In this document: positions 1 through 32,000 of the stretch, one piece after another
Position numbering within the stretch: the stretch's first letter is position 1
How the letters are laid out: the number at the start of each line of letters is the position of its first letter
Source of the DNA: Fibrobacter succinogenes subsp. succinogenes S85
Lineage (GTDB): Bacteria; Fibrobacterota; Fibrobacteria; Fibrobacterales; Fibrobacteraceae
NCBI RefSeq assembly: GCF_000146505.1
Contig: NC_017448.1
Span: 630,001 to 662,000, forward strand
DNA length: 32,000 nt
Direction of reading: 5' to 3'
Position numbers and translations under genes: made by a program
The notes under the pieces: generated by a model
The model's input: the letters and a program-made list of their open reading frames with translations, nothing else
Database searches by the model: none
What the model was told of the DNA's origin: nothing

Positions 1-255
1 TTTTGTTTCGGTTTTACGCTCCTAGGCAAAAACACCTTTTACCCCTCCCACTTGCACCCCGCCACAGAACTGTACGTCATTTTGTCCGGACACGCCATCT
101 GGACATTAGACGGGATCTCAAAAGTACGCAGTCCTGGTGAATTTGTACTGCACCCGTCCAATCACATTCACTCCATGCAAACCGAACACGAACCCATGCT
201 CGCGCTCTACACGTGGAGCGGTAAAGACGTCAAAACGCTTTCAAAATATGTGTAA
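1..255 (+). CDS. Cupin-fold protein, C-terminal part (5' end off window); DMSP-lyase-like (DddQ-type) cupin signature
   Basis: Frame 1 is open from nt 1; the listed ORF 52..255 starts at an internal TTG. The translation ..FYPSHLHPATELYVILSG..HPSNHIHS carries the cupin metal motifs (H-x-H-x3-E plus a downstream His). Stop TAA at 253-255. Confidence 0.6.
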   Translation, partial: FCFGFTLLGKNTFYPSHLHPATELYVILSGHAIWTLDGISKVRSPGEFVLHPSNHIHSMQTEHEPMLALYTWSGKDVKTLSKYV

Positions 256-378
256 AAAAATTACACTTTTTCTTAGCGCTAGATATCAAAATTTTCAATA
301 ACACTTTTGATAATTTCTTTTTGTACATTGCTTTACGAGATGGAGAACAAGTCAAACCCATAACAAAAAGGATACAAC

Positions 379-930
379 ATGTACTCTACTCACTATATGG
401 ATCTGCTGATGCAGAATTCTCCCTGGAACCTGATTCTCTTCATGGCAATCCCCGTCATTCTCGCAGAGACCATCGCCATCACGGAATTGTTCCTGCTCAA
501 ATCGCCAAATGCGCACCCGACACTCTCCAAAGTGAATCGCACCGCGGGGATTCTTGCAGGGTTCGCATTCTTTGGAATCATAATCTATTTCATTCCGAAC
601 GTCATTATACCGCTAGCATCTGCTGGTGAATTCAGAACATGGATTGACGTCGTAGCCATATTCTCTTATATCCTTGCGGGCATTCCGATGATATTGCTTG
701 CACTTTTGAACTTGAAACTTTTATTCCGCAAAGTTGTTGAGCAGAAAAAAACGACATACGCTATTCTTCTACTCGCCGCATTTCTCGTGCTTTCTCACAT
801 TGCCATGATCTTCGGGATGGTTGACCCGGGAATTGCAGGCTACAAGCCCAAGGCGAAGGCAGTTTCCGAGGTTCAACCCCCTGCACACCACATGGATTCA
901 ATGCACGAAGGTCACCACTATCACCATTGA
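379..930 (+). CDS. Small polytopic membrane protein with His-rich C-terminal tail, function unknown
   Basis: 183 aa with about 4-5 hydrophobic segments. The soluble tail ends in PPAHHMDSMHEGHHYHH. It is followed by a stem-loop terminator at 981..1003. The overlapping ORF 321..629 looks like noise. Confidence 0.6.
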   Translation: MYSTHYMDLLMQNSPWNLILFMAIPVILAETIAITELFLLKSPNAHPTLSKVNRTAGILAGFAFFGIIIYFIPNVIIPLASAGEFRTWIDVVAIFSYILAGIPMILLALLNLKLLFRKVVEQKKTTYAILLLAAFLVLSHIAMIFGMVDPGIAGYKPKAKAVSEVQPPAHHMDSMHEGHHYHH

Positions 931-980
931 GCATTCAATTTCTTGAATAACGCCCCTACAAGCCATAGCTTTTTTGTATT

Positions 981-1003
981 AGCCAAGCATTAACTTGGCT
1001 TTT
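981..1003 (+). terminator. Rho-independent terminator
   Basis: AGCCAAG-cattaa-CTTGGCT 7-bp stem followed by TTTaTaTTT. Confidence 0.5.
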
Positions 1004-1049
1004 ATATTTGTCACCAAAATTCAACAAGTTCAATGACGGTAGTTTAAGA

Positions 1050-2039
1050 ATGACAATTACAGATTATTTGACGAAAGATTGGGACGAAAGCAAAACCCTT
1101 ACCCGCGAAGAATGTTTGCAAATTTTAAATTTTCCGGATAATCAACTTGACTTGCTAATTGAAGCAGCATTCAAATTACGCACGAAATACAAAGGCAACC
1201 GTGTCAACATCCAGCTTTTGACGAATGTCCGTAGCGGCAACTGCACTCAAAATTGCGCCTATTGCGCCCAATCTCGCGATTCCCAAGCGCCCATTGAAAA
1301 ATACAAAAGCGTTTCGGACGACAAGCTCTACGGCGATAATAATCTTGTTGATGAATTTCACCTGTCTCGGCATTGCATCGGGCTTTCGGGCATGGGTTTC
1401 ACAGACAAAGAAATTGAAGAACTCGCCGAACGCATTGCGCACATGAAGAAATCGGGGACGCACATTTGTTGTTCCATCGGATTCTTGACCGAGCACCAAG
1501 CCCGCATTTTAAAGGCGGCAGGCCTTGACCGCATCAACCACAACCTGAATACGAGCCGCCGTTTTTACCCCGAAATTTGCAGCACCCACACATACGAGCG
1601 ACGCATCCAAAACATTCGCATGTTGCAGAGCATCGGCTTTGAAATATGCTGTGGCGGAATCATTGGCATGGGCGAATCAAAAGAAGACGTGGTCGATATG
1701 CTTTTTGACTTGGTCGCCATCCATCCAGAATCCGTCCCCATAAACTTTTTGTTGCCGGTCAAAGGCACACGCCTCGCCAACCGCGACATTTCCGGGCTCA
1801 CATTCGAATACGGCATCAAAATTCTTTGCCTAGCCCGCTTGTTGCTCCCGAAATCGGACATCCGCTGCGCCGCCGGTCGCGAAATCTATTTCAAAGGACA
1901 CGAAAAGGAACTCTTCAAAGTCGCCGATTCCATTTTCGCTTCGGGTTACCTCACCGAAGGCGGTCAAAGCTTGGAAGCCACATTCCGCCAAATCGAAAAC
2001 GCAGGCTTCACGTGGGCTATAGAAAGCAAAGACGAATAA
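1050..2039 (+). CDS. bioB: Biotin synthase-like radical SAM enzyme (BioB family)
   Basis: CxxxCxxC radical SAM motif CTQNCAYCAQS. BioB-like blocks NHNLNTS, EICCGGIIGMGE, PESVPINFLLPVKGT and RCAAGRE match the E. coli BioB Fe-S ligand positions. ATG 1050 is preferred over TTG 1008, which abuts the upstream terminator. Confidence 0.8.
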   Translation: MTITDYLTKDWDESKTLTREECLQILNFPDNQLDLLIEAAFKLRTKYKGNRVNIQLLTNVRSGNCTQNCAYCAQSRDSQAPIEKYKSVSDDKLYGDNNLVDEFHLSRHCIGLSGMGFTDKEIEELAERIAHMKKSGTHICCSIGFLTEHQARILKAAGLDRINHNLNTSRRFYPEICSTHTYERRIQNIRMLQSIGFEICCGGIIGMGESKEDVVDMLFDLVAIHPESVPINFLLPVKGTRLANRDISGLTFEYGIKILCLARLLLPKSDIRCAAGREIYFKGHEKELFKVADSIFASGYLTEGGQSLEATFRQIENAGFTWAIESKDE

Positions 2040-2058
2040 CCACTGAACAGGTCGCTTA

Positions 2059-2655
2059 GTGTCATTAGAAGTAGCACTTTCTCTTTTACTATACGCATTC
2101 GTCTCAGGAATTACACCGGGACCCGCGAACCTCTGTTCACTCTCAGTAGCGATGGGGAGCGGGAAAAGCGTCGCCATAAAGCAGTGGTACGGACTTTTCA
2201 CCGGATACACAATCGTCTCGCTAGTATCTGTTTTTATAGTTTATTTTATCAGTAGTGCTTTTGAAAATTTCATCCGGGTATTTGCTTTCGTCGGAGCAAT
2301 TTACATTGCATATTTGGCAATCAGCCTTTTAATTCAAGCGTTCAAGCCACTCGAAGAAATCCGCAACAGCCGCACAACCGGTAGCTTCAGCACAGGTCTT
2401 TTCGTGCAACTCACGAACGTTAAAATCATGGTGTTCTGCCTCACGGCAATCACAACCTACATCCTCCCCTACCACCAAGATTTTCCGCACCTGCTGCTGT
2501 TCGGCATACTATTGCCGCTTACAGGCCCCATCTGCAATTTGGCGTGGCTTTTCACAGGCGTTTTACTGCAAGGGCTTTTCAAAAAGCACCACAGAATATT
2601 CTATACACTTATGGGACTCTCGCTATTGTATTGCGCCATTGGGATTGTGAAATAG
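2059..2655 (+). CDS. LysE/RhtB-family amino-acid exporter
   Basis: 198 aa with about 6 TM segments. The N-terminal ..GITPGPANL.. signature is typical of LysE/RhtB translocators. GTG start. Confidence 0.7.
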   Translation: MSLEVALSLLLYAFVSGITPGPANLCSLSVAMGSGKSVAIKQWYGLFTGYTIVSLVSVFIVYFISSAFENFIRVFAFVGAIYIAYLAISLLIQAFKPLEEIRNSRTTGSFSTGLFVQLTNVKIMVFCLTAITTYILPYHQDFPHLLLFGILLPLTGPICNLAWLFTGVLLQGLFKKHHRIFYTLMGLSLLYCAIGIVK

Positions 2656-2741
2656 TAGTCTGATATAGCATTTTCTTTTTGAAGTAACAAATTATTGGGA
2701 ATAAAATATTACTATCATTCTCAATAAGAAGGAATTTCACT

Positions 2742-3767
2742 ATGAATCTGCATTTTTTCAAGACAGTTTTTGCAGTGGCGCTGGTGGCGGGCGCGGGTTG
2801 TTTTTTCGGTTGCTCTTCGGAGAAGGCTCCCGAGGTTGAGAACAACACGCTTGTCAATGTGTCTTACGATCCGACGCGTGAGTTCTATTCCAATTACAAT
2901 CATATTTTTATGAAGCATTGGAAAGAGGCTACCGGCAAGGATGTGAAAATTACGCAGTTTCATGGCGGTTCGGGCAAGCAGGCGCTTGAGGTGGTGAACG
3001 GGCTTGAAGCGGATGTGGTCACGCTCGCGCTGGAATACGACGTGAACATTGTCCGTGACGCAGGGCTTATTGAAAACGGCTGGGTCAAGGAATTTCCACG
3101 CAACAGCGCTCCTTACACTTCGACGATTGTGTTTCTCGTGCGCAAGGGGAATCCCAAGAAAATCAGTGACTGGAACGATCTCGTGAAGGACGGCATCGGC
3201 ATCATCACGCCAGATCCCAAAACTTCGGGCGGTGCGCGCTGGAATTATCTTGCGGCTTGGGCTTATGCAGAAAAGCAGTTCAACGGAGATGAGGAGCAAG
3301 TCAAAGGTTTCATGAAGAAGCTTTATCAAAATGTTCTTGACCTCGCTTCGGGCGCACGCGGTTCAACAAATACATTCATAGAAGAACGCAAGGGCGATGT
3401 GCTGCTTTCTTGGGAAAACGAGGCATTCCTTTCGCTCAAGGACTACCCCAAGGATTACGAAATCGTGATGCCGAGTGTGAGCGTTTTGGCAGAGCCTTCT
3501 GTCGCGATTGTAGATAAGATTGTAGACAAACGCAACACGCGCAAACTTGCGACGGAATACCTGAATTATCTATACTCTGACGAAGCGCAGCATGTTGCGG
3601 CAAGGCATCATTACCGTCCGACAAACAAGGCGATTCTTGACGAGTACAAAGAATTTGACCAGAATGTCAATCTGATTACGATTGAGCATTTTGGCGGTTG
3701 GGAAAATGCACAGAAGACGCACTTTTCCGAGTATGGGATTTTCGACCAGATTTACGAGAAAAATTAA
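2742..3767 (+). CDS. sbp: Sulfate/thiosulfate ABC transporter substrate-binding lipoprotein (Sbp/CysP type)
   Basis: 341 aa. Signal peptide with lipobox FFGC. The blocks SYDPTREFY, HGGSGKQA, TPDPKTSGGARWNYLAAW and NEAFL are characteristic of sulfate-binding proteins. No cysTWA permease or ATPase genes are adjacent. Confidence 0.85.
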   Translation: MNLHFFKTVFAVALVAGAGCFFGCSSEKAPEVENNTLVNVSYDPTREFYSNYNHIFMKHWKEATGKDVKITQFHGGSGKQALEVVNGLEADVVTLALEYDVNIVRDAGLIENGWVKEFPRNSAPYTSTIVFLVRKGNPKKISDWNDLVKDGIGIITPDPKTSGGARWNYLAAWAYAEKQFNGDEEQVKGFMKKLYQNVLDLASGARGSTNTFIEERKGDVLLSWENEAFLSLKDYPKDYEIVMPSVSVLAEPSVAIVDKIVDKRNTRKLATEYLNYLYSDEAQHVAARHHYRPTNKAILDEYKEFDQNVNLITIEHFGGWENAQKTHFSEYGIFDQIYEKN

Positions 3768-3865
3768 GCATTTCAAAGCGCAAATAAAGTAACAAAATCC
3801 TAGTTATAGAAGCACCTCGTTCAATAGCTGAGCGAGTTTTTTATAGCAACCCAAAACCTCTTTCC

Positions 3866-3933
3866 TATAGAAAATACCTATTAAAAGCCATATAAAATTA
3901 GTATTGGACAATTACACATTTGCGTTCTATATT
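3866..3933 (+). promoter_or_regulatory. Conserved promoter/operator module, copy 1 (upstream of metY)
   Basis: TATAGAA (3866-3872), then ATAAAATTAGTATTGGACAA, then TTCTATATT (3925-3933). TGGACA and TATATT are 17 nt apart, which is sigma70-like. The same module with the same 59-nt TATAGAA/TTCTATA offset recurs at 5235 and 8331. The downstream leader ends in GTACGGAGA before the start codon. Confidence 0.5.
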
Positions 3934-3973
3934 TACCCACAAAATTTATAGGATTATGTACGGAGAATGTTGA

Positions 3974-5203
3974 ATGGATTTTAATACGACTTTATTGCAT
4001 CATAATTTTGAAAGTGAACGAAGTACCGGCTCTACGCTTACCCCTATTTATCAAGTCAGTGCATTTTCGCAAGAATCCGCAGAGAAACTCGAAGCTGTTT
4101 TTAACAATAGGGCTCCGGGTTTTGCATATACGCGCATTGGAAACCCCACGACAGATTCTTTCGAAAGGCGCATTGCATCTCTTGAAAAGGGCATTGGCGC
4201 CATAGCCTGCTCGTCGGGCATGGCTGCCGTGACGATGTCGCTCTTGAACATTTTGCAGTCCGGCGACGAAGTTATTGCAAGTACGGCATTGTTTGGCGGC
4301 ACGATCGACTTGTTCCACGATTTGGAAGCATTCGGCATTAAAACCCGTTACGTCACAGAAGTTACCGCTGAGAGCGTTCGTTCACAATTGAGCGATAAGA
4401 CCAAGGCAGTTTTTACAGAACTTATCGGCAACCCGAAACTCAATGTCGTTGATATTCAAAGCGTTGCAGATGTCGCACACGAAGCAGGCGTCCCGCTGAT
4501 TGTCGACAGCACGACGGCAACTCCTTACCTTGTTCATCCTTTTGATTTTGGCGCAGATATCGTTGTCCATTCCTCTTCCAAGTACATCAATGGAAACGGC
4601 AGTGCCATCAGCGGCATCATCGTCGATAGCGGAAAATTCAAGTGGGATTACACCAAATACAAGGGCTTGGAAGAATACAAGCGCTTTAGCAAGTTTGCGT
4701 ACCTCGCAAAGCTCCGCAACGGAGTCTGGCGCAACATTGGTTGTTGTCTCGCACCCGCTACCGCATTCCTCAACTCGCTCGGGCTTGAAACTCTCGGGCT
4801 CCGCATGGAACGCCTTTGCGATAACGCTTTGCAGCTCGCTGAATTTTTGCAGGGTTTCGAAGGCATCAAGGTCAACTACCCCGCATTGAAGGGCAATCCC
4901 TATTACGATCTCGTTCAAAAGCAGTTTAACGGCAAGGGCGGCGCCATCATCTCGATTGACGCAGGCTCCAAAGAAAAGGCTTTCAAGCTCATCAACAACT
5001 TGAAATACGCTACAATAGCCACGAACATTGGCGACTTGCGCACACTCGTCATCCACCCGGATAGCACGATTTTCACGCACAGTACCAAACTGCAAAAAGA
5101 AAACGCAGGCGTGTTCGAAGGTTCCATCCGCATCAGCGTAGGCATTGAAGATATTGCCGATCTCAAGGAAGATTTCGAACAAGCTATAAAGCAGATTTCG
5201 TAG
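3974..5203 (+). CDS. metY: O-acetylhomoserine sulfhydrylase (Cys/Met-metabolism PLP enzyme, MetY type)
   Basis: 409 aa. Blocks PIYQVSAF, YTRIGNPT, LFGGT and GADIVVHSSSKYINGNG (PLP lysine). IVDSGKFKW is typical of OAH/OAS sulfhydrylases. Confidence 0.85.
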   Translation: MDFNTTLLHHNFESERSTGSTLTPIYQVSAFSQESAEKLEAVFNNRAPGFAYTRIGNPTTDSFERRIASLEKGIGAIACSSGMAAVTMSLLNILQSGDEVIASTALFGGTIDLFHDLEAFGIKTRYVTEVTAESVRSQLSDKTKAVFTELIGNPKLNVVDIQSVADVAHEAGVPLIVDSTTATPYLVHPFDFGADIVVHSSSKYINGNGSAISGIIVDSGKFKWDYTKYKGLEEYKRFSKFAYLAKLRNGVWRNIGCCLAPATAFLNSLGLETLGLRMERLCDNALQLAEFLQGFEGIKVNYPALKGNPYYDLVQKQFNGKGGAIISIDAGSKEKAFKLINNLKYATIATNIGDLRTLVIHPDSTIFTHSTKLQKENAGVFEGSIRISVGIEDIADLKEDFEQAIKQIS

Positions 5204-5234
5204 CTATTAACCATTGACTAATAACTAACGACCA

Positions 5235-5302
5235 TATAGAAAATTTCAATAACTCAGCATAAAAATTAAGTATTGGACAAGTTAAAAAACGCGTTCTATA
5301 TT
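5235..5302 (+). promoter_or_regulatory. Conserved promoter/operator module, copy 2 (upstream of tusA-like gene)
   Basis: TATAGAA 5235-5241, TTGGACA 5273-5279, TTCTATATT 5294-5302. Nearly identical to copy 3 across about 70 nt. The leader ends in GTACGGAGA before ATG 5334. Confidence 0.5.
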
Positions 5303-5333
5303 TAGCATCAAAATTAAAGTACGGAGATAAAAA

Positions 5334-5582
5334 ATGTCAGAAGAAATTAAAGTAGACGATACCGTCGACGTCACCGATGTCAAATGCCCCACTACATTTG
5401 TCAAGGCTAAAGTCGCTATCGAAGAACTTGACGAAGGTCAGATTCTCGCAATCCGCCTGAACGACGGCGAACCGGTGCAGAATGTGCCGCGCAGCCTCAA
5501 GGAAGAAGGTCACGAAATCCTCAAGCTCAACGACAATCAGGACGGAACCTTTACACTCTTTGTGAAAAAAGTCGGGGACTAA
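5334..5582 (+). CDS. tusA: TusA/SirA-family sulfurtransferase
   Basis: 82 aa. Conserved D-V-x-C-P active-site cysteine motif (DVKCPTTFVKAK). The size and pattern fit the TusA family. Confidence 0.8.
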   Translation: MSEEIKVDDTVDVTDVKCPTTFVKAKVAIEELDEGQILAIRLNDGEPVQNVPRSLKEEGHEILKLNDNQDGTFTLFVKKVGD

Positions 5583-5594
5583 CCCCAAAAGGCG

Positions 5595-5615
5595 ATCCCG
5601 GAATAAATCCGGGAT
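5595..5615 (+). other. Perfect 8-bp stem-loop between tusA and the carrier gene (no T-run)
   Basis: ATCCCGGA-ataaa-TCCGGGAT, followed by GACAG and no U-tract, so not an obvious terminator. It shares a GGATGACAG word with 22702-22710. Confidence 0.5.
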
Positions 5616-5654
5616 GACAGCGAAAACAATTTAAACAAAAAAGGAATTTCAAAC

Positions 5655-5861
5655 ATGATTATTACCGTAGTTGGAAACAAGAAAGAAGTTAAAGACGGCC
5701 TCACCGTCGCAGAACTCATTGAACAAGAAAAGGTAGAAACGCCGCAGTACGTGACCGTTTCCGTGAACGATGAATTTGTCGAAAACGGAAATTTCGCAAC
5801 TACCGCCCTCAAGGACGGCGACAACGTCGAATTCCTCTACTTCATGGGAGGTGGTCAGTAA
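5655..5861 (+). CDS. ThiS/MoaD-family ubiquitin-like sulfur-carrier protein with one residue (Gln) after the diglycine
   Basis: 68 aa with a ThiS-like pattern (..LKDGDNVEFLYFMGGGQ*). The stop TAA overlaps the ATG of the E1 gene (TAATG at 5859-5863). Confidence 0.8.
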   Translation: MIITVVGNKKEVKDGLTVAELIEQEKVETPQYVTVSVNDEFVENGNFATTALKDGDNVEFLYFMGGGQ

Positions 5862-6670
5862 TGGCTTTTACTAACGAACAACTCGAACGCTATTCCCGCC
5901 ACATCATCCTCAAGGAAGTGGGTGCAAAGGGCCAGAAGAAGCTTTTGAACGCCAAGGTGCTCGTCATTGGCGCAGGTGGCCTCGGTGCTCCTGTCGCTAT
6001 GTACCTCGCCGCCGCAGGCGTTGGCACCATTGGCATTGCCGATGCAGACGTCGTTGACCTTTCCAATTTGCAGCGCCAGATTATCCATGCTACAAAGGAC
6101 GTGGGTAAGCCCAAGGTGCAGTCCGCCAAGGAAACGATGGAAGCGATGAACCCGGATGTCAAGGTGATTACGTATCACACGTTCGTCACTAGCGAAAACA
6201 TCATGGACCTCATCAAGGATTACGATTTTATCATTGACGGAACCGACAACTTTCCGGCAAAGTTCCTCATCAACGACGCTTGCGTCATGGCCAAGAAGCC
6301 GTTCTCTCACGCGGGCATTATCCGCTTCCAGGGGCAGCTCATGACGTACGTTCCGGGTCAAGGTCCGTGCTACCGCTGTGTTTTCAAGGAACCCCCTCCG
6401 AAAGATGCCGTGCCGACTTGCAAACAGGCAGGCGTGATCGGCGCTATGGGCGGTGTAATCGGTAGCCTCCAGGCGATGGAAGCCATCAAGTACATTCTCG
6501 GTGTCGGCAATCTGCTCACGGGCTACTTGCTCACCTACAATGCGCTCACGATGGAATTCCGCAAGATCAAGCTCCCGACGCATACGAAAGATTGCGCAGT
6601 CTGCGGTGACCACCCGACGATTGACCATCTGATCGACTACGAACAAGCCGTCTGTGAGATGAAGCACTAA
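5861..6670 (+). CDS. ThiF/MoeB/HesA-family E1-like adenylyltransferase (no rhodanese domain)
   Basis: 269 aa. YSRHIIL, the nucleotide loop VIGAGGLGAP, DxDxVxxSNLQRQ, and two CxxC pairs (CYRC, CAVC). Confidence 0.85.
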   Translation: MAFTNEQLERYSRHIILKEVGAKGQKKLLNAKVLVIGAGGLGAPVAMYLAAAGVGTIGIADADVVDLSNLQRQIIHATKDVGKPKVQSAKETMEAMNPDVKVITYHTFVTSENIMDLIKDYDFIIDGTDNFPAKFLINDACVMAKKPFSHAGIIRFQGQLMTYVPGQGPCYRCVFKEPPPKDAVPTCKQAGVIGAMGGVIGSLQAMEAIKYILGVGNLLTGYLLTYNALTMEFRKIKLPTHTKDCAVCGDHPTIDHLIDYEQAVCEMKH

Positions 6671-6679
6671 GGAATTTCA

Positions 6680-7090
6680 ATGATTACAATTTCAAAAGAT
6701 GATTATCAAAAAATCCTGGAGCATGCCCAGAAGAACCTCCCCGAAGAGGCTTGCGGGCTGATAGCCGGGAAAATTGAGGGGAACGACAAGCACATTGAAA
6801 AGGTCTATTTGCTCACGAACATAGACCATTCCAATGAGCACTTTTCGCTTGACCCCAAGGAACACTTAGCCGCCATCAAGGATATGCGCCAAAACGGCCT
6901 ATCCCCGCTTGGTAACTGGCATTCCCACCCCGAGTCCCCGTCGCGCCCGTCGCAAGAAGACAAGCGCCTCGCTTTCGACAGCAAGGCTAGCTACTTGATT
7001 CTTTCGCTGATGGATCGTGAAAATCCGGTGCTCAATTCGTTCCATATCGAAGGCGACAATGCCACGAACGAAGGCTTGGTAATCGGGTAA
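6680..7090 (+). CDS. JAMM/MPN+ metallopeptidase (Mec+/HcyD/CysO-hydrolase type), paralogue 1
   Basis: 136 aa. Upstream catalytic Glu (EEACG) and a complete JAMM motif HSHPESPSRPSQED (H-x-H-x7-S-x2-D). Confidence 0.85.
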   Translation: MITISKDDYQKILEHAQKNLPEEACGLIAGKIEGNDKHIEKVYLLTNIDHSNEHFSLDPKEHLAAIKDMRQNGLSPLGNWHSHPESPSRPSQEDKRLAFDSKASYLILSLMDRENPVLNSFHIEGDNATNEGLVIG

Positions 7091-7107
7091 AGGTCTCCGT
7101 ACAAACG

Positions 7108-7154
7108 GCGCCCCTGGGATCCTTCTGAAATTCCGATTCCGGGGGCGCTTTTTT
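7108..7154 (+). terminator. Terminator-like stem-loop between the two JAMM genes
   Basis: GCGCCCC (7108-7114) pairs with GGGGCGC (7142-7148) around a long loop. TTTTTT follows at 7149-7154. Confidence 0.4.
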
Positions 7155-7169
7155 ATAGGGGAAATTTTA

Positions 7170-7550
7170 ATGATGGCCAAATATAGTAAAAACATTTATG
7201 AACAAATGGTTTTAGCAGCCAAAAAAGCATATCCGAACGAATGCTGTGGCATTTTGGTGGGTAAAAAGTCCGAACAGAGCGAAATCGAAGTGACCGAAAT
7301 TCGCGAAGCCGAGAACCAGTTTCAAGGGCAGAAAGCAGTCCACTTCAAAATAGACCCGCTATATCTTTACCACTTGGAGCAAGAACTTGATCCGCGCGGT
7401 CTTGAAATTGTCGGCATTTACCATTCACACCCCGACTGCCCCGCCATTCTCTCCAAAGAAGACGAAAAATACATGGTTCCTGGCCTCGAATACGTCATCA
7501 TGTCCGTGCAAAACGGCGAAGTCGTGGATGTGAAAAGCTATAGGAAATGA
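7170..7550 (+). CDS. JAMM/MPN+ metallopeptidase, paralogue 2
   Basis: 126 aa. NECCG Glu motif and JAMM motif HSHPDCPAILSKED (H-x-H-x7-S-x2-D). Confidence 0.8.
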   Translation: MMAKYSKNIYEQMVLAAKKAYPNECCGILVGKKSEQSEIEVTEIREAENQFQGQKAVHFKIDPLYLYHLEQELDPRGLEIVGIYHSHPDCPAILSKEDEKYMVPGLEYVIMSVQNGEVVDVKSYRK

Positions 7551-7565
7551 GTTTAGAGTTTCTGT

Positions 7566-7583
7566 TGTAAAAATATTTTTACA
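7566..7583. repeat. Perfect 18-bp palindrome TGTAAAAATATTTTTACA
   Basis: Read directly: the two 9-nt halves are exact reverse complements. It lies just after JAMM2 and upstream of the toxin-antitoxin pair. Confidence 0.8.
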
Positions 7584-7761
7584 TCATTCTTGCTAACGGT
7601 AGATTGCAAAATTTAAGCAGTTTCCGTTTTTCGTGATTATCGTTTGTAGATTTACCTCAAACATAAAAATGAGGTCTAAAAGGATAATGTCTAGCAACAC
7701 CAAAGTTCACACTCAAGGGAAAAAATATATTTTAATGGAGTCTGTTTTTCCGGAGGCTTTT

Positions 7762-7989
7762 ATGACATATTCTGAAATTGAAGAAAAAATCAGAAAAGTG
7801 CCTGAGGAATATCTTGCCATCATCGACGCCTTTATCGACGGATTGATGATTCAGCATCAAATGAAAAAGAAACCATCCGATGAATTAACCGCCGCCATCA
7901 AAGAAAGCGAAGCCATGCTCAACGATCCGAACGCAAAGAAGTTCGATTCCGTAGATGCTCTATTTGCTGATCTTGATGCGGAGGAATAG
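7762..7989 (+). CDS. Type II antitoxin (RelB/DinJ-like partner of YafQ)
   Basis: ATG 7762 is preceded by GGAGG (7752-7756). The product is a 75-aa acidic protein ending ..KKFDSVDALFADLDAEE. Its stop TAG is immediately followed by the toxin ATG. The listed start 7633 lacks an RBS and adds an implausible N-terminus. Confidence 0.6.
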   Translation: MTYSEIEEKIRKVPEEYLAIIDAFIDGLMIQHQMKKKPSDELTAAIKESEAMLNDPNAKKFDSVDALFADLDAEE

Positions 7990-8265
7990 ATGGCATATCA
8001 AATCGAATACACCTCTCGTTTCAAGAAAGAATACAAATTGGCAAAAAAGAGGGGACGCGACATAAATTTGTTGCGAACCGTCATTGAGATTCTTGCAAAA
8101 GGCGAGCCTCTCCCAGAAAAATACAAGGACCATCCACTGGTATCTAATTGGAGCGGATATCGCGAATGCCATATTCAAAGCGATTGGTTGCTGATTTACA
8201 AGTACAAGGACAATGAACTCATTTTGAGTTTAACAGCAACAGGCTCACATAGCGATTTATTCTAA
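7990..8265 (+). CDS. yafQ: YafQ/RelE-family type II toxin (mRNA interferase)
   Basis: 91 aa. FKKEYKLAKKRG, PLPEKYKDHPL.G, WSGYRECHI.DWLLIY, and a terminal H..L(F) pattern typical of YafQ toxins. Confidence 0.8.
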   Translation: MAYQIEYTSRFKKEYKLAKKRGRDINLLRTVIEILAKGEPLPEKYKDHPLVSNWSGYRECHIQSDWLLIYKYKDNELILSLTATGSHSDLF

Positions 8266-8273
8266 AACATTTA

Positions 8274-8298
8274 GGGCAGCCCAAAGCTGTCCGTTTTT
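8274..8298 (+). terminator. Rho-independent terminator after the TA pair
   Basis: GGGCAGC-ccaaa-GCTGTCC (one G-U pair) followed by gTTTTT. Confidence 0.55.
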
Positions 8299-8330
8299 GT
8301 AATAACCTACGATAACTAAAAGCCTTCAGT

Positions 8331-8398
8331 TATAGAAAAAATCAATAAGTTCGCATAAAAATTAAGTATTGGACAAACGCGTTTTTACGTTCTATATT
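8331..8398 (+). promoter_or_regulatory. Conserved promoter/operator module, copy 3 (upstream of Ubl-E1-rhodanese gene)
   Basis: TATAGAA 8331-8337, TTGGACA 8369-8375, TTCTATATT 8390-8398. A longer leader carries GTACGGA twice (8439, 8461) before GTG 8475. Confidence 0.5.
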
Positions 8399-8474
8399 TC
8401 AGCACGAAAAAATCCTATAGCTATTGTGGGAAAATTTGTACGGAACAACCACTTTTTAATGTACGGAGAAAAAA

Positions 8475-9953
8475 GTGAGAATTTATATATCAGCAACCCT
8501 TAGGAATTTCTTCGGGAAAAACGCGCAAGTCAGCGTCCCCGAAAACACGGTTAGAAAGGCTCTCGCCAATTTAATAAGTACTTATCCAGAAGGAGAAAAA
8601 GTCCTTTTTGATGAAAACAACAAGCTCAGAAGTTTCATCAAGATCTACCTCAATGGCAAGAATTTGAACGTCGATACACTCTGGGACGCCACACTTGAAG
8701 ACGATTCCGAAATTTTGCTTTTGCCCGCCATCGCAGGCGGCGCACCGATTGAAGAATCGCAAAGCAAACACGTCGAAAGCTTGATTTCTGACGAAAGACG
8801 CAAGGAAGTCGCTTTTGACGATAGCGAAATTGAACGCTTCGGCAAGCACCTGATGCTCAAAGACATCGGCGTCAAGGGCCAAAAGCGCATCAAGGCCGCA
8901 AAAGTCGTCGTCATTGGCGTTGGCGCACTCGGCTCTCCGGTGATCCAGTATCTCGCCGCCGCAGGCGTTGGCACCATCAAGGCCATCGACTTCGACGAAG
9001 TCTCGCTCGAAAACTTGCAAAGCCAGGTATTGCACGGCACACGCGACGTCAAGCGTCCGAAGGTCGCCTCAGCAAAGGACAAAGTCAAAAACATCAACAA
9101 GAATATCGTCTTTGAAGCCGTCAAGGAACAGCTCGACGCATCGAACATCGAAGCCGAAATTGAAGGCTACGATCTCGTTATTGACTGCACGGACAACTAC
9201 AAGGCTCGCTACCTGATCAACGACGCTTGCGCTCTGCACGGCATTCCGCTTGTGTTCGGCGCGATTTACCAGTTCGAAGGCCAAGTCGGCATTTTCAACT
9301 TGGATGGCGGTCCATGCTTGCGTTGCCAATACCCATCCCCTCCGCCGGCAGGGCTCATCCCCTCCTGCGCAGAAGGCGGCGCCATCAGCCCGCTCCCGGG
9401 AATCATCGGCAGCATCCAGGCAAACGAAGCGCTCAAGCTCATCTTGGGAATCGGTGAACACCTGAACGGCAAAATTCTCCACGTGGATAGTTTGTACTTA
9501 TCTTCGAGAATTTTCAAGGTCGAACGCGATTGCCATTGCCCGATTTGCGGTAACAATCCGACAATCACAAACGTCGAAGATATCGACTACGAAGACCTTT
9601 GCGGATTGAAGACCACAAACGAAACGCCTGTGGAAGGATTCACGCCCGAAGAACTCGCCAAGCGCATCGACAACGGCGACGACATCACAATTGTTGACGT
9701 CCGCGAGCCGCACGAACGCGCGATTTTGCGTTTCCCGAACGCCATCGTGATTCCAATCGGACAGCTCGTTCGCAGACAAAAGGAACTCGATCCAAATAAG
9801 GATACGATTTTCATTTGTAAACAAGGCAAGCGTAGCGAACTTGCCATCAACACATTGCGCGAAGCGGGCTACACCGGTCCTCTGTACAACTTAAAGGGCG
9901 GTATCGACGCAATGAAGGACATCATGTTCTCACACGAAGGCGCTTGGTTATAA
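8475..9953 (+). CDS. Triple fusion: MoaD/ThiS-like Ubl domain (internal GG), ThiF/MoeB E1 domain and rhodanese domain
   Basis: 492 aa. Residues 1-89 are beta-grasp-like and end LLLPAIAGG (GG codons 8736-8741). A linker follows, then the E1 domain (VIGVGALGSP, SLENLQSQ, CLRC and CPIC). The C-terminal rhodanese has the active-site loop FICKQGKRS (Cys codon 9816-9818). GTG start with RBS GGAG. Confidence 0.85.
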   Translation: MRIYISATLRNFFGKNAQVSVPENTVRKALANLISTYPEGEKVLFDENNKLRSFIKIYLNGKNLNVDTLWDATLEDDSEILLLPAIAGGAPIEESQSKHVESLISDERRKEVAFDDSEIERFGKHLMLKDIGVKGQKRIKAAKVVVIGVGALGSPVIQYLAAAGVGTIKAIDFDEVSLENLQSQVLHGTRDVKRPKVASAKDKVKNINKNIVFEAVKEQLDASNIEAEIEGYDLVIDCTDNYKARYLINDACALHGIPLVFGAIYQFEGQVGIFNLDGGPCLRCQYPSPPPAGLIPSCAEGGAISPLPGIIGSIQANEALKLILGIGEHLNGKILHVDSLYLSSRIFKVERDCHCPICGNNPTITNVEDIDYEDLCGLKTTNETPVEGFTPEELAKRIDNGDDITIVDVREPHERAILRFPNAIVIPIGQLVRRQKELDPNKDTIFICKQGKRSELAINTLREAGYTGPLYNLKGGIDAMKDIMFSHEGAWL

Positions 9954-10108
9954 CGTAGGGCTTTGAATAGGGAAAAGCTATGTCAAAAAAATTTTTCGAC
10001 AAGGGCAGATTTTCGTAACAACAAAATAAGCTTATTATTTTCTAACATTCACATCTAAATACTAGGAAAATAGTTTTAAACACAACTAACAATAAGAGGT
10101 AAACCATT

Positions 10109-11071
10109 ATGGCAAATGAAGCAGAAAAGAACACGGGCATTAATGCCCTCGGCGCCAAGGCCGCTTACAACCTGGCGAACGTCACCAAGACCAAGCCGCA
10201 ATTTGGCGCGCTCACGCCCAAGTGGCTCACCAAGTTCCTTGAATTCAAGGGTCTCGAAACAGGTCTTTTCCGCGTGAACAAGGTCGTCGAAGGCCAGACA
10301 CCGCTCGACGTTCTTTGCAGCGCTACCAAGAAGTCCGATATCATCCCGGAAGGCTACGTCGAATACGAAACCGAACCGCGCGAATACAAGCTCAACTCCA
10401 TCTCCACGATCATCAACGTCAACACCGCTATCGAAGACGTTTACAGCTCCCCGTATGATCAGGTTCAGGAACAGCTCGGTCTCGCTATCGAATCTCTCCG
10501 CGAACGTCAGGAAAGCCAGCTCATCAACAACGATGACTACGGTCTCTTGAAAAACATCGCTGACTCTCAGCGCATCCAGCCGCTCCGTGCCGATGGCCGC
10601 CCGACTCCGGACGATCTCGATGAACTCATTTCGAAGGTTTGGAAGGAACCGTCCTTCTTCCTCGCCCACCCGCGTGCTATTGCCGCATTCGCCCGTGAAT
10701 GCACCCGCCGTGGCGTGCCGCCTGTCGTTGTAGACCTCGCCGGTAGCAGATTCCTCACCTGGCGCGGCATTCCTCTCGTTCCGACCGACAAGCTCCTTGT
10801 CGATGGCGTGAAGAACCCGAAGTCTCAGGGTGGCAAGACCAACATCTTGCTCGTCCGTACTGGCGAAGCCAAGCGCGGCGTTATCGGTCTCTTCCAGGCC
10901 GGTCTCAAGAACGAACACTCCCGTGGCCTCTCTGTGCGTTTCCGCGGTATCGACAACAAGGGCGTTGCATCTTACCTCTTGTCTCTGTACTGCTCTGCCG
11001 CAATTCTCGCAGACGACGCTATCGCCGTGTTAGAAGATGTCGAGGTTGGCGAATACTATGACTACGAATAA
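10109..11071 (+). CDS. Family 2A encapsulin shell protein (SrpI-like, no cNMP-binding insertion)
   Basis: 320 aa. Long conserved blocks recalled from SrpI-type encapsulins: WKEPSFFLAHPRAIAAFARECTRRGVPP, TWRGIPLVPTDK, LSVRFRGI, ASYLLSLYCS. RBS AAGAGG. It sits directly upstream of a desulfurase with a disordered N-terminus. Confidence 0.8.
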   Translation: MANEAEKNTGINALGAKAAYNLANVTKTKPQFGALTPKWLTKFLEFKGLETGLFRVNKVVEGQTPLDVLCSATKKSDIIPEGYVEYETEPREYKLNSISTIINVNTAIEDVYSSPYDQVQEQLGLAIESLRERQESQLINNDDYGLLKNIADSQRIQPLRADGRPTPDDLDELISKVWKEPSFFLAHPRAIAAFARECTRRGVPPVVVDLAGSRFLTWRGIPLVPTDKLLVDGVKNPKSQGGKTNILLVRTGEAKRGVIGLFQAGLKNEHSRGLSVRFRGIDNKGVASYLLSLYCSAAILADDAIAVLEDVEVGEYYDYE

Positions 11072-12800
11072 TCCAGAAACCAGATCGCTGGAAGAACTCG
11101 CCGGAGTTCCCAATGCGGCTGAACTGGAGCAATTGGCAAATGCGTATTTCCCGGATTTGACGGATAGCGCATACGCAGCAACCCCCGCCGCTCCCGAAGC
11201 GCAGAACGCATCTGCCGCTCAGGGAGTCAGTGCAGCTCAGGGTGCCGCAGCCATCAGCCAGACTCCAGCCTTCGACTGGGAACACCCCTTTGCGACCTAT
11301 GGCGACCAGCCGACATCCTCGGCTCCGTTTGCCTATGGCGGAAGTTCTACAGACACCTGGCTCAACACGGTTGAAGCCCCTGCGGTTCCCGAATCGCAGT
11401 TTGCATCGCAGCTGAGCGATATTCCGACAGCCCCCGCACCGGCTCAGGGTTACTCCCCGAAGGTCGTGTCCAAGACGCAGGCTGCCGAAGCTAGCCGCCA
11501 GATCGATGCACCGACTTCTCTCGGTGGCGATTCCGTGAAGACGGGTTCTGCAAACAGCGGCGCAAATTCTCGCAACGATTCCATCCGCATCGGTTCCAAG
11601 ACTCTTGCCCAGATCCGTTCTGACTTCCCGATTCTCTCGAAGCAGATCAACGGTCATCCGCTCGTTTGGCTCGATAACGGTGCAACAACGCAGCGCCCGC
11701 AGGTAGTCATTGACCGCCTCAAGTACTACTACGAAAACGAAAACTCCAACGTTCACCGTGGCGCTCACACGCTCGCGGCCGCATCGACAGACGCCTACGA
11801 AAACGCACGCAACATCGTTCGTGACTTTATCGGCGCTCCGTCCTCGCAGGAAGTTGTTTTCGTTCGCGGTACAACAGAAGCCATTAACTTGGTTGCAAAT
11901 GCCTACGTGAAGCCGACGCTCCAGCCGGGTGACGAAATCATCGTCTCCATTTTGGAACACCACGCCAACATCGTTCCGTGGCAGCTCATTGCCGAAGAAA
12001 CGGGCGCAATCATCAAGGTGATTCCGTGCGATTCTACCGGTCAGCTCAAGCTCCACGATTACGAAGCATTGTTCACGAAGCGTACCAAGTTCGTTTCCGT
12101 GACGCACGTTTCGAACGTGCTCGGCACTGTAACCCCGATTGAAGAACTCATCGCCATCGCTCATAGACACGGCGTGAGAATCCTCATTGACGGCGCTCAG
12201 TCCATCGCTCACATCCCGGTAAACGTTGCAGCCCTCGATGCAGACTTCTTCGTGTTCTCTGGACACAAGGTGTTTGCTCCGACCGGTATCGGCGTTGTCT
12301 ATGGCAAGAAGGAATTGCTTGAAGCAGCAAGACCTTACCATGGCGGCGGCAACATGATTGCGGACGTCACGTTCGAACGCACGATTTACAACGGAATTCC
12401 GAACAAGTTCGAAGCTGGTACCGGAAGCATCGCCGACGCTGTTGGCCTCGGTGCAGCCCTCCAGTACCTCACTGAAATCGGGATGCCGTGCGTATTCCGC
12501 TGGGAACATGAACTGTTGCAGTACGGCCTCAAGGAATTGAAGACTGTCAAGGGTATCCACCTTGTGGGAACCGCACTCAACAAGGCTTCTGCGCTTGCCT
12601 TCAAGCTCGACGGTTATTCCGACGAAGAAGTGGGCAAGAGACTCGACGCATACGGCGTTGCCGTTCGCACCGGGCATCACTGCGCTCAGCCAGTTCTCCG
12701 CCATTTCGGCTACGAAAGTACCGTGCGACCCACACTCGCATTGTACAACTCACCGGATGACATCGACGCCCTCGTAAGAGCGTTGAAGACATTCGCATAG
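11058..12800 (+). CDS. Group II (SufS/CsdA-type) cysteine desulfurase with about 185-aa disordered N-terminal extension (encapsulin cargo type)
   Basis: The catalytic part starts near 11613 (IRSDFPILS..LDNGATTQ). PLP lysine in FSGHKVFAPTG and active-site RTGHHCAQP. The N-terminus is Ala/Pro/Ser/Gln-rich and contains LEQLANAYFP (11124-11153). ATG 11058 (GAGG 12 nt upstream) overlaps the encapsulin 3' end by 14 nt. ATG 11037 is an alternative start. Confidence 0.85.
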   Translation: MTTNNPETRSLEELAGVPNAAELEQLANAYFPDLTDSAYAATPAAPEAQNASAAQGVSAAQGAAAISQTPAFDWEHPFATYGDQPTSSAPFAYGGSSTDTWLNTVEAPAVPESQFASQLSDIPTAPAPAQGYSPKVVSKTQAAEASRQIDAPTSLGGDSVKTGSANSGANSRNDSIRIGSKTLAQIRSDFPILSKQINGHPLVWLDNGATTQRPQVVIDRLKYYYENENSNVHRGAHTLAAASTDAYENARNIVRDFIGAPSSQEVVFVRGTTEAINLVANAYVKPTLQPGDEIIVSILEHHANIVPWQLIAEETGAIIKVIPCDSTGQLKLHDYEALFTKRTKFVSVTHVSNVLGTVTPIEELIAIAHRHGVRILIDGAQSIAHIPVNVAALDADFFVFSGHKVFAPTGIGVVYGKKELLEAARPYHGGGNMIADVTFERTIYNGIPNKFEAGTGSIADAVGLGAALQYLTEIGMPCVFRWEHELLQYGLKELKTVKGIHLVGTALNKASALAFKLDGYSDEEVGKRLDAYGVAVRTGHHCAQPVLRHFGYESTVRPTLALYNSPDDIDALVRALKTFA

Positions 12801-12801
12801 C

Positions 12802-12914
12802 AGGTCGCGTCCTTCGGACGCTTTGAGCGATGAGGTCGCACCTGCGGTGCTTTGGGGTTCTGAGCTATAGCCCATACCTCAGAGGGAGCCGCAGGCGACC
12901 GACCCCATACCTCA
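12802..12914. repeat. Cluster of short hairpin/direct repeats in the desulfurase-cysE spacer
   Basis: AGGTCGC followed by a hairpin occurs twice: GCGTCC-ttc-GGACGC at 12807-12821 and GCACC-tgc-GGTGC at 12838-12850. An inverted GGCGACC lies at 12894-12900. CCCATACCTCA occurs twice (12871-12881 and 12904-12914). Confidence 0.6.
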
Positions 12915-12948
12915 TACCTTATCATTACTTCTTATTTTTCAAAAATCT

Positions 12949-13911
12949 ATGCACGAACTTATCCAAGAATCTGAAGTTGAAAAAGCCGTACAAATTATTT
13001 TTGACGATTACAATCGCGGCAAGCATATCGACAATATCGATATTTACAATCGACCCGACCAGGCCGAAATCCAGACAATTTTGCAGAATCTGATTCGAGT
13101 CGTTTATCCTGGACACTTCAGAGATCGTTCGCATAAGATTTACAATCCCAAGAACAGCTTTGCAGTTCTTATCGAAGATACGTTCTACCACCTTCACAAG
13201 CAGGTGGCGATTGCGCTAGATTACTGCAAATTGCGCGGTTCCATGACCTCGGACGAGCGCAAAATTGAAAGCTATAGAATTTGTAAGGAATTCTTCGCCA
13301 AGATTCCGCAAATCCGCGAATTCCTGGAAACCGATTTACACGCCGCTTTTGACGGCGACCCTGCTGCCGGCTGCCTTGACGAGATTATCCTCGCCTACCC
13401 CGGTCTCATGGCGACAACCATTTACCGCATCGCCCACGAACTTTATCTTTTACACGTTCCGGTTCTCCCGCGACTCATGACCGAATATGCCCATTCCAAA
13501 ACAGGCATCGACATCCATCCGGGTGCAACCATCGGCAAATACTTCTTTATCGATCACGGCACAGGCATTGTGATTGGCGAAACCGCAGTCATCGGCAAGA
13601 ACGTCAAGATTTACCAAGGCGTCACGCTAGGCGCACTTTCAACTCGCGGCGGACAAAAGCTCTCCGGCAAAAAGCGCCACCCCACCATTCAAGACAACGT
13701 CACTATTTACGCGGGAGCATCCATTCTCGGCGGAGATACCGTTGTTGGCGAAAACGCAATTATCGGCGGCAACGCCTTCATCACGCGATCCATTGAGGCC
13801 AACACTCGCGTCAGCCTCAAGAATCTTGAAATGGATTACGTTTCAACCACCAATAGCAAGCACAAGACCGAAGAACTCCAGCAAAGCGACGAGTGGTACT
13901 ATATTATTTAG
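12949..13911 (+). CDS. cysE: Serine O-acetyltransferase (long-form CysE/EpsC type)
   Basis: 320 aa. Left-handed beta-helix hexapeptide repeats (GIDIHPGATIGKYFFIDHGTGIVIGETAVIGKNVKIYQGVTLG) and the SAT N-terminal helical domain. Confidence 0.85.
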   Translation: MHELIQESEVEKAVQIIFDDYNRGKHIDNIDIYNRPDQAEIQTILQNLIRVVYPGHFRDRSHKIYNPKNSFAVLIEDTFYHLHKQVAIALDYCKLRGSMTSDERKIESYRICKEFFAKIPQIREFLETDLHAAFDGDPAAGCLDEIILAYPGLMATTIYRIAHELYLLHVPVLPRLMTEYAHSKTGIDIHPGATIGKYFFIDHGTGIVIGETAVIGKNVKIYQGVTLGALSTRGGQKLSGKKRHPTIQDNVTIYAGASILGGDTVVGENAIIGGNAFITRSIEANTRVSLKNLEMDYVSTTNSKHKTEELQQSDEWYYII

Positions 13912-13972
13912 CAGGAAGTAGGCGGTAGGAAGTAGGAAGTGGTTAGTAAACAGTGGTTAGTAGGAAGTAAAA
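13912..13972. repeat. Low-complexity purine/T word repeats (AGGAAGT, GTGGTTAGTA)
   Basis: caGGAAGTAGGcGGTAGGAAGTAGGAAGTGGTTAGTAaacaGTGGTTAGTAGGAAGTaaaa, read directly. Confidence 0.7.
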
Positions 13973-13977
13973 AGGAC

Positions 13978-14007
13978 AAAACCCGCACTCGGACGAGCAC
14001 GGGTTTT
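13978..14007. terminator. Bidirectional terminator between convergent cysE and pectate lyase genes
   Basis: AAAACCCG (13978-13985) pairs with CGGGTTTT (14000-14007). This gives an A-run/T-run hairpin usable on both strands. Confidence 0.55.
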
Positions 14008-14027
14008 CAATTTATTTTAAGATAAGA

Positions 14028-15797
14028 TTATCGAACAGTTATGCGTCGCGCTTCGTTACCGACTCGCAAGAGGTACATGCCCGCACGAGGAACGGTTATC
14101 AAGCTTTCGCGACCCAAAGACTGAACTTTTGTAATCAGCCTGCCCTGGGCATCCAGGAGATACGCCGTTTGCGTAGCACCTTGTACGGTAAGAACTCGAC
14201 CGTTGACAGAAACATTGAAATGCGAAGCAACCGTAGCGACATCCAACGAAGTCGTGCCTTGTTCCGAGCTAGAGCTCGAATCAACTTTGCTAGAACTTGA
14301 TTCAACAGAACTAGAGCTAGACTCTGCAACCGCTCCATTTGCACCAACAACCGTAATAGTTCCGTTCTTGGTCGCATTTGTCGTAGCCCCAGTTGTCGTT
14401 ACGGTAAAATTGTACGCCCCCACAGCAGCATTTTGAGCGACCGTACCTGAGATGTAAAAATCACTACCCTTCATTGTTCCTGAAACACCTTCAGGCAGTC
14501 CCGTAACAGTCGCACCCGTGGCGCCAGCGACAGTAAAGTAAAATTCTTCGATAGATTCACCTTGCTTGACTTCTTGCTTAGCGCTACCCGAGCCGTGCTT
14601 AGTAAGTGTCGCCGTTCCCGAAACAGCCTCCCCCTGCGAGGAACTAGATACAGCCTGCGAGGAGCTGGACTGCGCGACACTGCTACTGGATTTCGCGACA
14701 CTTGAACTAGACACAGCCACGCTGGAACTAGACTGTACTTCGCTCGAAGAAGATGCGGGCGTCACCGTTTGAGATTTTCCCGGATCAGGGAGCGTCGCTC
14801 CTGCGTACAACTTAATGGAATCACGAAGGGCATAAGCCTTTGCCTGCGTACTCACGTCCGTAAGGCTCATGGAATAACTCGGCTTGAACGCCGTGCCCGT
14901 ACCGGCCTGCGGTTTCTTCACGTTTTCTTCGTAATTTTCAATCATTTGCGCCGCCGTGATCGTTCCATCGCTCGTGTAAAGGTCAAGCGCCTTCTGCACA
15001 CCGATAAACACGTTCCTTTCAATGCGGATATCAGCCTCTACTGCCGCACGCACGCAGTAGCTCGCGTTCTTGCTATCGAAGAGGTTGTTCGCCACATGTA
15101 CCTTGCCAAAACGCACACGCGGCATGCGTTCCACCACGCCATCCGCCCACCACGTATGGTGAATCGTGACATTTAGGTGCCCACGGTCGCTCGTCTTTGT
15201 CTTGCTGTTGCCAATCAAGTTGCTGAACTGGTGACCTGTCGATGCAGAGGTGTAACTGAACTTGGTCCAAGAAATCGTCACGTAGTCCGAAGCATTGGTA
15301 ATGTCCAGGTTACCGTCGTGACCGTCATACACGTCGACATGGTCAATCCACACGTTCTTGGATTCGTGATTCACTTGGAGGCAATCTTCATCATCGTCAT
15401 CGTGCGCACCCACACCCTTGAATTTCAGGTTGCGGATGATGACGTTCTTCGAGCCACTCAGTTTCATGGCGCTACCCGAAGCGGGCTGCGCAATGATGGC
15501 GCCCTGGTAGCCGTAAATCGTCACGTTGCTACCGACTTCCACCGGACCCATGTACGTACCCGGCTTCACGTAGATAATCTTGTTGCCCGCCTTGGCGTAG
15601 CTCTTGAGGTCGTTCACGTTGTCAACCGTAACCTCGGAGTAGCCCTTGCCGCCCGTAGTGCCGCCATTCTGCGTGGCAAAACCCGCCATCGGAAAATCCG
15701 GCGAAGTCACCGCAAACGCAGGAACCGCAGCCGTTGTGACAGCCAAAGCCGCGAAAGTTGCGGCCACACGCATCGTTTTAGAAAGCAAATAATTCAT
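14028..15797 (-). CDS. Secreted multidomain pectate lyase (PL1 catalytic domain, Ser-rich linkers, Ig-like module, T9SS-like C-terminal sorting domain)
   Basis: 589 aa with a signal peptide. PL1 blocks GGTTGGKG, DHVDVYDGHDGNLDIT and ERMPRVRFG. Two poly-Ser linkers. The C-terminal ~70 aa (..LLDAQGRLI..GMYLLRV..) resembles Por/T9SS tails. Confidence 0.8.
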   Translation of the reverse strand: MNYLLSKTMRVAATFAALAVTTAAVPAFAVTSPDFPMAGFATQNGGTTGGKGYSEVTVDNVNDLKSYAKAGNKIIYVKPGTYMGPVEVGSNVTIYGYQGAIIAQPASGSAMKLSGSKNVIIRNLKFKGVGAHDDDDEDCLQVNHESKNVWIDHVDVYDGHDGNLDITNASDYVTISWTKFSYTSASTGHQFSNLIGNSKTKTSDRGHLNVTIHHTWWADGVVERMPRVRFGKVHVANNLFDSKNASYCVRAAVEADIRIERNVFIGVQKALDLYTSDGTITAAQMIENYEENVKKPQAGTGTAFKPSYSMSLTDVSTQAKAYALRDSIKLYAGATLPDPGKSQTVTPASSSSEVQSSSSVAVSSSSVAKSSSSVAQSSSSQAVSSSSQGEAVSGTATLTKHGSGSAKQEVKQGESIEEFYFTVAGATGATVTGLPEGVSGTMKGSDFYISGTVAQNAAVGAYNFTVTTTGATTNATKNGTITVVGANGAVAESSSSSVESSSSKVDSSSSSEQGTTSLDVATVASHFNVSVNGRVLTVQGATQTAYLLDAQGRLITKVQSLGRESLITVPRAGMYLLRVGNEARRITVR

Positions 15798-15930
15798 AGC
15801 ACATCCCTTTTTTCTTTAAATTTAAGCCGACGAACCAGAAAACGCATCAAAAAATAGCCCCACACAACTCAAAGTGTCCTCTATAGACAACTCCTTTTTA
15901 ACCGAAAAAAAACGATCCACTCCTTGCACG

Positions 15931-15960
15931 AAAAGGCTTGCCCCCTAAGGAGCAAGCCTT
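15931..15960 (-). terminator. Terminator of the beta-helix lipoprotein gene
   Basis: On the minus strand: AAGGCTTGC-tccttaggggg-GCAAGCCTT followed by TTTT. Confidence 0.45.
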
Positions 15961-15990
15961 TAGTGTTTAGGAGGAAATTCAAGGGAAAGG

Positions 15991-17856
15991 CTATTTTTCG
16001 TAGTAGGTCATGCCATTCGGGAGGGTAACTTCGGTCATGCCGCTCACATCTACCTGGGACACAGAGCTGACTTCACCACCGTAAATAATCATGCTACCAG
16101 AAGAGCTAGGCTTGAAAGCGGCTTTGCTAGAACCATACGCCGTACCAGCCGTGTAGCTTGTAGCAGTGCAATAAGGATACTCTTCGGTTTGGCTTCCGAA
16201 ACCAAGCAACACGCCACCATTGATGCTAAATCCATTGTCCGTGTCAATAAGCCCACCAGCCGTATTCGTGGAGCAAGAGCTAGAGCCGCCCCAGCTTCCG
16301 CCCTGATTACCGCCCTGATTTCCCGAAGCAAACATCGCGCTAGACCTTCCACTAGAACCGATTTCAAGGAGCAAAACGCCTCCGCTCATTGTTGCCGTTC
16401 CATTGGCATCAAGCACATCAATATCGTTACCCGCCGCATAGAGGTAATGGTAACCGCCACTGATAATGATATAACCCTTGGAGCCGCTCATCATGCCAGT
16501 CGGGCCGCCGCGGCCACCCCACTGAGAACCACTCGTTGAGTTGGCATCAGCCGAGCCTCCCGCCGCATTCCAAGCATCATCGCTTGCAACCGTCGCCGTC
16601 TTTCCGCCTTCGGCCCTGATGTAGAACGCTTCAATACCTTCGACAGCCTTGGTGATGTTGATGGAACCATCAGAAATGCGCAATGTTGAATCGGCATGGA
16701 TGCCGTCATCGCCCGCAGAAATCGTCGTGCGTCCACCGTTAAAATAAATGTTCATGTTGGAATGGAGCCCATCATCGCCGGATGTCACGCTAGTTACACC
16801 GCCATTGACGTAAAGGCGGTTATCCGTAGCAATACCTTTTCCCTTGCTGTTCACGGTAATAAGCGGTGTTGAAGTAGAATCTGCAATCAAGATGTAGTTG
16901 TAAGCCTGGATGCCATCATCGCCTGCGTTAATGTTGAACTCACCGCCAGTAATAATCACAATTCCCTTTTCTTCCGTGACTACACCTTCGTCGTCGCCCT
17001 CATCGCTCTTGATTCCATCGCCATTTGTTGCCGTCAGTTCAAAATAACCGCCCTCAATATTTACAGAGCCCTTGCCCTTGATGGCGTGATTTTTGGCCTT
17101 GACCGTAATTTCGGGCAAGTCACGAATGCGCAAATCGTTGCTGCAATGAATTCCGTTGTTGTAGTTTCCGGTTACGGTCAACGCGCCACTACCCTTAATC
17201 GTCAAGTCATCCTTGGCATAGATAGTCGCATTTGTCGTGTCACTGGAACCGTTAGACTTTGTATAAGCTTTTGTGCGGGTCGAAGCATCTTCAAGAGTAT
17301 TCTTTGTCCCATCCACCAACAATAAAAATACCTTGTTCGCATTTTGAACATAAATTGGAGCGTCAGAGGCGCTTGCAAGTTGCAAACCATTCAAGTACAG
17401 ATAAACATTGTCTGTACTCCCAGCGTTAACGATTATTTGGTTGTCGTTCGAACTGCCGGTAAGCTGGTAATTTCCTTGGCAGCTGATGGTAATGGTCTTT
17501 TCATTTTGAGCAATGCAACCATTGTCATTCGAGACCGAAACGGATGCGTTGGTAAAAGTAATAACCGGATCACCAGAAATTTCGGAAACCATTACAGGAT
17601 CCGAAGCAACTTGTTCAATAATGACTTCTTCAGTCGAAGAACTTTGTTCAGTCGACACAGAACTCTGGTTTTCCGCCGTAGAGCCTTGATTGTCTGAAGA
17701 TATTTCCGGATTAGAGACCTCCGTAGTTTCACCGGCAGAATCTGATTCAGCAGCATTCGGGGCAACAACACCCGTAGAATCTACGCTACTATCACCACAG
17801 GCGCAAAGCGTTAGAGCTGCGCACCAAACGATGTTTGATAATTTCAATGTTTTCAT
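15991..17856 (-). CDS. Lipoprotein with repetitive right-handed beta-helix-type repeats; probable carbohydrate-binding protein (Cthe_2159/DUF4353-like)
   Basis: 621 aa. Lipobox LCAC-GD. Ser/Glu-rich linker. Repeated G-D-D-G-I-x-A/S motifs (GDGIKS, GDDGIQA, GDDGLHS, GDDGIHAD) and a Gly-rich stretch. The family assignment is from memory only. Confidence 0.55.
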   Translation of the reverse strand: MKTLKLSNIVWCAALTLCACGDSSVDSTGVVAPNAAESDSAGETTEVSNPEISSDNQGSTAENQSSVSTEQSSSTEEVIIEQVASDPVMVSEISGDPVITFTNASVSVSNDNGCIAQNEKTITISCQGNYQLTGSSNDNQIIVNAGSTDNVYLYLNGLQLASASDAPIYVQNANKVFLLLVDGTKNTLEDASTRTKAYTKSNGSSDTTNATIYAKDDLTIKGSGALTVTGNYNNGIHCSNDLRIRDLPEITVKAKNHAIKGKGSVNIEGGYFELTATNGDGIKSDEGDDEGVVTEEKGIVIITGGEFNINAGDDGIQAYNYILIADSTSTPLITVNSKGKGIATDNRLYVNGGVTSVTSGDDGLHSNMNIYFNGGRTTISAGDDGIHADSTLRISDGSINITKAVEGIEAFYIRAEGGKTATVASDDAWNAAGGSADANSTSGSQWGGRGGPTGMMSGSKGYIIISGGYHYLYAAGNDIDVLDANGTATMSGGVLLLEIGSSGRSSAMFASGNQGGNQGGSWGGSSSCSTNTAGGLIDTDNGFSINGGVLLGFGSQTEEYPYCTATSYTAGTAYGSSKAAFKPSSSGSMIIYGGEVSSVSQVDVSGMTEVTLPNGMTYYEK

Positions 17857-18059
17857 ATATCACCCCATTTTTTCTATAAAAGTAGCTCCGGCACAGTCGT
17901 AAAAAAAGTGATACAAGCATATTTTTGAAATACGCGCAATTTTCTTTTGGGACGAAAAGTTCCATACGGAACAAAAAACCCCAACAACAATTACTCCAAC
18001 TAAGACCAACTTTCTTTTGAACATGCCTTAAATTTTTCTACAATTGGCGTAGAGGAATT

Positions 18060-19619
18060 ATGAGCGAAGATATTTTGCAAAAAATCGTGCGGATGCGCCG
18101 CGAAGACATCGATAGACTTGGACTGAATTTCAACATTGATATTCCCGAGGCGCGTCGCGTTGGTCATACTGAATTTTTGGGTAATGCAGGAGCCATCCTT
18201 GAGGTCAAGAGGGCTTCGCCATCCAAGGGAGACATCGCGCCGAACTTGAATCCGGTGGAACTCGCCACGACTTACGCCGAAGCACACGCTCAAGCCGTTT
18301 CCGTGCTGACCGAAATGAACTTTTTCAAGGGTTCGCTCCGCGACCTGATTGCCGTTGCAGACTTGATGGAACGCCGCCGTCAGCAGGGCTTGCACACTTG
18401 CGCTGTTCTCCGCAAAGATTTCCTTTTATTCGAAGACGAAATTGACATTGCATACCGCTGTGGCGCCGATGCCGTATTACTCATCGCCCGCATCCTCGAC
18501 GACGCCCAACTCGTAAAGATGGCTCAGCGCGCGCAGAAGTTCGGCATTCAGGCATTCGTTGAAGTCCGCGAAGCTGACGATTTCCGCAAGCTTGCCGTTG
18601 TGACAGCCGCTCTCGGTGATGCAGCCGCCAAGACGATTGTCGCAGGCGTCAATTCCCGCGATCTCGCCACATTCCACACGGACCCGCTGATTCCCGCAAG
18701 CGTCCGCAGCAAGCTCCCCGCCAAAGCCGTTTTTGAATCGGGCATTCTGAGCGCCGCCGATGCGACATACGCCCGCAATCTCGGATTCACGGGCATTCTC
18801 GTCGGAGAAGCCGTAGCCAAGAATCCCCCGCTCGCCAAAGACGTTGTGAGCGCATTCGAAAGCGGATGCGAAAACGCCCGCGGTCTGTTCTGGAAGAAAT
18901 TCGCCGAACGCAAGTTTGCCAATAACGAGACTCGCGCAGCCTCATCACAAGATGCGCGCCGCCCGCTCGTGAAAATCTGCGGCATCACCCGCGAAGAAGA
19001 CGGTCTCCTCGCCGCCGAACTCGGCGCCGACATGCTCGGATTCGTGTTCAGCACCACCAAGAGACTCACCACCGAAGAATTCGTGCGCAGTTTCAAGACT
19101 AGATTGCTTCGCTCCGCTTGCAATGACGTAGCTCCGCTTCTCGTTGGCGTGATTACCGACCCGAATTCCGTCGAAGGCAAAACCGCCATCAAGCTCGCCC
19201 AAGAAGGCGTGCTCGACGCCGTACAGTTCCACGGCGTTAATCCGCACAATTCCGACGCACTCGCGGAATCTTGCAGCGCAGCCCTCCCCTACTACTGCGC
19301 AGCACGCGTAGGCGCCCCCGAAGACTTCGATTACATCGCAAGTCTCCGCAAGAACGGCGAGCCCCGCATTTTGCTGGACGCCAAGGTCGAAGGCATCCCC
19401 GGCGGCACCGGCAAGACCATCCCCGAATCGCTCCTCCGCGAAAAAGCAAACGGAGCCCCGCTTTGGCTCGCCGGCGGCATCACCCCTGAAAACGTCGCCA
19501 CCATCTGCGAAAAGTTCCACCCCGAACTCATTGACATATCTAGCGGCATCGAAGACGCCCCCGGCATCAAGAATCACGACAAGATGAAAGCGCTGTTTGC
19601 GGAATTCGCCGCAAAATAA
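18060..19619 (+). CDS. trpCF: Bifunctional indole-3-glycerol-phosphate synthase / phosphoribosylanthranilate isomerase
   Basis: 519 aa. TrpC motifs EVKRASPSKG and LRKDF. The C-terminal TrpF half starts VKICGIT and carries LDAVQFHG and LAGGI. Confidence 0.9.
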   Translation: MSEDILQKIVRMRREDIDRLGLNFNIDIPEARRVGHTEFLGNAGAILEVKRASPSKGDIAPNLNPVELATTYAEAHAQAVSVLTEMNFFKGSLRDLIAVADLMERRRQQGLHTCAVLRKDFLLFEDEIDIAYRCGADAVLLIARILDDAQLVKMAQRAQKFGIQAFVEVREADDFRKLAVVTAALGDAAAKTIVAGVNSRDLATFHTDPLIPASVRSKLPAKAVFESGILSAADATYARNLGFTGILVGEAVAKNPPLAKDVVSAFESGCENARGLFWKKFAERKFANNETRAASSQDARRPLVKICGITREEDGLLAAELGADMLGFVFSTTKRLTTEEFVRSFKTRLLRSACNDVAPLLVGVITDPNSVEGKTAIKLAQEGVLDAVQFHGVNPHNSDALAESCSAALPYYCAARVGAPEDFDYIASLRKNGEPRILLDAKVEGIPGGTGKTIPESLLREKANGAPLWLAGGITPENVATICEKFHPELIDISSGIEDAPGIKNHDKMKALFAEFAAK

Positions 19620-19644
19620 CTTTCAAGAAATTGCGATTACAAGT

Positions 19645-19672
19645 AAAGCCTATCCTCCGAGATAGGCTTTTT
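19645..19672 (+). terminator. Rho-independent terminator after trpCF
   Basis: AAAGCCTATC-ctccga-GATAGGCTTT followed by TT. Confidence 0.7.
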
Positions 19673-19725
19673 CAATACCGCACCAAAATCGTACCAAAAA
19701 TTTACAAAAAAGTTATCGTAACCTA

Positions 19726-19890
19726 TTGACAATCAACGACTTACATTATATATTGATATACGTAAAGGTGAAATCGGTAATCCACTCAGACCGCTTGCGG
19801 GAGGGGTTCCCGTAAAACGGAACGGATTTGCTGGTTTCATCAAGTGTTTGATTCAATGGCTTCCGGAATGTGCCGGAAGCCTATTTTTTT
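19726..19890 (+). promoter_or_regulatory. Promoter plus leader/terminator element paralogous to the trpBA attenuator but without Trp codons
   Basis: TTGACA (19726-19731), 17 nt, TATATT (19749-19754). Mini-ORF GTG 19768..TAA 19815 encodes MKSVIHSDRLREGFP. The 16-nt block TTTCATCAAGTGTTTG (19835-19850) is identical to 22561-22576. Terminator GGCTTCCGG-aatgtg-CCGGAAGCC plus T7 at 19858-19890. Confidence 0.45.
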
Positions 19891-19981
19891 GCATTTTCAT
19901 TTTGCAGCGCCTCTGCAACCGCAAAAAAAAATAAAAATTTACAAAATCCCGCAAAAAGCGAAAAAAGCTATTTTCTGCGGC

Positions 19982-21136
19982 ATGAACAAACAAACTCTTT
20001 TTAACAACATTTTTTCCATTTGCCTCTCAAGCGCTCTTTTCTGCGCTTGCGGCGACAGCACTTCTTCCGACTCCAACAACGAAGGAGAAGAATTCAAAAA
20101 CACCATCAACGCCTTGGATTGGGGTTCCGACACCACATTCGTCATCGGGCACAAGACTCCTGATGTCGATGCCGTCACTTCGGCTATGAGTTACGCAGCA
20201 CTCATGCGAGCTTTGGGGCACAACGCCGTAGCCAAAATCATAAGTCCAATCAATCGCGAAACGGCTTACATCGCCGAAAAATTCGGCTTCAAAGTTCCCG
20301 AGGAAATGAAATCCGTAGAAGCAGGTACGCGTCTCATCCTCACCGACCACGCCGAATCCGCGCAGTCCGTCGAAGGAGTCAAAGAGGCTAAGATTCTCCA
20401 GATTATCGACCACCACATTCCTGGCGACCTTGACGAAAAAGTCACCTCCGACACTTACGTGAACCGTCAAATTATCGGATCCACCTGCACCATCATTTGG
20501 GACCTCTACAAGAAGGCCGACGTCAAAATTGATAACGACATGGCCAAGATTCTTTTGGCGGGCATTCTTTCTGACACGCGCAACTTGACCAAAGTCGCAT
20601 CCTCGGCTTTAGATTCGTCTGCATGGAAAAGCCTTATCGAACAGCTCAAGATTTCCCCCGATAGCGTCGCCAAGCTCTCCCGCGAAATGGACGATGCGTC
20701 GCACGATTACTACGGCATGACGGACAAGGAAATTTTCCTCTCCGACTACAAGGATTACGAAATCGAAGGCGTCAAAATTGGAATCGCAAGCAACGACTGG
20801 TATGTTGATTCGACCAAGAGCGACTTCTTTAAACGTCTCGCCGCCGTGATGCCCGAAATTGCCAAAGAAAAGAAGCGCGACATTCTCTTTGCCAAGGTTG
20901 ACGGACACGACCCGAATCCAGATCCGGAAACCGCCGCCGAAACACCGTTCATCGAATCGGGTTCCTACACCATCATCTACGCTTCAGATGATTACGAAGC
21001 CACGGCTAAAGAAATCGCCGAAAGTGCATTTGGAGAACTTTTCAGCGAAGGCGTTTACTTCTCCGCCGAAAAGATCAGCCGCAAGTCGCTGATGGTCCCA
21101 AAAATCACGGAATACCTCGAAGGCAAGAAAAAATAG
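19982..21136 (+). CDS. DHH/DHHA2-family phosphoesterase lipoprotein (family II inorganic pyrophosphatase-like)
   Basis: Start at ATG 19982 gives the signal and lipobox ..ALFCAC-GD. Motifs GHKTPDVDAV, LTDHAES, IIDHH, GILSDTRN and a C-terminal SRKSLMVP (DHHA2). The listed start 19844 lies inside the upstream terminator. Confidence 0.7.
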   Translation: MNKQTLFNNIFSICLSSALFCACGDSTSSDSNNEGEEFKNTINALDWGSDTTFVIGHKTPDVDAVTSAMSYAALMRALGHNAVAKIISPINRETAYIAEKFGFKVPEEMKSVEAGTRLILTDHAESAQSVEGVKEAKILQIIDHHIPGDLDEKVTSDTYVNRQIIGSTCTIIWDLYKKADVKIDNDMAKILLAGILSDTRNLTKVASSALDSSAWKSLIEQLKISPDSVAKLSREMDDASHDYYGMTDKEIFLSDYKDYEIEGVKIGIASNDWYVDSTKSDFFKRLAAVMPEIAKEKKRDILFAKVDGHDPNPDPETAAETPFIESGSYTIIYASDDYEATAKEIAESAFGELFSEGVYFSAEKISRKSLMVPKITEYLEGKKK

Positions 21137-21177
21137 AGCCAACCCTTACCTCAAAAAATTCAACACTATAGCAAAAT

Positions 21178-21211
21178 GGCTTCCGGGATTTGCCGGAAGC
21201 CTAATTTTTTT
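21178..21211. terminator. Bidirectional terminator, near-copy of the 19858 hairpin
   Basis: GGCTTCCGG-gatttg-CCGGAAGCC followed by taaTTTTTTT. An A/T run sits on the other side, serving the convergent minus-strand gene. Confidence 0.7.
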
Positions 21212-21272
21212 GTATCGAACAGAGCTTTTAATCTGAAACAAGAATTATCGTTGTAATCAAACACCCCTCAAA

Positions 21273-22124
21273 CTACTTATAACTTATCGTCACAGCCCAT
21301 TCAAGTTTTAAGTCTGTAGCCTTGCTATCACTCTGCAAAATAGGAACATCTACCTTATCACCCGCATCATGAATGATATAGCAATAGTTTGAAGAATGTA
21401 AAACATTCGATTCAATTACGTTATATTCATAAACGACAGGACAAACATAGATTACATTTACACCACCGGAAAATTTCTTGGTAAAATATTCATGTCCGGT
21501 CCACTTGCCAACGTTATCACCAGGATTAAAGACATTTGTCTTTACCGAATCAATCAAAGAATCATCAGAATATGTTTTAATGACAAAAGAAATCCGCGGA
21601 TCACCGTCCGTATAGTTTTCCTTATGACTATTCTGTTTTTCCCAGTTGTCCGAAACCTGCTTGAACAAAGTCAAATCAATTTCTACAAAAAATTCTTTAT
21701 ACAGGAACGTTTCCCTTTCTGCATTATATTCAGACCGTACGCTGCTAGAGCTGTAGTAAATTTTTTCATCAAGAACAGAACTACTAGAAACCTTAGCAAC
21801 ACTATTAGACGACTTTACATTATTCGGTTTTACCCAAGTATAATCACCATTTTTATAAGAACACGTATAGAATTCGCCCTCATCTGATACAAAAATCTTT
21901 TCGGATTCATTATCATAAGAGCATTTCCCGAGTTCAAAAGTAGTCTTGACGCTTGTCCGCTGAACACTGGAGCTACTTTTTTGCATGCTCGAACTACTTT
22001 CCTTTTCGCTCACCTGCGGAGCAAGCGGCGAGGCGCTGTCATCACCACACGCAGAAAGAAGGGACATTCCTACGAGGGCAAATACGCCAACAAGGCTAGT
22101 CCATTTAACTTGTTTACTTTTCAT
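21273..22124 (-). CDS. Hypothetical lipoprotein with Ser-rich linkers
   Basis: ATG 22124 is preceded by GGAGAAAAA. Signal and lipobox LLSAC-GDD. Poly-Ser segments. No recognisable catalytic motif. Confidence 0.6.
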   Translation of the reverse strand: MKSKQVKWTSLVGVFALVGMSLLSACGDDSASPLAPQVSEKESSSSMQKSSSSVQRTSVKTTFELGKCSYDNESEKIFVSDEGEFYTCSYKNGDYTWVKPNNVKSSNSVAKVSSSSVLDEKIYYSSSSVRSEYNAERETFLYKEFFVEIDLTLFKQVSDNWEKQNSHKENYTDGDPRISFVIKTYSDDSLIDSVKTNVFNPGDNVGKWTGHEYFTKKFSGGVNVIYVCPVVYEYNVIESNVLHSSNYCYIIHDAGDKVDVPILQSDSKATDLKLEWAVTISYK

Positions 22125-22488
22125 TTTTTCTCCATTGGTTAAAAATCCAACAATGGAGCCCACCTCATCCCGTAAAAGCGTTTTCGATTCACACAAAAAA
22201 AGCGTGGAATCGTCCGCGCCATCGTAGTTGAGGTAACGACCAAGTAAACCTTAAGCAAAATAAACGCAAACGACCCACACCATAGGGTGTGAGTGTCTGC
22301 CCTTTTTCTCTTGCTTAGAAAGTTTTGGTCGTTTTTCAACTACAAGAATAAGAGCGAACTCTAAATTATGTCAATGTAAATATAAGTAAATAGTGAAATT
22401 TTCCAAAGCCCTTTTTTATATCGAGAAAAAATTGAAAAAAATTCCCCATTCCCTTGCCAAATTAAAATTTCATTCCTACATTTATAGT

Positions 22489-22545
22489 ATGAAGATGAAC
22501 GCAGTAATCCGTTTCAACCGTTGGTGGTGGGGCTCTACGAAATAG
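22489..22545 (+). CDS. trpL: trp leader peptide (18 codons, three consecutive Trp codons)
   Basis: atg aag atg aac gca gta atc cgt ttc aac cgt TGG TGG TGG ggc tct acg aaa tag. The Trp codons lie at 22522-22530. It sits between a candidate promoter (TTGCCA 22454-22459, 17 nt, TACATT) and a strong terminator, upstream of trpB. Confidence 0.7.
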   Translation: MKMNAVIRFNRWWWGSTK

Positions 22546-22581
22546 AGTCCGGTTTGCTGATTTCATCAAGTGTTTGTAAAA

Positions 22582-22615
22582 GGCTTTCGGGACTCTCCGG
22601 AAGCCGATTTTTTTT
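22582..22615 (+). terminator. Attenuator terminator of the trpBA leader
   Basis: GGCTTTCGG-gactct-CCGGAAGCC (one G-U pair) followed by gaTTTTTTTT, about 100 nt upstream of the trpB ATG. Confidence 0.75.
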
Positions 22616-22717
22616 GGTTTCTGGACTCGCAGCGCCTCAGCAGGCATAGAGACTTTAACCCTTAACTAGATCCTTCGACTTCGGGCTCCGCCCATCGCTC
22701 AGGATGACAGAACAACA

Positions 22718-23995
22718 ATGACCTCTACAACTTCTAACAACGGTTTCTTTGACAAGTTCGGCGGCAAGTACGTTGCCGAAATCATCCGCCGCCCGCTCGA
22801 CGACCTCGAAGCGGCATTCAACAAGTACATCCACGATCCGGAATTTCTCGAAGAACTCCGCATCATCCAGCGCGACTACATTGGCCGCGAAACTCCGCTG
22901 TACTTTGCCCCGACGGCAACCAAGCTCTTGGGCGGTGCGCAGATTTACATCAAGCTCGAAGGTCTCGCCAACACAGGCGCCCACAAAATCAACAACGCTA
23001 TCGGTCAGTGCCTTTTGGCCAAGAAGATGGGCAAGACCCGCATCATCGCCGAAACGGGCGCCGGCCAGCATGGCCTCGCCACTGCTGCCGCTTGCGCAAA
23101 GCTCGGCCTCGAATGCGTCGTGTACATGGGTGAAGTCGATGTCCGTCGTCAGCAGCCGAACGTAGCAACGATGGAAATGTACGGTGCAAAGGTCGTGCCG
23201 GTCACAAGCGGTAGCCGCACACTCAAGGATGCCGTGAACGAAGCTATGCGTGACTGGGCCACAAACTTCCAGAACACGCACTATGTGCTCGGCTCCGCAC
23301 TCGGCCCTGCCCCGTTCCCGGATATCGTTCGCACCTTCCAGTCCATCATCGGTGAAGAAGTCAAGCGCCAGGCCGCCGAACGCAACATCGACATCGCAGC
23401 CGTTGTCGCTTGCGTGGGTGGCGGTAGCAACTCCATCGGTGTGTTCACTCCGTTTATCGAAGACAAGAATGTACGATTGATTGGTGCAGAAGCCGGTGGC
23501 GTTGGCCCGAATGTCGGTGAAAACGCAGCCCGCATGACGGGTAACGCAAGCCGCGAAGGCATCGTGCAGGGTTACAAGAGCCGCTTCCTCATTGACGAAG
23601 ACGGTCAATCCATGCCGACGCGCTCCATTTCGGCAGGTCTCGACTATATGGGCATTGGCCCGCAGCTCGCCGCTCTCGGTGAATCTGGCCGCGTGGAATT
23701 CACGGCAATTCTCGACAAGGAAGCTCTTGAAGCCGTCAAGTTCTTCGCCCGTAACGAAGGCATTTTGTTCGCACTCGAAAGCGCTCACGCCGGTGCAGCC
23801 GCCATGAAGATCGCGAAGGAACTCCCGAAAGACAAGGCGCTCGTCATCAACATGAGTGGCCGCGGTGACAAGGACATCTTCATCACAAGCCCGGTGTTCC
23901 GCCCCGAAAAGTGGAAGGAATTCCTCAAGGCAGAACTTGTTCGCCTCGAAAACAACGAAGACATCCACGACGCTGAAATTATGACAAGGAAGTAA
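22718..23995 (+). CDS. trpB: Tryptophan synthase beta chain
   Basis: 425 aa. FGGKYV, the PLP-lysine block LANTGAHKINN, IIAETGAGQHG and GGGSNSIG. Confidence 0.92.
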   Translation: MTSTTSNNGFFDKFGGKYVAEIIRRPLDDLEAAFNKYIHDPEFLEELRIIQRDYIGRETPLYFAPTATKLLGGAQIYIKLEGLANTGAHKINNAIGQCLLAKKMGKTRIIAETGAGQHGLATAAACAKLGLECVVYMGEVDVRRQQPNVATMEMYGAKVVPVTSGSRTLKDAVNEAMRDWATNFQNTHYVLGSALGPAPFPDIVRTFQSIIGEEVKRQAAERNIDIAAVVACVGGGSNSIGVFTPFIEDKNVRLIGAEAGGVGPNVGENAARMTGNASREGIVQGYKSRFLIDEDGQSMPTRSISAGLDYMGIGPQLAALGESGRVEFTAILDKEALEAVKFFARNEGILFALESAHAGAAAMKIAKELPKDKALVINMSGRGDKDIFITSPVFRPEKWKEFLKAELVRLENNEDIHDAEIMTRK

Positions 23996-24000
23996 TCACC

Positions 24001-24753
24001 ATGAATTTAATGTCTCATCTTATTGCGGGTTTTCCTGACGCTGAAACTTCTATCGCCATCGCCGACGCACTTGTGAAGGGTGGCGCCAACATCCTTGAAA
24101 TCCAGCTCGCGTTCAGTGACCCGAGCGCAGACGGTCCAGCCATCCAGACAGCCTCCACCATCGCTCTCGAAAAAGGCTATTCCACCAAGCAGGGCCTTGC
24201 CATCGTGAAGCAGATTCACGAACGCCACCCTGAAACGCCGATTTACATCATGACTTACGGTTCCCTCGCCTTTACGCCGGGCGTCGAAAACTTTGTCAAG
24301 ATGTGCAAGGACGCAGGCGTTTCTGCTTGCATCATTCCGGACCTTCCGTTTGACCATGACGAAGGCCTCACCGAAGCTTGCAAGAAGCACGGTCTCGAAA
24401 ACATTCCGGTTGCCGCTCCGAGCATGACCAAGGAACGTCTCGAAACGATGGCTTCTGCAGGTTTCAAGTACATCTACGCCGCACTCCGCGCAGGCACGAC
24501 CGGAAGCGAAACAACGATTGACCAGGCAACGCTTGACTTTATCGACACAGTCGGTAAGCATGGCGCCAAGGTTCTCGGTGGTTTCGGCATCCGCAATGGC
24601 GAACAGTCCAAGGTGCTTTCGAAGCATGTGTACGCTGTGGTCGCAGGTTCCGTCTTCGTGAACATCGTGCTCGCAAACGCAGACACCGCCGAAGGCCGCG
24701 CAAAAGCCATCGCCGCTATCGAAGCTAAGGCCAAGGAAATCGCCGGAAAGTAA
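24001..24753 (+). CDS. trpA: Tryptophan synthase alpha chain
   Basis: 250 aa. It starts 5 nt after trpB. ILEIQLAFSDPSADGPAIQ (the alpha-subunit signature) and a C-terminal GFGI...V..GS. Confidence 0.9.
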   Translation: MNLMSHLIAGFPDAETSIAIADALVKGGANILEIQLAFSDPSADGPAIQTASTIALEKGYSTKQGLAIVKQIHERHPETPIYIMTYGSLAFTPGVENFVKMCKDAGVSACIIPDLPFDHDEGLTEACKKHGLENIPVAAPSMTKERLETMASAGFKYIYAALRAGTTGSETTIDQATLDFIDTVGKHGAKVLGGFGIRNGEQSKVLSKHVYAVVAGSVFVNIVLANADTAEGRAKAIAAIEAKAKEIAGK

Positions 24754-24820
24754 CCCCGCGCGCATTTTCGTGTACATTCCGCGAGCATCCTGGAATGCGC
24801 TTTTTCAGCATTTCACAAAA

Positions 24821-24849
24821 GAGGTCGGTTTTCACCGGCCTCTTTTTTT
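24821..24849 (+). terminator. Rho-independent terminator after trpA
   Basis: GAGGTCGG-ttttca-CCGGCCTC followed by T7. Confidence 0.7.
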
Positions 24850-25006
24850 CGTACAAACTTTTTTCACAATTCGCAACTTATTTCACTATTTGTAAGGGGG
24901 CGTTGCGGGGGTGTCCTCCGCAGTGGGGGTAGTGTAAGCCGAGGCTGAAACGAGGGGGATCCCTCCCCCCTCCCATCCAATAACAAATCGAGTCCATTAG
25001 CAACAA

Positions 25007-25040
25007 TTCTAAGATCTAAGTTCTAAGATCTAAGTTCTAA
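25007..25040. repeat. 14-bp tandem repeat TTCTAAGATCTAAG, 2.4 copies
   Basis: ttctaagatctaag ttctaagatctaag ttctaa, read directly. It lies about 40 nt upstream of the aconitase start. Confidence 0.85.
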
Positions 25041-25078
25041 AAAGCTATCTTTACGCCCGAAAAATTCATGAGGTAACT

Positions 25079-27352
25079 ATGCTTTTTAATTTCGACATGA
25101 TCCAGGCCACATACGCTCGCATTCCTGCACGCGTCGCTGTTGCCCGCAAGCAACTTGGCCGCCCGCTCACTCTCGCCGAGAAGATTCTCTACAGCCACCT
25201 GATCGATGGCGCAGAAAACAGAACCTACAAGCGCGGCGCTGATTTTGCCGAATTCCACCCGGACCGCGTTGCCATGCAAGACGCAACCGCCCAGATGGCC
25301 CTCCTCCAGTTCACGACTGCTGGCAAGTCCCGCGTGGCTGTGCCGAGCTCCGTGCACTGCGACCACTTGATTATCGCTCGCGAAGGTGTCGAAAAGGACC
25401 TTCCGCGCGCCAAGGAAGAAAGCAAGGAAGTGTACGACTTCTTGCAGTCCGTCTCTGCCAAGTACGGCATTGACTGCTGGCTCCCGGGTGCAGGCATCAT
25501 CCACCAGGTGGTGCTCGAAAACTATGCTTTCCCGGGCGGAATGATGATTGGTACCGACTCCCACACCGTGAACGCTGGCGGTCTCGGCATGCTCGCGATT
25601 GGCGTGGGCGGTGCAGACGCTGTTGACGCTATGGTCGGTCTCCCGTGGGAACTCAAGTACCCGAAGATGATCGGCGTGAAGCTCACCGGCAAGCTCCAGG
25701 GCTTCGCTACCGCCAAGGACATCATCCTCAAGCTCGCTGGCATCCTCACGGTTAAGGGTGGCACGAACGCTATTATCGAATACTTTGGCGAAGGCGCTCG
25801 CAGCCTCTCCGCTACTGGCAAGGCAACGATTGCTAACATGGGTGCCGAAGTGGGCGCCACCTGCTCCACCTTCAGCTACGACGATTCCATGAGCCGTTAC
25901 CTCCGCGCTACAGGCCGTGCTGATGTCGCTGACGCAGCCGACAAAATCGCAGCCGACCTCAAGGCCGACCCGGAAGTCGAAGCAGAACCGGAAAAGTATT
26001 TTGACCGCGTTGTGGAAATCGACCTCAACACGCTCATCCCGCATTACAACGGCCCGTTCAGCCCGGACCGTGCATTCGCCGTGACCGACATGGCAGAATC
26101 CCTCAAGGCTACCGAAACAAAGCCGGAATCTACGCCAGTCGTAAGCGCAGCCCTCATCGGTTCTTGCACGAACTCCAGTTACGAAGACCTTTACATGGCC
26201 GCCAACATGATCAAGCAGGCTCTCGCGAAGGGTCTTACCCCGAAGTGCCCGCTCCTCATCAACCCGGGTTCTGAACAAGTTCGCTACACTGCTGAACGCG
26301 ATGGCCTCATTGACTTGTTCAAGCAGTTCGGTGCAACGATTATGACAAACGCTTGCGGTCCTTGCATTGGCCGCTGGGACCGCGCCGGTGCCGACAAGAA
26401 GGAACTCAACACCATCGTCCACAGCTTTAACCGCAACTTCGCGAAGCGCGCCGATGGCAACCCGAATACGCACGCCTTCGTAGCTTCCCCGCTCATGGCC
26501 GTGATTGCCGCCCTCTCTGGCGACATCCGCTTCAACCCGATGACCGACACCCTCGTGAACAACGAAGGCAAGGCTGTGAAGCTCGACCCGCCGGAACAGT
26601 GCGAACTCCCGCCGAAGGGCTTCGACGTGAAGGACGCTGGCTACCAGGCTCCGGCTGCTGACGGTTCCAACATCACCGTTTCCATCAACCCGACCAGCAA
26701 GCGCCTCCAGGCTCTCGCTCCGTTCGCTGCTTGGGACGGTAAGGACATCGCTGGCGCCCCGCTCCTCATCAAGGCGAAGGGCAAGTGCACCACCGACCAC
26801 ATTTCTATGGCCGGTCCGTGGCTCAACTATCGCGGTCACCTTGAAAACATTTCGAACAACATGCTCATCGGCGCCGTGAATGCCTTCAACGGCGAAACCA
26901 ACAAGGTTCTCGCAAACGACGGCAGCTACAAGGAAGTTCCGGAACTTGCGAAGATTTACAAGGCCAAGGGCACGGGCTCCATCGTGATCGGTGACGAAAA
27001 CTATGGTGAAGGTTCTAGCCGCGAACATGCCGCCATGGAACCGCGCTTCCTCGGCGTGAAGGCCGTGATCGTGAAGAGCTTCGCTCGCATTCACGAAACG
27101 AACCTCAAGAAGCAGGGCATGCTCGCCCTCACCTTCAAGAACGCCGCCGACTACGACAAGATCCAGGAACAGGACGTGTTCGACATCGTTGGCCTCACCA
27201 AGTTCGCTCCGGGTTCCGAATTCACGCTCGTTGCCCACCACAAGGATGGCTCCGTCGATAACATCGCCCTCAGCCACACCTACAACGAACAGCAGTGGGC
27301 ATGGTTCAAGGCCGGTTCCGCCCTCAACTTGATCCGCGCCAACAACAAGTAA
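25079..27352 (+). CDS. acn: Aconitate hydratase (monomeric, mitochondrial-type ~755 aa)
   Basis: 757 aa. Blocks [33 protein letters not shown], Fe-S cysteines in IGSCTNSS and NACGPCIG, and a C-terminal [10 protein letters not shown]. Confidence 0.92.
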
Positions 27353-27416
27353 GCGACCCTACGCATTCCAATCAACAGCACAAGCTGTCGCGAGTGCGCC
27401 ATATCACTTTTCACAA

Positions 27417-27447
27417 AACGCAGACTCTCCGGGGCCTGCGTTTTTTT
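27417..27447 (+). terminator. Rho-independent terminator after aconitase
   Basis: AACGCAG...CTGCGTT stem followed by a T-run to 27447. Confidence 0.6.
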
Positions 27448-27507
27448 GTGTTTTTGTTTTCCGTTTTTTGTAAAAAAATTTTATTTTTTTCTGCGAAGGA
27501 GAACGAA

Positions 27508-28893
27508 ATGACTCATAAGAAAACGATTCATAGAAGTCTTATTCTGGGTAGCGCCGTCTTTATCGCATTCATGTGTTTTTTGCTTTCCATCCAGGCCTAC
27601 CTCACCTACTCCCAGTCGCTTTATAAACGCTACGACGACAAACTCAGCAACATCCTGAACTATGCTACCAACCGCATAGACATGGACGACCTTTACCAGA
27701 ACACCATAACGGGCCAAAAGACCGAAAAGTACAATGACGTGCAACAGTTGCTCAACGGCATGGTTGACGACTTTGAGCTGTTCTACCTTTACTCGCTTTT
27801 CGTGCGTAACGACTCCATGTACAATATCTGCTCGGCCACAAGCAAGGCAGAACGGGAACGTGGCGAAGAAGACATGAAGTTATTGGAACCCACCGACGCG
27901 TATGAGCTTTCTGAAATCCGAAAATTTGCGAAGGCCATGACCAAGAATGAAATTTCATACTTCGAAGAAGACTCCGACTGGGGGCCTGCCTACACCGCCT
28001 GTAAACCGTACGTCAATTCGTTAGGAGTCCATTTCGGCGTCATCTGCGCAGACGTTTCCATCGCAGAGCTCCACAAAACAGTCAACAATTACGTTTTATA
28101 CAACGTTATACTGACACTCGGTCTCGGATTACTCTTCGCGCTAATTCTATTAGTCTGGTTACGGCACAACGTCACAGGGCCAATCCTTGCCCTTGAAAAA
28201 AGTGCTCGCCATTTTGCAGAAAAGAGCCGCGGCAAAAAAACTCCCGATGAGCTCATTTTTGATGCACCCGAAATCCATACACATAACGAAGTCGAATCAC
28301 TTTCGAACGCCATTTCGCAAATGTCCAAAGACATGCGTACTTACGTTCAGGGCCTTTTAGAAGCCGAAGAACAGGCGCGCTCCGCCCAGGAACAAGCCGA
28401 AGACATGACTCAGCTAGCCTTCAAGGACGCACTGACCCACGTGAACAGCAAGGTCGCCTATGACAAGATGAAGGAATCATTGCAAGAACAAATCGACAAG
28501 GGTGGTGCCACATTCGGATTTGTAATGATTGACCTCAACAACCTTAAGGAAGTCAACGACCACTACGGTCACGACTGCGGCGACAAATATATACTGGGCT
28601 GTTGCCATATTTTCTGCACTATTTACAAGCAATCCCCCATTTACAGATTTGGCGGCGATGAGTTTGTGGTCCTGCTGCAAAACAGCGATTACAAGAACAG
28701 AGACAAGTTGTTCAAGGTGATTGAATCAGAATTCAAAAAGACTCGCAACAACACCTCCCGCCCCGCCTGGGAACGCTATTCCGTTGCTTACGGCATGGCC
28801 ACCTACCAGCTTGGCGACAACGTCGAAGATGTTTTTAAGCGTGCTGACGATAGCATGTACCAGAAGAAAATGGAAATCAAGGGGATGGCGTAA
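27508..28893 (+). CDS. Membrane-anchored sensor diguanylate cyclase (GGDEF)
   Basis: ATG 27508 with RBS AAGGAG. Two TM segments flank a periplasmic domain of about 190 aa. A coiled-coil linker follows, then the GGDEF domain (DALTHV, RFGGDEFVVLL). No RxxD I-site lies immediately upstream. The listed start 27295 overlaps the aconitase 3' end. Confidence 0.85.
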   Translation: MTHKKTIHRSLILGSAVFIAFMCFLLSIQAYLTYSQSLYKRYDDKLSNILNYATNRIDMDDLYQNTITGQKTEKYNDVQQLLNGMVDDFELFYLYSLFVRNDSMYNICSATSKAERERGEEDMKLLEPTDAYELSEIRKFAKAMTKNEISYFEEDSDWGPAYTACKPYVNSLGVHFGVICADVSIAELHKTVNNYVLYNVILTLGLGLLFALILLVWLRHNVTGPILALEKSARHFAEKSRGKKTPDELIFDAPEIHTHNEVESLSNAISQMSKDMRTYVQGLLEAEEQARSAQEQAEDMTQLAFKDALTHVNSKVAYDKMKESLQEQIDKGGATFGFVMIDLNNLKEVNDHYGHDCGDKYILGCCHIFCTIYKQSPIYRFGGDEFVVLLQNSDYKNRDKLFKVIESEFKKTRNNTSRPAWERYSVAYGMATYQLGDNVEDVFKRADDSMYQKKMEIKGMA

Positions 28894-28979
28894 TATTTTT
28901 CAAAGTTGCCATTTTTCGAGGAATAACTAAATTTAGCACGATATTCACTGAGTTTCGGCTCAAATTTTAGGAAAAGAAC

Positions 28980-30647
28980 ATGGCAAATAATCGTGAAAAC
29001 TGGGGTTCCAAACTCGGGGTCATCCTCGCAGTCGCTGGTTCCGCAGTCGGTCTTGGCAATTTTCTTCGATTCCCTGTGCAGGCGGCTACCAATGGCGGCG
29101 GCGCATTCATCATCCCCTACCTCATTGCGTTTGTGTTTCTCGGGATTCCGCTCGCCTGGATTGAATGGACACTCGGCCGTTACGCAGGCTACCACAATTA
29201 CGGCACCTCCCCGAGTACCTACCACGTGATTTTCCAGAAAAAGAAGAAGTGGGCAAAGTACCTGGGCTCGCTCGGACTCCTCCCGCCGATTTTCATCATT
29301 TTCTACTACGGTTTTATCCAGTCCTGGATTTTGGCATTCGCATTCTACTCGGCAACAGGCACGTTGATGGACGTTGTCGCGCAGGGGCCGGAAAAAATGA
29401 CGGAATTCTTCGGCAATTACATTATGCTCAAGACTTGCGTCGGCGGCATCCCGGTCGCCATCATCTTCTTCCTCATTACATTTATCGCGAACATGATTGT
29501 GCTTTCGTTCGGTGTGCGCAAGGGCATTGAACGCGCCAACAAGATTTGCATGCCGATTCTCTTGATTTTGGGCCTTGTGCTTGTGGTCCGCGTGCTCACG
29601 CTCCCGGGCATCGGCAAGGGACTTGCCTTCATGTGGAACCCGGATTTCTCGCAACTTACAAGTCCGAAGGTCTGGATGGCCGCAGCTGGCCAGGTGTTCT
29701 TCACGATGAGCCTCGGTATGGCCATCATCTTCTGCTACGCAAGCTACCTCAAGCCGAAAGAAGACCTCGTGCTTTCTTCGCTCACGGCTAGCGCCACGAA
29801 CGGATTTGCCGAAGTGATTATTGGTGGTACGGTCGTGATCCCGATGGCAGTGCTCATCGCAGGTGCAAACATCGAAGAATGCGCCAAGCTTGGCACGTTC
29901 GGTCTTGGATTCCAGACGATGCCTTACGTTTTCGGAACGCTCCCGTTCGGTGGCGTGCTTCAGACGGTTTGGTTCACGATGCTCTTCTTTGCAGGCATCA
30001 CGAGCGCCATTTCCATCATCCAGCCGCTCATCAGCTTCTGCGAAGACGACCTCAAGTTTACGCGTAAAAAATCCGTCACGACGGTCAGCACGATTACCTT
30101 TATCGGTAGCCTCGCCGCAGGCACTGTCGATGAACTCGACTTCTGGGGCGGTACGTACCTCATCGTGTTCGTGGGCATGATCCAGGCGGTTCTCTTTAGC
30201 CTCGTGCTCGGACGCCGCAATGCCAAGAAAGCCCAGGAAAATGGCGACCTCCCAGCCGAAGTGGTTGTGGAACCGGGCGAAAATGAAGCTTTTGCCACCA
30301 TGAACGATGGCTCGCTTCTCAAGCTCCCGCGTTTCCTCCGCCCGATTATCCTTTACGTCTGCCCGATTTACCTGATTGTGCTTTTGGTTTCGTTCACGGC
30401 AACGGACGGCCTCCCATTCATTACGCTTAGCAATGTGGACCCGAGCGCAACAGTCGATTTCCTCGGACACACGTTCCCGAAAATCGGATTCACGTGGGCA
30501 TTCCGCGGATTCTTGCTCGTGCTGTTCTTGCTTTTGAACCTCGCCATCGCCTATGCCTGGCGCAAAGGAGGCCCCGCAGAAAAGGGCCGCAGCAAGAGCA
30601 TCAAGAAGATGGAAATCGGTAACTCTGACGAAAACATGGAGGGCTAA
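28980..30647 (+). CDS. Neurotransmitter:sodium symporter (NSS/SNF) family transporter
   Basis: 555 aa. N-terminal NSS signature W.SKLGVILAVAGSAVGLGNFLRFP and about 12 TM segments. Confidence 0.9.
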   Translation: MANNRENWGSKLGVILAVAGSAVGLGNFLRFPVQAATNGGGAFIIPYLIAFVFLGIPLAWIEWTLGRYAGYHNYGTSPSTYHVIFQKKKKWAKYLGSLGLLPPIFIIFYYGFIQSWILAFAFYSATGTLMDVVAQGPEKMTEFFGNYIMLKTCVGGIPVAIIFFLITFIANMIVLSFGVRKGIERANKICMPILLILGLVLVVRVLTLPGIGKGLAFMWNPDFSQLTSPKVWMAAAGQVFFTMSLGMAIIFCYASYLKPKEDLVLSSLTASATNGFAEVIIGGTVVIPMAVLIAGANIEECAKLGTFGLGFQTMPYVFGTLPFGGVLQTVWFTMLFFAGITSAISIIQPLISFCEDDLKFTRKKSVTTVSTITFIGSLAAGTVDELDFWGGTYLIVFVGMIQAVLFSLVLGRRNAKKAQENGDLPAEVVVEPGENEAFATMNDGSLLKLPRFLRPIILYVCPIYLIVLLVSFTATDGLPFITLSNVDPSATVDFLGHTFPKIGFTWAFRGFLLVLFLLLNLAIAYAWRKGGPAEKGRSKSIKKMEIGNSDENMEG

Positions 30648-30650
30648 AAA

Positions 30651-30755
30651 ATGGACGCTGAATTCACTACAGGCGGACTCGTTTTCATGATTTGCGCTTG
30701 GGGCGCCATCATCGGGCTCTGCGCATTCTGCTTCTATAAAGTATTCAAGAAGTAA
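30651..30755 (+). CDS. Small single-TM protein, probable MetS-like small subunit of the NSS transporter (not in ORF track)
   Basis: ATG lies 3 nt after the NSS stop. The 34 codons encode MDAEFTTGGLVFMICAWGAIIGLCAFCFYKVFKK: one hydrophobic helix plus a basic tail, followed by a terminator. Confidence 0.55.
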   Translation: MDAEFTTGGLVFMICAWGAIIGLCAFCFYKVFKK

Positions 30756-30783
30756 CGAGACGCCCCCCGCTCCCTACAATGTC

Positions 30784-30815
30784 ATGCCCGCCACCGTGCG
30801 GGCATTTCCTTTTTT
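30784..30815 (+). terminator. Rho-independent terminator
   Basis: ATGCCCGC-caccgt-GCGGGCAT followed by ttccTTTTTT. Confidence 0.65.
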
Positions 30816-30880
30816 ACCCCCACCAATCATTACTATATTTACCTCGCAATTTTGAACAATTTTTATACAAAACAACCTAT

Positions 30881-32000
30881 ATGAAACGTACTACCTGCCC
30901 TGGCGAAGTTCCCTATTACATATCTGTATTTTTAACATCTTTTATGCAACTGGGTTTATTCATCCACTTCCAAAGATGGATAACCTTCAACTCCGAAGGC
31001 GCTAGGTTTTTCTGGCTGAGCCTACTACTCCAGTTCGCCATGTTCTCGCCGAGCATCATCATGATGCATGTGGCAAGTTACTTCGCCGGCCGTTTCCCCA
31101 AGAGCAAAGTCATGGGCTGGACCTCCATCGGCATGGCTATCTCCGTTTTGCTCATCGCATTCTTCTTTGGCGATAGACTCGACTTTGGCGCATTTGCATT
31201 CCTGTTCCTGTACGGCATTTTCCTCTCGATTTTCAATCCGGCCAAAATCGGCCTCATGAAAGAAATCACCGACGGGAACGACCTCGTGAAGATCAACGCC
31301 AAGCACTTGATTTTCATGGCGCTCGGCATCACGATTATATCCTTCCTCACATTTGACTACAGCCCGAACGACAGCTCGACCATTAGCTACTCGCTCCTCC
31401 CGTTCATCCTCTCGGCTGTTGGACTTTTCGCTGCGATTTCGTCGTTCTGCATCCGCATCTGCAAGCAGAACAAGTTCGTGAAGCTCCGCTCGCCCAGACG
31501 TAATTTTGCATCGACCTGGTCGAACCCGATGCTCAAGCTCTCGATGCTCGGCATTGCAGCCTTCTGGAGCGTAACGCAGTTCCTCATCATGATTTCGCAG
31601 AACATGACGGGTACGCAAAGCACGACACTTTTCCAGTGGACGTTCATCTTCACCGGAATCGGTTACGTCATTGGCGCTATCAGTGCCGCAAAGTCTTCCA
31701 AGAACTTCGTGGAAACAGGCCTTATCCCGCTTGCCGCCATTGCGTCTTCCATCACGATGATTATAACGCCATTCATCAATAACCAGTACGTCCTTGCGTT
31801 CCTCTACGCATTCATCGCCTTCTGGGCAGGCTCCGCATTCGTCATCCTCCGCACGGTCATCCAAAACGTCACACGCCCCGACACCTCGGGTCGTATCCAC
31901 GCGGTCTCGTTCATGATTCAGATGAGCTTCCTGTTCATCTTACTTGGCTTCCAGGTCATCCTCTTCCTCATGACCGAACTCAGCCTCCACAAACAGCTAT
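30881..32000 (+). CDS. MFS-type transporter (LplT-like), 3' end off window
   Basis: Frame 2 is open from ATG 30881 to the window end. It is not in the track because no stop is reached. The product is highly hydrophobic with many TM segments. The listed minus-strand ORF 31025..31900 is its antisense shadow. Confidence 0.65.
   Translation, partial: MKRTTCPGEVPYYISVFLTSFMQLGLFIHFQRWITFNSEGARFFWLSLLLQFAMFSPSIIMMHVASYFAGRFPKSKVMGWTSIGMAISVLLIAFFFGDRLDFGAFAFLFLYGIFLSIFNPAKIGLMKEITDGNDLVKINAKHLIFMALGITIISFLTFDYSPNDSSTISYSLLPFILSAVGLFAAISSFCIRICKQNKFVKLRSPRRNFASTWSNPMLKLSMLGIAAFWSVTQFLIMISQNMTGTQSTTLFQWTFIFTGIGYVIGAISAAKSSKNFVETGLIPLAAIASSITMIITPFINNQYVLAFLYAFIAFWAGSAFVILRTVIQNVTRPDTSGRIHAVSFMIQMSFLFILLGFQVILFLMTELSLHKQL

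Follow-up and report, generated by a model that had tools for sequence, protein, structure and literature searches.

Family 2A encapsulins that package a cysteine desulfurase are known from Synechococcus elongatus (SrpI), A. baumannii (the Rhd-AT-Enc-CD operon) and mycobacteria (Mmp1), and in the relatives that have been studied, cysteine is converted to alanine and elemental sulfur, which is kept inside the shell. The encapsulated desulfurase that stores this S0 works without an acceptor, relatives of the system are induced by sulfur starvation, and the rhodanese of the operon is the suspected agent of remobilisation (PMC10836720).

Sulfur systems built on ubiquitin-like (Ubl) carrier proteins were sorted into operon types 4b–4e by Iyer et al. 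2006 (PMC1779556). Types 4b–4d are represented by CysO/MoeZ/Mec+/CysM of M. tuberculosis, which has a CysO-like carrier, an E1 with a C-terminal rhodanese and a JAMM protease. Type 4e is represented by HcyS/HcyF/HcyD/MetY of Wolinella succinogenes, whose cluster groups an extended ThiS-like carrier with a rhodanese-free E1, a JAMM protease and a SirA/TusA protein and also encodes sulfate uptake and an O-acetylhomoserine sulfhydrylase; Wolinella MetY accepts a carrier-protein thiocarboxylate (PMC8191291). The eukaryotic chain Nfs1 -> (Tum1) -> Uba4/MOCS3 -> Urm1 likewise combines a desulfurase, an E1–rhodanese and a Ubl thiocarboxylate, and a relay from desulfurase to E1–rhodanese is known for NFS1/MOCS3 (PMC3625234). 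Our literature search found no published description of a link between a carrier system and a desulfurase encapsulin; published encapsulin neighbourhood tables contain rhodanese, hexapeptide transferase and PALP, with ThiF, JAB and ThiS not listed.

Gene content and limits of the locus

We analysed a 32,000-nucleotide window of the Fibrobacter succinogenes subsp. succinogenes S85 genome; the host is a rumen Fibrobacter. A preliminary description had recognised ten co-directional genes broken only by a toxin–antitoxin pair. Both points held: all ten lie intact on the + strand, as do all features given below, each was confirmed by Pfam/NCBIfam, and their catalytic motifs are intact. The window is best read as one sulfur-responsive gene set built from three known modules: an encapsulin module (A), a CysO/MoeZ/Mec-type module (B) and a Wolinella-type module (C).

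The 5′ limit of the cluster had to be revised. At position 3866, where the earlier description sets in, a repeated promoter/operator element starts, and the metY coding sequence begins at 3974. Nor does the cluster begin with metY, since bioB (biotin synthase; 1008..2039; TIGR00433, 327 bits, cutoff 225), a LysE-type exporter gene (2059..2655; PF01810) and sbp, for a sulfate ABC transporter substrate-binding protein (Sbp/CysP; 2742..3767; NF008022, 453 bits, cutoff 288), lie directly 5′ on the same strand, sbp being followed by a terminator-like hairpin (3816-3836). The exporter gave a weak match to the cysteine/O-acetylserine exporter model (NF007653, 94.7 bits, below the model cutoff). Of the absences reported earlier, those of cysTWA, cysteine synthase and sulfite reductase genes were confirmed for the window, but sulfate-transport genes are not wholly missing, as sbp is present. 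The interrupting insertion (7633..8265; PF15738, 2e-36) comprises a 118-aa ORF without family match (putative antitoxin, 7633-7989) and a YafQ toxin gene (7990-8265) with a terminator-like hairpin at its 3′ side (8274-8292). The pair is strain-specific, being found in two related loci (L010 and L012) and missing from three others (L011, L001 and L008).

The encapsulin module

Module A resembles the described Family 2A operons in its shell, its SufS-type cargo and its acetyltransferase. The shell protein (10109..11071; PF19307, 1e-92; NF041162, 478 bits, cutoff 380) matches the structures PDB 8T6R (1e-111) and SrpI 6X8M (2e-105). The cargo cysteine desulfurase (SufS class; 11058..12800; PF00266, 2e-136) scored 759 bits with NF041166 (cutoff 800), the match covering the catalytic part only, and carries the PLP lysine in SGHK401 and the catalytic Cys in GHHCA539. 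Its ORF is open from 11037; the most likely start is ATG 11058, with which the gene overlaps the end of the encapsulin gene by 14 nt, as in the gene calls of four other genomes. Overlap of these two genes is also a feature of the described Family 2A operons. The long disordered N-terminus noted earlier was borne out: the first ~183 aa are rich in A/S/P/T, with 81% disorder-promoting residues by composition, and have no family match. Like the loading regions of Family 2A cargo, this region has a LANxxF motif (LANAYF), whose counterpart in the A. baumannii cargo is ARLANEFF.

The desulfurase gene is separated from cysE by a strongly structured spacer (12801..12948; MFE -55.9 kcal/mol, z = -4.5), and none of 200 shuffles folded equally well. 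Most orthologous spacers have inverted repeats, as judged by eye, and their sequences are unrelated. The cysE product is an encapsulin-type serine O-acetyltransferase (12949..13911; TIGR01172, NF041874; motif DIHPGA188) with 43% identity to the acetyltransferase of the A. baumannii operon in a 259-residue alignment (aa 36-288 of 320). A bidirectional terminator-like hairpin (13978-14007) lies 3′ of cysE.

Two ubiquitin-like carrier modules

What sets the locus apart from Family 2A operons is module B: a Ubl::E1::rhodanese protein with its own JAMM protease in place of a single-domain rhodanese, together with an attached sulfhydrylase. The fusion is a single 492-aa ORF (8475..9953; Pfam, NCBIfam) with ThiS/MoaD (aa 4-89), ThiF (E1; aa 124-356) and rhodanese (aa 390-480) domains. 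Its CysO/MoaD-like Ubl (aa 1-89; 8475-8741) matches CysO 3DWG_C (2e-4) and ends in AIAGG, which is invariant among related loci and in every case runs on into a linker or further residues; in an AF2 model the Ubl has pLDDT 72-91 and the linker is below 50. The E1 matches MoeB 1JW9 and Uba4 6YUB, the rhodanese active-site motif is CKQGKRS448, and the MoeZ model NF005902 is among the top hits, the nearest MoeZ being 43% identical. The partner protease, JAMM-2 (7170..7550; PF14464 (Prok-JAB), 1e-23; motif E24, HSHPDCPAILSKED85), accompanies the fusion gene and in other phyla too is encoded directly 5′ of the Ubl/E1–rhodanese genes. Beyond GG, all module-B Ubls in related loci continue into additional residues or a fused E1, with a JAMM carrying an intact HxHx7Sx2D motif near every such carrier. 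Unlike the M. tuberculosis pathway, the window fuses the carrier to the E1, so that excision is needed, lacks a cysteine synthase, has an acetyltransferase that implies O-acetylserine rather than O-phosphoserine chemistry, and joins the module to an encapsulin.

Module C and metY have the gene set described for Wolinella. The MetY-like O-acetylhomoserine sulfhydrylase (409 aa; 3974..5203; PF01053 (Cys_Met_Meta_PP), 5e-113; PLP lysine in SSSK200) scored 432 bits with TIGR01326, below the cutoff of 495. It is closer to PDB 8SF5 (2e-112) than to Wolinella MetY 3RI6 (2e-85) and thus shows no special closeness to the latter. Loci of Lachnospiraceae, Succinivibrionaceae, Ruminococcus and Clostridia have syntenic orthologues of it with 53-70% identity. 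There follow a TusA/SirA-like sulfur-transfer protein (5334..5582; PF01206, 3.5e-20; Cys18 in the CP motif), a ThiS-like Ubl carrier (5655..5861; PF02597, TIGR01683), a ThiF-type E1 adenylyltransferase without rhodanese domain (5861..6670; PF00899, 2e-88; GAGGLG37, CYRC170, CAVC245) and JAMM-1 (6680..7090; PF14464, 2e-26; E23, HSHPESPSRPSQED81), which by synteny accompanies the ThiS module. The carrier ends in FMGGG-Q, a pro-form with one residue extra. FMGGG plus 1-5 extra residues is the C-terminus of 24 of 25 ThiS-like hits in related loci, namely all those encoded with E1/JAMM/TusA; the one exception, which stops at GGG, is an additional copy at a remote place in one locus (L034). Differences from Wolinella are the lack of a sulfite reductase in the window and the position of the module beside a desulfurase encapsulin, with a promoter element common to both.

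A promoter element shared by the modules

The element has copies 5′ of metY (3866..3946; TATAGAAAA..GCATAAAAATTAAGTATTGGACA..N..CGTTCTATATTT), 5′ of the tusA operon (5235..5315) and 5′ of the Ubl–E1–rhodanese gene (8331..8411), all three identified as a repeat family and by an nhmmer profile. A weak fourth copy (941..1021; 62% identity) found by alignment of this direct-repeat family (D1) lies 5′ of bioB and falls below the threshold of the profile built from three copies. Across Fibrobacter, the ~85-nt element precedes cysT-type sulfate-transporter genes, metY, the tusA operon and the E1–rhodanese/encapsulin operon, and the position 5′ of the fusion gene is kept in 9/9 distinct loci. Among the Fibrobacter loci profiled it never lies directly 5′ of the shell gene, and the stretch from the fusion gene to the shell gene has no predicted terminator.

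Module B is the conserved partner of the shell

A comparison set of 80 loci with related encapsulins, taken from species genomes, was binned by shell identity. E1–rhodanese was present in 38 of the 41 loci with at least 70% shell identity (16/16 at 85% or above; 22/25 at 70-85%), in 37 directly 5′ of the shell gene, with three close-clade loci lacking it; in the lower bins it occurred in 2/19 and 1/8 (3/27 distant loci together). In these 38 loci E1–rhodanese is accompanied by a CysO-like Ubl and a JAMM protease just 5′ of the shell and desulfurase genes. The median gap from E1–rhodanese stop to shell start is 67 bp. In Butyrivibrio, successive genes for MetY, JAMM and the fusion protein overlap, by 8 nt and by 4 nt. 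The shell clade is set apart from other 2A representatives (~40-45% identity), and four contexts were covered for occurrence of this E1–rhodanese clade away from encapsulins. Hosts of paired loci are gut anaerobes labelled as ~10 phyla, with varying gene order; some assignments may be binning errors because most loci are MAG contigs. One copy of the block is on a mobilizable Aliarcobacter plasmid. Sequence identities of the E1, rhodanese, desulfurase and acetyltransferase to their counterparts in the window rise and fall with that of the shell (Spearman 0.92-0.94), which indicates that the block moves as a unit. The pairing of Ubl/E1/JAMM with encapsulin/desulfurase is therefore not a local accident, in agreement with the earlier proposal that the two belong together. 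That proposal was to fall if encapsulin loci of related genomes never had Ubl/E1/JAMM genes nearby, and the comparison shows the opposite.

The PLP enzyme encoded directly 5′ of the JAMM gene differs between hosts. Of 51 loci, 20 have a CysK/CysM-like cysteine synthase here, a likeness to the M. tuberculosis pathway, and rumen taxa have MetY. Module C also varies in position and strand between genomes, and only rumen lineages have the added Wolinella-type module (TusA-ThiS-E1-JAMM plus MetY). In Pseudobutyrivibrio the block directly follows sulfate ABC, APS-reductase-like and CysDN genes, and a sulfite reductase gene separates MetY from JAMM-2 in one Fibrobacter locus. The conserved shell partner is thus the CysO/MoeZ/Mec-type module, which shifts the emphasis from MetY. 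The earlier interpretation as a whole is partly supported: its joining of the two systems stands, but MetY is not the general partner, and a pure transsulfuration-to-homocysteine reading is too narrow because the PLP enzyme is often a cysteine synthase and MetY/TusA/ThiS are confined to rumen lineages.

Proposed sulfur route and alternatives

From the domains, motifs, pro-form carriers, conserved adjacency and common promoter element, we infer sulfur transfers and a direction of flow. The desulfurase of module A would make or store sulfane sulfur, and module B would fill the operon slot usually held by the encapsulin-associated rhodanese. JAMM-2 would cleave after Gly89 and release the Ubl from its pro-protein, the E1 would adenylate the freed C-terminus, and a persulfide on rhodanese Cys448 would turn the adenylated Ubl into a thiocarboxylate. 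The rhodanese domain (and TusA) may collect sulfane sulfur from the encapsulated desulfurase and load the Ubl carriers, with module C (TusA, ThiS-GGGQ, E1 without rhodanese and JAMM-1) acting with MetY. In this locus, MetY and O-acetylhomoserine would consume the carrier sulfur; in many other taxa a cysteine synthase and acetyltransferase-made O-acetylserine would do so, and a JAMM protease would free the homocysteine or cysteine. The eukaryotic relay differs in its targets, tRNA/Moco rather than amino acids, and in having no desulfurase shell, JAMM processing or sulfhydrylase. We give an even chance to the reading that E1–rhodanese replaces the usual encapsulin-associated rhodanese and ties the sulfur store to thiocarboxylate-dependent cysteine/homocysteine synthesis.

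Several points weigh against this route. The shell is a barrier between the ~45-kDa E1–rhodanese and the stored sulfur, and the encapsulated desulfurase that has been studied needs no acceptor. Sulfide is abundant for these anaerobes and can thiocarboxylate adenylated carriers directly, and in some loci the module is linked with genes for sulfate reduction or with a sulfite reductase. A desulfurase combined with module B and a cysteine synthase gives the cycle Cys -> S0 -> Cys, which is sensible only as timed storage and release. The earlier claim of a fusion between the customary rhodanese neighbour and an E1 with its Ubl agrees with the position of the domain, but the domain shares just 25% identity with the rhodanese of the A. 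baumannii encapsulin operon (Ab-RLD), so it is a functional equivalent only by assumption.

Sulfur may instead flow the other way, the thiocarboxylate modules, acetyltransferase and sulfhydrylase using sulfur from sulfide or sulfate to make cysteine (and homocysteine) and the desulfurase banking the surplus as S0, so that the operon makes and deposits rather than withdraws. The conserved serine acetyltransferase, the frequent cysteine synthase, the Pseudobutyrivibrio and Fibrobacter loci with reductive genes and an encapsulated desulfurase that requires no acceptor all fit this reading. We still regard it as unlikely, since it leaves a persulfide-carrying E1–rhodanese in the exact slot of the encapsulin-associated rhodanese unaccounted for, and deposition makes less sense than withdrawal under a promoter common with sulfate-uptake genes in a system whose relatives are starvation-induced.

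It is similarly improbable that co-regulation and joint transfer are all that connects these devices, with free sulfide feeding the Ubl systems and the encapsulin acting alone. Many kinds of sulfur gene do cluster here (sbp, LysE exporter, bioB, transporters, Rrf2/LysR regulators, thioredoxin), module C is the shifting part, and Wolinella-type systems are described alongside sulfate/sulfite-reduction genes (PMC1779556); however, the linkage of module B to the shell, directly 5′ with short gaps in 37/41 close loci from many phyla and co-varying with it, is far tighter than for other sulfur genes. A role in thiamin, molybdopterin, tRNA thiolation, thio-metabolite synthesis or SAMP-like conjugation instead of amino acids seems very unlikely. 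The carrier and E1 exceed the thiS (TIGR01683, 72.6 vs 37.45) and thiF (TIGR02356, 276.3 vs 275.25) equivalog cutoffs, the JAMM proteins are similar to the model for archaeal desampylase, and the weak element copy is at bioB, but no ThiG, ThiH, ThiE, MoaE, NcsA/TtuA or E2-like gene is found among the annotated window genes and four Pfam-annotated related contigs, and C-terminally extended carriers with JAMM and a sulfhydrylase are the signature of CysO/HcyS pathways (PMC1779556). The pairing of a thiocarboxylate carrier module with a desulfurase encapsulin offers a testable route for sulfur out of (or into) the shell.

Gene content of the cluster

We checked the gene content of the window by ORF listing together with Pfam and NCBIfam scans, and every gene of the plus-strand run named in the preliminary description was borne out. 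In order, the run encodes a MetY-like sulfhydrylase (3974–5203), a TusA-like protein (5334–5582; PF01206), a ThiS-like carrier (5655–5861; ending ...GGGQ), a 269-aa E1 without a rhodanese domain (5861–6670; no PF00581 match), two JAMM proteases (JAMM-1, 6680–7090; JAMM-2, 7170–7550), a YafQ toxin with a small ORF on its upstream side (7633–8265), a 492-aa fusion of a ubiquitin-like carrier (Ubl), an E1 and a rhodanese (8475–9953), a 320-aa Family 2A encapsulin shell (10109–11071; PF19307, NF041162), a SufS-type cysteine desulfurase (11058–12800; PF00266) and a serine acetyltransferase, cysE (12949–13911). The HxHx7Sx2D sites of both JAMM proteins, the E1 GxGxxG and CxxC pairs, the rhodanese CKQGKRS and the PLP lysines of MetY and the desulfurase are intact, and the desulfurase GHHCA cysteine is present. 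The desulfurase probably starts at 11058, giving a 14-nt overlap with the shell gene, since the same overlap occurs in four other genomes.

The cluster had been drawn from position 3866 with metY at its head. That position is the first base of a repeated element and no coding start (the metY coding sequence begins at 3974), and upstream the same strand carries a sulfate-binding protein gene, a LysE-type exporter and bioB. The window was correctly said to lack CysK/CysM, its sole PALP protein being TrpB, and sulfite reductase; sbp is its only sulfate/sulfite assimilation gene. An Rfam scan of the whole window returned no riboswitch or other RNA family, and the window holds no tRNA genes.

In the nearest locus, from a rumen Fibrobacter succinogenes MAG (L010; 99% shell identity), gene order is identical, including the toxin-antitoxin pair. 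This pair is also found in L012 and is missing from several close Fibrobacter loci. Near-identical Fibrobacter genomes differ in its presence, and the pair, with a terminator-like hairpin 3′ of it, is an insertion (7633–8292) between JAMM-2 and the fusion promoter. Beyond cysE, short direct repeats (AGTAGG.. units, 13917–13968) precede a bidirectional terminator (13978–14007). The genes at 52–930 and 14028–31900 are apparently unrelated to the cluster: a cupin fragment, DUF6803, a pectate lyase, a Cthe_2159-type carbohydrate-binding protein, a trpC-trpF fusion, a DHH phosphoesterase, trpB, trpA, a mitochondrial-type aconitase, a GGDEF protein and an SNF-family transporter, with two minus-strand ORFs (21273–22196 and 31025–31900) that match no family.

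The E1-rhodanese gene is conserved beside the encapsulin genes

Homologues of the fusion protein (∼485 aa, 68–99% identity) are numerous, the named ones coming from Fibrobacter and Lachnospiraceae, and the shell and desulfurase genes lay directly downstream in all four contexts examined. To place this linkage in the wider family, one genome per species was scanned for Family 2A encapsulins, using an 8-sequence alignment because an 18-sequence alignment was too divergent for locus search. At least 597 relatives were found; the best 80 loci were kept and their six-frame ORFs searched with the window proteins, counts being taken from loci with ≥2.5 kb of upstream sequence. E1-rhodanese genes were present in 16/16 loci at ≥85% shell identity and in 22/25 at 70–85% (21 directly adjacent), compared with 2/19 at 60–70% and 1/8 at 50–60%. 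E1-rhodanese and shell genes lay a median of 67 bp apart. The proposed linkage of carrier, E1 and JAMM genes to encapsulin genes is thus strongly supported, with E1-rhodanese in 38 of the 41 loci at ≥70% shell identity.

Host labels cover Fibrobacter, Lachnospiraceae, Ruminococcus, Oscillospiraceae, Selenomonas/Negativicutes, Treponema, Succinivibrionaceae, Desulfovibrio, Helicobacteraceae, Victivallales/Lentisphaeria, Planctomycetota, Propionibacterium and one Verrucomicrobia MAG, with binning errors possible because most loci are MAGs. The block also occurs in the isolate genomes of Pseudobutyrivibrio sp. UC1225 and Succinivibrionaceae WG-1, and on the complete mobilizable Aliarcobacter cibarius plasmid pACIB (NZ_CP043858.1, 1952–13548), where IS elements partly disrupt it. 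pACIB carries sbp, cysteine synthase, an M67 (JAMM) peptidase, MoaD/ThiS, a rhodanese remnant, the 2A encapsulin, desulfurase, cysE and cysK, its E1 having been destroyed by IS110 and IS5 insertions; the plasmid is a possible vehicle for the block's spread. For E1, rhodanese, desulfurase and acetyltransferase alike, identity to the window proteins follows shell identity (Spearman 0.92–0.94), and the block has therefore been inherited or transferred as one unit. This sulfur-handling block appears to move between phyla.

In close-clade loci without E1-rhodanese (L049, 7967–8977; L039, 7391–9621) the place upstream of the shell is taken by other genes, namely a metallo-beta-lactamase-fold protein in Desulfovibrio and, in a Planctomycetaceae MAG, a PALP enzyme with two unassigned small ORFs. 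A 768-aa Ubl-E1-rhodanese-encapsulin frame in a Clostridia MAG (L035, 8633–10936) was rejected as a true fusion. It is probably a read-through, frameshift or assembly artefact, because its junction resembles translated intergenic sequence and its Ubl is truncated.

Two carriers that would require JAMM cleavage

The fusion carrier (aa 1–89, ending AIAGG) is MoaD/CysO-like with a C-terminal GG, matching ThiS in Pfam, SAMP1 and MoaD in NCBIfam, and CysO (3DWG_C, 2e-4). The E1-rhodanese part carries GVGALG148, CLRC281, CPIC355 and CKQGKRS448; its best models are MoeZ and MoeB, and the E1 also matches Uba4. JAMM-2 has an intact metal site (HSHPDCPAILSKED85, E24), and its gene adjoins carrier/E1 genes in other phyla. 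Synteny divides the proteases, with JAMM-1 accompanying ThiS/E1/TusA and JAMM-2 accompanying Ubl/E1-rhodanese.

Both carriers are predicted pro-forms. The window ThiS-like protein ends FMGGG-Q, and 24 of 25 ThiS-like matches from related loci have one to five extra residues after FMGGG; the exception, which ends at GGG, is a second, remote copy in one locus (L034). In the second carrier the ending is invariably (P)AIAGG, followed by the E1 linker where fused, so that it would need cleavage, or by 1–20 extra residues where encoded separately. Given these extensions, both would need a JAMM cut before activation, which is the hallmark of systems of the HcyS/QbsE kind. AlphaFold2 modelled the fusion with too little confidence for fold search or docking (mean pLDDT 64; rhodanese 40–60); the model supports only a folded Ubl, with a low-confidence linker after it.

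The encapsulin, its cargo and the acetyltransferase

The shell is an SrpI-like HK97-fold protein without a cNMP-binding insertion (PF19307, 1e-92; NF041162, 478 bits against a cutoff of 380; PDB 8T6R and 6X8M matched). In the adjacent desulfurase, PF00266 is restricted to aa 210–579, and NF041166 scores 759 bits (cutoff 800) over the catalytic part only. The N-terminal 183 aa match no family, are A/S/P/T-rich with 81% disorder-promoting residues, and contain a LANAYF motif; such a long disordered-type region on a SufS-type enzyme beside the shell is, from the sequence, that of a Family 2A cargo. The acetyltransferase is orthologous to that of the Acinetobacter baumannii encapsulin operon (43% identity). 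Judged by these matches, all three would be ordinary members of the desulfurase encapsulin family. Over the common region, the shell clade is nearer to Family 2B representatives (52–56% identity) than to other full-length 2A proteins (about 40–45%), which hints at an unusual place in the Family 2 tree.

Published accounts give this operon as four genes, for a rhodanese, acetyltransferase, shell and desulfurase. In the window's operon a rhodanese occurs only as the C-terminal domain of the E1 fusion; at 25% identity to the single-domain A. baumannii rhodanese (E 2e-4), it was rejected as a member of the encapsulin-associated rhodanese cluster.

The spacer between desulfurase and cysE (12801–12948) holds a very stable hairpin (−55.9 kcal/mol, z = −4.5), which may be an intercistronic stabiliser or a partial terminator that sets how much shell and cargo is made relative to acetyltransferase. 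By eye, most of the orthologous spacers (L001, L004, L008, L010–L012, L014–L016, L018, L023, L026) contain inverted repeats of unrelated sequence.

A candidate sulfur-regulon promoter in Fibrobacter

An element of about 81–85 nt precedes metY (3866–3946), tusA (5235–5315) and the fusion gene (8331–8411) on the plus strand, the three copies being 69–100% identical; a weak fourth copy lies upstream of bioB (941–1021). Its consensus, TATAGAAAAAnTCnATAAnTCnGCATAAAAATTAAGTATTGGACA-N13-CGTTCTATATTT, comprises a −35/−10-like pair (TTGGACA / TATATT) and a conserved upstream part of ∼40 nt. An nhmmer profile built from the three strong copies found no others in the 32-kb window and matched Fibrobacter loci only (L001, L008, L010–L016), always on the plus strand and never 5′ of the shell gene. 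Where genes were called, matches lay 5′ of cysT-type transporter genes, metY, tusA and the fusion gene, so that in Fibrobacter the fusion operon and sulfate-transporter genes have this element in common. The restriction to Fibrobacter, to one strand and, in gene-called loci, to the front of sulfur genes led us to set aside a generic promoter, and the element is a candidate sulfur-regulon promoter of Fibrobacter. LysR and Rrf2 genes lie near it in some loci. No plus-strand terminator was predicted between fusion and shell, and their spacer has no notable structure (z = −0.7). On the simplest reading there would be three units under common control, the shell genes being transcribed from the fusion promoter.

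The sulfhydrylase slot and relation to known systems

ORFs matching no window protein were clustered to find further conserved neighbours. The largest cluster was a CysK/CysM-like cysteine synthase, directly 5′ of JAMM-2 in 20 of the 51 E1-rhodanese-positive loci. In rumen Lachnospiraceae and Succinivibrionaceae the same slot holds MetY, 53–55% identical to the window MetY, and in Butyrivibrio metY overlaps the JAMM gene. The slot's contents define a general operon, [cysteine synthase or MetY]-JAMM-Ubl-E1-rhodanese-shell-desulfurase-[acetyltransferase]. The preliminary description had suggested that carrier pathway and encapsulin may form a single route to homocysteine; the linkage stands, but neither the specific flow nor, given the cysteine synthase of those loci, the emphasis on MetY is established. 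The TusA-ThiS-E1-JAMM module (with or without MetY) occurs in all eight of the closest long-flank loci, compared with 2/13 at 70–85% shell identity, and differs in position and strand between loci; by its distribution, it is a rumen-lineage addition. Occasional neighbours are Rrf2 and LysR regulators, a thioredoxin-domain protein, sulfate transporters, CysDN, APS-reductase-like genes and sulfite reductase. In one Fibrobacter locus (L014, 6778–7884) metY and JAMM-2 are separated by a small sulfite-reductase-like gene, and in a Pseudobutyrivibrio locus (L006, 890–9390) sulfate ABC, APS-reductase-like, ferredoxin and CysDN genes lie directly 5′ of JAMM-fusion-shell.

Both Ubl modules were already defined as operon types by Iyer et al. 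2006 (PMC1779556): types 4b–4d, exemplified by M. tuberculosis, combine Ubl, JAMM and E1-rhodanese and may include cysteine synthase, and type 4e combines ThiS, JAMM, E1 without rhodanese, SirA, sulfate genes and O-acetylhomoserine sulfhydrylase, as in Wolinella; a desulfurase link was not reported. The carrier, E1-rhodanese and JAMM of the CysO/MoeZ/Mec+/CysM pathway are all matched in the window, whereas its operon-encoded CysM is not. Similarly, the window has the extended ThiS-like carrier, E1 without rhodanese, SirA/TusA and JAMM of type 4e, but its MetY-like enzyme scores below the TIGR01326 cutoff (432 vs 495 bits) and sbp alone represents the sulfate/sulfite genes. The Wolinella homocysteine pathway is cited here through PMC8191291 and PMC5764234. 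The window ThiS and E1 score above the equivalog cutoffs of thiS and thiF, but their neighbours are TusA, JAMM and MetY, and ThiG, ThiH and ThiE, expected beside a thiamin system, are absent from the annotated window genes; nor do ThiG, ThiH or ThiE occur on four related contigs with gene-level Pfam annotation.

A proposed route for encapsulin sulfur

Desulfurase encapsulins are among the commonest Family 2 encapsulin systems and store elemental sulfur, and the route and destination of its recovery are an open question. Two studies (PMC10836720, PMC10925157) leave remobilisation unexplained, and the operon's small rhodanese is the sole agent suspected so far. Within the window's clade, the rhodanese forms part of a sulfur-delivery machine that is complete and well understood, comprising E1, Ubl carrier, JAMM and sulfhydrylase. 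Most likely, sulfur would be withdrawn from desulfurase and shell through E1-rhodanese and Ubl to the sulfhydrylase. The E1-rhodanese would stand in for the encapsulin rhodanese, taking sulfane sulfur made or stored by the encapsulated desulfurase to form a Ubl-thiocarboxylate. The thiocarboxylate would yield homocysteine via MetY in the window and, elsewhere, cysteine via cysteine synthase with acetyltransferase-made O-acetylserine, JAMM acting before and after the sulfhydrylase step. A desulfurase to E1-rhodanese relay has a precedent in NFS1/MOCS3, and the carrier-thiocarboxylate chemistry in Mycobacterium and Wolinella.

The flow might instead be reversed, the shell banking cysteine made by the thiocarboxylate route, which we consider unlikely. 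Co-regulation without any hand-off would suit sulfide-rich habitats and the links to sulfate-reduction genes, and we judge it similarly improbable. A cofactor or conjugation role is the least likely. Returning to withdrawal through E1-rhodanese, we tentatively suggest, as a possibility we hold with some reserve, that E1-rhodanese and its cleavable Ubl may form a dedicated export (or import) port in a mobile operon of gut and rumen anaerobes, docking at the shell and converting stored sulfane sulfur to a thiocarboxylate spent directly on cysteine or homocysteine. Such a port would account for the acetyltransferase in the operon.

What is new here is the conserved and mobile joining of two systems of known kinds. 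Full-text searches turned up no paper joining encapsulins with thiocarboxylate, adenylyltransferase, ubiquitin-like, ThiF/E1 or JAMM systems, supplementary neighbourhood tables being covered in part. The published rhodanese study of encapsulin operons removed proteins >200 aa, and the eLife neighbourhood table is restricted to families with co-occurrence of about 20% or more; a minority clade with E1-rhodanese would escape both. The finding turns the question of sulfur recovery into direct experiments. Assays already exist for all the steps proposed, among them carrier mass shift, ATP dependence, and homocysteine or cysteine formation. If correct, the proposal would give the first defined sulfur route from a protein organelle to biosynthesis, and would add important fibre degraders of the rumen to the organisms with protein-thiocarboxylate amino-acid synthesis, a route known from Mycobacterium and Wolinella.

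Follow-up and report, generated by a model that had tools for sequence, protein, structure and literature searches.

A fixed promoter module upstream of sulfur-assimilation genes in Fibrobacter and its predicted LysR-type binding region

LysR-type regulators (LTTRs) bind 15-bp inverted repeats, for example ATAG-n7-CTAT, centred at -66, -44 and -35 (PMC5002191). The streptococcal methionine LTTR CmhR/MtaR binds TATAGTTTSAAACTATA (PMC5359408), and the operator of CmbR/FhuR is GYGATAAAAAWWAYTTATMAC (PMC5131005). We analyzed a 32,000-nt stretch of Fibrobacter succinogenes subsp. succinogenes S85, hereafter the window, in which three ~70-nt modules share, exactly in register, TATAGAA, GTATTGGACA and, beyond a 17-nt spacer, GTTCTATATTT, an arrangement for which the chance expectation is none. 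A first-pass annotation of this DNA had placed the modules at 3866, 5235 and 8331, all on the plus strand, and that is where they are found. Position 1 of a module is the first letter of TATAGAA, and the start site is assumed to lie near position 75. The modules and their parts, including two interrupted dyads (IR1 and IR2), are:

3866..3935, plus strand: module 1, 5′ of metY (start 3974)
3866-3882, plus strand: IR1 of module 1, TATAGAAAATACCTATT
3890-3904, plus strand: IR2 of module 1, ATAT-N7-GTAT
3905-3910, plus strand: -35 of module 1, TGGACA
3928-3933, plus strand: -10 of module 1, TATATT
5235..5304, plus strand: module 2, 5′ of tusA-thiS-thiF-JAB (start 5334)
5235-5251, plus strand: IR1 of module 2
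5259-5273, plus strand: IR2 of module 2, ATAA-N7-GTAT
5274-5279, plus strand: -35 of module 2
5297-5302, plus strand: -10 of module 2
8331..8400, plus strand: module 3, 5′ of the Ubl-E1-rhodanese gene (start 8475)
8331-8347, plus strand: IR1 of module 3
8355-8369, plus strand: IR2 of module 3
8370-8375, plus strand: -35 of module 3
8393-8398, plus strand: -10 of module 3

Downstream of the Ubl-E1-rhodanese gene lie encapsulin, cysteine desulfurase and cysE-like genes.

The heptamer TATAGAA starts at 3866, 5235 and 8331 and its inverted counterpart TTCTATA at 3925, 5294 and 8390, which reproduces the reported start-to-start distance of 59 nt in all three copies. A 33-nt pattern, TATTGGACAA-N11-CGTTCTATATTT, has exactly three matches in the window versus 0.00 expected from 100 shuffles, and TATAGAA by itself occurs 13 times versus 1.6 expected. 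The description of copies 2 and 3 as nearly identical was overstated, as they agree at 53 of 69 positions, while copy 1 agrees with each of them at 50 of 69. The extra TTATAG words that had been listed are present at 3804, 3841 and 3946, but the word at 8415 reads CTATAG.

The earlier proposal of a sigma70-like promoter inside the module is borne out: TGGACA and TATATT are 17 nt apart in every copy, each pair matches the consensus at 10 of 12 positions, and the three are the top sigma70-like sites of bases 1-14000. In module numbering the -35, T(T)GGAC(A), occupies positions 40-45 and is followed by a free 17-nt spacer and by the -10, TATATT(TG), at positions 63-70, with a -35/-10 spacing that is constant across 24 copies. 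The -10 in relatives is TATATTTG, a word also used by unrelated promoters, since it is found 5′ of bioB (window 1003), of Rrf2 and yggS (L002) and of other genes. Elsewhere in the window, at ~19727, a consensus TTGACA-17-TATATT promoter indicates that the organism uses this promoter type. Because the cysT start codon of three species falls at module position 80, only 11 nt past TATATT, transcription very probably starts within the module. Modules 1 and 3 are each preceded, at a distance of ~30 nt, by a terminator hairpin that is predicted to insulate the module from upstream transcription:

3816..3842, plus strand: intrinsic-terminator-like hairpin and T run, 3′ of the sbp gene, before module 1
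8274..8298, plus strand: intrinsic-terminator-like hairpin and T run, 3′ of yafQ, before module 3

A reading of the module not as a promoter/operator but as an RNA element within a transcript (attenuator or riboswitch), or as a dispersed repeat, is extremely improbable. A terminator-like arrangement, in which a GC hairpin in the spacer is followed by UCUAUAUUU, does occur in 10 of 24 relatives, but the window copies lack the spacer hairpin, Rfam gave no matches at gathering thresholds across the whole window, the terminators directly upstream of modules 1 and 3 leave no room for another promoter, and the cysT start codon follows the -10 by only 11 nt. Moreover, conserved and randomised blocks alternate, unlike in a recent repeat. 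It is also very improbable that a dedicated alternative sigma factor, and not the housekeeping sigma together with a transcription factor, uses the invariant GTATTGGAC and GTTCTATATTT as its -35 and -10. Strictly invariant -35-like and -10-like blocks at a fixed distance, separated by a free spacer, are typical of alternative-sigma regulons, but the use of TATATTTG at unrelated promoters argues against this, GGAC-N13-CGTT is 2-3 nt under the usual ECF spacing, and some protein would still have to bind the conserved stretch between -75 and -50.

As had been suspected, the module holds conserved sequence beyond the needs of a promoter. High-information positions across 24 copies are 1-4, 7-11, 15-18, 23-27, 36-44 and 59-69, with spacer positions 45-58 randomised. 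These copies come from an nhmmer search that returned 24 strong matches and one weak match in the window and in loci L001, L002, L005, L036 and L038, all in register and with zero indels. The 24-25 in-register copies, from six Fibrobacter lineages, all lie 5′ of sulfur genes, and thus the core of the original proposal, that one promoter and one regulator site define a sulfur regulon, holds. The genes 3′ of the copies are sbp, cysTWA, metY, sulfite reductase, aprA-like/cysD/cysN, tusA-thiS-thiF-JAB, E1-srpI-CyD-cysE and a DsrE-TusA-Rhd gene; by function they cover sulfate transport, sulfate activation, APS and sulfite reductase, metY, tusA-thiS-thiF-JAB and E1-encapsulin. No copies occur in the remaining 22 kb of the window or in 39 kb of L041, L043 and L045; as the comparative loci were all reached via sulfur genes or the LTTR, the specificity of the module is judged on ~200 kb of fragments only. 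The regulon signal, which is conserved throughout the genus, is well supported but fairly ordinary, in a phylum that is unstudied.

The claim that TATAGAA and TTCTATA are the half-sites of one operator around the promoter is not supported. The heptamers do not co-vary. Among 24 copies the left heptamer keeps only TATA and A7 unchanged, with variants TATAGCA, TATAACA, TATAAAA, TATAGGA and TATAAGA; positions 5-6 vary in 9 of the 24, and a change of G5 is matched at C62 in one case out of six. The constant 59-nt offset is explained by the absence of any indel from the module, and the TATA of TTCTATA is recognisable as the generic Fibrobacter -10 (TATATTTG). A single repressor that grips both heptamers as distal half-sites, loops or wraps the DNA and occludes the -10 is an improbable explanation. 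It would fit the exact inverted heptamers, 59 nt apart in all three window copies and in many relatives, the GTTC before the -10 that is specific to the module, and a copy at L002 7398 in which both heptamers are altered in step (TATAAAA and TTTTATA). However, apart from the poor covariation and a right heptamer that borrows its TATA from the promoter, 59 bp corresponds to 5.6 helical turns, which would place the heptamers on different helix faces, and the strong conservation at positions 15-18 and 23-44 would be left without explanation. A better reading of TATAGAA is as the left arm of a LysR-type dyad of 17 bp, TATAG-N7-C(G/T/A)ATA, predicted to be centred near -66.

We favor, with moderate confidence, a reading of the module as a housekeeping-sigma promoter within a predicted LTTR binding region, the LTTR controlling a regulon for sulfate assimilation and sulfur carriers. 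IR1 is the 17-bp interrupted dyad (T-N11-A) at positions 1-17, with its centre at position 9, ∼ -66, while IR2, ATAA-N7-GTAT, spans positions 25-39, has its centre near -43 and lies directly against the -35. An ATA core recurs in all four half-sites, so that both dyads are of the T-N11-A form, and as predicted binding sites the dyads near -66 and -43 have the canonical LTTR layout, with IR1 the likely high-affinity recognition site and IR2 the likely activation site. In the proposed mechanism, an LTTR tetramer would occupy IR1 and IR2, would respond to a ligand that reports sulfur status (an inducer of the O-acetylserine or O-acetylhomoserine type, or a sulfide/thiosulfate anti-inducer), and would recruit or reposition RNA polymerase. 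The -35 and -10 are near consensus, which is commoner in repressed than in activator-dependent promoters and leaves the sign of regulation open.

The same geometry is found, base for base, at the related promoters of metE and Ser_hydrolase, each of which lies opposite a divergent LTTR gene. The metE promoter (L005) is divergent from an LTTR gene at 19568-20497; its positions 1-17 read CATAG-N7-CTATG, positions 35-44 AGTATTTTAC and positions 63-70 TATATTTG. The Ser_hydrolase promoter (L002), divergent from an LTTR gene at 16257-17189, has TATAGAAAAGTCCTATA at positions 1-17, its -10 at 63, and the ribosome-binding site GTACGGAGG. Both align with the module essentially without gaps, the sole gap column being a 1-nt insertion 3′ of the -10. 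The L002-type LTTR is 78-97% conserved in Fibrobacteraceae and always lies beside sulfur-amino-acid genes with ATAG-N7-CTAT boxes nearby, and its ortholog is the best candidate for the regulator; it reaches no NCBIfam equivalog cut-off. What is observed directly is the anatomy of the modules, their conservation, the genes of the regulon and the matching geometry of the sister promoters, and what we infer is LTTR binding, the choice of LTTR, and activation or repression.

Several observations count against the LTTR model. The window contains no HTH_1/LysR gene, in agreement with the first-pass annotation, which had seen no regulator gene, and no LTTR gene adjoins the modules in the window or, consistently, in relatives. 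An adjacent divergent LTTR gene is common in the family but not obligatory, and CysB regulons do without such adjacency. Most copies have CGATA, TGATA or CAATA as the right arm of IR1 and only ~5 of 24 have CTAT there, GTATTGGAC is invariant to a degree far beyond what is usual for a weak activation site, and the module-specific GTTC just 5′ of the -10 is not accounted for. Outside the modules, one more box, a possible extra LysR-type site, shows no conservation in relatives:

9967..9981, no strand assigned: stand-alone ATAGGGAAAAGCTAT box (ATAG-N7-CTAT), between the E1 gene and srpI

The invariant centre could alternatively belong to a second factor, with an LTTR on IR1 and, on the central block GCATAAAAATTAAGTATTGGAC, either a paralogous LTTR that resembles CmbR or a cysteine repressor of the Rrf2/CymR type, a division of labor that we consider unlikely. 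IR1 resembles the CmhR/MtaR box and the centre resembles the CmbR operator, with 13 of 19 positions of GYGATAAAAAWWAYTTATMAC matching the module centre CATAAAAATTAAGTATTGG in our own hand alignment; in addition, these genomes hold at least two LTTR paralogs, 44% identical, an Rrf2 gene with below-threshold CymR/IscR similarity adjoins the LTTR in L002 and L041, and the near-consensus hexamers fit repression. Nevertheless, four half-sites with the same ATA core and spacing are consistent with one protein, the Rrf2 protein scores higher as IscR than as CymR and falls under both family cut-offs, and the metE promoter retains AGTATT in place despite having an IR1 of the other class.

Apart from the promoter, the regulon genes have a leader word in common. 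As first reported, GTACGGAGA lies 5-7 nt before the start codons at 3974, 5334 and 8475; it is absent from ~20 other genes of the window. An anti-SD element within the window contains UCUCCGUAC, a conserved complement of the regulon-specific GUACGGAGA at these ribosome-binding sites, and after it a terminator hairpin:

3958..3966, plus strand: GTACGGAGA, regulon-specific Shine-Dalgarno context of metY
5319..5327, plus strand: GTACGGAGA, Shine-Dalgarno context of tusA
8438..8469, plus strand: leader of E1, in which the word occurs twice, as GTACGGAAC at 8438 and as GTACGGAGA at 8461-8469
7094..7154, plus strand: anti-SD element, 3′ of the JAB1 stop codon, with TCTCCGTAC at 7094-7102, a 15-bp hairpin at ~7107-7149 and a T run

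The element has five homologous copies with a 15-bp stem, 3 pairs of which show compensatory changes; the 9-mer is invariant, and there is a U run. As in 3′-UTR-derived small RNAs, a conserved single-stranded seed precedes a Rho-independent terminator that closes an operon. The element is a candidate 3′-UTR small RNA complementary to GUACGGAGA; it could also be just a terminator with a conserved flank. A sulfur regulon with two coupled layers, the LTTR promoter cassette and a post-transcriptional small RNA, is put forward only as a tentative and rather doubtful reading. The small RNA would arise from the 3′ end of the tusA-thiS-thiF-JAB operon, with UCUCCGUAC as its seed ahead of the terminator, and would pair with GUACGGAG, the regulon-wide context of the ribosome-binding sites of metY, tusA, E1, sulfite reductase and aprA; if true, translation would be subject to feedback or coordinated between operons. 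A separate observation, also part of the two-layer reading, is that several species have the upstream gene's terminator inside the -35/-10 spacer of the next promoter.

CpxQ and SroC exemplify base-pairing small RNAs that derive from 3′-UTRs and carry an anti-SD seed. The element at 7094-7154 is like them in its single-stranded conserved 9-mer, terminator hairpin, U run and place at an operon end, and in the complementarity of its 9-mer to ribosome-binding regions of genes in the same regulon. At the promoter level, the CymR (Rrf2) system of Bacillus and Staphylococcus is similar in having a sulfur regulon and an AT-rich operator that overlaps promoters, and at two loci the candidate LTTR has an Rrf2 gene close by. 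However, that Rrf2 protein scores 90 bits against a cut-off of 195, with a higher score for IscR, and the module has no clear 27-bp CymR-like palindrome. CmhR/MtaR and CmbR/FhuR control sulfur-amino-acid genes in streptococci, as is proposed here for Fibrobacter, which belongs to another phylum and has sequences that resemble both box types in one fixed cassette. The arms of IR1, TATAG-N7-C.ATA, are shared with the CmhR/MtaR/MetR box, a 17-bp palindrome (MET box, TATAGTTTSAAACTATA), but the centre of IR1 is A-rich (AAAAAAY versus TTTSAAA) and its right arm is mostly CGATA, while the L005 metE box CATAGTTTAAATCTATG fits the palindrome and is almost a MET box. In comparison with canonical LTTR promoters (OxyR, MetR, CysB, BenM class), the window modules lack an adjacent LTTR gene, have a degenerate IR1 right arm, and add an invariant -35-proximal block and an extra conserved GTTC before the -10; the candidate regulator is not an ortholog of CysB, its similarity to CysB structures reaching only E ~1e-11 over residues 1-205. 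What the module has in common with that class is interrupted T-N11-A dyads of ~15-17 bp, the ATAG-n7-CTAT type among them, with centres near -66 and, directly against the -35, near -44 (PMC5002191), together with rigid promoter spacing, sister promoters of the same geometry opposite a divergent LTTR gene and, as with CysB, a tie to sulfur assimilation.

All three copies of the ~70-nt promoter module were found where the first-pass annotation had placed them, and in each of the three the start of TATAGAA lies exactly 59 nt from the start of TTCTATA:

3866: copy 1, upstream of metY
5235: copy 2, upstream of tusA
8331: copy 3, upstream of the Ubl-E1-rhodanese gene (E1)

The 33-nt pattern TATTGGACAA-N11-CGTTCTATATTT has three matches in the window versus none in 100 shuffles. 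In accordance with the sigma70-like promoter proposed earlier, the TGGACA-17-TATATT pairs within the modules are the three best sigma70-like sites of the first 14 kb. Each of the three leaders carries GTACGGAGA 5–7 nt before the start codon, as had been noticed, and this word is absent from ~20 other genes of the window, which use AAGGAATTT- or GAGGTAA-type ribosome-binding sites. The likeness of copies 2 and 3, described as nearly identical, had been overstated, with pairwise identity among the three copies at 72–77% (50–53 of 69 positions), and while the extra TTATAG words are present, some of their positions were off by one base and one word is CTATAG.

The modules lie in a sulfur island, which in Pfam searches has the following gene order:

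1: sulfate-type binding protein
2: MetY
3: TusA, ThiS, ThiF/MoeB and two JAB proteases
4: inserted toxin–antitoxin pair (unknown protein and YafQ)
5: ThiS-ThiF-rhodanese fusion
6: SrpI type 2A encapsulin shell, its cysteine desulfurase and a hexapeptide acetyltransferase

We take MetY with ThiS/ThiF/JAB, and with it the wider pathway assignment, to be the protein-thiocarboxylate route to homocysteine. The MetY of the window with its ThiS, ThiF and JAB partners recalls this route in Wolinella, where the sulfur carrier for MetY is a thiocarboxylated carrier protein (PMC8191291). By homology the window belongs to Fibrobacter, with an E1 79% identical to the homolog in Fibrobacter sp. UBA4309. As already remarked at first pass, the window lacks a regulator gene, with no transcription-factor gene found there by Pfam. 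The toxin–antitoxin pair (7633–8265; a 118-aa unknown protein and a YafQ toxin) separates the second JAB gene from module 3, carries its own terminator (8274–8292), and is absent from this position in four contigs of other Fibrobacter (L001, L002, L005 and L038).

To these four we added L036, all five being chosen as carriers of E1 or MetY orthologs (MetY 82–86% identical, E1 79–84%). A module HMM built from eight copies found 24 strong copies and one weak copy across the window and the five contigs, all in register with zero indels over ~75 nt, and eight of them fall within 21 kb of L001. The genes downstream of the copies are:

sbp and cysTWA; metY; small sulfite reductase
aprA-like, cysD and cysN; tusA-thiS-thiF-JAB
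E1-srpI-CyD-cysE; DsrE-TusA-rhodanese gene

The HMM found no copy in the non-sulfur 22 kb of the window, nor at three loci centred on the gene of a LysR-type transcriptional regulator (LTTR). Since in-register copies occur at sulfur genes and none elsewhere in the sequence searched, the module is a genus-wide sulfur-assimilation signal and not a generic repeat. The sulfur regulon suggested earlier is thereby borne out: every copy stands upstream of sulfur genes, without spread to unrelated sites, a specificity that rests on ~200 kb of fragments, all reached through sulfur genes. Pattern searches of two large collections, in both of which the lineage is apparently lacking or masked, gave only chance hits: one match in public genome contigs, inside a Clostridia coding region, and 27 in metagenome contigs, none confirmed by the module HMM. 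A further locus, L040, was rejected for comparison; its metY is 76% identical but has a Firmicute-like TTGACA/TATAAT promoter instead of the module. Separately, a weak fourth match in the window upstream of bioB (941–1021; 62% identity, nhmmer E = 0.8) has nothing but the -10 region, TTTTATATTTG, in common with the module and overlaps a terminator-like hairpin (981–1000), and is probably just an ordinary promoter.

The module hexamers agree with the sigma70 consensus. In relatives the -10 is TATATTTG, a word that also precedes unrelated genes, and a consensus TTGACA-17-TATATT promoter is present elsewhere in the window; together these give a first view of a Fibrobacter promoter consensus, TTGACA-17-TATATTTG. 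That an alternative sigma factor reads the module is very improbable, as the spacing does not suit the ECF type and the -10 is a generic one. Modules 1 and 3 are each preceded, at a distance of ~30 nt, by a terminator-like hairpin. In three species the start codon of cysT, encoding a sulfate permease, is at module position 80, 11 nt past TATATT and without a Shine-Dalgarno sequence:

L001, 2720: cysT start codon
L005, 4796: cysT start codon
L038, 7129: cysT start codon

Because this start codon follows the -10 so closely, transcription must start inside the module, and the cysT mRNA would be leaderless or nearly so. For the same reason we consider it least probable of all, marginally below an alternative sigma factor, that the module is a transcribed RNA element; in Rfam it matched no riboswitch or leader RNA.

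Anatomy, conservation and regulon content of the module are direct observations, and information is distributed along it as follows (position 1 is the T of TATAGAA):

High information: 1–4 (TATA), 7–11 (AAAAA), 15–18 (ATAA), 23–27 (GCATA), 36–44 (GTATTGGAC, invariant) and 59–69 (GTTCTATATTT)
Low information: 5–6, 12–14, 19–22 and the entire spacer, 45–58

Nine copies have a variant left heptamer (TATAGCA, TATAACA, TATAAAA, TATAGGA or TATAAGA), and where G5 changes, C62 changes to match in only one of six cases, so that the heptamers are not a co-evolving pair, whether as protein half-sites or as a stem. For lack of covariation, a hairpin or RNA stem joining them was rejected. In the right heptamer TATA is simply the -10, and only the preceding GTTC is module-specific. 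The first-pass annotation had read the two heptamers as distal half-sites of one operator, and here its interpretation, supported as to a regulon promoter, does not hold.

The conserved positions fit a different architecture, with one dyad at 1–17 (IR1, TATAG-N7-C(G/T/A)ATA) and a second at 25–39 (IR2, ATAA-N7-GTAT). Because all four arms have an ATA core in common, both dyads are of the form T-N11-A. Taking the start site near position 75, their centres are at about -66 and -43, and the second abuts the -35 (40–45); in a comparative survey, LTTR sites are reported as 15-bp inverted repeats, ATAG-n7-CTAT for OxyR, with centres at -66, -44 and -35 (PMC5002191). Beyond the modules, perfect boxes of this kind occur at four places:

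L002: TATAGAAAAGTCCTATA, between a divergent LTTR gene (16257–17189) and a Ser_hydrolase gene
L005: CCATAGTTTAAATCTATGG, between metE and a divergent LTTR gene (19568–20497)
L005: TATAGGAAAAGCCTATA, upstream of a second metY
Window, 9967–9981: ATAGGGAAAAGCTAT (ATAG-N7-CTAT)

The metE and Ser_hydrolase promoters have the module geometry base for base, with the dyad at 1–17. The former has AGTATTTTAC at 35–44 and TATATTTG from position 63, the latter TATTTTG from position 63 and a GTACGGAGG ribosome-binding site in its leader, and the alignment of either with the module is essentially gapless, its one gap column being an insertion of 1 nt that falls downstream of the -10. This match is the decisive result for the LysR-type reading, making the sulfur module a paralog of promoters with the classical divergent LTTR arrangement. 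Upstream of srpI, relatives have no module and a different, conserved everted palindrome, TCCTAT-N7-ATAGGA with core CCTAT-N7-ATAGG (L001 11560–11600, L002, L005, L038); it is degenerate in the window (10040–10075), which has the 9967–9981 box instead.

The LTTR encoded at L002 16257–17189, the candidate regulator, is 78–97% conserved in Fibrobacteraceae and always adjoins sulfur-amino-acid genes (cystathionine-lyase/PALP, cysteine desulfurase with metNIQ, or an Rrf2 gene). Searches of NCBIfam and PDB do not name it beyond 'LysR family': in NCBIfam it reaches no equivalog cut-off, and in PDB its similarity to CysB has E ~1e-11. Another LysR gene, which in L002 immediately precedes tusA (6483–7373), was set aside, lying within a mobile/restriction gene insertion missing from the other loci. 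The candidate is 72% identical to Treponema proteins, and outside Fibrobacter the Ubl-E1-rhodanese fusion (8475–9953) is closest to 70–75% identical proteins of rumen/gut Lachnospiraceae (Butyrivibrio, Pseudobutyrivibrio); these likenesses suggest gene transfer between gut phyla.

We infer what binds, to which ligand it responds and whether it activates or represses: an LTTR tetramer on IR1 and IR2 would control a housekeeping promoter according to sulfur status, which we hold to be the probable mechanism. Against a simple activator stand the near-consensus hexamers, the invariance of GTATTGGAC and the GTTC preceding the -10, for which the LTTR reading gives no explanation. With these features there is scope for a second factor acting at the module besides the LTTR, which we judge unlikely, and for a repressor on the distal half-sites, which is less probable again given heptamers without co-variation and a right-hand TATA that is the -10.

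In 10 of the 24 copies, all from relatives and none of the three in the window, the -35/-10 spacer (module positions 41–62) has a hairpin far stronger than shuffled spacers, among them:

L001: 5496 and 15394
L002: 7398
L036: 7006
L038: 9897 and 18110

A GC stem, with GGAC and GUUC at its base, is followed by UCUAUAUUU, and the inner arms vary between orthologs yet stay complementary (GCGGC/GCCGC, GGGGU/AUCCC, GCG/CGC). Hairpin-bearing copies are mostly close behind a co-oriented gene, and two window copies have separate upstream terminators. At the former, the upstream gene's terminator may be nested inside the next promoter, which could also account for the conserved GTTC.

Directly after the JAB1 stop codon stands UCUCCGUAC, which is exactly complementary to GUACGGAGA, the ribosome-binding context peculiar to the regulon; downstream of it come a terminator hairpin of 15 bp and a U run. 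The units are:

Window: 9-mer 7094–7102 (+), whole unit 7094–7154 (+)
L001: ~9511
L002: ~9402
L005: ~9416
L036: 17227–17300 (-), at a different locus, after an unknown gene and upstream of an ABC permease

The L001 unit reads UUUCCGUAC, with pairing to GUACGGAGA kept through G·U. Across units the stem has compensatory changes while the 9-mer is fixed, and in a covariance-model search each locus has a single copy. This is suggestive only of a 3′-UTR small RNA at 7094–7154 targeting the regulon's ribosome-binding sites; that the regulon has such an additional layer is a tentative proposal, rather doubtful at present. Elsewhere in the window, two paralogous ~160-nt units (19725–19890 and 22455–22614, both +; 79% identical), one of them just upstream of trpB, each have a promoter of their own (TTGACA-17-TATATT or TTGCCA-17-TACATT), the conserved block GTTTGCTG.TTTCATCAAGTGTTTG and, with a T run, the terminator GGCTTCCGG/CCGGAAGCC, a third copy of which stands alone at 21175–21210. 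Neither matches Rfam, and the pair may represent a leader or small RNA not yet described.

For Fibrobacter, a major degrader of cellulose in the rumen, transcriptional regulation is almost undescribed, and we found no paper on its promoters or sulfur regulation. The signal appears to be an LTTR-type one in an unstudied phylum, textbook in mechanism and of modest conceptual surprise. The module is a ready-made regulon definition that joins four functions under one control signal: sulfate uptake/reduction, the protein-thiocarboxylate route to homocysteine (MetY with ThiS, ThiF and JAB proteins), the Ubl-E1-rhodanese fusion and the SrpI/cysteine-desulfurase encapsulin. This suggests that in the Fibrobacter phylum, too, the response to sulfur limitation includes the encapsulin system. 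The module can help to annotate regulation in Fibrobacter and to assign the encapsulin to the sulfur-starvation response, and it supplies a candidate regulator. Among known systems, the boxes resemble the streptococcal CmhR/MtaR site TATAGTTTSAAACTATA (PMC5359408), and the CmbR operator GYGATAAAAAWWAYTTATMAC (PMC5131005), likewise streptococcal, which the module centre matches at 13 of 19 positions in our own alignment.

Follow-up and report, generated by a model that had tools for sequence, protein, structure and literature searches.

The CysO/MoeZ/Mec+/CysM cysteine pathway of M. tuberculosis and the analogous HcyS/HcyF/HcyD/MetY pathway of Wolinella succinogenes, the latter serving methionine, are built from the same cast: a β-grasp carrier ending in Gly-Gly (GG), an E1-rhodanese, a JAMM peptidase and an adjoining PLP-dependent sulfhydrylase. 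All of these components are also encoded in the window, the 32,000-nucleotide stretch of Fibrobacter succinogenes DNA that was analysed, with several distinctions. Carrier and E1-rhodanese are one polypeptide here, and because of this fusion a JAMM enzyme would have to remove a tail of 403 residues instead of 0–2. In addition, the fusion scores below the MoeZ equivalog cut-off, and the encoded sulfur source is an encapsulated cysteine desulfurase.

In-frame fusion of a GG carrier to a functional partner is shared with MoaX, DR2607 (with DRJAMM) and H. volcanii SAMP1-MoaE (with HvJAMM1). In fusions of the MoaX/DR2607 type a cut after GG is required, and a JAMM enzyme makes it in Deinococcus and Haloferax (PMC4326299, PMC8832034). 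DRJAMM cleaves the linear MoaD-MoaE fusion of D. radiodurans to expose the C-terminal Gly, a step needed in vivo (PMC8832034); MoaX must be cut after G82 for activity (PMC4326299), and HvJAMM1 cleaves linear SAMP1 fusions. Cleavage of MoaD-MoaE fusions by JAMM enzymes is thus already experimentally established (PMC8832034, PMC4326299), whereas cleavage of the present protein is a prediction. The partner also differs, being an E1-rhodanese that acts upstream in the pathway rather than a MoaE synthase subunit, and the pathway is one of sulfur amino-acid metabolism rather than molybdopterin synthesis.

Fusions of an N-terminal ubiquitin-like domain (Ubl) to an E1-like Rossmann domain, the arrangement found here, are known as well. 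Ubl-ThiF fusions of the Campylobacter jejuni type, together with the idea that a JAB enzyme frees fused ThiS/MoaD, were described in 2006 (Iyer, Burroughs & Aravind, PMC1779556), and the Ubl-E1-TBP fusions of Thaumarchaeota in 2010 (Makarova & Koonin, PMC2948915). As in the window, a solo ThiS is often present in the operon. Those Ubls were described as 'distinct from ThiS', with a proposed function other than that of a carrier; their fusions are found mostly in thiamine operons and have no rhodanese. The present protein, in contrast, combines a CysO/SAMP1-type carrier whose GG is invariant with a rhodanese, and it is accompanied by a dedicated JAB and an encapsulin. Fusions of this kind have been on record since 2006, but an experimental study of one was not found in the literature searched. 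The architecture, which the preliminary description took to be new, is less so in view of these reports and of a widespread two-domain version (see below). Its novelty is moderate, and its main value lies in a testable link to encapsulin sulfur storage.

That link is to the desulfurase encapsulin operon of family 2A (Acinetobacter baumannii/Synechococcus SrpI type), which comprises an RLD, an encapsulin, a cysteine desulfurase and an acetyltransferase. The mechanism by which encapsulin-stored sulfur is recovered has been called 'so far unknown', and multidomain RLDs were left out of the published encapsulin-RLD analysis (Benisch & Giessen, PMC10925157). No mention of encapsulins linked with ThiF- or MoeB-type E1 enzymes was found in the literature searched. 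The window contains an SrpI-like shell, an N-extended desulfurase and an acetyltransferase in the same order, with a rhodanese-bearing gene directly 5' of the shell, and a Lys occupies position 5 of the rhodanese loop CKQGKR, as in most encapsulin-associated RLDs (PMC10925157). This rhodanese is, however, not a single-domain RLD but the last of three domains in a 492-aa Ubl-E1-Rhd protein. The structure nearest Ab-RLD, 2FSX (44% identity), was not among its PDB matches at E <= 0.01, and it was accordingly not placed in the Ab-RLD/2FSX subfamily.

Three domains in a single reading frame

The three-domain protein Ubl-GG::E1::rhodanese is encoded on the + strand at 8475..9953 (492 aa, stop codon included). 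Translation of the window gives a complete ORF with a GTG start and no internal stop, in agreement with the single uninterrupted 492-codon ORF of the preliminary description, which had also placed the GG codons (8736-8741) and the active-site Cys codon (9816-9818) correctly. A Shine-Dalgarno-like GTACGGAGA lies upstream of the start codon and recurs 5' of MetY and TusA. The GTG start is supported by this motif and by the N-termini of homologues, which open MK[VI]YISATLR.

When databases were searched for the same architecture, the continuous fused ORF was recovered in 80 loci from species-level genomes of several rumen and gut phyla, and more than 120 protein clusters (90% identity) were found to span 100% of the query. 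Conservation at the protein level extends to both sides of the Ubl/E1 junction in one frame. A few short database entries that stop soon after GG (P0122, 99 aa; P0125, 97 aa) could be split genes or frameshifted fragments, and would fit an assembly or sequencing error that merged two separate genes. Set against 80 independent assemblies from several phyla, more than 120 clusters at full coverage and a conserved in-frame junction, such an error has a negligible probability and is already refuted for practical purposes. Because the same ORF recurs in so many genomes and clusters, the fusion is not a frameshift, missed stop or artefact, a concern that had been raised earlier and that the homologues now exclude.

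The carrier domain and its Gly-Gly junction

Residues 1–89 (8475..8741, + strand), which end LLLPAIAGG, are assigned to a CysO/SAMP1/MoaD-type β-grasp carrier by Pfam, NCBIfam, AF2 and Foldseek. The Pfam ThiS profile (PF02597) covers residues 4–89 with 25.0 bits (cut-off 22.5). Alignments to the NCBIfam profiles SAMP1 (positions 5–91 of 91) and moaD_arch (positions 3–88 of 88) both end exactly at G89, with scores below the respective cut-offs (52.9 bits against 60 and 42.3 against 49.5); SAMP1 gives the best profile score for the domain (E 4e-14). Modelled alone by AF2, the 89 residues fold as a β-grasp with a pLDDT of 90.8. The top Foldseek match is M. tuberculosis CysO (3dwg_C; TM 0.84, E 2.7e-7), and H. 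volcanii SAMP1 (3po0), CysO (4n6e_B) and Urm1 are matched as well. The MoaD/ThiS β-grasp ending LLLPAIAGG that had been read from the letters alone therefore stands, by the Pfam ThiS match and by predicted structure.

G88 and G89 (codons GGC GGC, 8736..8741, + strand) precede the predicted scissile bond G89|A90. Both glycines are invariant among 53 homologues, and the pair is retained at 78/80 loci, followed by Ala-Pro in 64 of these 78 and with Pro at P2' in 71. Only five columns are invariant over the first 107 residues, and the two glycines, P84 and A87 account for four of them. Between Fibrobacter and Lachnospiraceae, identity is 40–54% for the carrier domain and 75–84% for the rhodanese part; GG is under strong constraint although the carrier domain diverges fastest.

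The closest relatives outside the family are free-standing proteins of 90–92 aa, which align nearly without gaps (isolated single-residue indels only) and stop exactly at the G89 position (...PAIAGG-COOH) or bear short removable tails. The GG of the fusion is internal in the primary translation product, at the position where both the profiles and the free homologues end. By established E1 chemistry adenylation needs a free alpha-carboxylate, so that a GG left uncleaved cannot serve as carrier.

The linker (residues 90–114; 8742..8816, + strand), defined by comparison of loci and by AF2, consists of a stretch of variable length after GG-AP and then a conserved S(I/L)ISDERRK. Between GG and the E1 start motif lie 15–25 residues, depending on the GG-bearing locus. 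Residues 85–100 have pLDDT <50 in the full-length AF2 model, which is of moderate quality overall (pLDDT 70) and silent on the mode of Ubl docking. The linker is flexible, with the variable length and predicted disorder expected of an exposed cleavage linker.

The E1 domain, the rhodanese domain and the C-terminal tail

The MoeB/ThiF-type adenylation domain (residues 115–359; 8817..9551, + strand) contains a GVGALGS P-loop, a DCTDN motif and a zinc site formed by CLRC and CPIC. Pfam ThiF (PF00899) covers residues 124–356 with an E-value of 3.7e-74, the domain aligns with residues 5–248 of E. coli MoeB (1jw9_B, E 4e-55), and Foldseek matches Uba4 (6yub_A) and MoeB. GVGALGS and DCTDN are conserved among homologues. 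Cys298 (codon 9366..9368, + strand) lies in the crossover loop (IPSCAEGG) and aligns with the MoeB Cys in LTCVEAG; it is invariant in the 53 homologues and missing only in planctomycete variants that have Gly-Glu and no JAB. The rhodanese domain (residues 390–480; 9642..9914, + strand) is matched over its whole length by PF00581 (E 2.6e-15) and has the active-site loop C448-KQGKR-S, with the Cys codon TGT at 9816-9818. C448 is invariant in the 53 homologues, as are the zinc-motif cysteines. The complete ThiF/MoeB domain with GxGxxG and CLRC/CPIC and the rhodanese with its C-KQGKR-S loop had both been predicted in the preliminary description, and the three Pfam profiles confirm the predicted domain order.

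The NCBIfam MoeZ equivalog (NF005902) aligned over residues 116–480 with 354.2 bits, below its cut-off of 647; judged by sequence, the E1-rhodanese part is a subfamily distinct from MoeZ with the same domain plan. The protein ends in the tail MFSHEGAWL (residues 484–492; 9924..9950, + strand), a candidate docking motif. Conservation is at least 90% at every position from H487 to L492, which are kept even in the degenerate planctomycete variants, and the tail is predicted to be disordered (pLDDT <50 in the full-length model).

JAB2 as the likely partner peptidase

The proposed processing enzyme is JAB2 (7170..7550, + strand), a 126-aa JAMM/MPN+ metalloprotease (Prok-JAB, E 1.3e-23). It contains NECCG, with the catalytic Glu, followed by HSHPDCPAILSKED, which fits HxHx7Sx2D, and this motif is undamaged in 73/73 JAB2 orthologues. 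Among the JAMM structures solved with a carrier bound, that of P. furiosus JAMM1 (5lda) is the closest. JAB2 lies directly upstream of the fusion at 71/75 loci from several phyla, and in many Lachnospiraceae loci its stop codon overlaps the fusion start codon (-1, -4 and similar).

Upstream of JAB2, a second and separate carrier system occupies 5334..7090 of the + strand, consisting of TusA (5334..5582), a ThiS ending GGGQ (5655..5861), a ThiF of 269 aa without a rhodanese (5861..6670) and JAB1 (6680..7090). This module corresponds to neighbourhood type 4e of Iyer et al. 2006 (PMC1779556), and comparison of loci shows it moving as a unit relative to the fusion. In almost all of 51 loci inspected, its solo ThiS extends 1–5 residues past GGG. 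Since JAB2 accompanies the fusion and JAB1 accompanies the ThiS/ThiF/TusA module, JAB2, not JAB1, is the likely partner JAMM of the fusion.

Alternatively, the precursor might be cut by JAB1, a housekeeping protease or autoproteolysis, with JAB2 hydrolysing only carrier-amino-acid adducts or carrier-protein conjugates. Mec+ and HcyD do hydrolyse carrier adducts in the CysO and HcyS pathways, which counts in favour of this division of labour, and one locus (L048) has GG with no JAB2 upstream and only a JAB1-like gene downstream. The M. tuberculosis protease that cuts MoaX has not been identified, and cleavage of MoaX fails in E. coli (PMC4326299). Nevertheless, JAB2 is the gene most tightly linked upstream of the fusion, often by stop/start overlap, and DRJAMM and HvJAMM1 cleave linear fusions directly. 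A second protease is also unnecessary, because the bond in question (GG plus any residue) is one that a Mec+/HcyD-type enzyme cuts. The alternative is accordingly considered improbable. The JAB2 linkage could reflect adduct hydrolysis only, as for Mec+/HcyD, but this too presupposes a free GG.

Variant loci and two-domain relatives

The solo ThiS, present in the window and in 32/35 fully sampled loci, raises another explanation, in which the Ubl is never released but serves as a regulatory, adaptor or pseudo-substrate domain, and the true E1 substrate is the nearby ThiS. The Ubl might, for example, bring the E1-rhodanese to a sulfhydrylase in the way that CysO docks on CysM, or it might gate the E1 site. 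A non-carrier role was inferred for Ubl-ThiF fusions co-occurring with solo ThiS (Iyer et al. 2006, PMC1779556), and the separate ThiS weighs to some extent against release of the fused carrier, albeit that it comes with its own E1, TusA and JAB1 and moves with them independently of the fusion.

The two-domain Ubl-GG::E1 proteins (PF02597 plus PF00899, ~361–368 aa) bear on the same question. They form a large family in Chloroflexota, Acidobacteriota, Firmicutes and Treponema, with the same carrier type and ...PA(I/M)AGG junction, and they adjoin PALP-family sulfhydrylases and Rrf2 regulators. In contrast to the three-domain protein they lack a fused rhodanese and an encapsulin, their linkers can be as short as 2–4 residues, and a JAB is not always nearby. 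GG is conserved also where no JAB occurs within 6–8 kb (L081, L083, L084), and a separate ThiS-family gene adjoins at L081 and L082. These features of L081–L084, like the short linkers, weigh against carrier release and favour an attached Ubl. At L085, an independent lineage, the gene order is PALP, Ubl-GG::E1, rhodanese, JAB, rhodanese, so that a JAB and rhodaneses are present as in the window; the locus has no separate carrier gene, which leaves the fused Ubl as the sole candidate for the carrier.

Loss of the junction is confined to the planctomycete loci L079 and L080, the only lineage without a JAB in the 7–10 kb upstream that were searched. Here Gly-Glu replaces Gly-Gly, Cys298 is lost and a long Cys-rich insert is present, while the rhodanese Cys and the C-terminal tail are retained. 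The related P0176, considered as a protein and not by its locus, has the same sequence changes. The joint loss of GG, JAB and Cys298 was probably a single evolutionary event, phylogenetically n = 1.

A permanently attached Ubl would not explain why GG stays invariant in a domain that evolves fast, why the linker is variable and disordered, why the fusion is translationally coupled to JAB2, or why GG, JAB2 and Cys298 were lost together; it also sits poorly with L085, where no solo Ubl exists, and with free-living homologues that are genuine GG-terminated carriers. It is therefore regarded as unlikely. The preliminary description had left open whether the carrier is excised by a JAMM enzyme or works in cis as a tethered Ubl. 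The comparative evidence, namely the constraint on GG, the free GG-ended homologues, the variable linker, the JAB2 linkage, the joint losses and the logic of L085, favours the excised precursor, and from it we infer cleavage after G89.

The encapsulin operon and a proposed route for sulfur

The linkage to the encapsulin/desulfurase operon, overlooked in the preliminary description, is the most informative context of the gene. A family 2A encapsulin shell protein (SrpI-like; 10109..11071, + strand; PF19307, E 1.2e-92) is encoded immediately 3' of the fusion in 66/66 loci. A cysteine desulfurase (11037..12800, + strand; Aminotran_5 at residues 210–579, E 1.9e-136) is found downstream in 58/58 loci; it has an N-terminal extension of ~200 aa and is likely the encapsulin cargo, a role taken from PMC10925157. 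Since encapsulin and desulfurase always follow, the fusion occupies the rhodanese slot of the desulfurase-encapsulin operon. The next gene, downstream in 41/52 loci, corresponds to the 'AT' of the canonical operon and encodes a hexapeptide-repeat acetyltransferase (12949..13911, + strand), probably a serine O-acetyltransferase (Hexapep above its cut-off, SATase_N weak and below it). On the other side of the fusion lies a MetY-like O-acetylhomoserine sulfhydrylase (3974..5203, + strand; Cys_Met_Meta_PP, E 5e-113), a candidate thiocarboxylate acceptor enzyme, and in many loci a MetY or PALP-family sulfhydrylase is directly 5' of JAB2. Both a sulfur source (desulfurase/encapsulin) and a sink (MetY or PALP sulfhydrylase) are thus encoded alongside the fusion. 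The neighbourhood holds sulfhydrylase, desulfurase, acetyltransferase, TusA and a sulfate-binding protein, and thiamine genes (ThiG, ThiH, ThiC etc.) were found neither in the window's annotated ORFs nor in the genes listed for those related loci that were examined.

This gene content also bears on the possibility that the carrier, once released, acts chiefly by modifying proteins as SAMP and Urm1 do, activated by the E1 for lysine conjugation and removed by JAB2 as a deconjugase, with the desulfurase, the encapsulin shell or sulfur-assimilation enzymes as candidate targets. SAMP1 gives the best profile score, and structural likeness extends to SAMP1 and Urm1, both of which act as sulfur carriers and as modifiers; JAMM enzymes also deconjugate SAMPs. 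However, no E2 or E3 is encoded in the neighbourhood, which is entirely one of sulfur and amino-acid metabolism genes, and the top structural match, CysO, is a dedicated carrier. A main role as modifier is very unlikely, although it is compatible with a pro-protein and does not exclude it.

The explanation that we prefer, with a probability of about 0.62, is that the gene encodes a self-contained pro-protein, a CysO-like carrier plus its MoeZ-like activating enzyme, cut by JAB2. Hydrolysis of G89-A90 would split it into a carrier of 9.97 kDa, its Gly-Gly carboxylate now free, and an E1-rhodanese of 44.1 kDa. The E1, which is probably dimeric as MoeB is, would adenylate G89, and Cys448 would be persulfidated with sulfur from the encapsulated cysteine desulfurase encoded downstream or from sulfur stored in the shell. 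The persulfide would then attack the acyl-adenylate, and Cys298 or an external thiol would resolve the acyl-persulfide to give carrier-COSH. The thiocarboxylate would feed a PLP-dependent sulfhydrylase, MetY in the window and a CysK/CysM-like enzyme in some relatives, and reaction with O-acetylhomoserine or O-acetylserine, the latter supplied via the operon acetyltransferase, would form a carrier-amino-acid adduct. JAB2 would cut this adduct after GG to release homocysteine or cysteine and regenerate the carrier; maturation and turnover would therefore rely on one and the same activity, peptide cleavage after GG. Being fused, carrier and E1 would be guaranteed to be synthesised at 1:1, with the carrier inert until JAB2 acts.

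More tentatively, and with less confidence than the pro-protein itself, the Ubl-E1-rhodanese and its JAMM may provide the missing means of withdrawing sulfur from desulfurase encapsulins. Sulfur laid down in the shell by the encapsulated desulfurase would pass to the rhodanese Cys and on to the thiocarboxylate of the JAMM-released carrier, and would return to cysteine or homocysteine through the operon acetyltransferase and the neighbouring sulfhydrylase; the switch that opens the store would be the cutting of the pro-protein by the JAMM. If so, protein-thiocarboxylate chemistry would be joined to encapsulin sulfur storage, and the acetyltransferase and rhodanese genes, whose roles are called unknown in the encapsulin literature, would gain a function. 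The strict encapsulin and desulfurase linkage makes this a concrete, testable route for the recovery of stored sulfur. The pro-protein itself would be a case of a ubiquitin-like carrier that shares a single chain with its own E1 until a JAMM peptidase parts them, resembling the processing of eukaryotic ubiquitin precursors but with the activating enzyme as fusion partner.

The ten-gene sulfur island is shared, at 57–99% protein identity, among Fibrobacter, Lachnospiraceae and other Clostridia, Ruminobacter, Planctomycetes and Spirochaetes of the rumen and gut, which points to horizontal spread of a trait important for the sulfur economy of these habitats. In the window, JAB2 and the fusion are separated by a toxin-antitoxin pair (7633..8265, + strand), a putative antitoxin and a RelE/YafQ-family toxin (7990..8265; NCBIfam RelE_StbE and YafQ matches), an insertion seen at this gap only here and at L001 and L007. 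It is followed by a promoter-like element, TGGACA-17 nt-TATATT, within an 81-nt repeat (8331..8411, + strand) that is shared with the regions upstream of MetY and TusA.

A single open reading frame joins a CysO-like carrier to a MoeZ-like E1-rhodanese

The fusion is encoded by one ORF of 492 codons on the forward strand (8475..9953). Its GTG start is credible given a Shine-Dalgarno-like GTACGGAGA 5 nt upstream, identical to the motif ahead of MetY and TusA, and the N-termini of the homologues, which read MK[VI]YISATLR. The preliminary description had read three domains from the sequence, and the positions it gave for G88-G89 (GGC GGC, 8736-8741) and the rhodanese Cys448 (TGT, 9816-9818) were exact. 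All three domains were found by Pfam profile search: ThiS at residues 4-89 (25.0 bits against a cut-off of 22.5), ThiF at 124-356 (E 3.7e-74) and Rhodanese at 390-480 (E 2.6e-15). Among NCBIfam models, MoeZ and MoeB align over residues 110-481 below their equivalog cut-offs, and SAMP1 and archaeal MoaD align over residues 3-89, both profiles stopping exactly at G89.

Structure prediction bore out the proposed β-grasp. The isolated N-terminal 89 residues were modeled at a pLDDT of 90.8, and their top structural matches were M. tuberculosis CysO (3dwg_C, TM 0.84), H. volcanii SAMP1 (3po0), A. orientalis CysO (4n6e_B) and Urm1. Among solved structures, E. coli MoeB (1jw9_B, E 4e-55, query residues 115-359) comes closest to the E1 portion. 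The AF2 model of the full-length protein matches Uba4 (6yub_A) and MoeB; its confidence is only moderate (pLDDT 70), and cis docking of the Ubl domain on the E1 is not readable from it. On these domain, profile and structural matches, the protein is best described as a CysO-like carrier joined to a MoeZ-like E1-rhodanese. The C-terminal tail MFSHEGAWL (residues 484-492, 9924-9950) is predicted to be disordered (pLDDT below 50) and is near-invariant in all phyla, including degenerate planctomycete variants. It resembles a short linear motif for docking; the shell of the encapsulin, the desulfurase and the sulfhydrylase are conceivable partners.

A frameshift or missed stop between the carrier and the E1 is ruled out by the recurrence of the fusion. 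Searching 5.8 billion proteins gave more than 120 clusters, formed at 90% identity, that cover 100% of the protein, are 68-99% identical to it and measure some 485-492 residues; a scan of one genome per species recovered the same continuous ORF in 80 loci. These lie in several phyla, with hosts in Fibrobacter, Lachnospiraceae and other Clostridia, Ruminobacter (Gammaproteobacteria), and Thermoguttaceae and other Planctomycetes, and the fusion is also present on a Spirochaetaceae contig. Cultured bacteria with the fusion include Lachnospiraceae bacterium AB2028 (L030), strain KH1P17 (L037) and Pseudobutyrivibrio sp. UC1225 (P0086).

The Gly-Gly junction resembles a carrier terminus

The carrier domain evolves fastest, with 40-54% identity between Fibrobacter and Lachnospiraceae, versus 75-84% for the rhodanese part. 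Within residues 1-107, the sole invariant columns in an alignment of 53 homologues are T8, P84, A87, G88 and G89. Gly-Gly is kept in 78 of the 80 loci; Ala-Pro comes next in 64 of these 78, and P2' is Pro in 71. The stretch behind GG-AP varies in length, placing the E1 start motif 15-25 residues from the Gly-Gly, and is followed by a conserved S(I/L)ISDERRK..DDxE(I/V)ER(F/Y). Residues 85-100 are predicted to be disordered.

An exhaustive HMMER search with residues 1-112 matched 749 representatives. The closest outside the family are free-standing proteins of 90-92 residues that align almost without gaps and terminate exactly at ...P(A/S)(I/V)AGG; others bear short tails behind the Gly-Gly. Since free relatives end precisely at this point, the fused domain is, judged by sequence, a bona fide member of the carrier family whose working end is the Gly-Gly carboxylate. 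One further protein, P0141 (190 residues), is a tandem di-Ubl in which both CysO/SAMP-like domains end in Gly-Gly (..VPAIAGG-ATATQN...FVPQAAGG-QI), the sequence signature of a polyubiquitin-like precursor of the sulfur-carrier type.

With a more distant fused relative as query, a large family of two-domain Ubl-GG::E1 proteins was found (∼361-368 residues, PF02597 and PF00899) in Chloroflexota, Acidobacteriota, Thermomicrobiales, Treponema and Firmicutes. These retain the Gly-Gly on linkers of down to 2-4 residues, for example AIAGG-QV-LTEEQVNRYSRH. Five of their genome loci (L081-L085, the contexts of the database proteins P0374, P0381, P0361 and P0367) lie beside Rrf2 regulators and PALP-family sulfhydrylases, with variable partners: a solo ThiS, DsrEFH-TusA, or rhodanese-JAB-rhodanese. 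These contexts cut both ways on the carrier role. L085 encodes PALP, Ubl::E1, rhodanese, JAB and rhodanese but lacks any gene for a separate carrier, which supports the fused domain being the carrier, whereas a solo ThiS adjoins the two-domain gene in L081 and L082. No JAB was detected within 6-8 kb of the gene at L081, L083 and L084. Such Gly-Gly-keeping relatives weaken the general rule that Gly-Gly conservation implies cleavage, and the argument for the three-domain protein therefore rests on its combined features and not on the Gly-Gly alone.

The Gly-Gly, the JAMM peptidase and Cys298 are lost together in planctomycetes

Two planctomycete loci, L079 (7141-8778) and L080 (10001-11740), are the only ones with no JAB within 7-10 kb upstream. 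Their proteins and P0176, which shares the sequence changes of both (the JAB absence refers to the two loci alone), are 545-579 residues long and have Gly-Glu in place of Gly-Gly. All three have also lost the crossover-loop Cys298 (PSCAEGG replaced by PPDGE or PPGGE). The post-GG linker of these variants is replaced by a long Cys-rich repeat (e.g. CGSPCDSGCESV, several times over), which might bind metal or polysulfide; the Cys of the rhodanese and the C-terminal tail are kept. The joint loss, itself probably a single evolutionary event, suggests that the Gly-Gly, JAB2 and Cys298 behave as one functional unit.

A dedicated JAMM peptidase adjoins the fusion gene

The window genes were mapped on the 80 loci by tblastn and phmmer, and linkage was counted only where enough flanking DNA was present. 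The JAMM peptidase JAB2 (7170..7550) lies directly upstream of the fusion gene in 71 of 75 loci, and in many Lachnospiraceae its stop codon overlaps the fusion start. HxHx7Sx2D is retained in all 73 JAB2 orthologues (73/73). Directly downstream follows the SrpI-like family 2A encapsulin (10109..11071; 66/66 loci), then the cysteine desulfurase (11037..12800; 58/58) and, further downstream, an acetyltransferase (12949..13911; 41/52). The longest desulfurase ORF shares 35 nt (11037-11071) with the 3' end of the encapsulin gene. Its Aminotran_5 domain does not start before residue 210; the N-terminal extension of ∼200 residues ahead of it fits the expectation for a cargo-loading region of the family 2A type. 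For the fusion, domain identity, catalytic residues and gene linkage are all shown.

A PLP-dependent sulfhydrylase is usually found directly 5' of JAB2. In many loci this is MetY, which the window encodes at 3974..5203, 5' of the TusA gene; at L088 a PALP (CysK/M-like) gene overlaps the JAB start, and at L048 a CysK/M-like gene is directly 5' of the fusion. TusA, ThiS, a rhodanese-less ThiF and a second JAMM, JAB1 (6680..7090), make up a second carrier system that accompanies the cluster in 32 of 35 loci; Iyer et al. 2006 list this arrangement as neighbourhood type 4e. Because this module shifts position as an independent block while JAB2 adjoins the fusion, JAB1 is assigned to ThiS and JAB2 to the fusion. 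The separate ThiS (5655-5861) extends past GGG by 1-5 residues in almost every one of the 51 loci examined, with ends such as GGGC, GGGQ, GGGR and GGGSYGIL among others. These extra residues indicate that ThiS too needs JAMM trimming, presumably by JAB1, as HcyS-Ala does; the cluster would therefore encode two carriers that both require JAMM maturation.

In the window and two related loci (L001 and L007) only, a RelE/YafQ toxin-antitoxin pair (7633-8265; toxin 7990..8265, putative antitoxin upstream) is inserted between JAB2 and the fusion gene; elsewhere the two abut or overlap. A terminator-like hairpin (8274-8292) lies behind the toxin gene, and with this insert the fusion has a promoter-like element of its own. 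An 81-nt repeat, TATAGAAAA..GCATAAAAATTAAGTATTGGACAA-N17-TATATT, is located upstream of MetY (3866-3946), TusA (5235-5315) and the fusion gene (8331-8411), with a weaker copy upstream of BioB (941-1021). The identical sigma-70-like hexamers (TGGACA/TATATT) in the copies suggest that the transcription units behind them form one shared regulon. The window, the 81-nt repeat included, gave no Rfam match at gathering thresholds, SAM riboswitch-type regulators among the models.

The fusion as a candidate pro-protein

E1 adenylation requires a free α-carboxylate, so an uncleaved Gly-Gly would be unable to act as a carrier. We consider it somewhat probable (roughly 60%) that the fusion is a pro-protein, the individual steps being drawn from homology, synteny and precedent. 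JAB2 would cut the protein (computed mass 54,087 Da) at G89|A90, and the two products are calculated at 9,973 Da, or 9,842 Da once Met1 is removed, and at 44,132 Da; for the window sequence the predicted ends are the non-tryptic C-terminal NLNVDTLWDATLEDDSEILLLPAIAGG and the neo-N-terminal APIEESQSK. The released carrier would be adenylated by the E1, and Cys448 of the rhodanese would bear a persulfide supplied by the encapsulated desulfurase or by its stored sulfur. This persulfide may turn the carrier into a thiocarboxylate, the acyl-persulfide being resolved by Cys298 or by an external thiol. The thiocarboxylate might then feed MetY or a CysK/M-type enzyme, and JAB2 would hydrolyse the carrier-amino-acid adduct.

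There is experimental precedent for such processing, and it is established that a JAMM can cleave linear carrier fusions. In D. radiodurans, DRJAMM cleaves the MoaD-MoaE fusion, exposing a Gly, and the enzyme is needed in vivo (PMC8832034); linear SAMP1 fusions are cleaved by HvJAMM1. MoaX has to be cut behind Gly82 (PMC4326299). Ubl-E1 fusions and the idea that a JAB releases fused ThiS or MoaD were published in 2006 (PMC1779556), and Ubl-E1-TBP fusions were noted in 2010 (PMC2948915). The architecture also occurs commonly in databases under plain MoeB or ThiF annotations. Three features appear to be new: the CysO-like::E1::rhodanese form with its three domains, the dedicated JAMM coupled to it in translation, and the obligatory tie to a desulfurase encapsulin. 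Neither this architecture nor an encapsulin-E1 link was found in the literature, and no paper ties encapsulins to ThiF- or MoeB-type E1 enzymes; the search covered open-access papers only and is thus weak evidence.

The fusion occupies the rhodanese position of a desulfurase encapsulin operon

The canonical operon consists of a rhodanese-like domain protein (RLD), the encapsulin, the desulfurase and an acetyltransferase (Benisch & Giessen, PMC10925157); here the RLD slot is held by the three-domain fusion. Multidomain rhodaneses were removed from that dataset, and the same authors state that the mechanism of sulfur remobilisation and the function of the acetyltransferase are unknown (PMC10925157). 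The fusion makes the question of encapsulin sulfur recovery directly testable. Most encapsulin-associated RLDs have Lys at loop position 5 (PMC10925157), as does the fusion (CKQGKR). Orthology of the fusion rhodanese to the Acinetobacter baumannii protein (Ab-RLD) is not supported: its PDB matches at E ≤ 0.01 do not include 2FSX, the solved structure nearest to Ab-RLD. By sequence it does not detectably belong to the Ab-RLD/2FSX subfamily, the agreement being confined to operon position and the loop Lys. A search with the SrpI protein for a split version, with a separate carrier and E1-rhodanese beside the encapsulin, stayed within the family: its best 120 matches are all at least 84% identical and belong to the same clade, and both contexts inspected contained the fusion again.

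The sulfur island is shared among rumen and gut bacteria

Fusion-bearing genomes come largely from rumen or gut samples, among them a rumen F. succinogenes MAG that matches the window at 99% identity. The ∼70% identity between Fibrobacter and Lachnospiraceae fusions indicates, at the sequence level, horizontal spread. The surrounding sulfur island (∼1000-13911 in the window; L001-L080, L087 and L088) comprises the sulfhydrylase, JAB2, fusion, encapsulin, desulfurase, acetyltransferase and ThiS-ThiF-JAB1-TusA genes. It is common to several rumen and gut phyla at high identity, which indicates that the whole island moved as a block by horizontal transfer; the encapsulin protein is 81-99% identical across loci. 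In the window, the island additionally contains BioB, a LysE/EamA-type exporter and a sulfate-binding protein.

Follow-up and report, generated by a model that had tools for sequence, protein, structure and literature searches.

A probable Family 2A desulfurase encapsulin operon in Fibrobacter succinogenes S85, with a possible sulfur-carrier route

The stretch of DNA analysed (the window) is 32,000 nt of the Fibrobacter succinogenes subsp. succinogenes S85 genome (NC_017448.1:630001-662000); an initial annotation, made from the sequence alone, had correctly guessed Fibrobacter as its source. Four of its genes, for a ThiS~ThiF~rhodanese fusion protein, an encapsulin shell, a cysteine desulfurase cargo, and a serine O-acetyltransferase, probably constitute an operon at 8475-13911 (Table 1), with a terminator-like hairpin 3' of the last of them (13978-14007). 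Upstream are a JAMM metalloprotease gene (JAMM2), a second block of sulfur-carrier genes, and, in the window, a toxin-antitoxin pair between JAMM2 and the fusion gene; positions 8274-8292 could form another terminator-like hairpin, and 8370-8398 resemble a promoter. The toxin-antitoxin insertion is restricted to the window and the related loci L001 and L004, and is no part of the encapsulin system.

Table 1. Features of the encapsulin locus and adjoining genes, in window coordinates.
Feature	Coordinates	Strand	Basis
Second sulfur-carrier block, five genes	3974-7090	+	
MetY-like O-acetylhomoserine sulfhydrylase (second block)	3974-5203	+	
TusA-like gene (second block)	5334-5582	+	
ThiS ending GGGQ (second block)	5655-5861	+	Passes TIGR01683
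ThiF/MoeB (second block)	5861-6670	+	
JAMM1 (second block)	6680-7090	+	HSHx7SxxD motif
JAMM2, JAMM/MPN+ metalloprotease	7170-7550	+	Desampylase model match, HSHx7SxxD motif
Toxin-antitoxin pair (putative antitoxin 7633-7989, YafQ toxin 7990-8265)	7633-8265	+	Pfam YafQ_toxin, E 2e-36
ThiS~ThiF(MoeB/MoeZ)~rhodanese fusion, 492 aa, the operon's "rhodanese"	8475-9953	+	Pfam
Family 2A encapsulin shell, 320 aa, HK97 fold	10109-11071	+	Pfam, NCBIfam, PDB matches
Shell/cargo overlap, 14 nt, ATGACTACGAATAA	11058-11071	+	Cargo ATG within shell codons Tyr317-Asp318
SufS-type (class II) cysteine desulfurase cargo, 580 aa	11058-12800	+	Pfam, TIGR01979, PDB
Low-complexity N-terminal domain of cargo, ~185 aa, presumed cargo-loading domain	11058-11612	+	Composition, no match
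LEQLANAYFP motif, cargo residues 23-32 counted from 11058	11124-11153	+	Clade consensus P.A.EL..LAN.LFPDL
Serine O-acetyltransferase (EpsC/CysE type), last operon gene	12949-13911	+	NCBIfam EpsC, 153 vs. cut-off 150; Pfam Hexapep

By homology, the shell gene encodes a full-length Family 2A encapsulin. Its product matches the SrpI-like Pfam family PF19307 (E 1.2e-92) and scores above the curated equivalog cut-off of NCBIfam NF041162 (encap_f2a; 478 bits, cut-off 380). Alignments to PDB 8t6r, 6x8m, and 8wol (E 1e-111 to 1e-98) cover its full length, residues 12-319 aligning with both 8t6r (E 1e-111) and SrpI (6x8m, E 2e-105); solved shells are 53-56% identical to it. Two cargo-proximal residues of SrpI, F262 and Y273, have their conserved counterparts in F278 and Y289. 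The cNMP-binding insertion is absent, with no match to PF00027 in a Pfam search of the 320-aa sequence, and the 2B model scores below its cut-off (367.9 bits, cut-off 400), with only its C-terminal half matched; 2B structures and the 2B model align to residues 65-315 only. Both the assignment to Family 2A and the lack of this insertion had been proposed in the initial annotation, and are borne out, including by the alignment to SrpI that it put forward as a check. The protein is an exact match to ACX73785.1, and the identical protein is named in RefSeq as [quoted passage not shown].

The gene 3' of the shell gene had been read as a SufS-type desulfurase cargo, and this also holds: residues 203-572 correspond to Pfam Aminotran_5, the score against TIGR01979 (sufS) is 536 (cut-off 475), and the best PDB match is 8kg1 (E 2e-161), an M. 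smegmatis encapsulin cargo without its N-terminal domain, with which the catalytic motifs SGHK and GHHCAQP align. The protein is an exact match to ACX73786.1/WP_012820016.1. Against NF041166, the NCBI model for Family 2A cargo, it scores 758.8 bits, just under the cut-off of 800; only model positions 213-622, the catalytic part, align, and the N-terminal domain does not fit the model. RefSeq, with this cut-off missed, names the protein only as a SufS-family desulfurase.

The SufS fold starts with RSDFPIL at nt 11616, and the long low-complexity domain described for the region ahead of it is indeed there. Residues 1-184 have no Pfam or PDB match and are 19.6% Ala, 12% Ser, 8.7% Thr, 8.7% Pro, 6.5% Gly, and 6% Gln; disorder-promoting residues make up 62% of them, vs. 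45% of the catalytic domain, and the short repeat SAAQGVSAAQG, noted earlier, is located at residues 52-62. Across the clade of related loci the domain is 89-274 aa long, with conservation limited to short islands. Composition, variable length, and low conservation fit disorder; a charge-hydropathy plot is not decisive. The AlphaFold2 model (60-sequence alignment), poor as a whole (mean pLDDT 48) and hence weak evidence on this point, has values below 50 at residues 1-22 and 34-183; the one 10-residue block of the N-terminal domain to exceed 50 is a short helix at residues 20-30, on the LEQLANAYFP motif.

This motif lies exactly where it was first reported and, judged by alignment, is a homologue of the published LARLANEFF motif, as had been suggested. 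Its counterparts in the alignment are IARLANEFF in A. baumannii and IEILSNGYFPEF in Aliarcobacter cibarius; within the segment LEQLANAYFPDL, A27, N28, F31, and P32 are invariant among 60 homologues, with conservation of 90% or more at L26, D33, and L34 in the same set. The motif survives even where the N-terminal domain is at its shortest, in L060 (89 aa). Alignment to known CyD-type domains, another check put forward initially, matches the LAN motif; the second published motif, AASPYYFLDG, is not present in the Fibrobacter cargo, and in its place the clade has the islands FDWEHPFAYGG, YSPKV.S, IDAPTSLGGD, and SSRN.SIRIGSK. The initial annotation went too far in stating that a LARLANEFF-like motif is needed for loading. 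The N-terminal domains of such cargo are, in published work, necessary and sufficient for loading; single motifs within them are insufficient, and a need for the motif itself is not among the results of the relevant papers (PMC8049743; PMC11659603). For the M. smegmatis cargo, larger N-terminal sub-regions suffice where single motifs do not (PMC11659603).

The open frame of the cargo extends from 11037 to 12800; its in-frame ATGs at 11037 and 11058 are both 5' of the shell stop codon at 11069-11071. A cargo start inside the last codons of the shell gene had been proposed, at 11058 or alternatively at 11037; the former stands, and the latter does not. The 14-nt overlap starting from an ATG equivalent to 11058 is found in 71 of 72 related clade loci, and the 580-aa GenBank/RefSeq call starts at 11058, while the ATG at 11037 is confined to the window, L001, and L002; at the corresponding position, other Fibrobacter loci have an in-frame stop. 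Overlaps are also found further afield: the A. baumannii cargo has a homologous start, ATGACTAC, with an overlap of 26 nt, and in A. cibarius the overlap is 17 nt; in S. elongatus there is none, the genes being separated by 234 nt. No strong Shine-Dalgarno sequence is conserved across loci ahead of 11058, where GAGG alternates with synonymous GAAG. The Tyr317 codon, which supplies the A and T of the cargo ATG, is TAT in all 73 loci, while the flanking shell Tyr codons vary (TAT in 24/73 and 8/73) and the other shell Tyr codons are 42% TAT. In terms of codon usage, this fixed TAT next to variable Tyr codons shows selection on the cargo start codon itself; it speaks to the start codon only, not to coupling. 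Translational coupling of shell and cargo is plausible because the overlap is conserved, and would probably link their synthesis in time and place.

Several other readings of these genes can be set against this evidence. As the HK97 fold is common to encapsulins, the shell gene could be the remnant of an HK97-type prophage capsid gene, but this has next to no probability: the shell is above the curated Family 2A equivalog cut-off, its synteny with sulfur genes is conserved, and no phage genes are nearby, the window having trp genes, aconitase, and glycoside-degrading and sulfur genes. It is very improbable that the desulfurase is not encapsulated at all, its N-terminal extension being an unrelated low-complexity linker and the shell empty or carrying other cargo. 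The missing AASPYYFLDG motif and the failure of the N-terminal part to align with the NCBI cargo model would suit such an arrangement; against it, LAN..FP is invariant and homologous to the published motif, the cargo-contact residues of the shell are conserved, the solved structure most similar to the catalytic domain is that of an encapsulated desulfurase, and shell and cargo genes adjoin wherever both are present (overlapping in 71 of the 72 examined). Finally, the overlap might be a passive by-product of the conserved shell C-terminus (..EYYDYE-stop), with independent translation of the cargo and no coupling function. YYDY is conserved at the amino-acid level, S. elongatus loads its cargo despite the 234-nt gap, and no strong Shine-Dalgarno sequence is conserved 5' of 11058, but conservation at the protein level leaves the synonymous choice of TAT at every locus to be accounted for when adjacent Tyr codons are free to vary, and this reading is considered rather unlikely.

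Family 2A desulfurase encapsulins are already well characterised in three other organisms. That of A. baumannii (PDB 8T6R; Benisch, Andreas and Giessen, 2024, PMC10836720) is the closest structural match to the shell (~55% identity) and has a SufS-type cargo with a long Pro/Gly/Ser-rich loading domain and accessory rhodanese and serine acetyltransferase genes; it differs in that the N-terminal domain is longer (~225-260 aa) and has PYYFL-type motifs, the rhodanese is small and single-domain, there is no ThiS, ThiF, or JAMM, and the organism is aerobic. S. elongatus SrpI/CyD (PDB 6X8M; Nichols et al., 2021, PMC8049743) has a shell of the same family (53% identity) in an operon with CysK, serine acetyltransferase, and rhodanese, but its LAN-type motif is diverged and duplicated (LEQLTQTVLQDL / LAQLAQAVLQDP), and the system is carried on a plasmid of an oxygenic phototroph and induced by sulfur starvation. 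M. smegmatis Mmp1/Enc-CD (PDB 8WOL, 8KG1; Tang et al., 2024, PMC11659603) has the closest solved relative of the Fibrobacter catalytic domain and a 155-aa disordered N-terminal region, similarly with several short motifs, although the motif set is different; its proposed role, to keep the catalytic Cys from being oxidised, is a mycobacterial rationale that does not carry over in any obvious way to a strict anaerobe.

The nearest relative outside the clade is on the A. cibarius plasmid pACIB (NZ_CP043858.1), with a ~70% identical shell and the gene order JAMM, ThiS (ending GG-I), ThiF-Rhd, Enc, CD, CysE, CysK. There, unlike in Fibrobacter, ThiS is a separate gene, the ThiF-Rhd gene is broken by IS5, and the N-terminal domain of the cargo is only ~110 aa. 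Outside the encapsulins, the M. tuberculosis CysO/MoeZR/CysM/Mec+ and W. succinogenes HcyS/HcyF/HcyD/MetY systems likewise have a Gly-Gly ThiS-like carrier, an E1-like adenylase with rhodanese, a JAMM protease, and a PLP sulfhydrylase (MetY/CysK); they differ in having no encapsulin, a carrier unfused to its E1, and sulfur from sulfide or a non-encapsulated desulfurase. HcyS needs trimming, as Krishnamoorthy and Begley are said to have reported in 2011, and the separate Fibrobacter ThiS, ending GGGQ, is similar in this respect.

In the fusion protein, Pfam domains are found at residues 4-89 (ThiS), 124-356 (ThiF, E 4e-74), and 390-480 (Rhodanese, E 3e-15). The MoeZ model aligns to residues 116-480, below cut-off (354 vs. 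647). The ThiS domain ends in PAIAGG, with (I/V)AGG at least 95% conserved among 76 homologues, and the rhodanese loop, CKQGKR, is conserved, with Lys at position 5 as in encapsulin-associated rhodaneses. The sole study of the latter left out multi-domain rhodaneses on purpose. Both usual accessory genes, rhodanese and serine O-acetyltransferase, are present, the rhodanese as part of a three-domain protein rather than stand-alone.

The fusion-Enc-CD-SAT synteny is found in nearly all of 80 loci: in 75 of the 80 the shell gene is immediately preceded by the fusion gene, and serine O-acetyltransferase is kept downstream of the cargo in most. Immediately before the fusion gene there is a JAMM gene in 66 of 71 loci, and 48 of 66 have MetY upstream. 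Of the 54 loci in which the second carrier block adjoins the encapsulin operon, 45 have it downstream and 9 upstream. The window contains the parts list of a protein-thiocarboxylate system: a Gly-Gly carrier, an E1-rhodanese, two JAMM genes, and MetY. Adjacency of sulfur genes could be mere co-regulation.

On homology and gene order, the locus is best read as a Family 2A desulfurase encapsulin operon of F. succinogenes S85, at a probability of about 0.85, with a putative sulfur route attached. From the strong homology, sixty copies of the shell protein would be expected to form a T=1 icosahedral shell, with the desulfurase loaded inside via its presumably flexible N-terminal domain, whose islands (LAN..FPDL and the four listed above) may bind the inner shell surface discontinuously. 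There it would convert cysteine to alanine and a persulfide or elemental sulfur, retained in the shell; elemental sulfur does accumulate inside the A. baumannii shell in published work. The gene content suggests that sulfur may pass between the encapsulin and the protein-thiocarboxylate pathway. The adjacent JAMM protease most likely cleaves the fusion polyprotein after its conserved Gly-Gly, freeing ThiS; in a published precedent, fused MoaX is active only after cleavage behind Gly-Gly. The encapsulated desulfurase could then hand sulfur to the cysteine of the rhodanese, from which a ThiS thiocarboxylate would be formed, much as MoeZR sulfurates CysO. MetY or CysK could draw on this thiocarboxylate, along with O-acetylserine supplied by the acetyltransferase, in the synthesis of homocysteine or cysteine; W. 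succinogenes MetY takes a protein thiocarboxylate as its sulfur donor. Use of cysteine sulfur to remake cysteine looks circular unless the shell is a store.

That the encapsulin of this clade is one arm of such a relay, with sulfur made or stored in the shell drawn off via the rhodanese and JAMM-released ThiS to MetY/CysK, is a tentative reading, at somewhat under even odds. A stand-alone sulfur store or cysteine-detoxification device, of the type put forward for A. baumannii, with ThiS, ThiF, JAMM, and MetY as co-regulated neighbours and no direct hand-off of sulfur, is likewise a real possibility short of even: sulfur storage in the shell has been published without any carrier protein, S. 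elongatus and A. baumannii have no ThiS/ThiF beside the operon, the well-studied systems have a small single-domain rhodanese, and clustering of sulfur genes is frequent. Such independence is harder to reconcile with the positions of the fusion and JAMM genes, which are kept at the frequencies given above across at least four phyla while the other blocks are rearranged, with the encapsulin-associated Lys of the rhodanese loop, and with recurrence of the arrangement, unfused, on the A. cibarius plasmid. If the relay were real, it would explain in concrete terms how sulfur stored in the encapsulin is remobilised and which purpose the acetyltransferase serves, points left open in published work; the retention of ThiS~ThiF~rhodanese, JAMM, and MetY/CysK beside the shell across phyla suggests a specific, testable sulfur exit route.

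The identification itself is not new: this is an ordinary, database-labelled Family 2A desulfurase encapsulin, set apart only by its consistent linkage, in rumen bacteria of several phyla, to a ubiquitin-like sulfur-carrier system. Such systems are published from 11-13 phyla, Proteobacteria mostly, and the shell is already named in RefSeq, so that the initial annotation overstated the novelty of a sulfur encapsulin in an anaerobic fibre degrader. What appears to be undescribed is the rumen clade, the ThiS~ThiF~rhodanese fusion with its Gly-Gly and JAMM, and the flanking MetY/CysK and second ThiS-ThiF-JAMM-TusA set, and it is as a lead that the locus has value. Members of the clade come from Fibrobacter, Lachnospiraceae, Treponema, and Ruminobacter, and possibly Bacteroides. 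Between phyla their shells remain 85-95% identical, a sign of horizontal transfer of these systems among rumen and gut anaerobes. The clade shows such compartments to be frequent, and mobile, in gut habitats that are strictly anaerobic and rich in sulfide, where oxidative-stress explanations fit poorly. Among the hosts of the system are cultured organisms: the type strain F. succinogenes S85, as well as isolates of Pseudobutyrivibrio and Lachnospiraceae.

The shell gene and the overlapping desulfurase gene downstream are a Family 2A encapsulin system, as the initial annotation had proposed; that reading was real and correctly interpreted, and the system is a member of a well-defined family already recognized in public annotation. 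The positions first assigned to the shell, the end of the cargo gene, the LEQLANAYFP segment and both in-frame cargo ATGs are all correct. By homology, the locus encodes a shell, a SufS-type desulfurase predicted to be encapsulated, its putative N-terminal loading domain, and an accessory serine O-acetyltransferase (SAT).

The shell matches the Pfam SrpI-like family (PF19307, E 1.2e-92) and passes the curated NCBIfam equivalog for Family 2A shells (478 bits vs. a cut-off of 380). Against the 2B model it falls below the cut-off, with the match confined to the model's C-terminal half, and a Pfam search found no cNMP-binding domain in it. Among solved structures its best matches are 8T6R, the 2A shell of A. 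baumannii (E 1e-111), SrpI (6X8M, E 2e-105), and Mmp1 shells from mycobacteria; these alignments, which include the comparison with SrpI suggested at the outset, cover residues 12-320 and agree with the proposed 2A shell without a cNMP insertion. Alignment with Family 2B shell structures starts only at about residue 70. SrpI residues F262 and Y273, which adjoin cargo density (PMC8049743), are kept as F278 and Y289. A prophage capsid remnant was considered and rejected, since the curated Family 2A equivalog is passed and there are no phage genes nearby.

Features of the S85 window and of the cargo N-terminal domain, in window coordinates
Feature	Position	Strand	Description
Genes upstream of the sulfur block	379-3767		DUF6803, radical-SAM/BATS (ThiH/BioB-like), LysE exporter, sulfate/molybdate-type periplasmic binding protein
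Second block	3974-7090		MetY-like sulfhydrylase, TusA-like protein, ThiS ending GGGQ, ThiF/MoeB, JAMM protease
Second JAMM gene	7170-7550		JAMM protease
Putative antitoxin	7633-7989
YafQ-family toxin	7990-8265
Fusion gene	8475-9953		ThiS~ThiF~rhodanese
Shell ORF	10109-11071	+	320 aa (ORF table and sequence)
Cargo ORF	open from 11037, ends 12800	+	+1 frame relative to shell (ORF table and sequence)
LEQLANAYFP	11124-11153	+	read from cargo frame
Antisense ORF opposite ThiF	5855-6667	-	270 aa
Antisense ORF opposite shell	10076-10918	-	280 aa
Antisense ORF opposite cargo	11019-12704	-	561 aa
Flanking genes	14028-17856	-	pectate lyase (Ser-rich linkers, C-terminal sorting-type domain), Cthe_2159-family carbohydrate-binding protein
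Conserved island 1			P.A.EL..LAN.LFPDL
Conserved island 2			FDWEHPFAYGG
Conserved island 3			YSPKV.S
Conserved island 4			IDAPTSLGGD
Conserved island 5			SSRN.SIRIGSKTLAQIR

The SufS-like character claimed for the downstream gene is borne out by a Pfam Aminotran_5 domain at residues 203-572 and by NCBIfam TIGR01979 (SufS), whose cut-off it passes; SufS-type sequence (RSDFPIL) starts at nt 11616. Among solved chains the nearest is 8KG1 (E 2e-161), an encapsulin cargo from Mycobacterium smegmatis that lacks its N-terminal domain (PMC11659603). The cargo falls narrowly under the NCBI Family 2A cargo model (758.8 vs. 800), with the catalytic part alone aligning, and for this reason carries a plain SufS-family desulfurase label in public records. 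Exact sequence matches to S85 accessions, found for five proteins (shell, 580-aa cargo, SAT, TrpA, and aconitase), place the window in Fibrobacter succinogenes subsp. succinogenes S85 and bear out the original guess at the taxon. In RefSeq the shell carries the name [quoted passage not shown]; databases thus already contain the encapsulin identification. Reports of Family 2A desulfurase systems come from 11-13 phyla. The main texts of published Family 2A lists make no mention of Fibrobacter, and none of the papers searched proved relevant to a connection of encapsulins with Fibrobacter, the rumen or thiocarboxylates.

Cargo residues 1-184 have no match in Pfam or PDB, and searching for homologues of the N-terminal domain by itself returned only 20 matches, mainly fragments. 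The domain is rich in Ala (19.6%), Ser (12%), Thr (8.7%), and Pro (8.7%), and includes the repeat SAAQGVSAAQG (residues 52-62). Across the clade it ranges from 89 to 274 aa (median 185), with conservation limited to short islands. Four residues of the first motif (A27, N28, F31, P32) are invariant in a 60-sequence alignment, and even L060, whose domain is the shortest at 89 aa, keeps the motif. It aligns with A. baumannii IARLANEFF and A. cibarius IEILSNGYFPEF, a likeness to known desulfurase domains that had been anticipated; the published second motif, AASPYYFLDG, is absent from the cargo N-terminal domain. The suggestion that the LANxYF-type motif is needed for loading goes beyond published data, because single motifs do not suffice there: for SrpI/CyD the first 100 residues are partially sufficient and the AASPYYFLDG piece alone is insufficient (PMC8049743), while in M. 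smegmatis no single motif is enough and either half of the region is (PMC11659603).

Residues 1-184 are likely disordered. AlphaFold2 puts residues 1-22 and 34-183 at pLDDT <50 and predicts a short helix for residues 20-30, where the LAN motif lies; the alignment is shallow (60 sequences) and the model poor overall (mean pLDDT 48), so low confidence in this region is a weak indication. On a Uversky charge-hydropathy plot the domain has low net charge and the plot is uninformative. At S85 residues 71-95 (window 11268-11342), PFATYGDQPTSSAPFAYGG takes the place of the one FDWEHPFAYGG in the clade consensus, apparently through local duplication of the second island.

Gene overlap was compared across 80 related loci, with plasmid records supplying three references: pANL of S. 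elongatus, pACIB of A. cibarius, and an A. baumannii record filed under plasmids. In-frame cargo ATGs lie at 11037 and 11058, both ahead of the shell stop at 11069-11071, and the initial annotation had allowed either. The 11058 start stands: with the equivalent ATG, shell and cargo genes overlap by 14 nt in 71 of 72 clade loci, and public annotation also begins the cargo at 11058. The 11037 ATG is found in only 3 of ~75 loci (the window and two near-identical loci), with an in-frame stop at that site in other Fibrobacter loci, and was rejected. The 11058 ATG is formed by shell codons Tyr317-Asp318 (TAT GAC). Tyr317 is encoded by TAT in 73/73 loci, as against 24/73 and 8/73 for the two Tyr codons flanking it and 42% for the remaining shell Tyr codons; these counts come from related sequences and so carry no formal probability. 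Since adjacent Tyr codons vary in the same sequences, the fixed TAT shows that the ATG is under selective constraint. The cargo lies in the +1 frame, as a shell-cargo frameshift fusion would have it, but the conserved ATG and fixed TAT argue for independent initiation, and a fusion was set aside. We infer translational coupling of cargo to shell. The GAGG upstream of 11058 alternates across loci with synonymous GAAG. Overlaps in the references are 26 nt (A. baumannii), 17 nt (A. cibarius), and none (S. elongatus). The cargo frame opens away from the shell end in a few MAG loci: L025 (1709-2274) and L038 (5562-5952) have gaps of ~370 nt, and in L010 (533-2734) shell and cargo frames are apparently fused. 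Assembly error could account for these cases, as could truncation of the N-terminal domain.

Immediately upstream of the shell, in 75/80 loci, is the gene for a three-domain ThiS~ThiF~rhodanese protein (Pfam). Its ThiS domain ends in (I/V)AGG, a motif conserved to at least 95% among 76 sequences, and a short linker comes next; its rhodanese loop is CKQGKR. Lys at loop position 5 has been noted as typical of encapsulin-associated rhodaneses; the study of these excluded multi-domain rhodaneses ahead of analysis. A JAMM gene is immediately upstream of the fusion gene in 66/71 loci, MetY is farther upstream in 48/66, with CysK in some, and a second ThiS-ThiF-JAMM-TusA block adjoins the operon in 54; JAMM, MetY, and this block occupy window positions 3974-7550. 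Promoter-like and terminator-like sites are consistent with an operon spanning 8475-13911. An Rfam search of the window found no riboswitch or other RNA regulator at gathering thresholds.

The second block resembles the Wolinella HcyS/HcyF/HcyD/MetY protein-thiocarboxylate route to homocysteine. Its ThiS (5655-5861) ends one residue past Gly-Gly, and depending on the genome the block lies upstream or downstream of the encapsulin operon. In Treponema loci (L027 9890-11889) its place downstream of the acetyltransferase is occupied by a rhodanese/MoeB-N-like and DsrE2-like sulfur-carrier protein and a YeiH-type putative sulfate exporter. LysE and radical-SAM genes, upstream of the sulfur block in the window, also follow it in another Fibrobacteraceae locus (L017 11521-12939), and may be part of the same module. 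The YafQ toxin and its candidate antitoxin, which has no family match, lie between the second JAMM gene and the fusion gene only in the window, L001, and L004; elsewhere these two genes adjoin directly.

Shells 84-99% identical to that of the window occur in Fibrobacter, many Lachnospiraceae, Treponema and Ruminobacter, and possibly Bacteroides, in one MAG; cultured Lachnospiraceae include Pseudobutyrivibrio xylanivorans DSM 14809 and strains AB2028, G41, KH1P17, XBB2008, and V9D3004. Leaving out the Bacteroides MAG, identities between phyla (shell 85-95%, desulfurase catalytic domain 74-91%, fusion protein 54-77%) overlap those within Lachnospiraceae (86-100%, 72-100%, and 55-100%), while the cyanobacterial, Acinetobacter, and Aliarcobacter reference shells are only 54-73% identical; this pattern indicates horizontal spread. 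The operon's GC content (0.52-0.57) is inside the window range (0.38-0.58), with no foreign base composition seen. Mis-binning of MAGs could also place one operon in several phyla, and was largely rejected: cultured isolates, and contigs of hundreds of kilobases to megabases, are among the examples from Lachnospiraceae and Fibrobacter, and the Ruminobacter and Treponema flanks (UspE, MCP, TruA, DUF2225) recur in independent assemblies labelled with the same taxa.

In relatives, shells assemble with T=1, loading depends on the N-terminal domain, desulfurase activity is higher when encapsulated, and elemental sulfur deposits within the shell; published papers state the sulfur remobilization route and the acetyltransferase role as unknown. 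Arguing from gene neighborhood, the fusion/JAMM/MetY architecture offers a testable proposal for remobilization. The JAMM protease would free the ThiS domain after Gly-Gly, the kind of cleavage MoaX needs; the encapsulin system could supply the rhodanese domain with persulfide sulfur; the E1 domain would make a ThiS thiocarboxylate, as MoeZR does for CysO; and MetY or CysK might consume it, a use of protein thiocarboxylate with a precedent in W. succinogenes MetY. The finding gains interest if such a relay is true. Beyond public annotation, what is added is a resolved start codon with evidence of selection on it, a clade-specific motif set, and a conserved association with a ubiquitin-like sulfur-carrier system across a horizontally spread rumen clade.

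The A. cibarius plasmid, the nearest outgroup, has an unfused layout: JAMM, ThiS ending GG-I, and ThiF-Rhd, then encapsulin, desulfurase, CysE, and CysK. Its ThiF-rhodanese gene is split by an IS5 transposase (L082 2266-4988), and an IS110 element separates JAMM and ThiS. The sulfur-carrier arm is probably inactive there, with shell, cargo, CysE, and CysK intact.

The antisense ORFs in the S85 window, of which the one searched, opposite ThiF, has no family match, look like codon-bias by-products and not genes. The pectate lyase and Cthe_2159-family genes flanking the operon are typical Fibrobacter fiber-degrading content, unrelated to the encapsulin.
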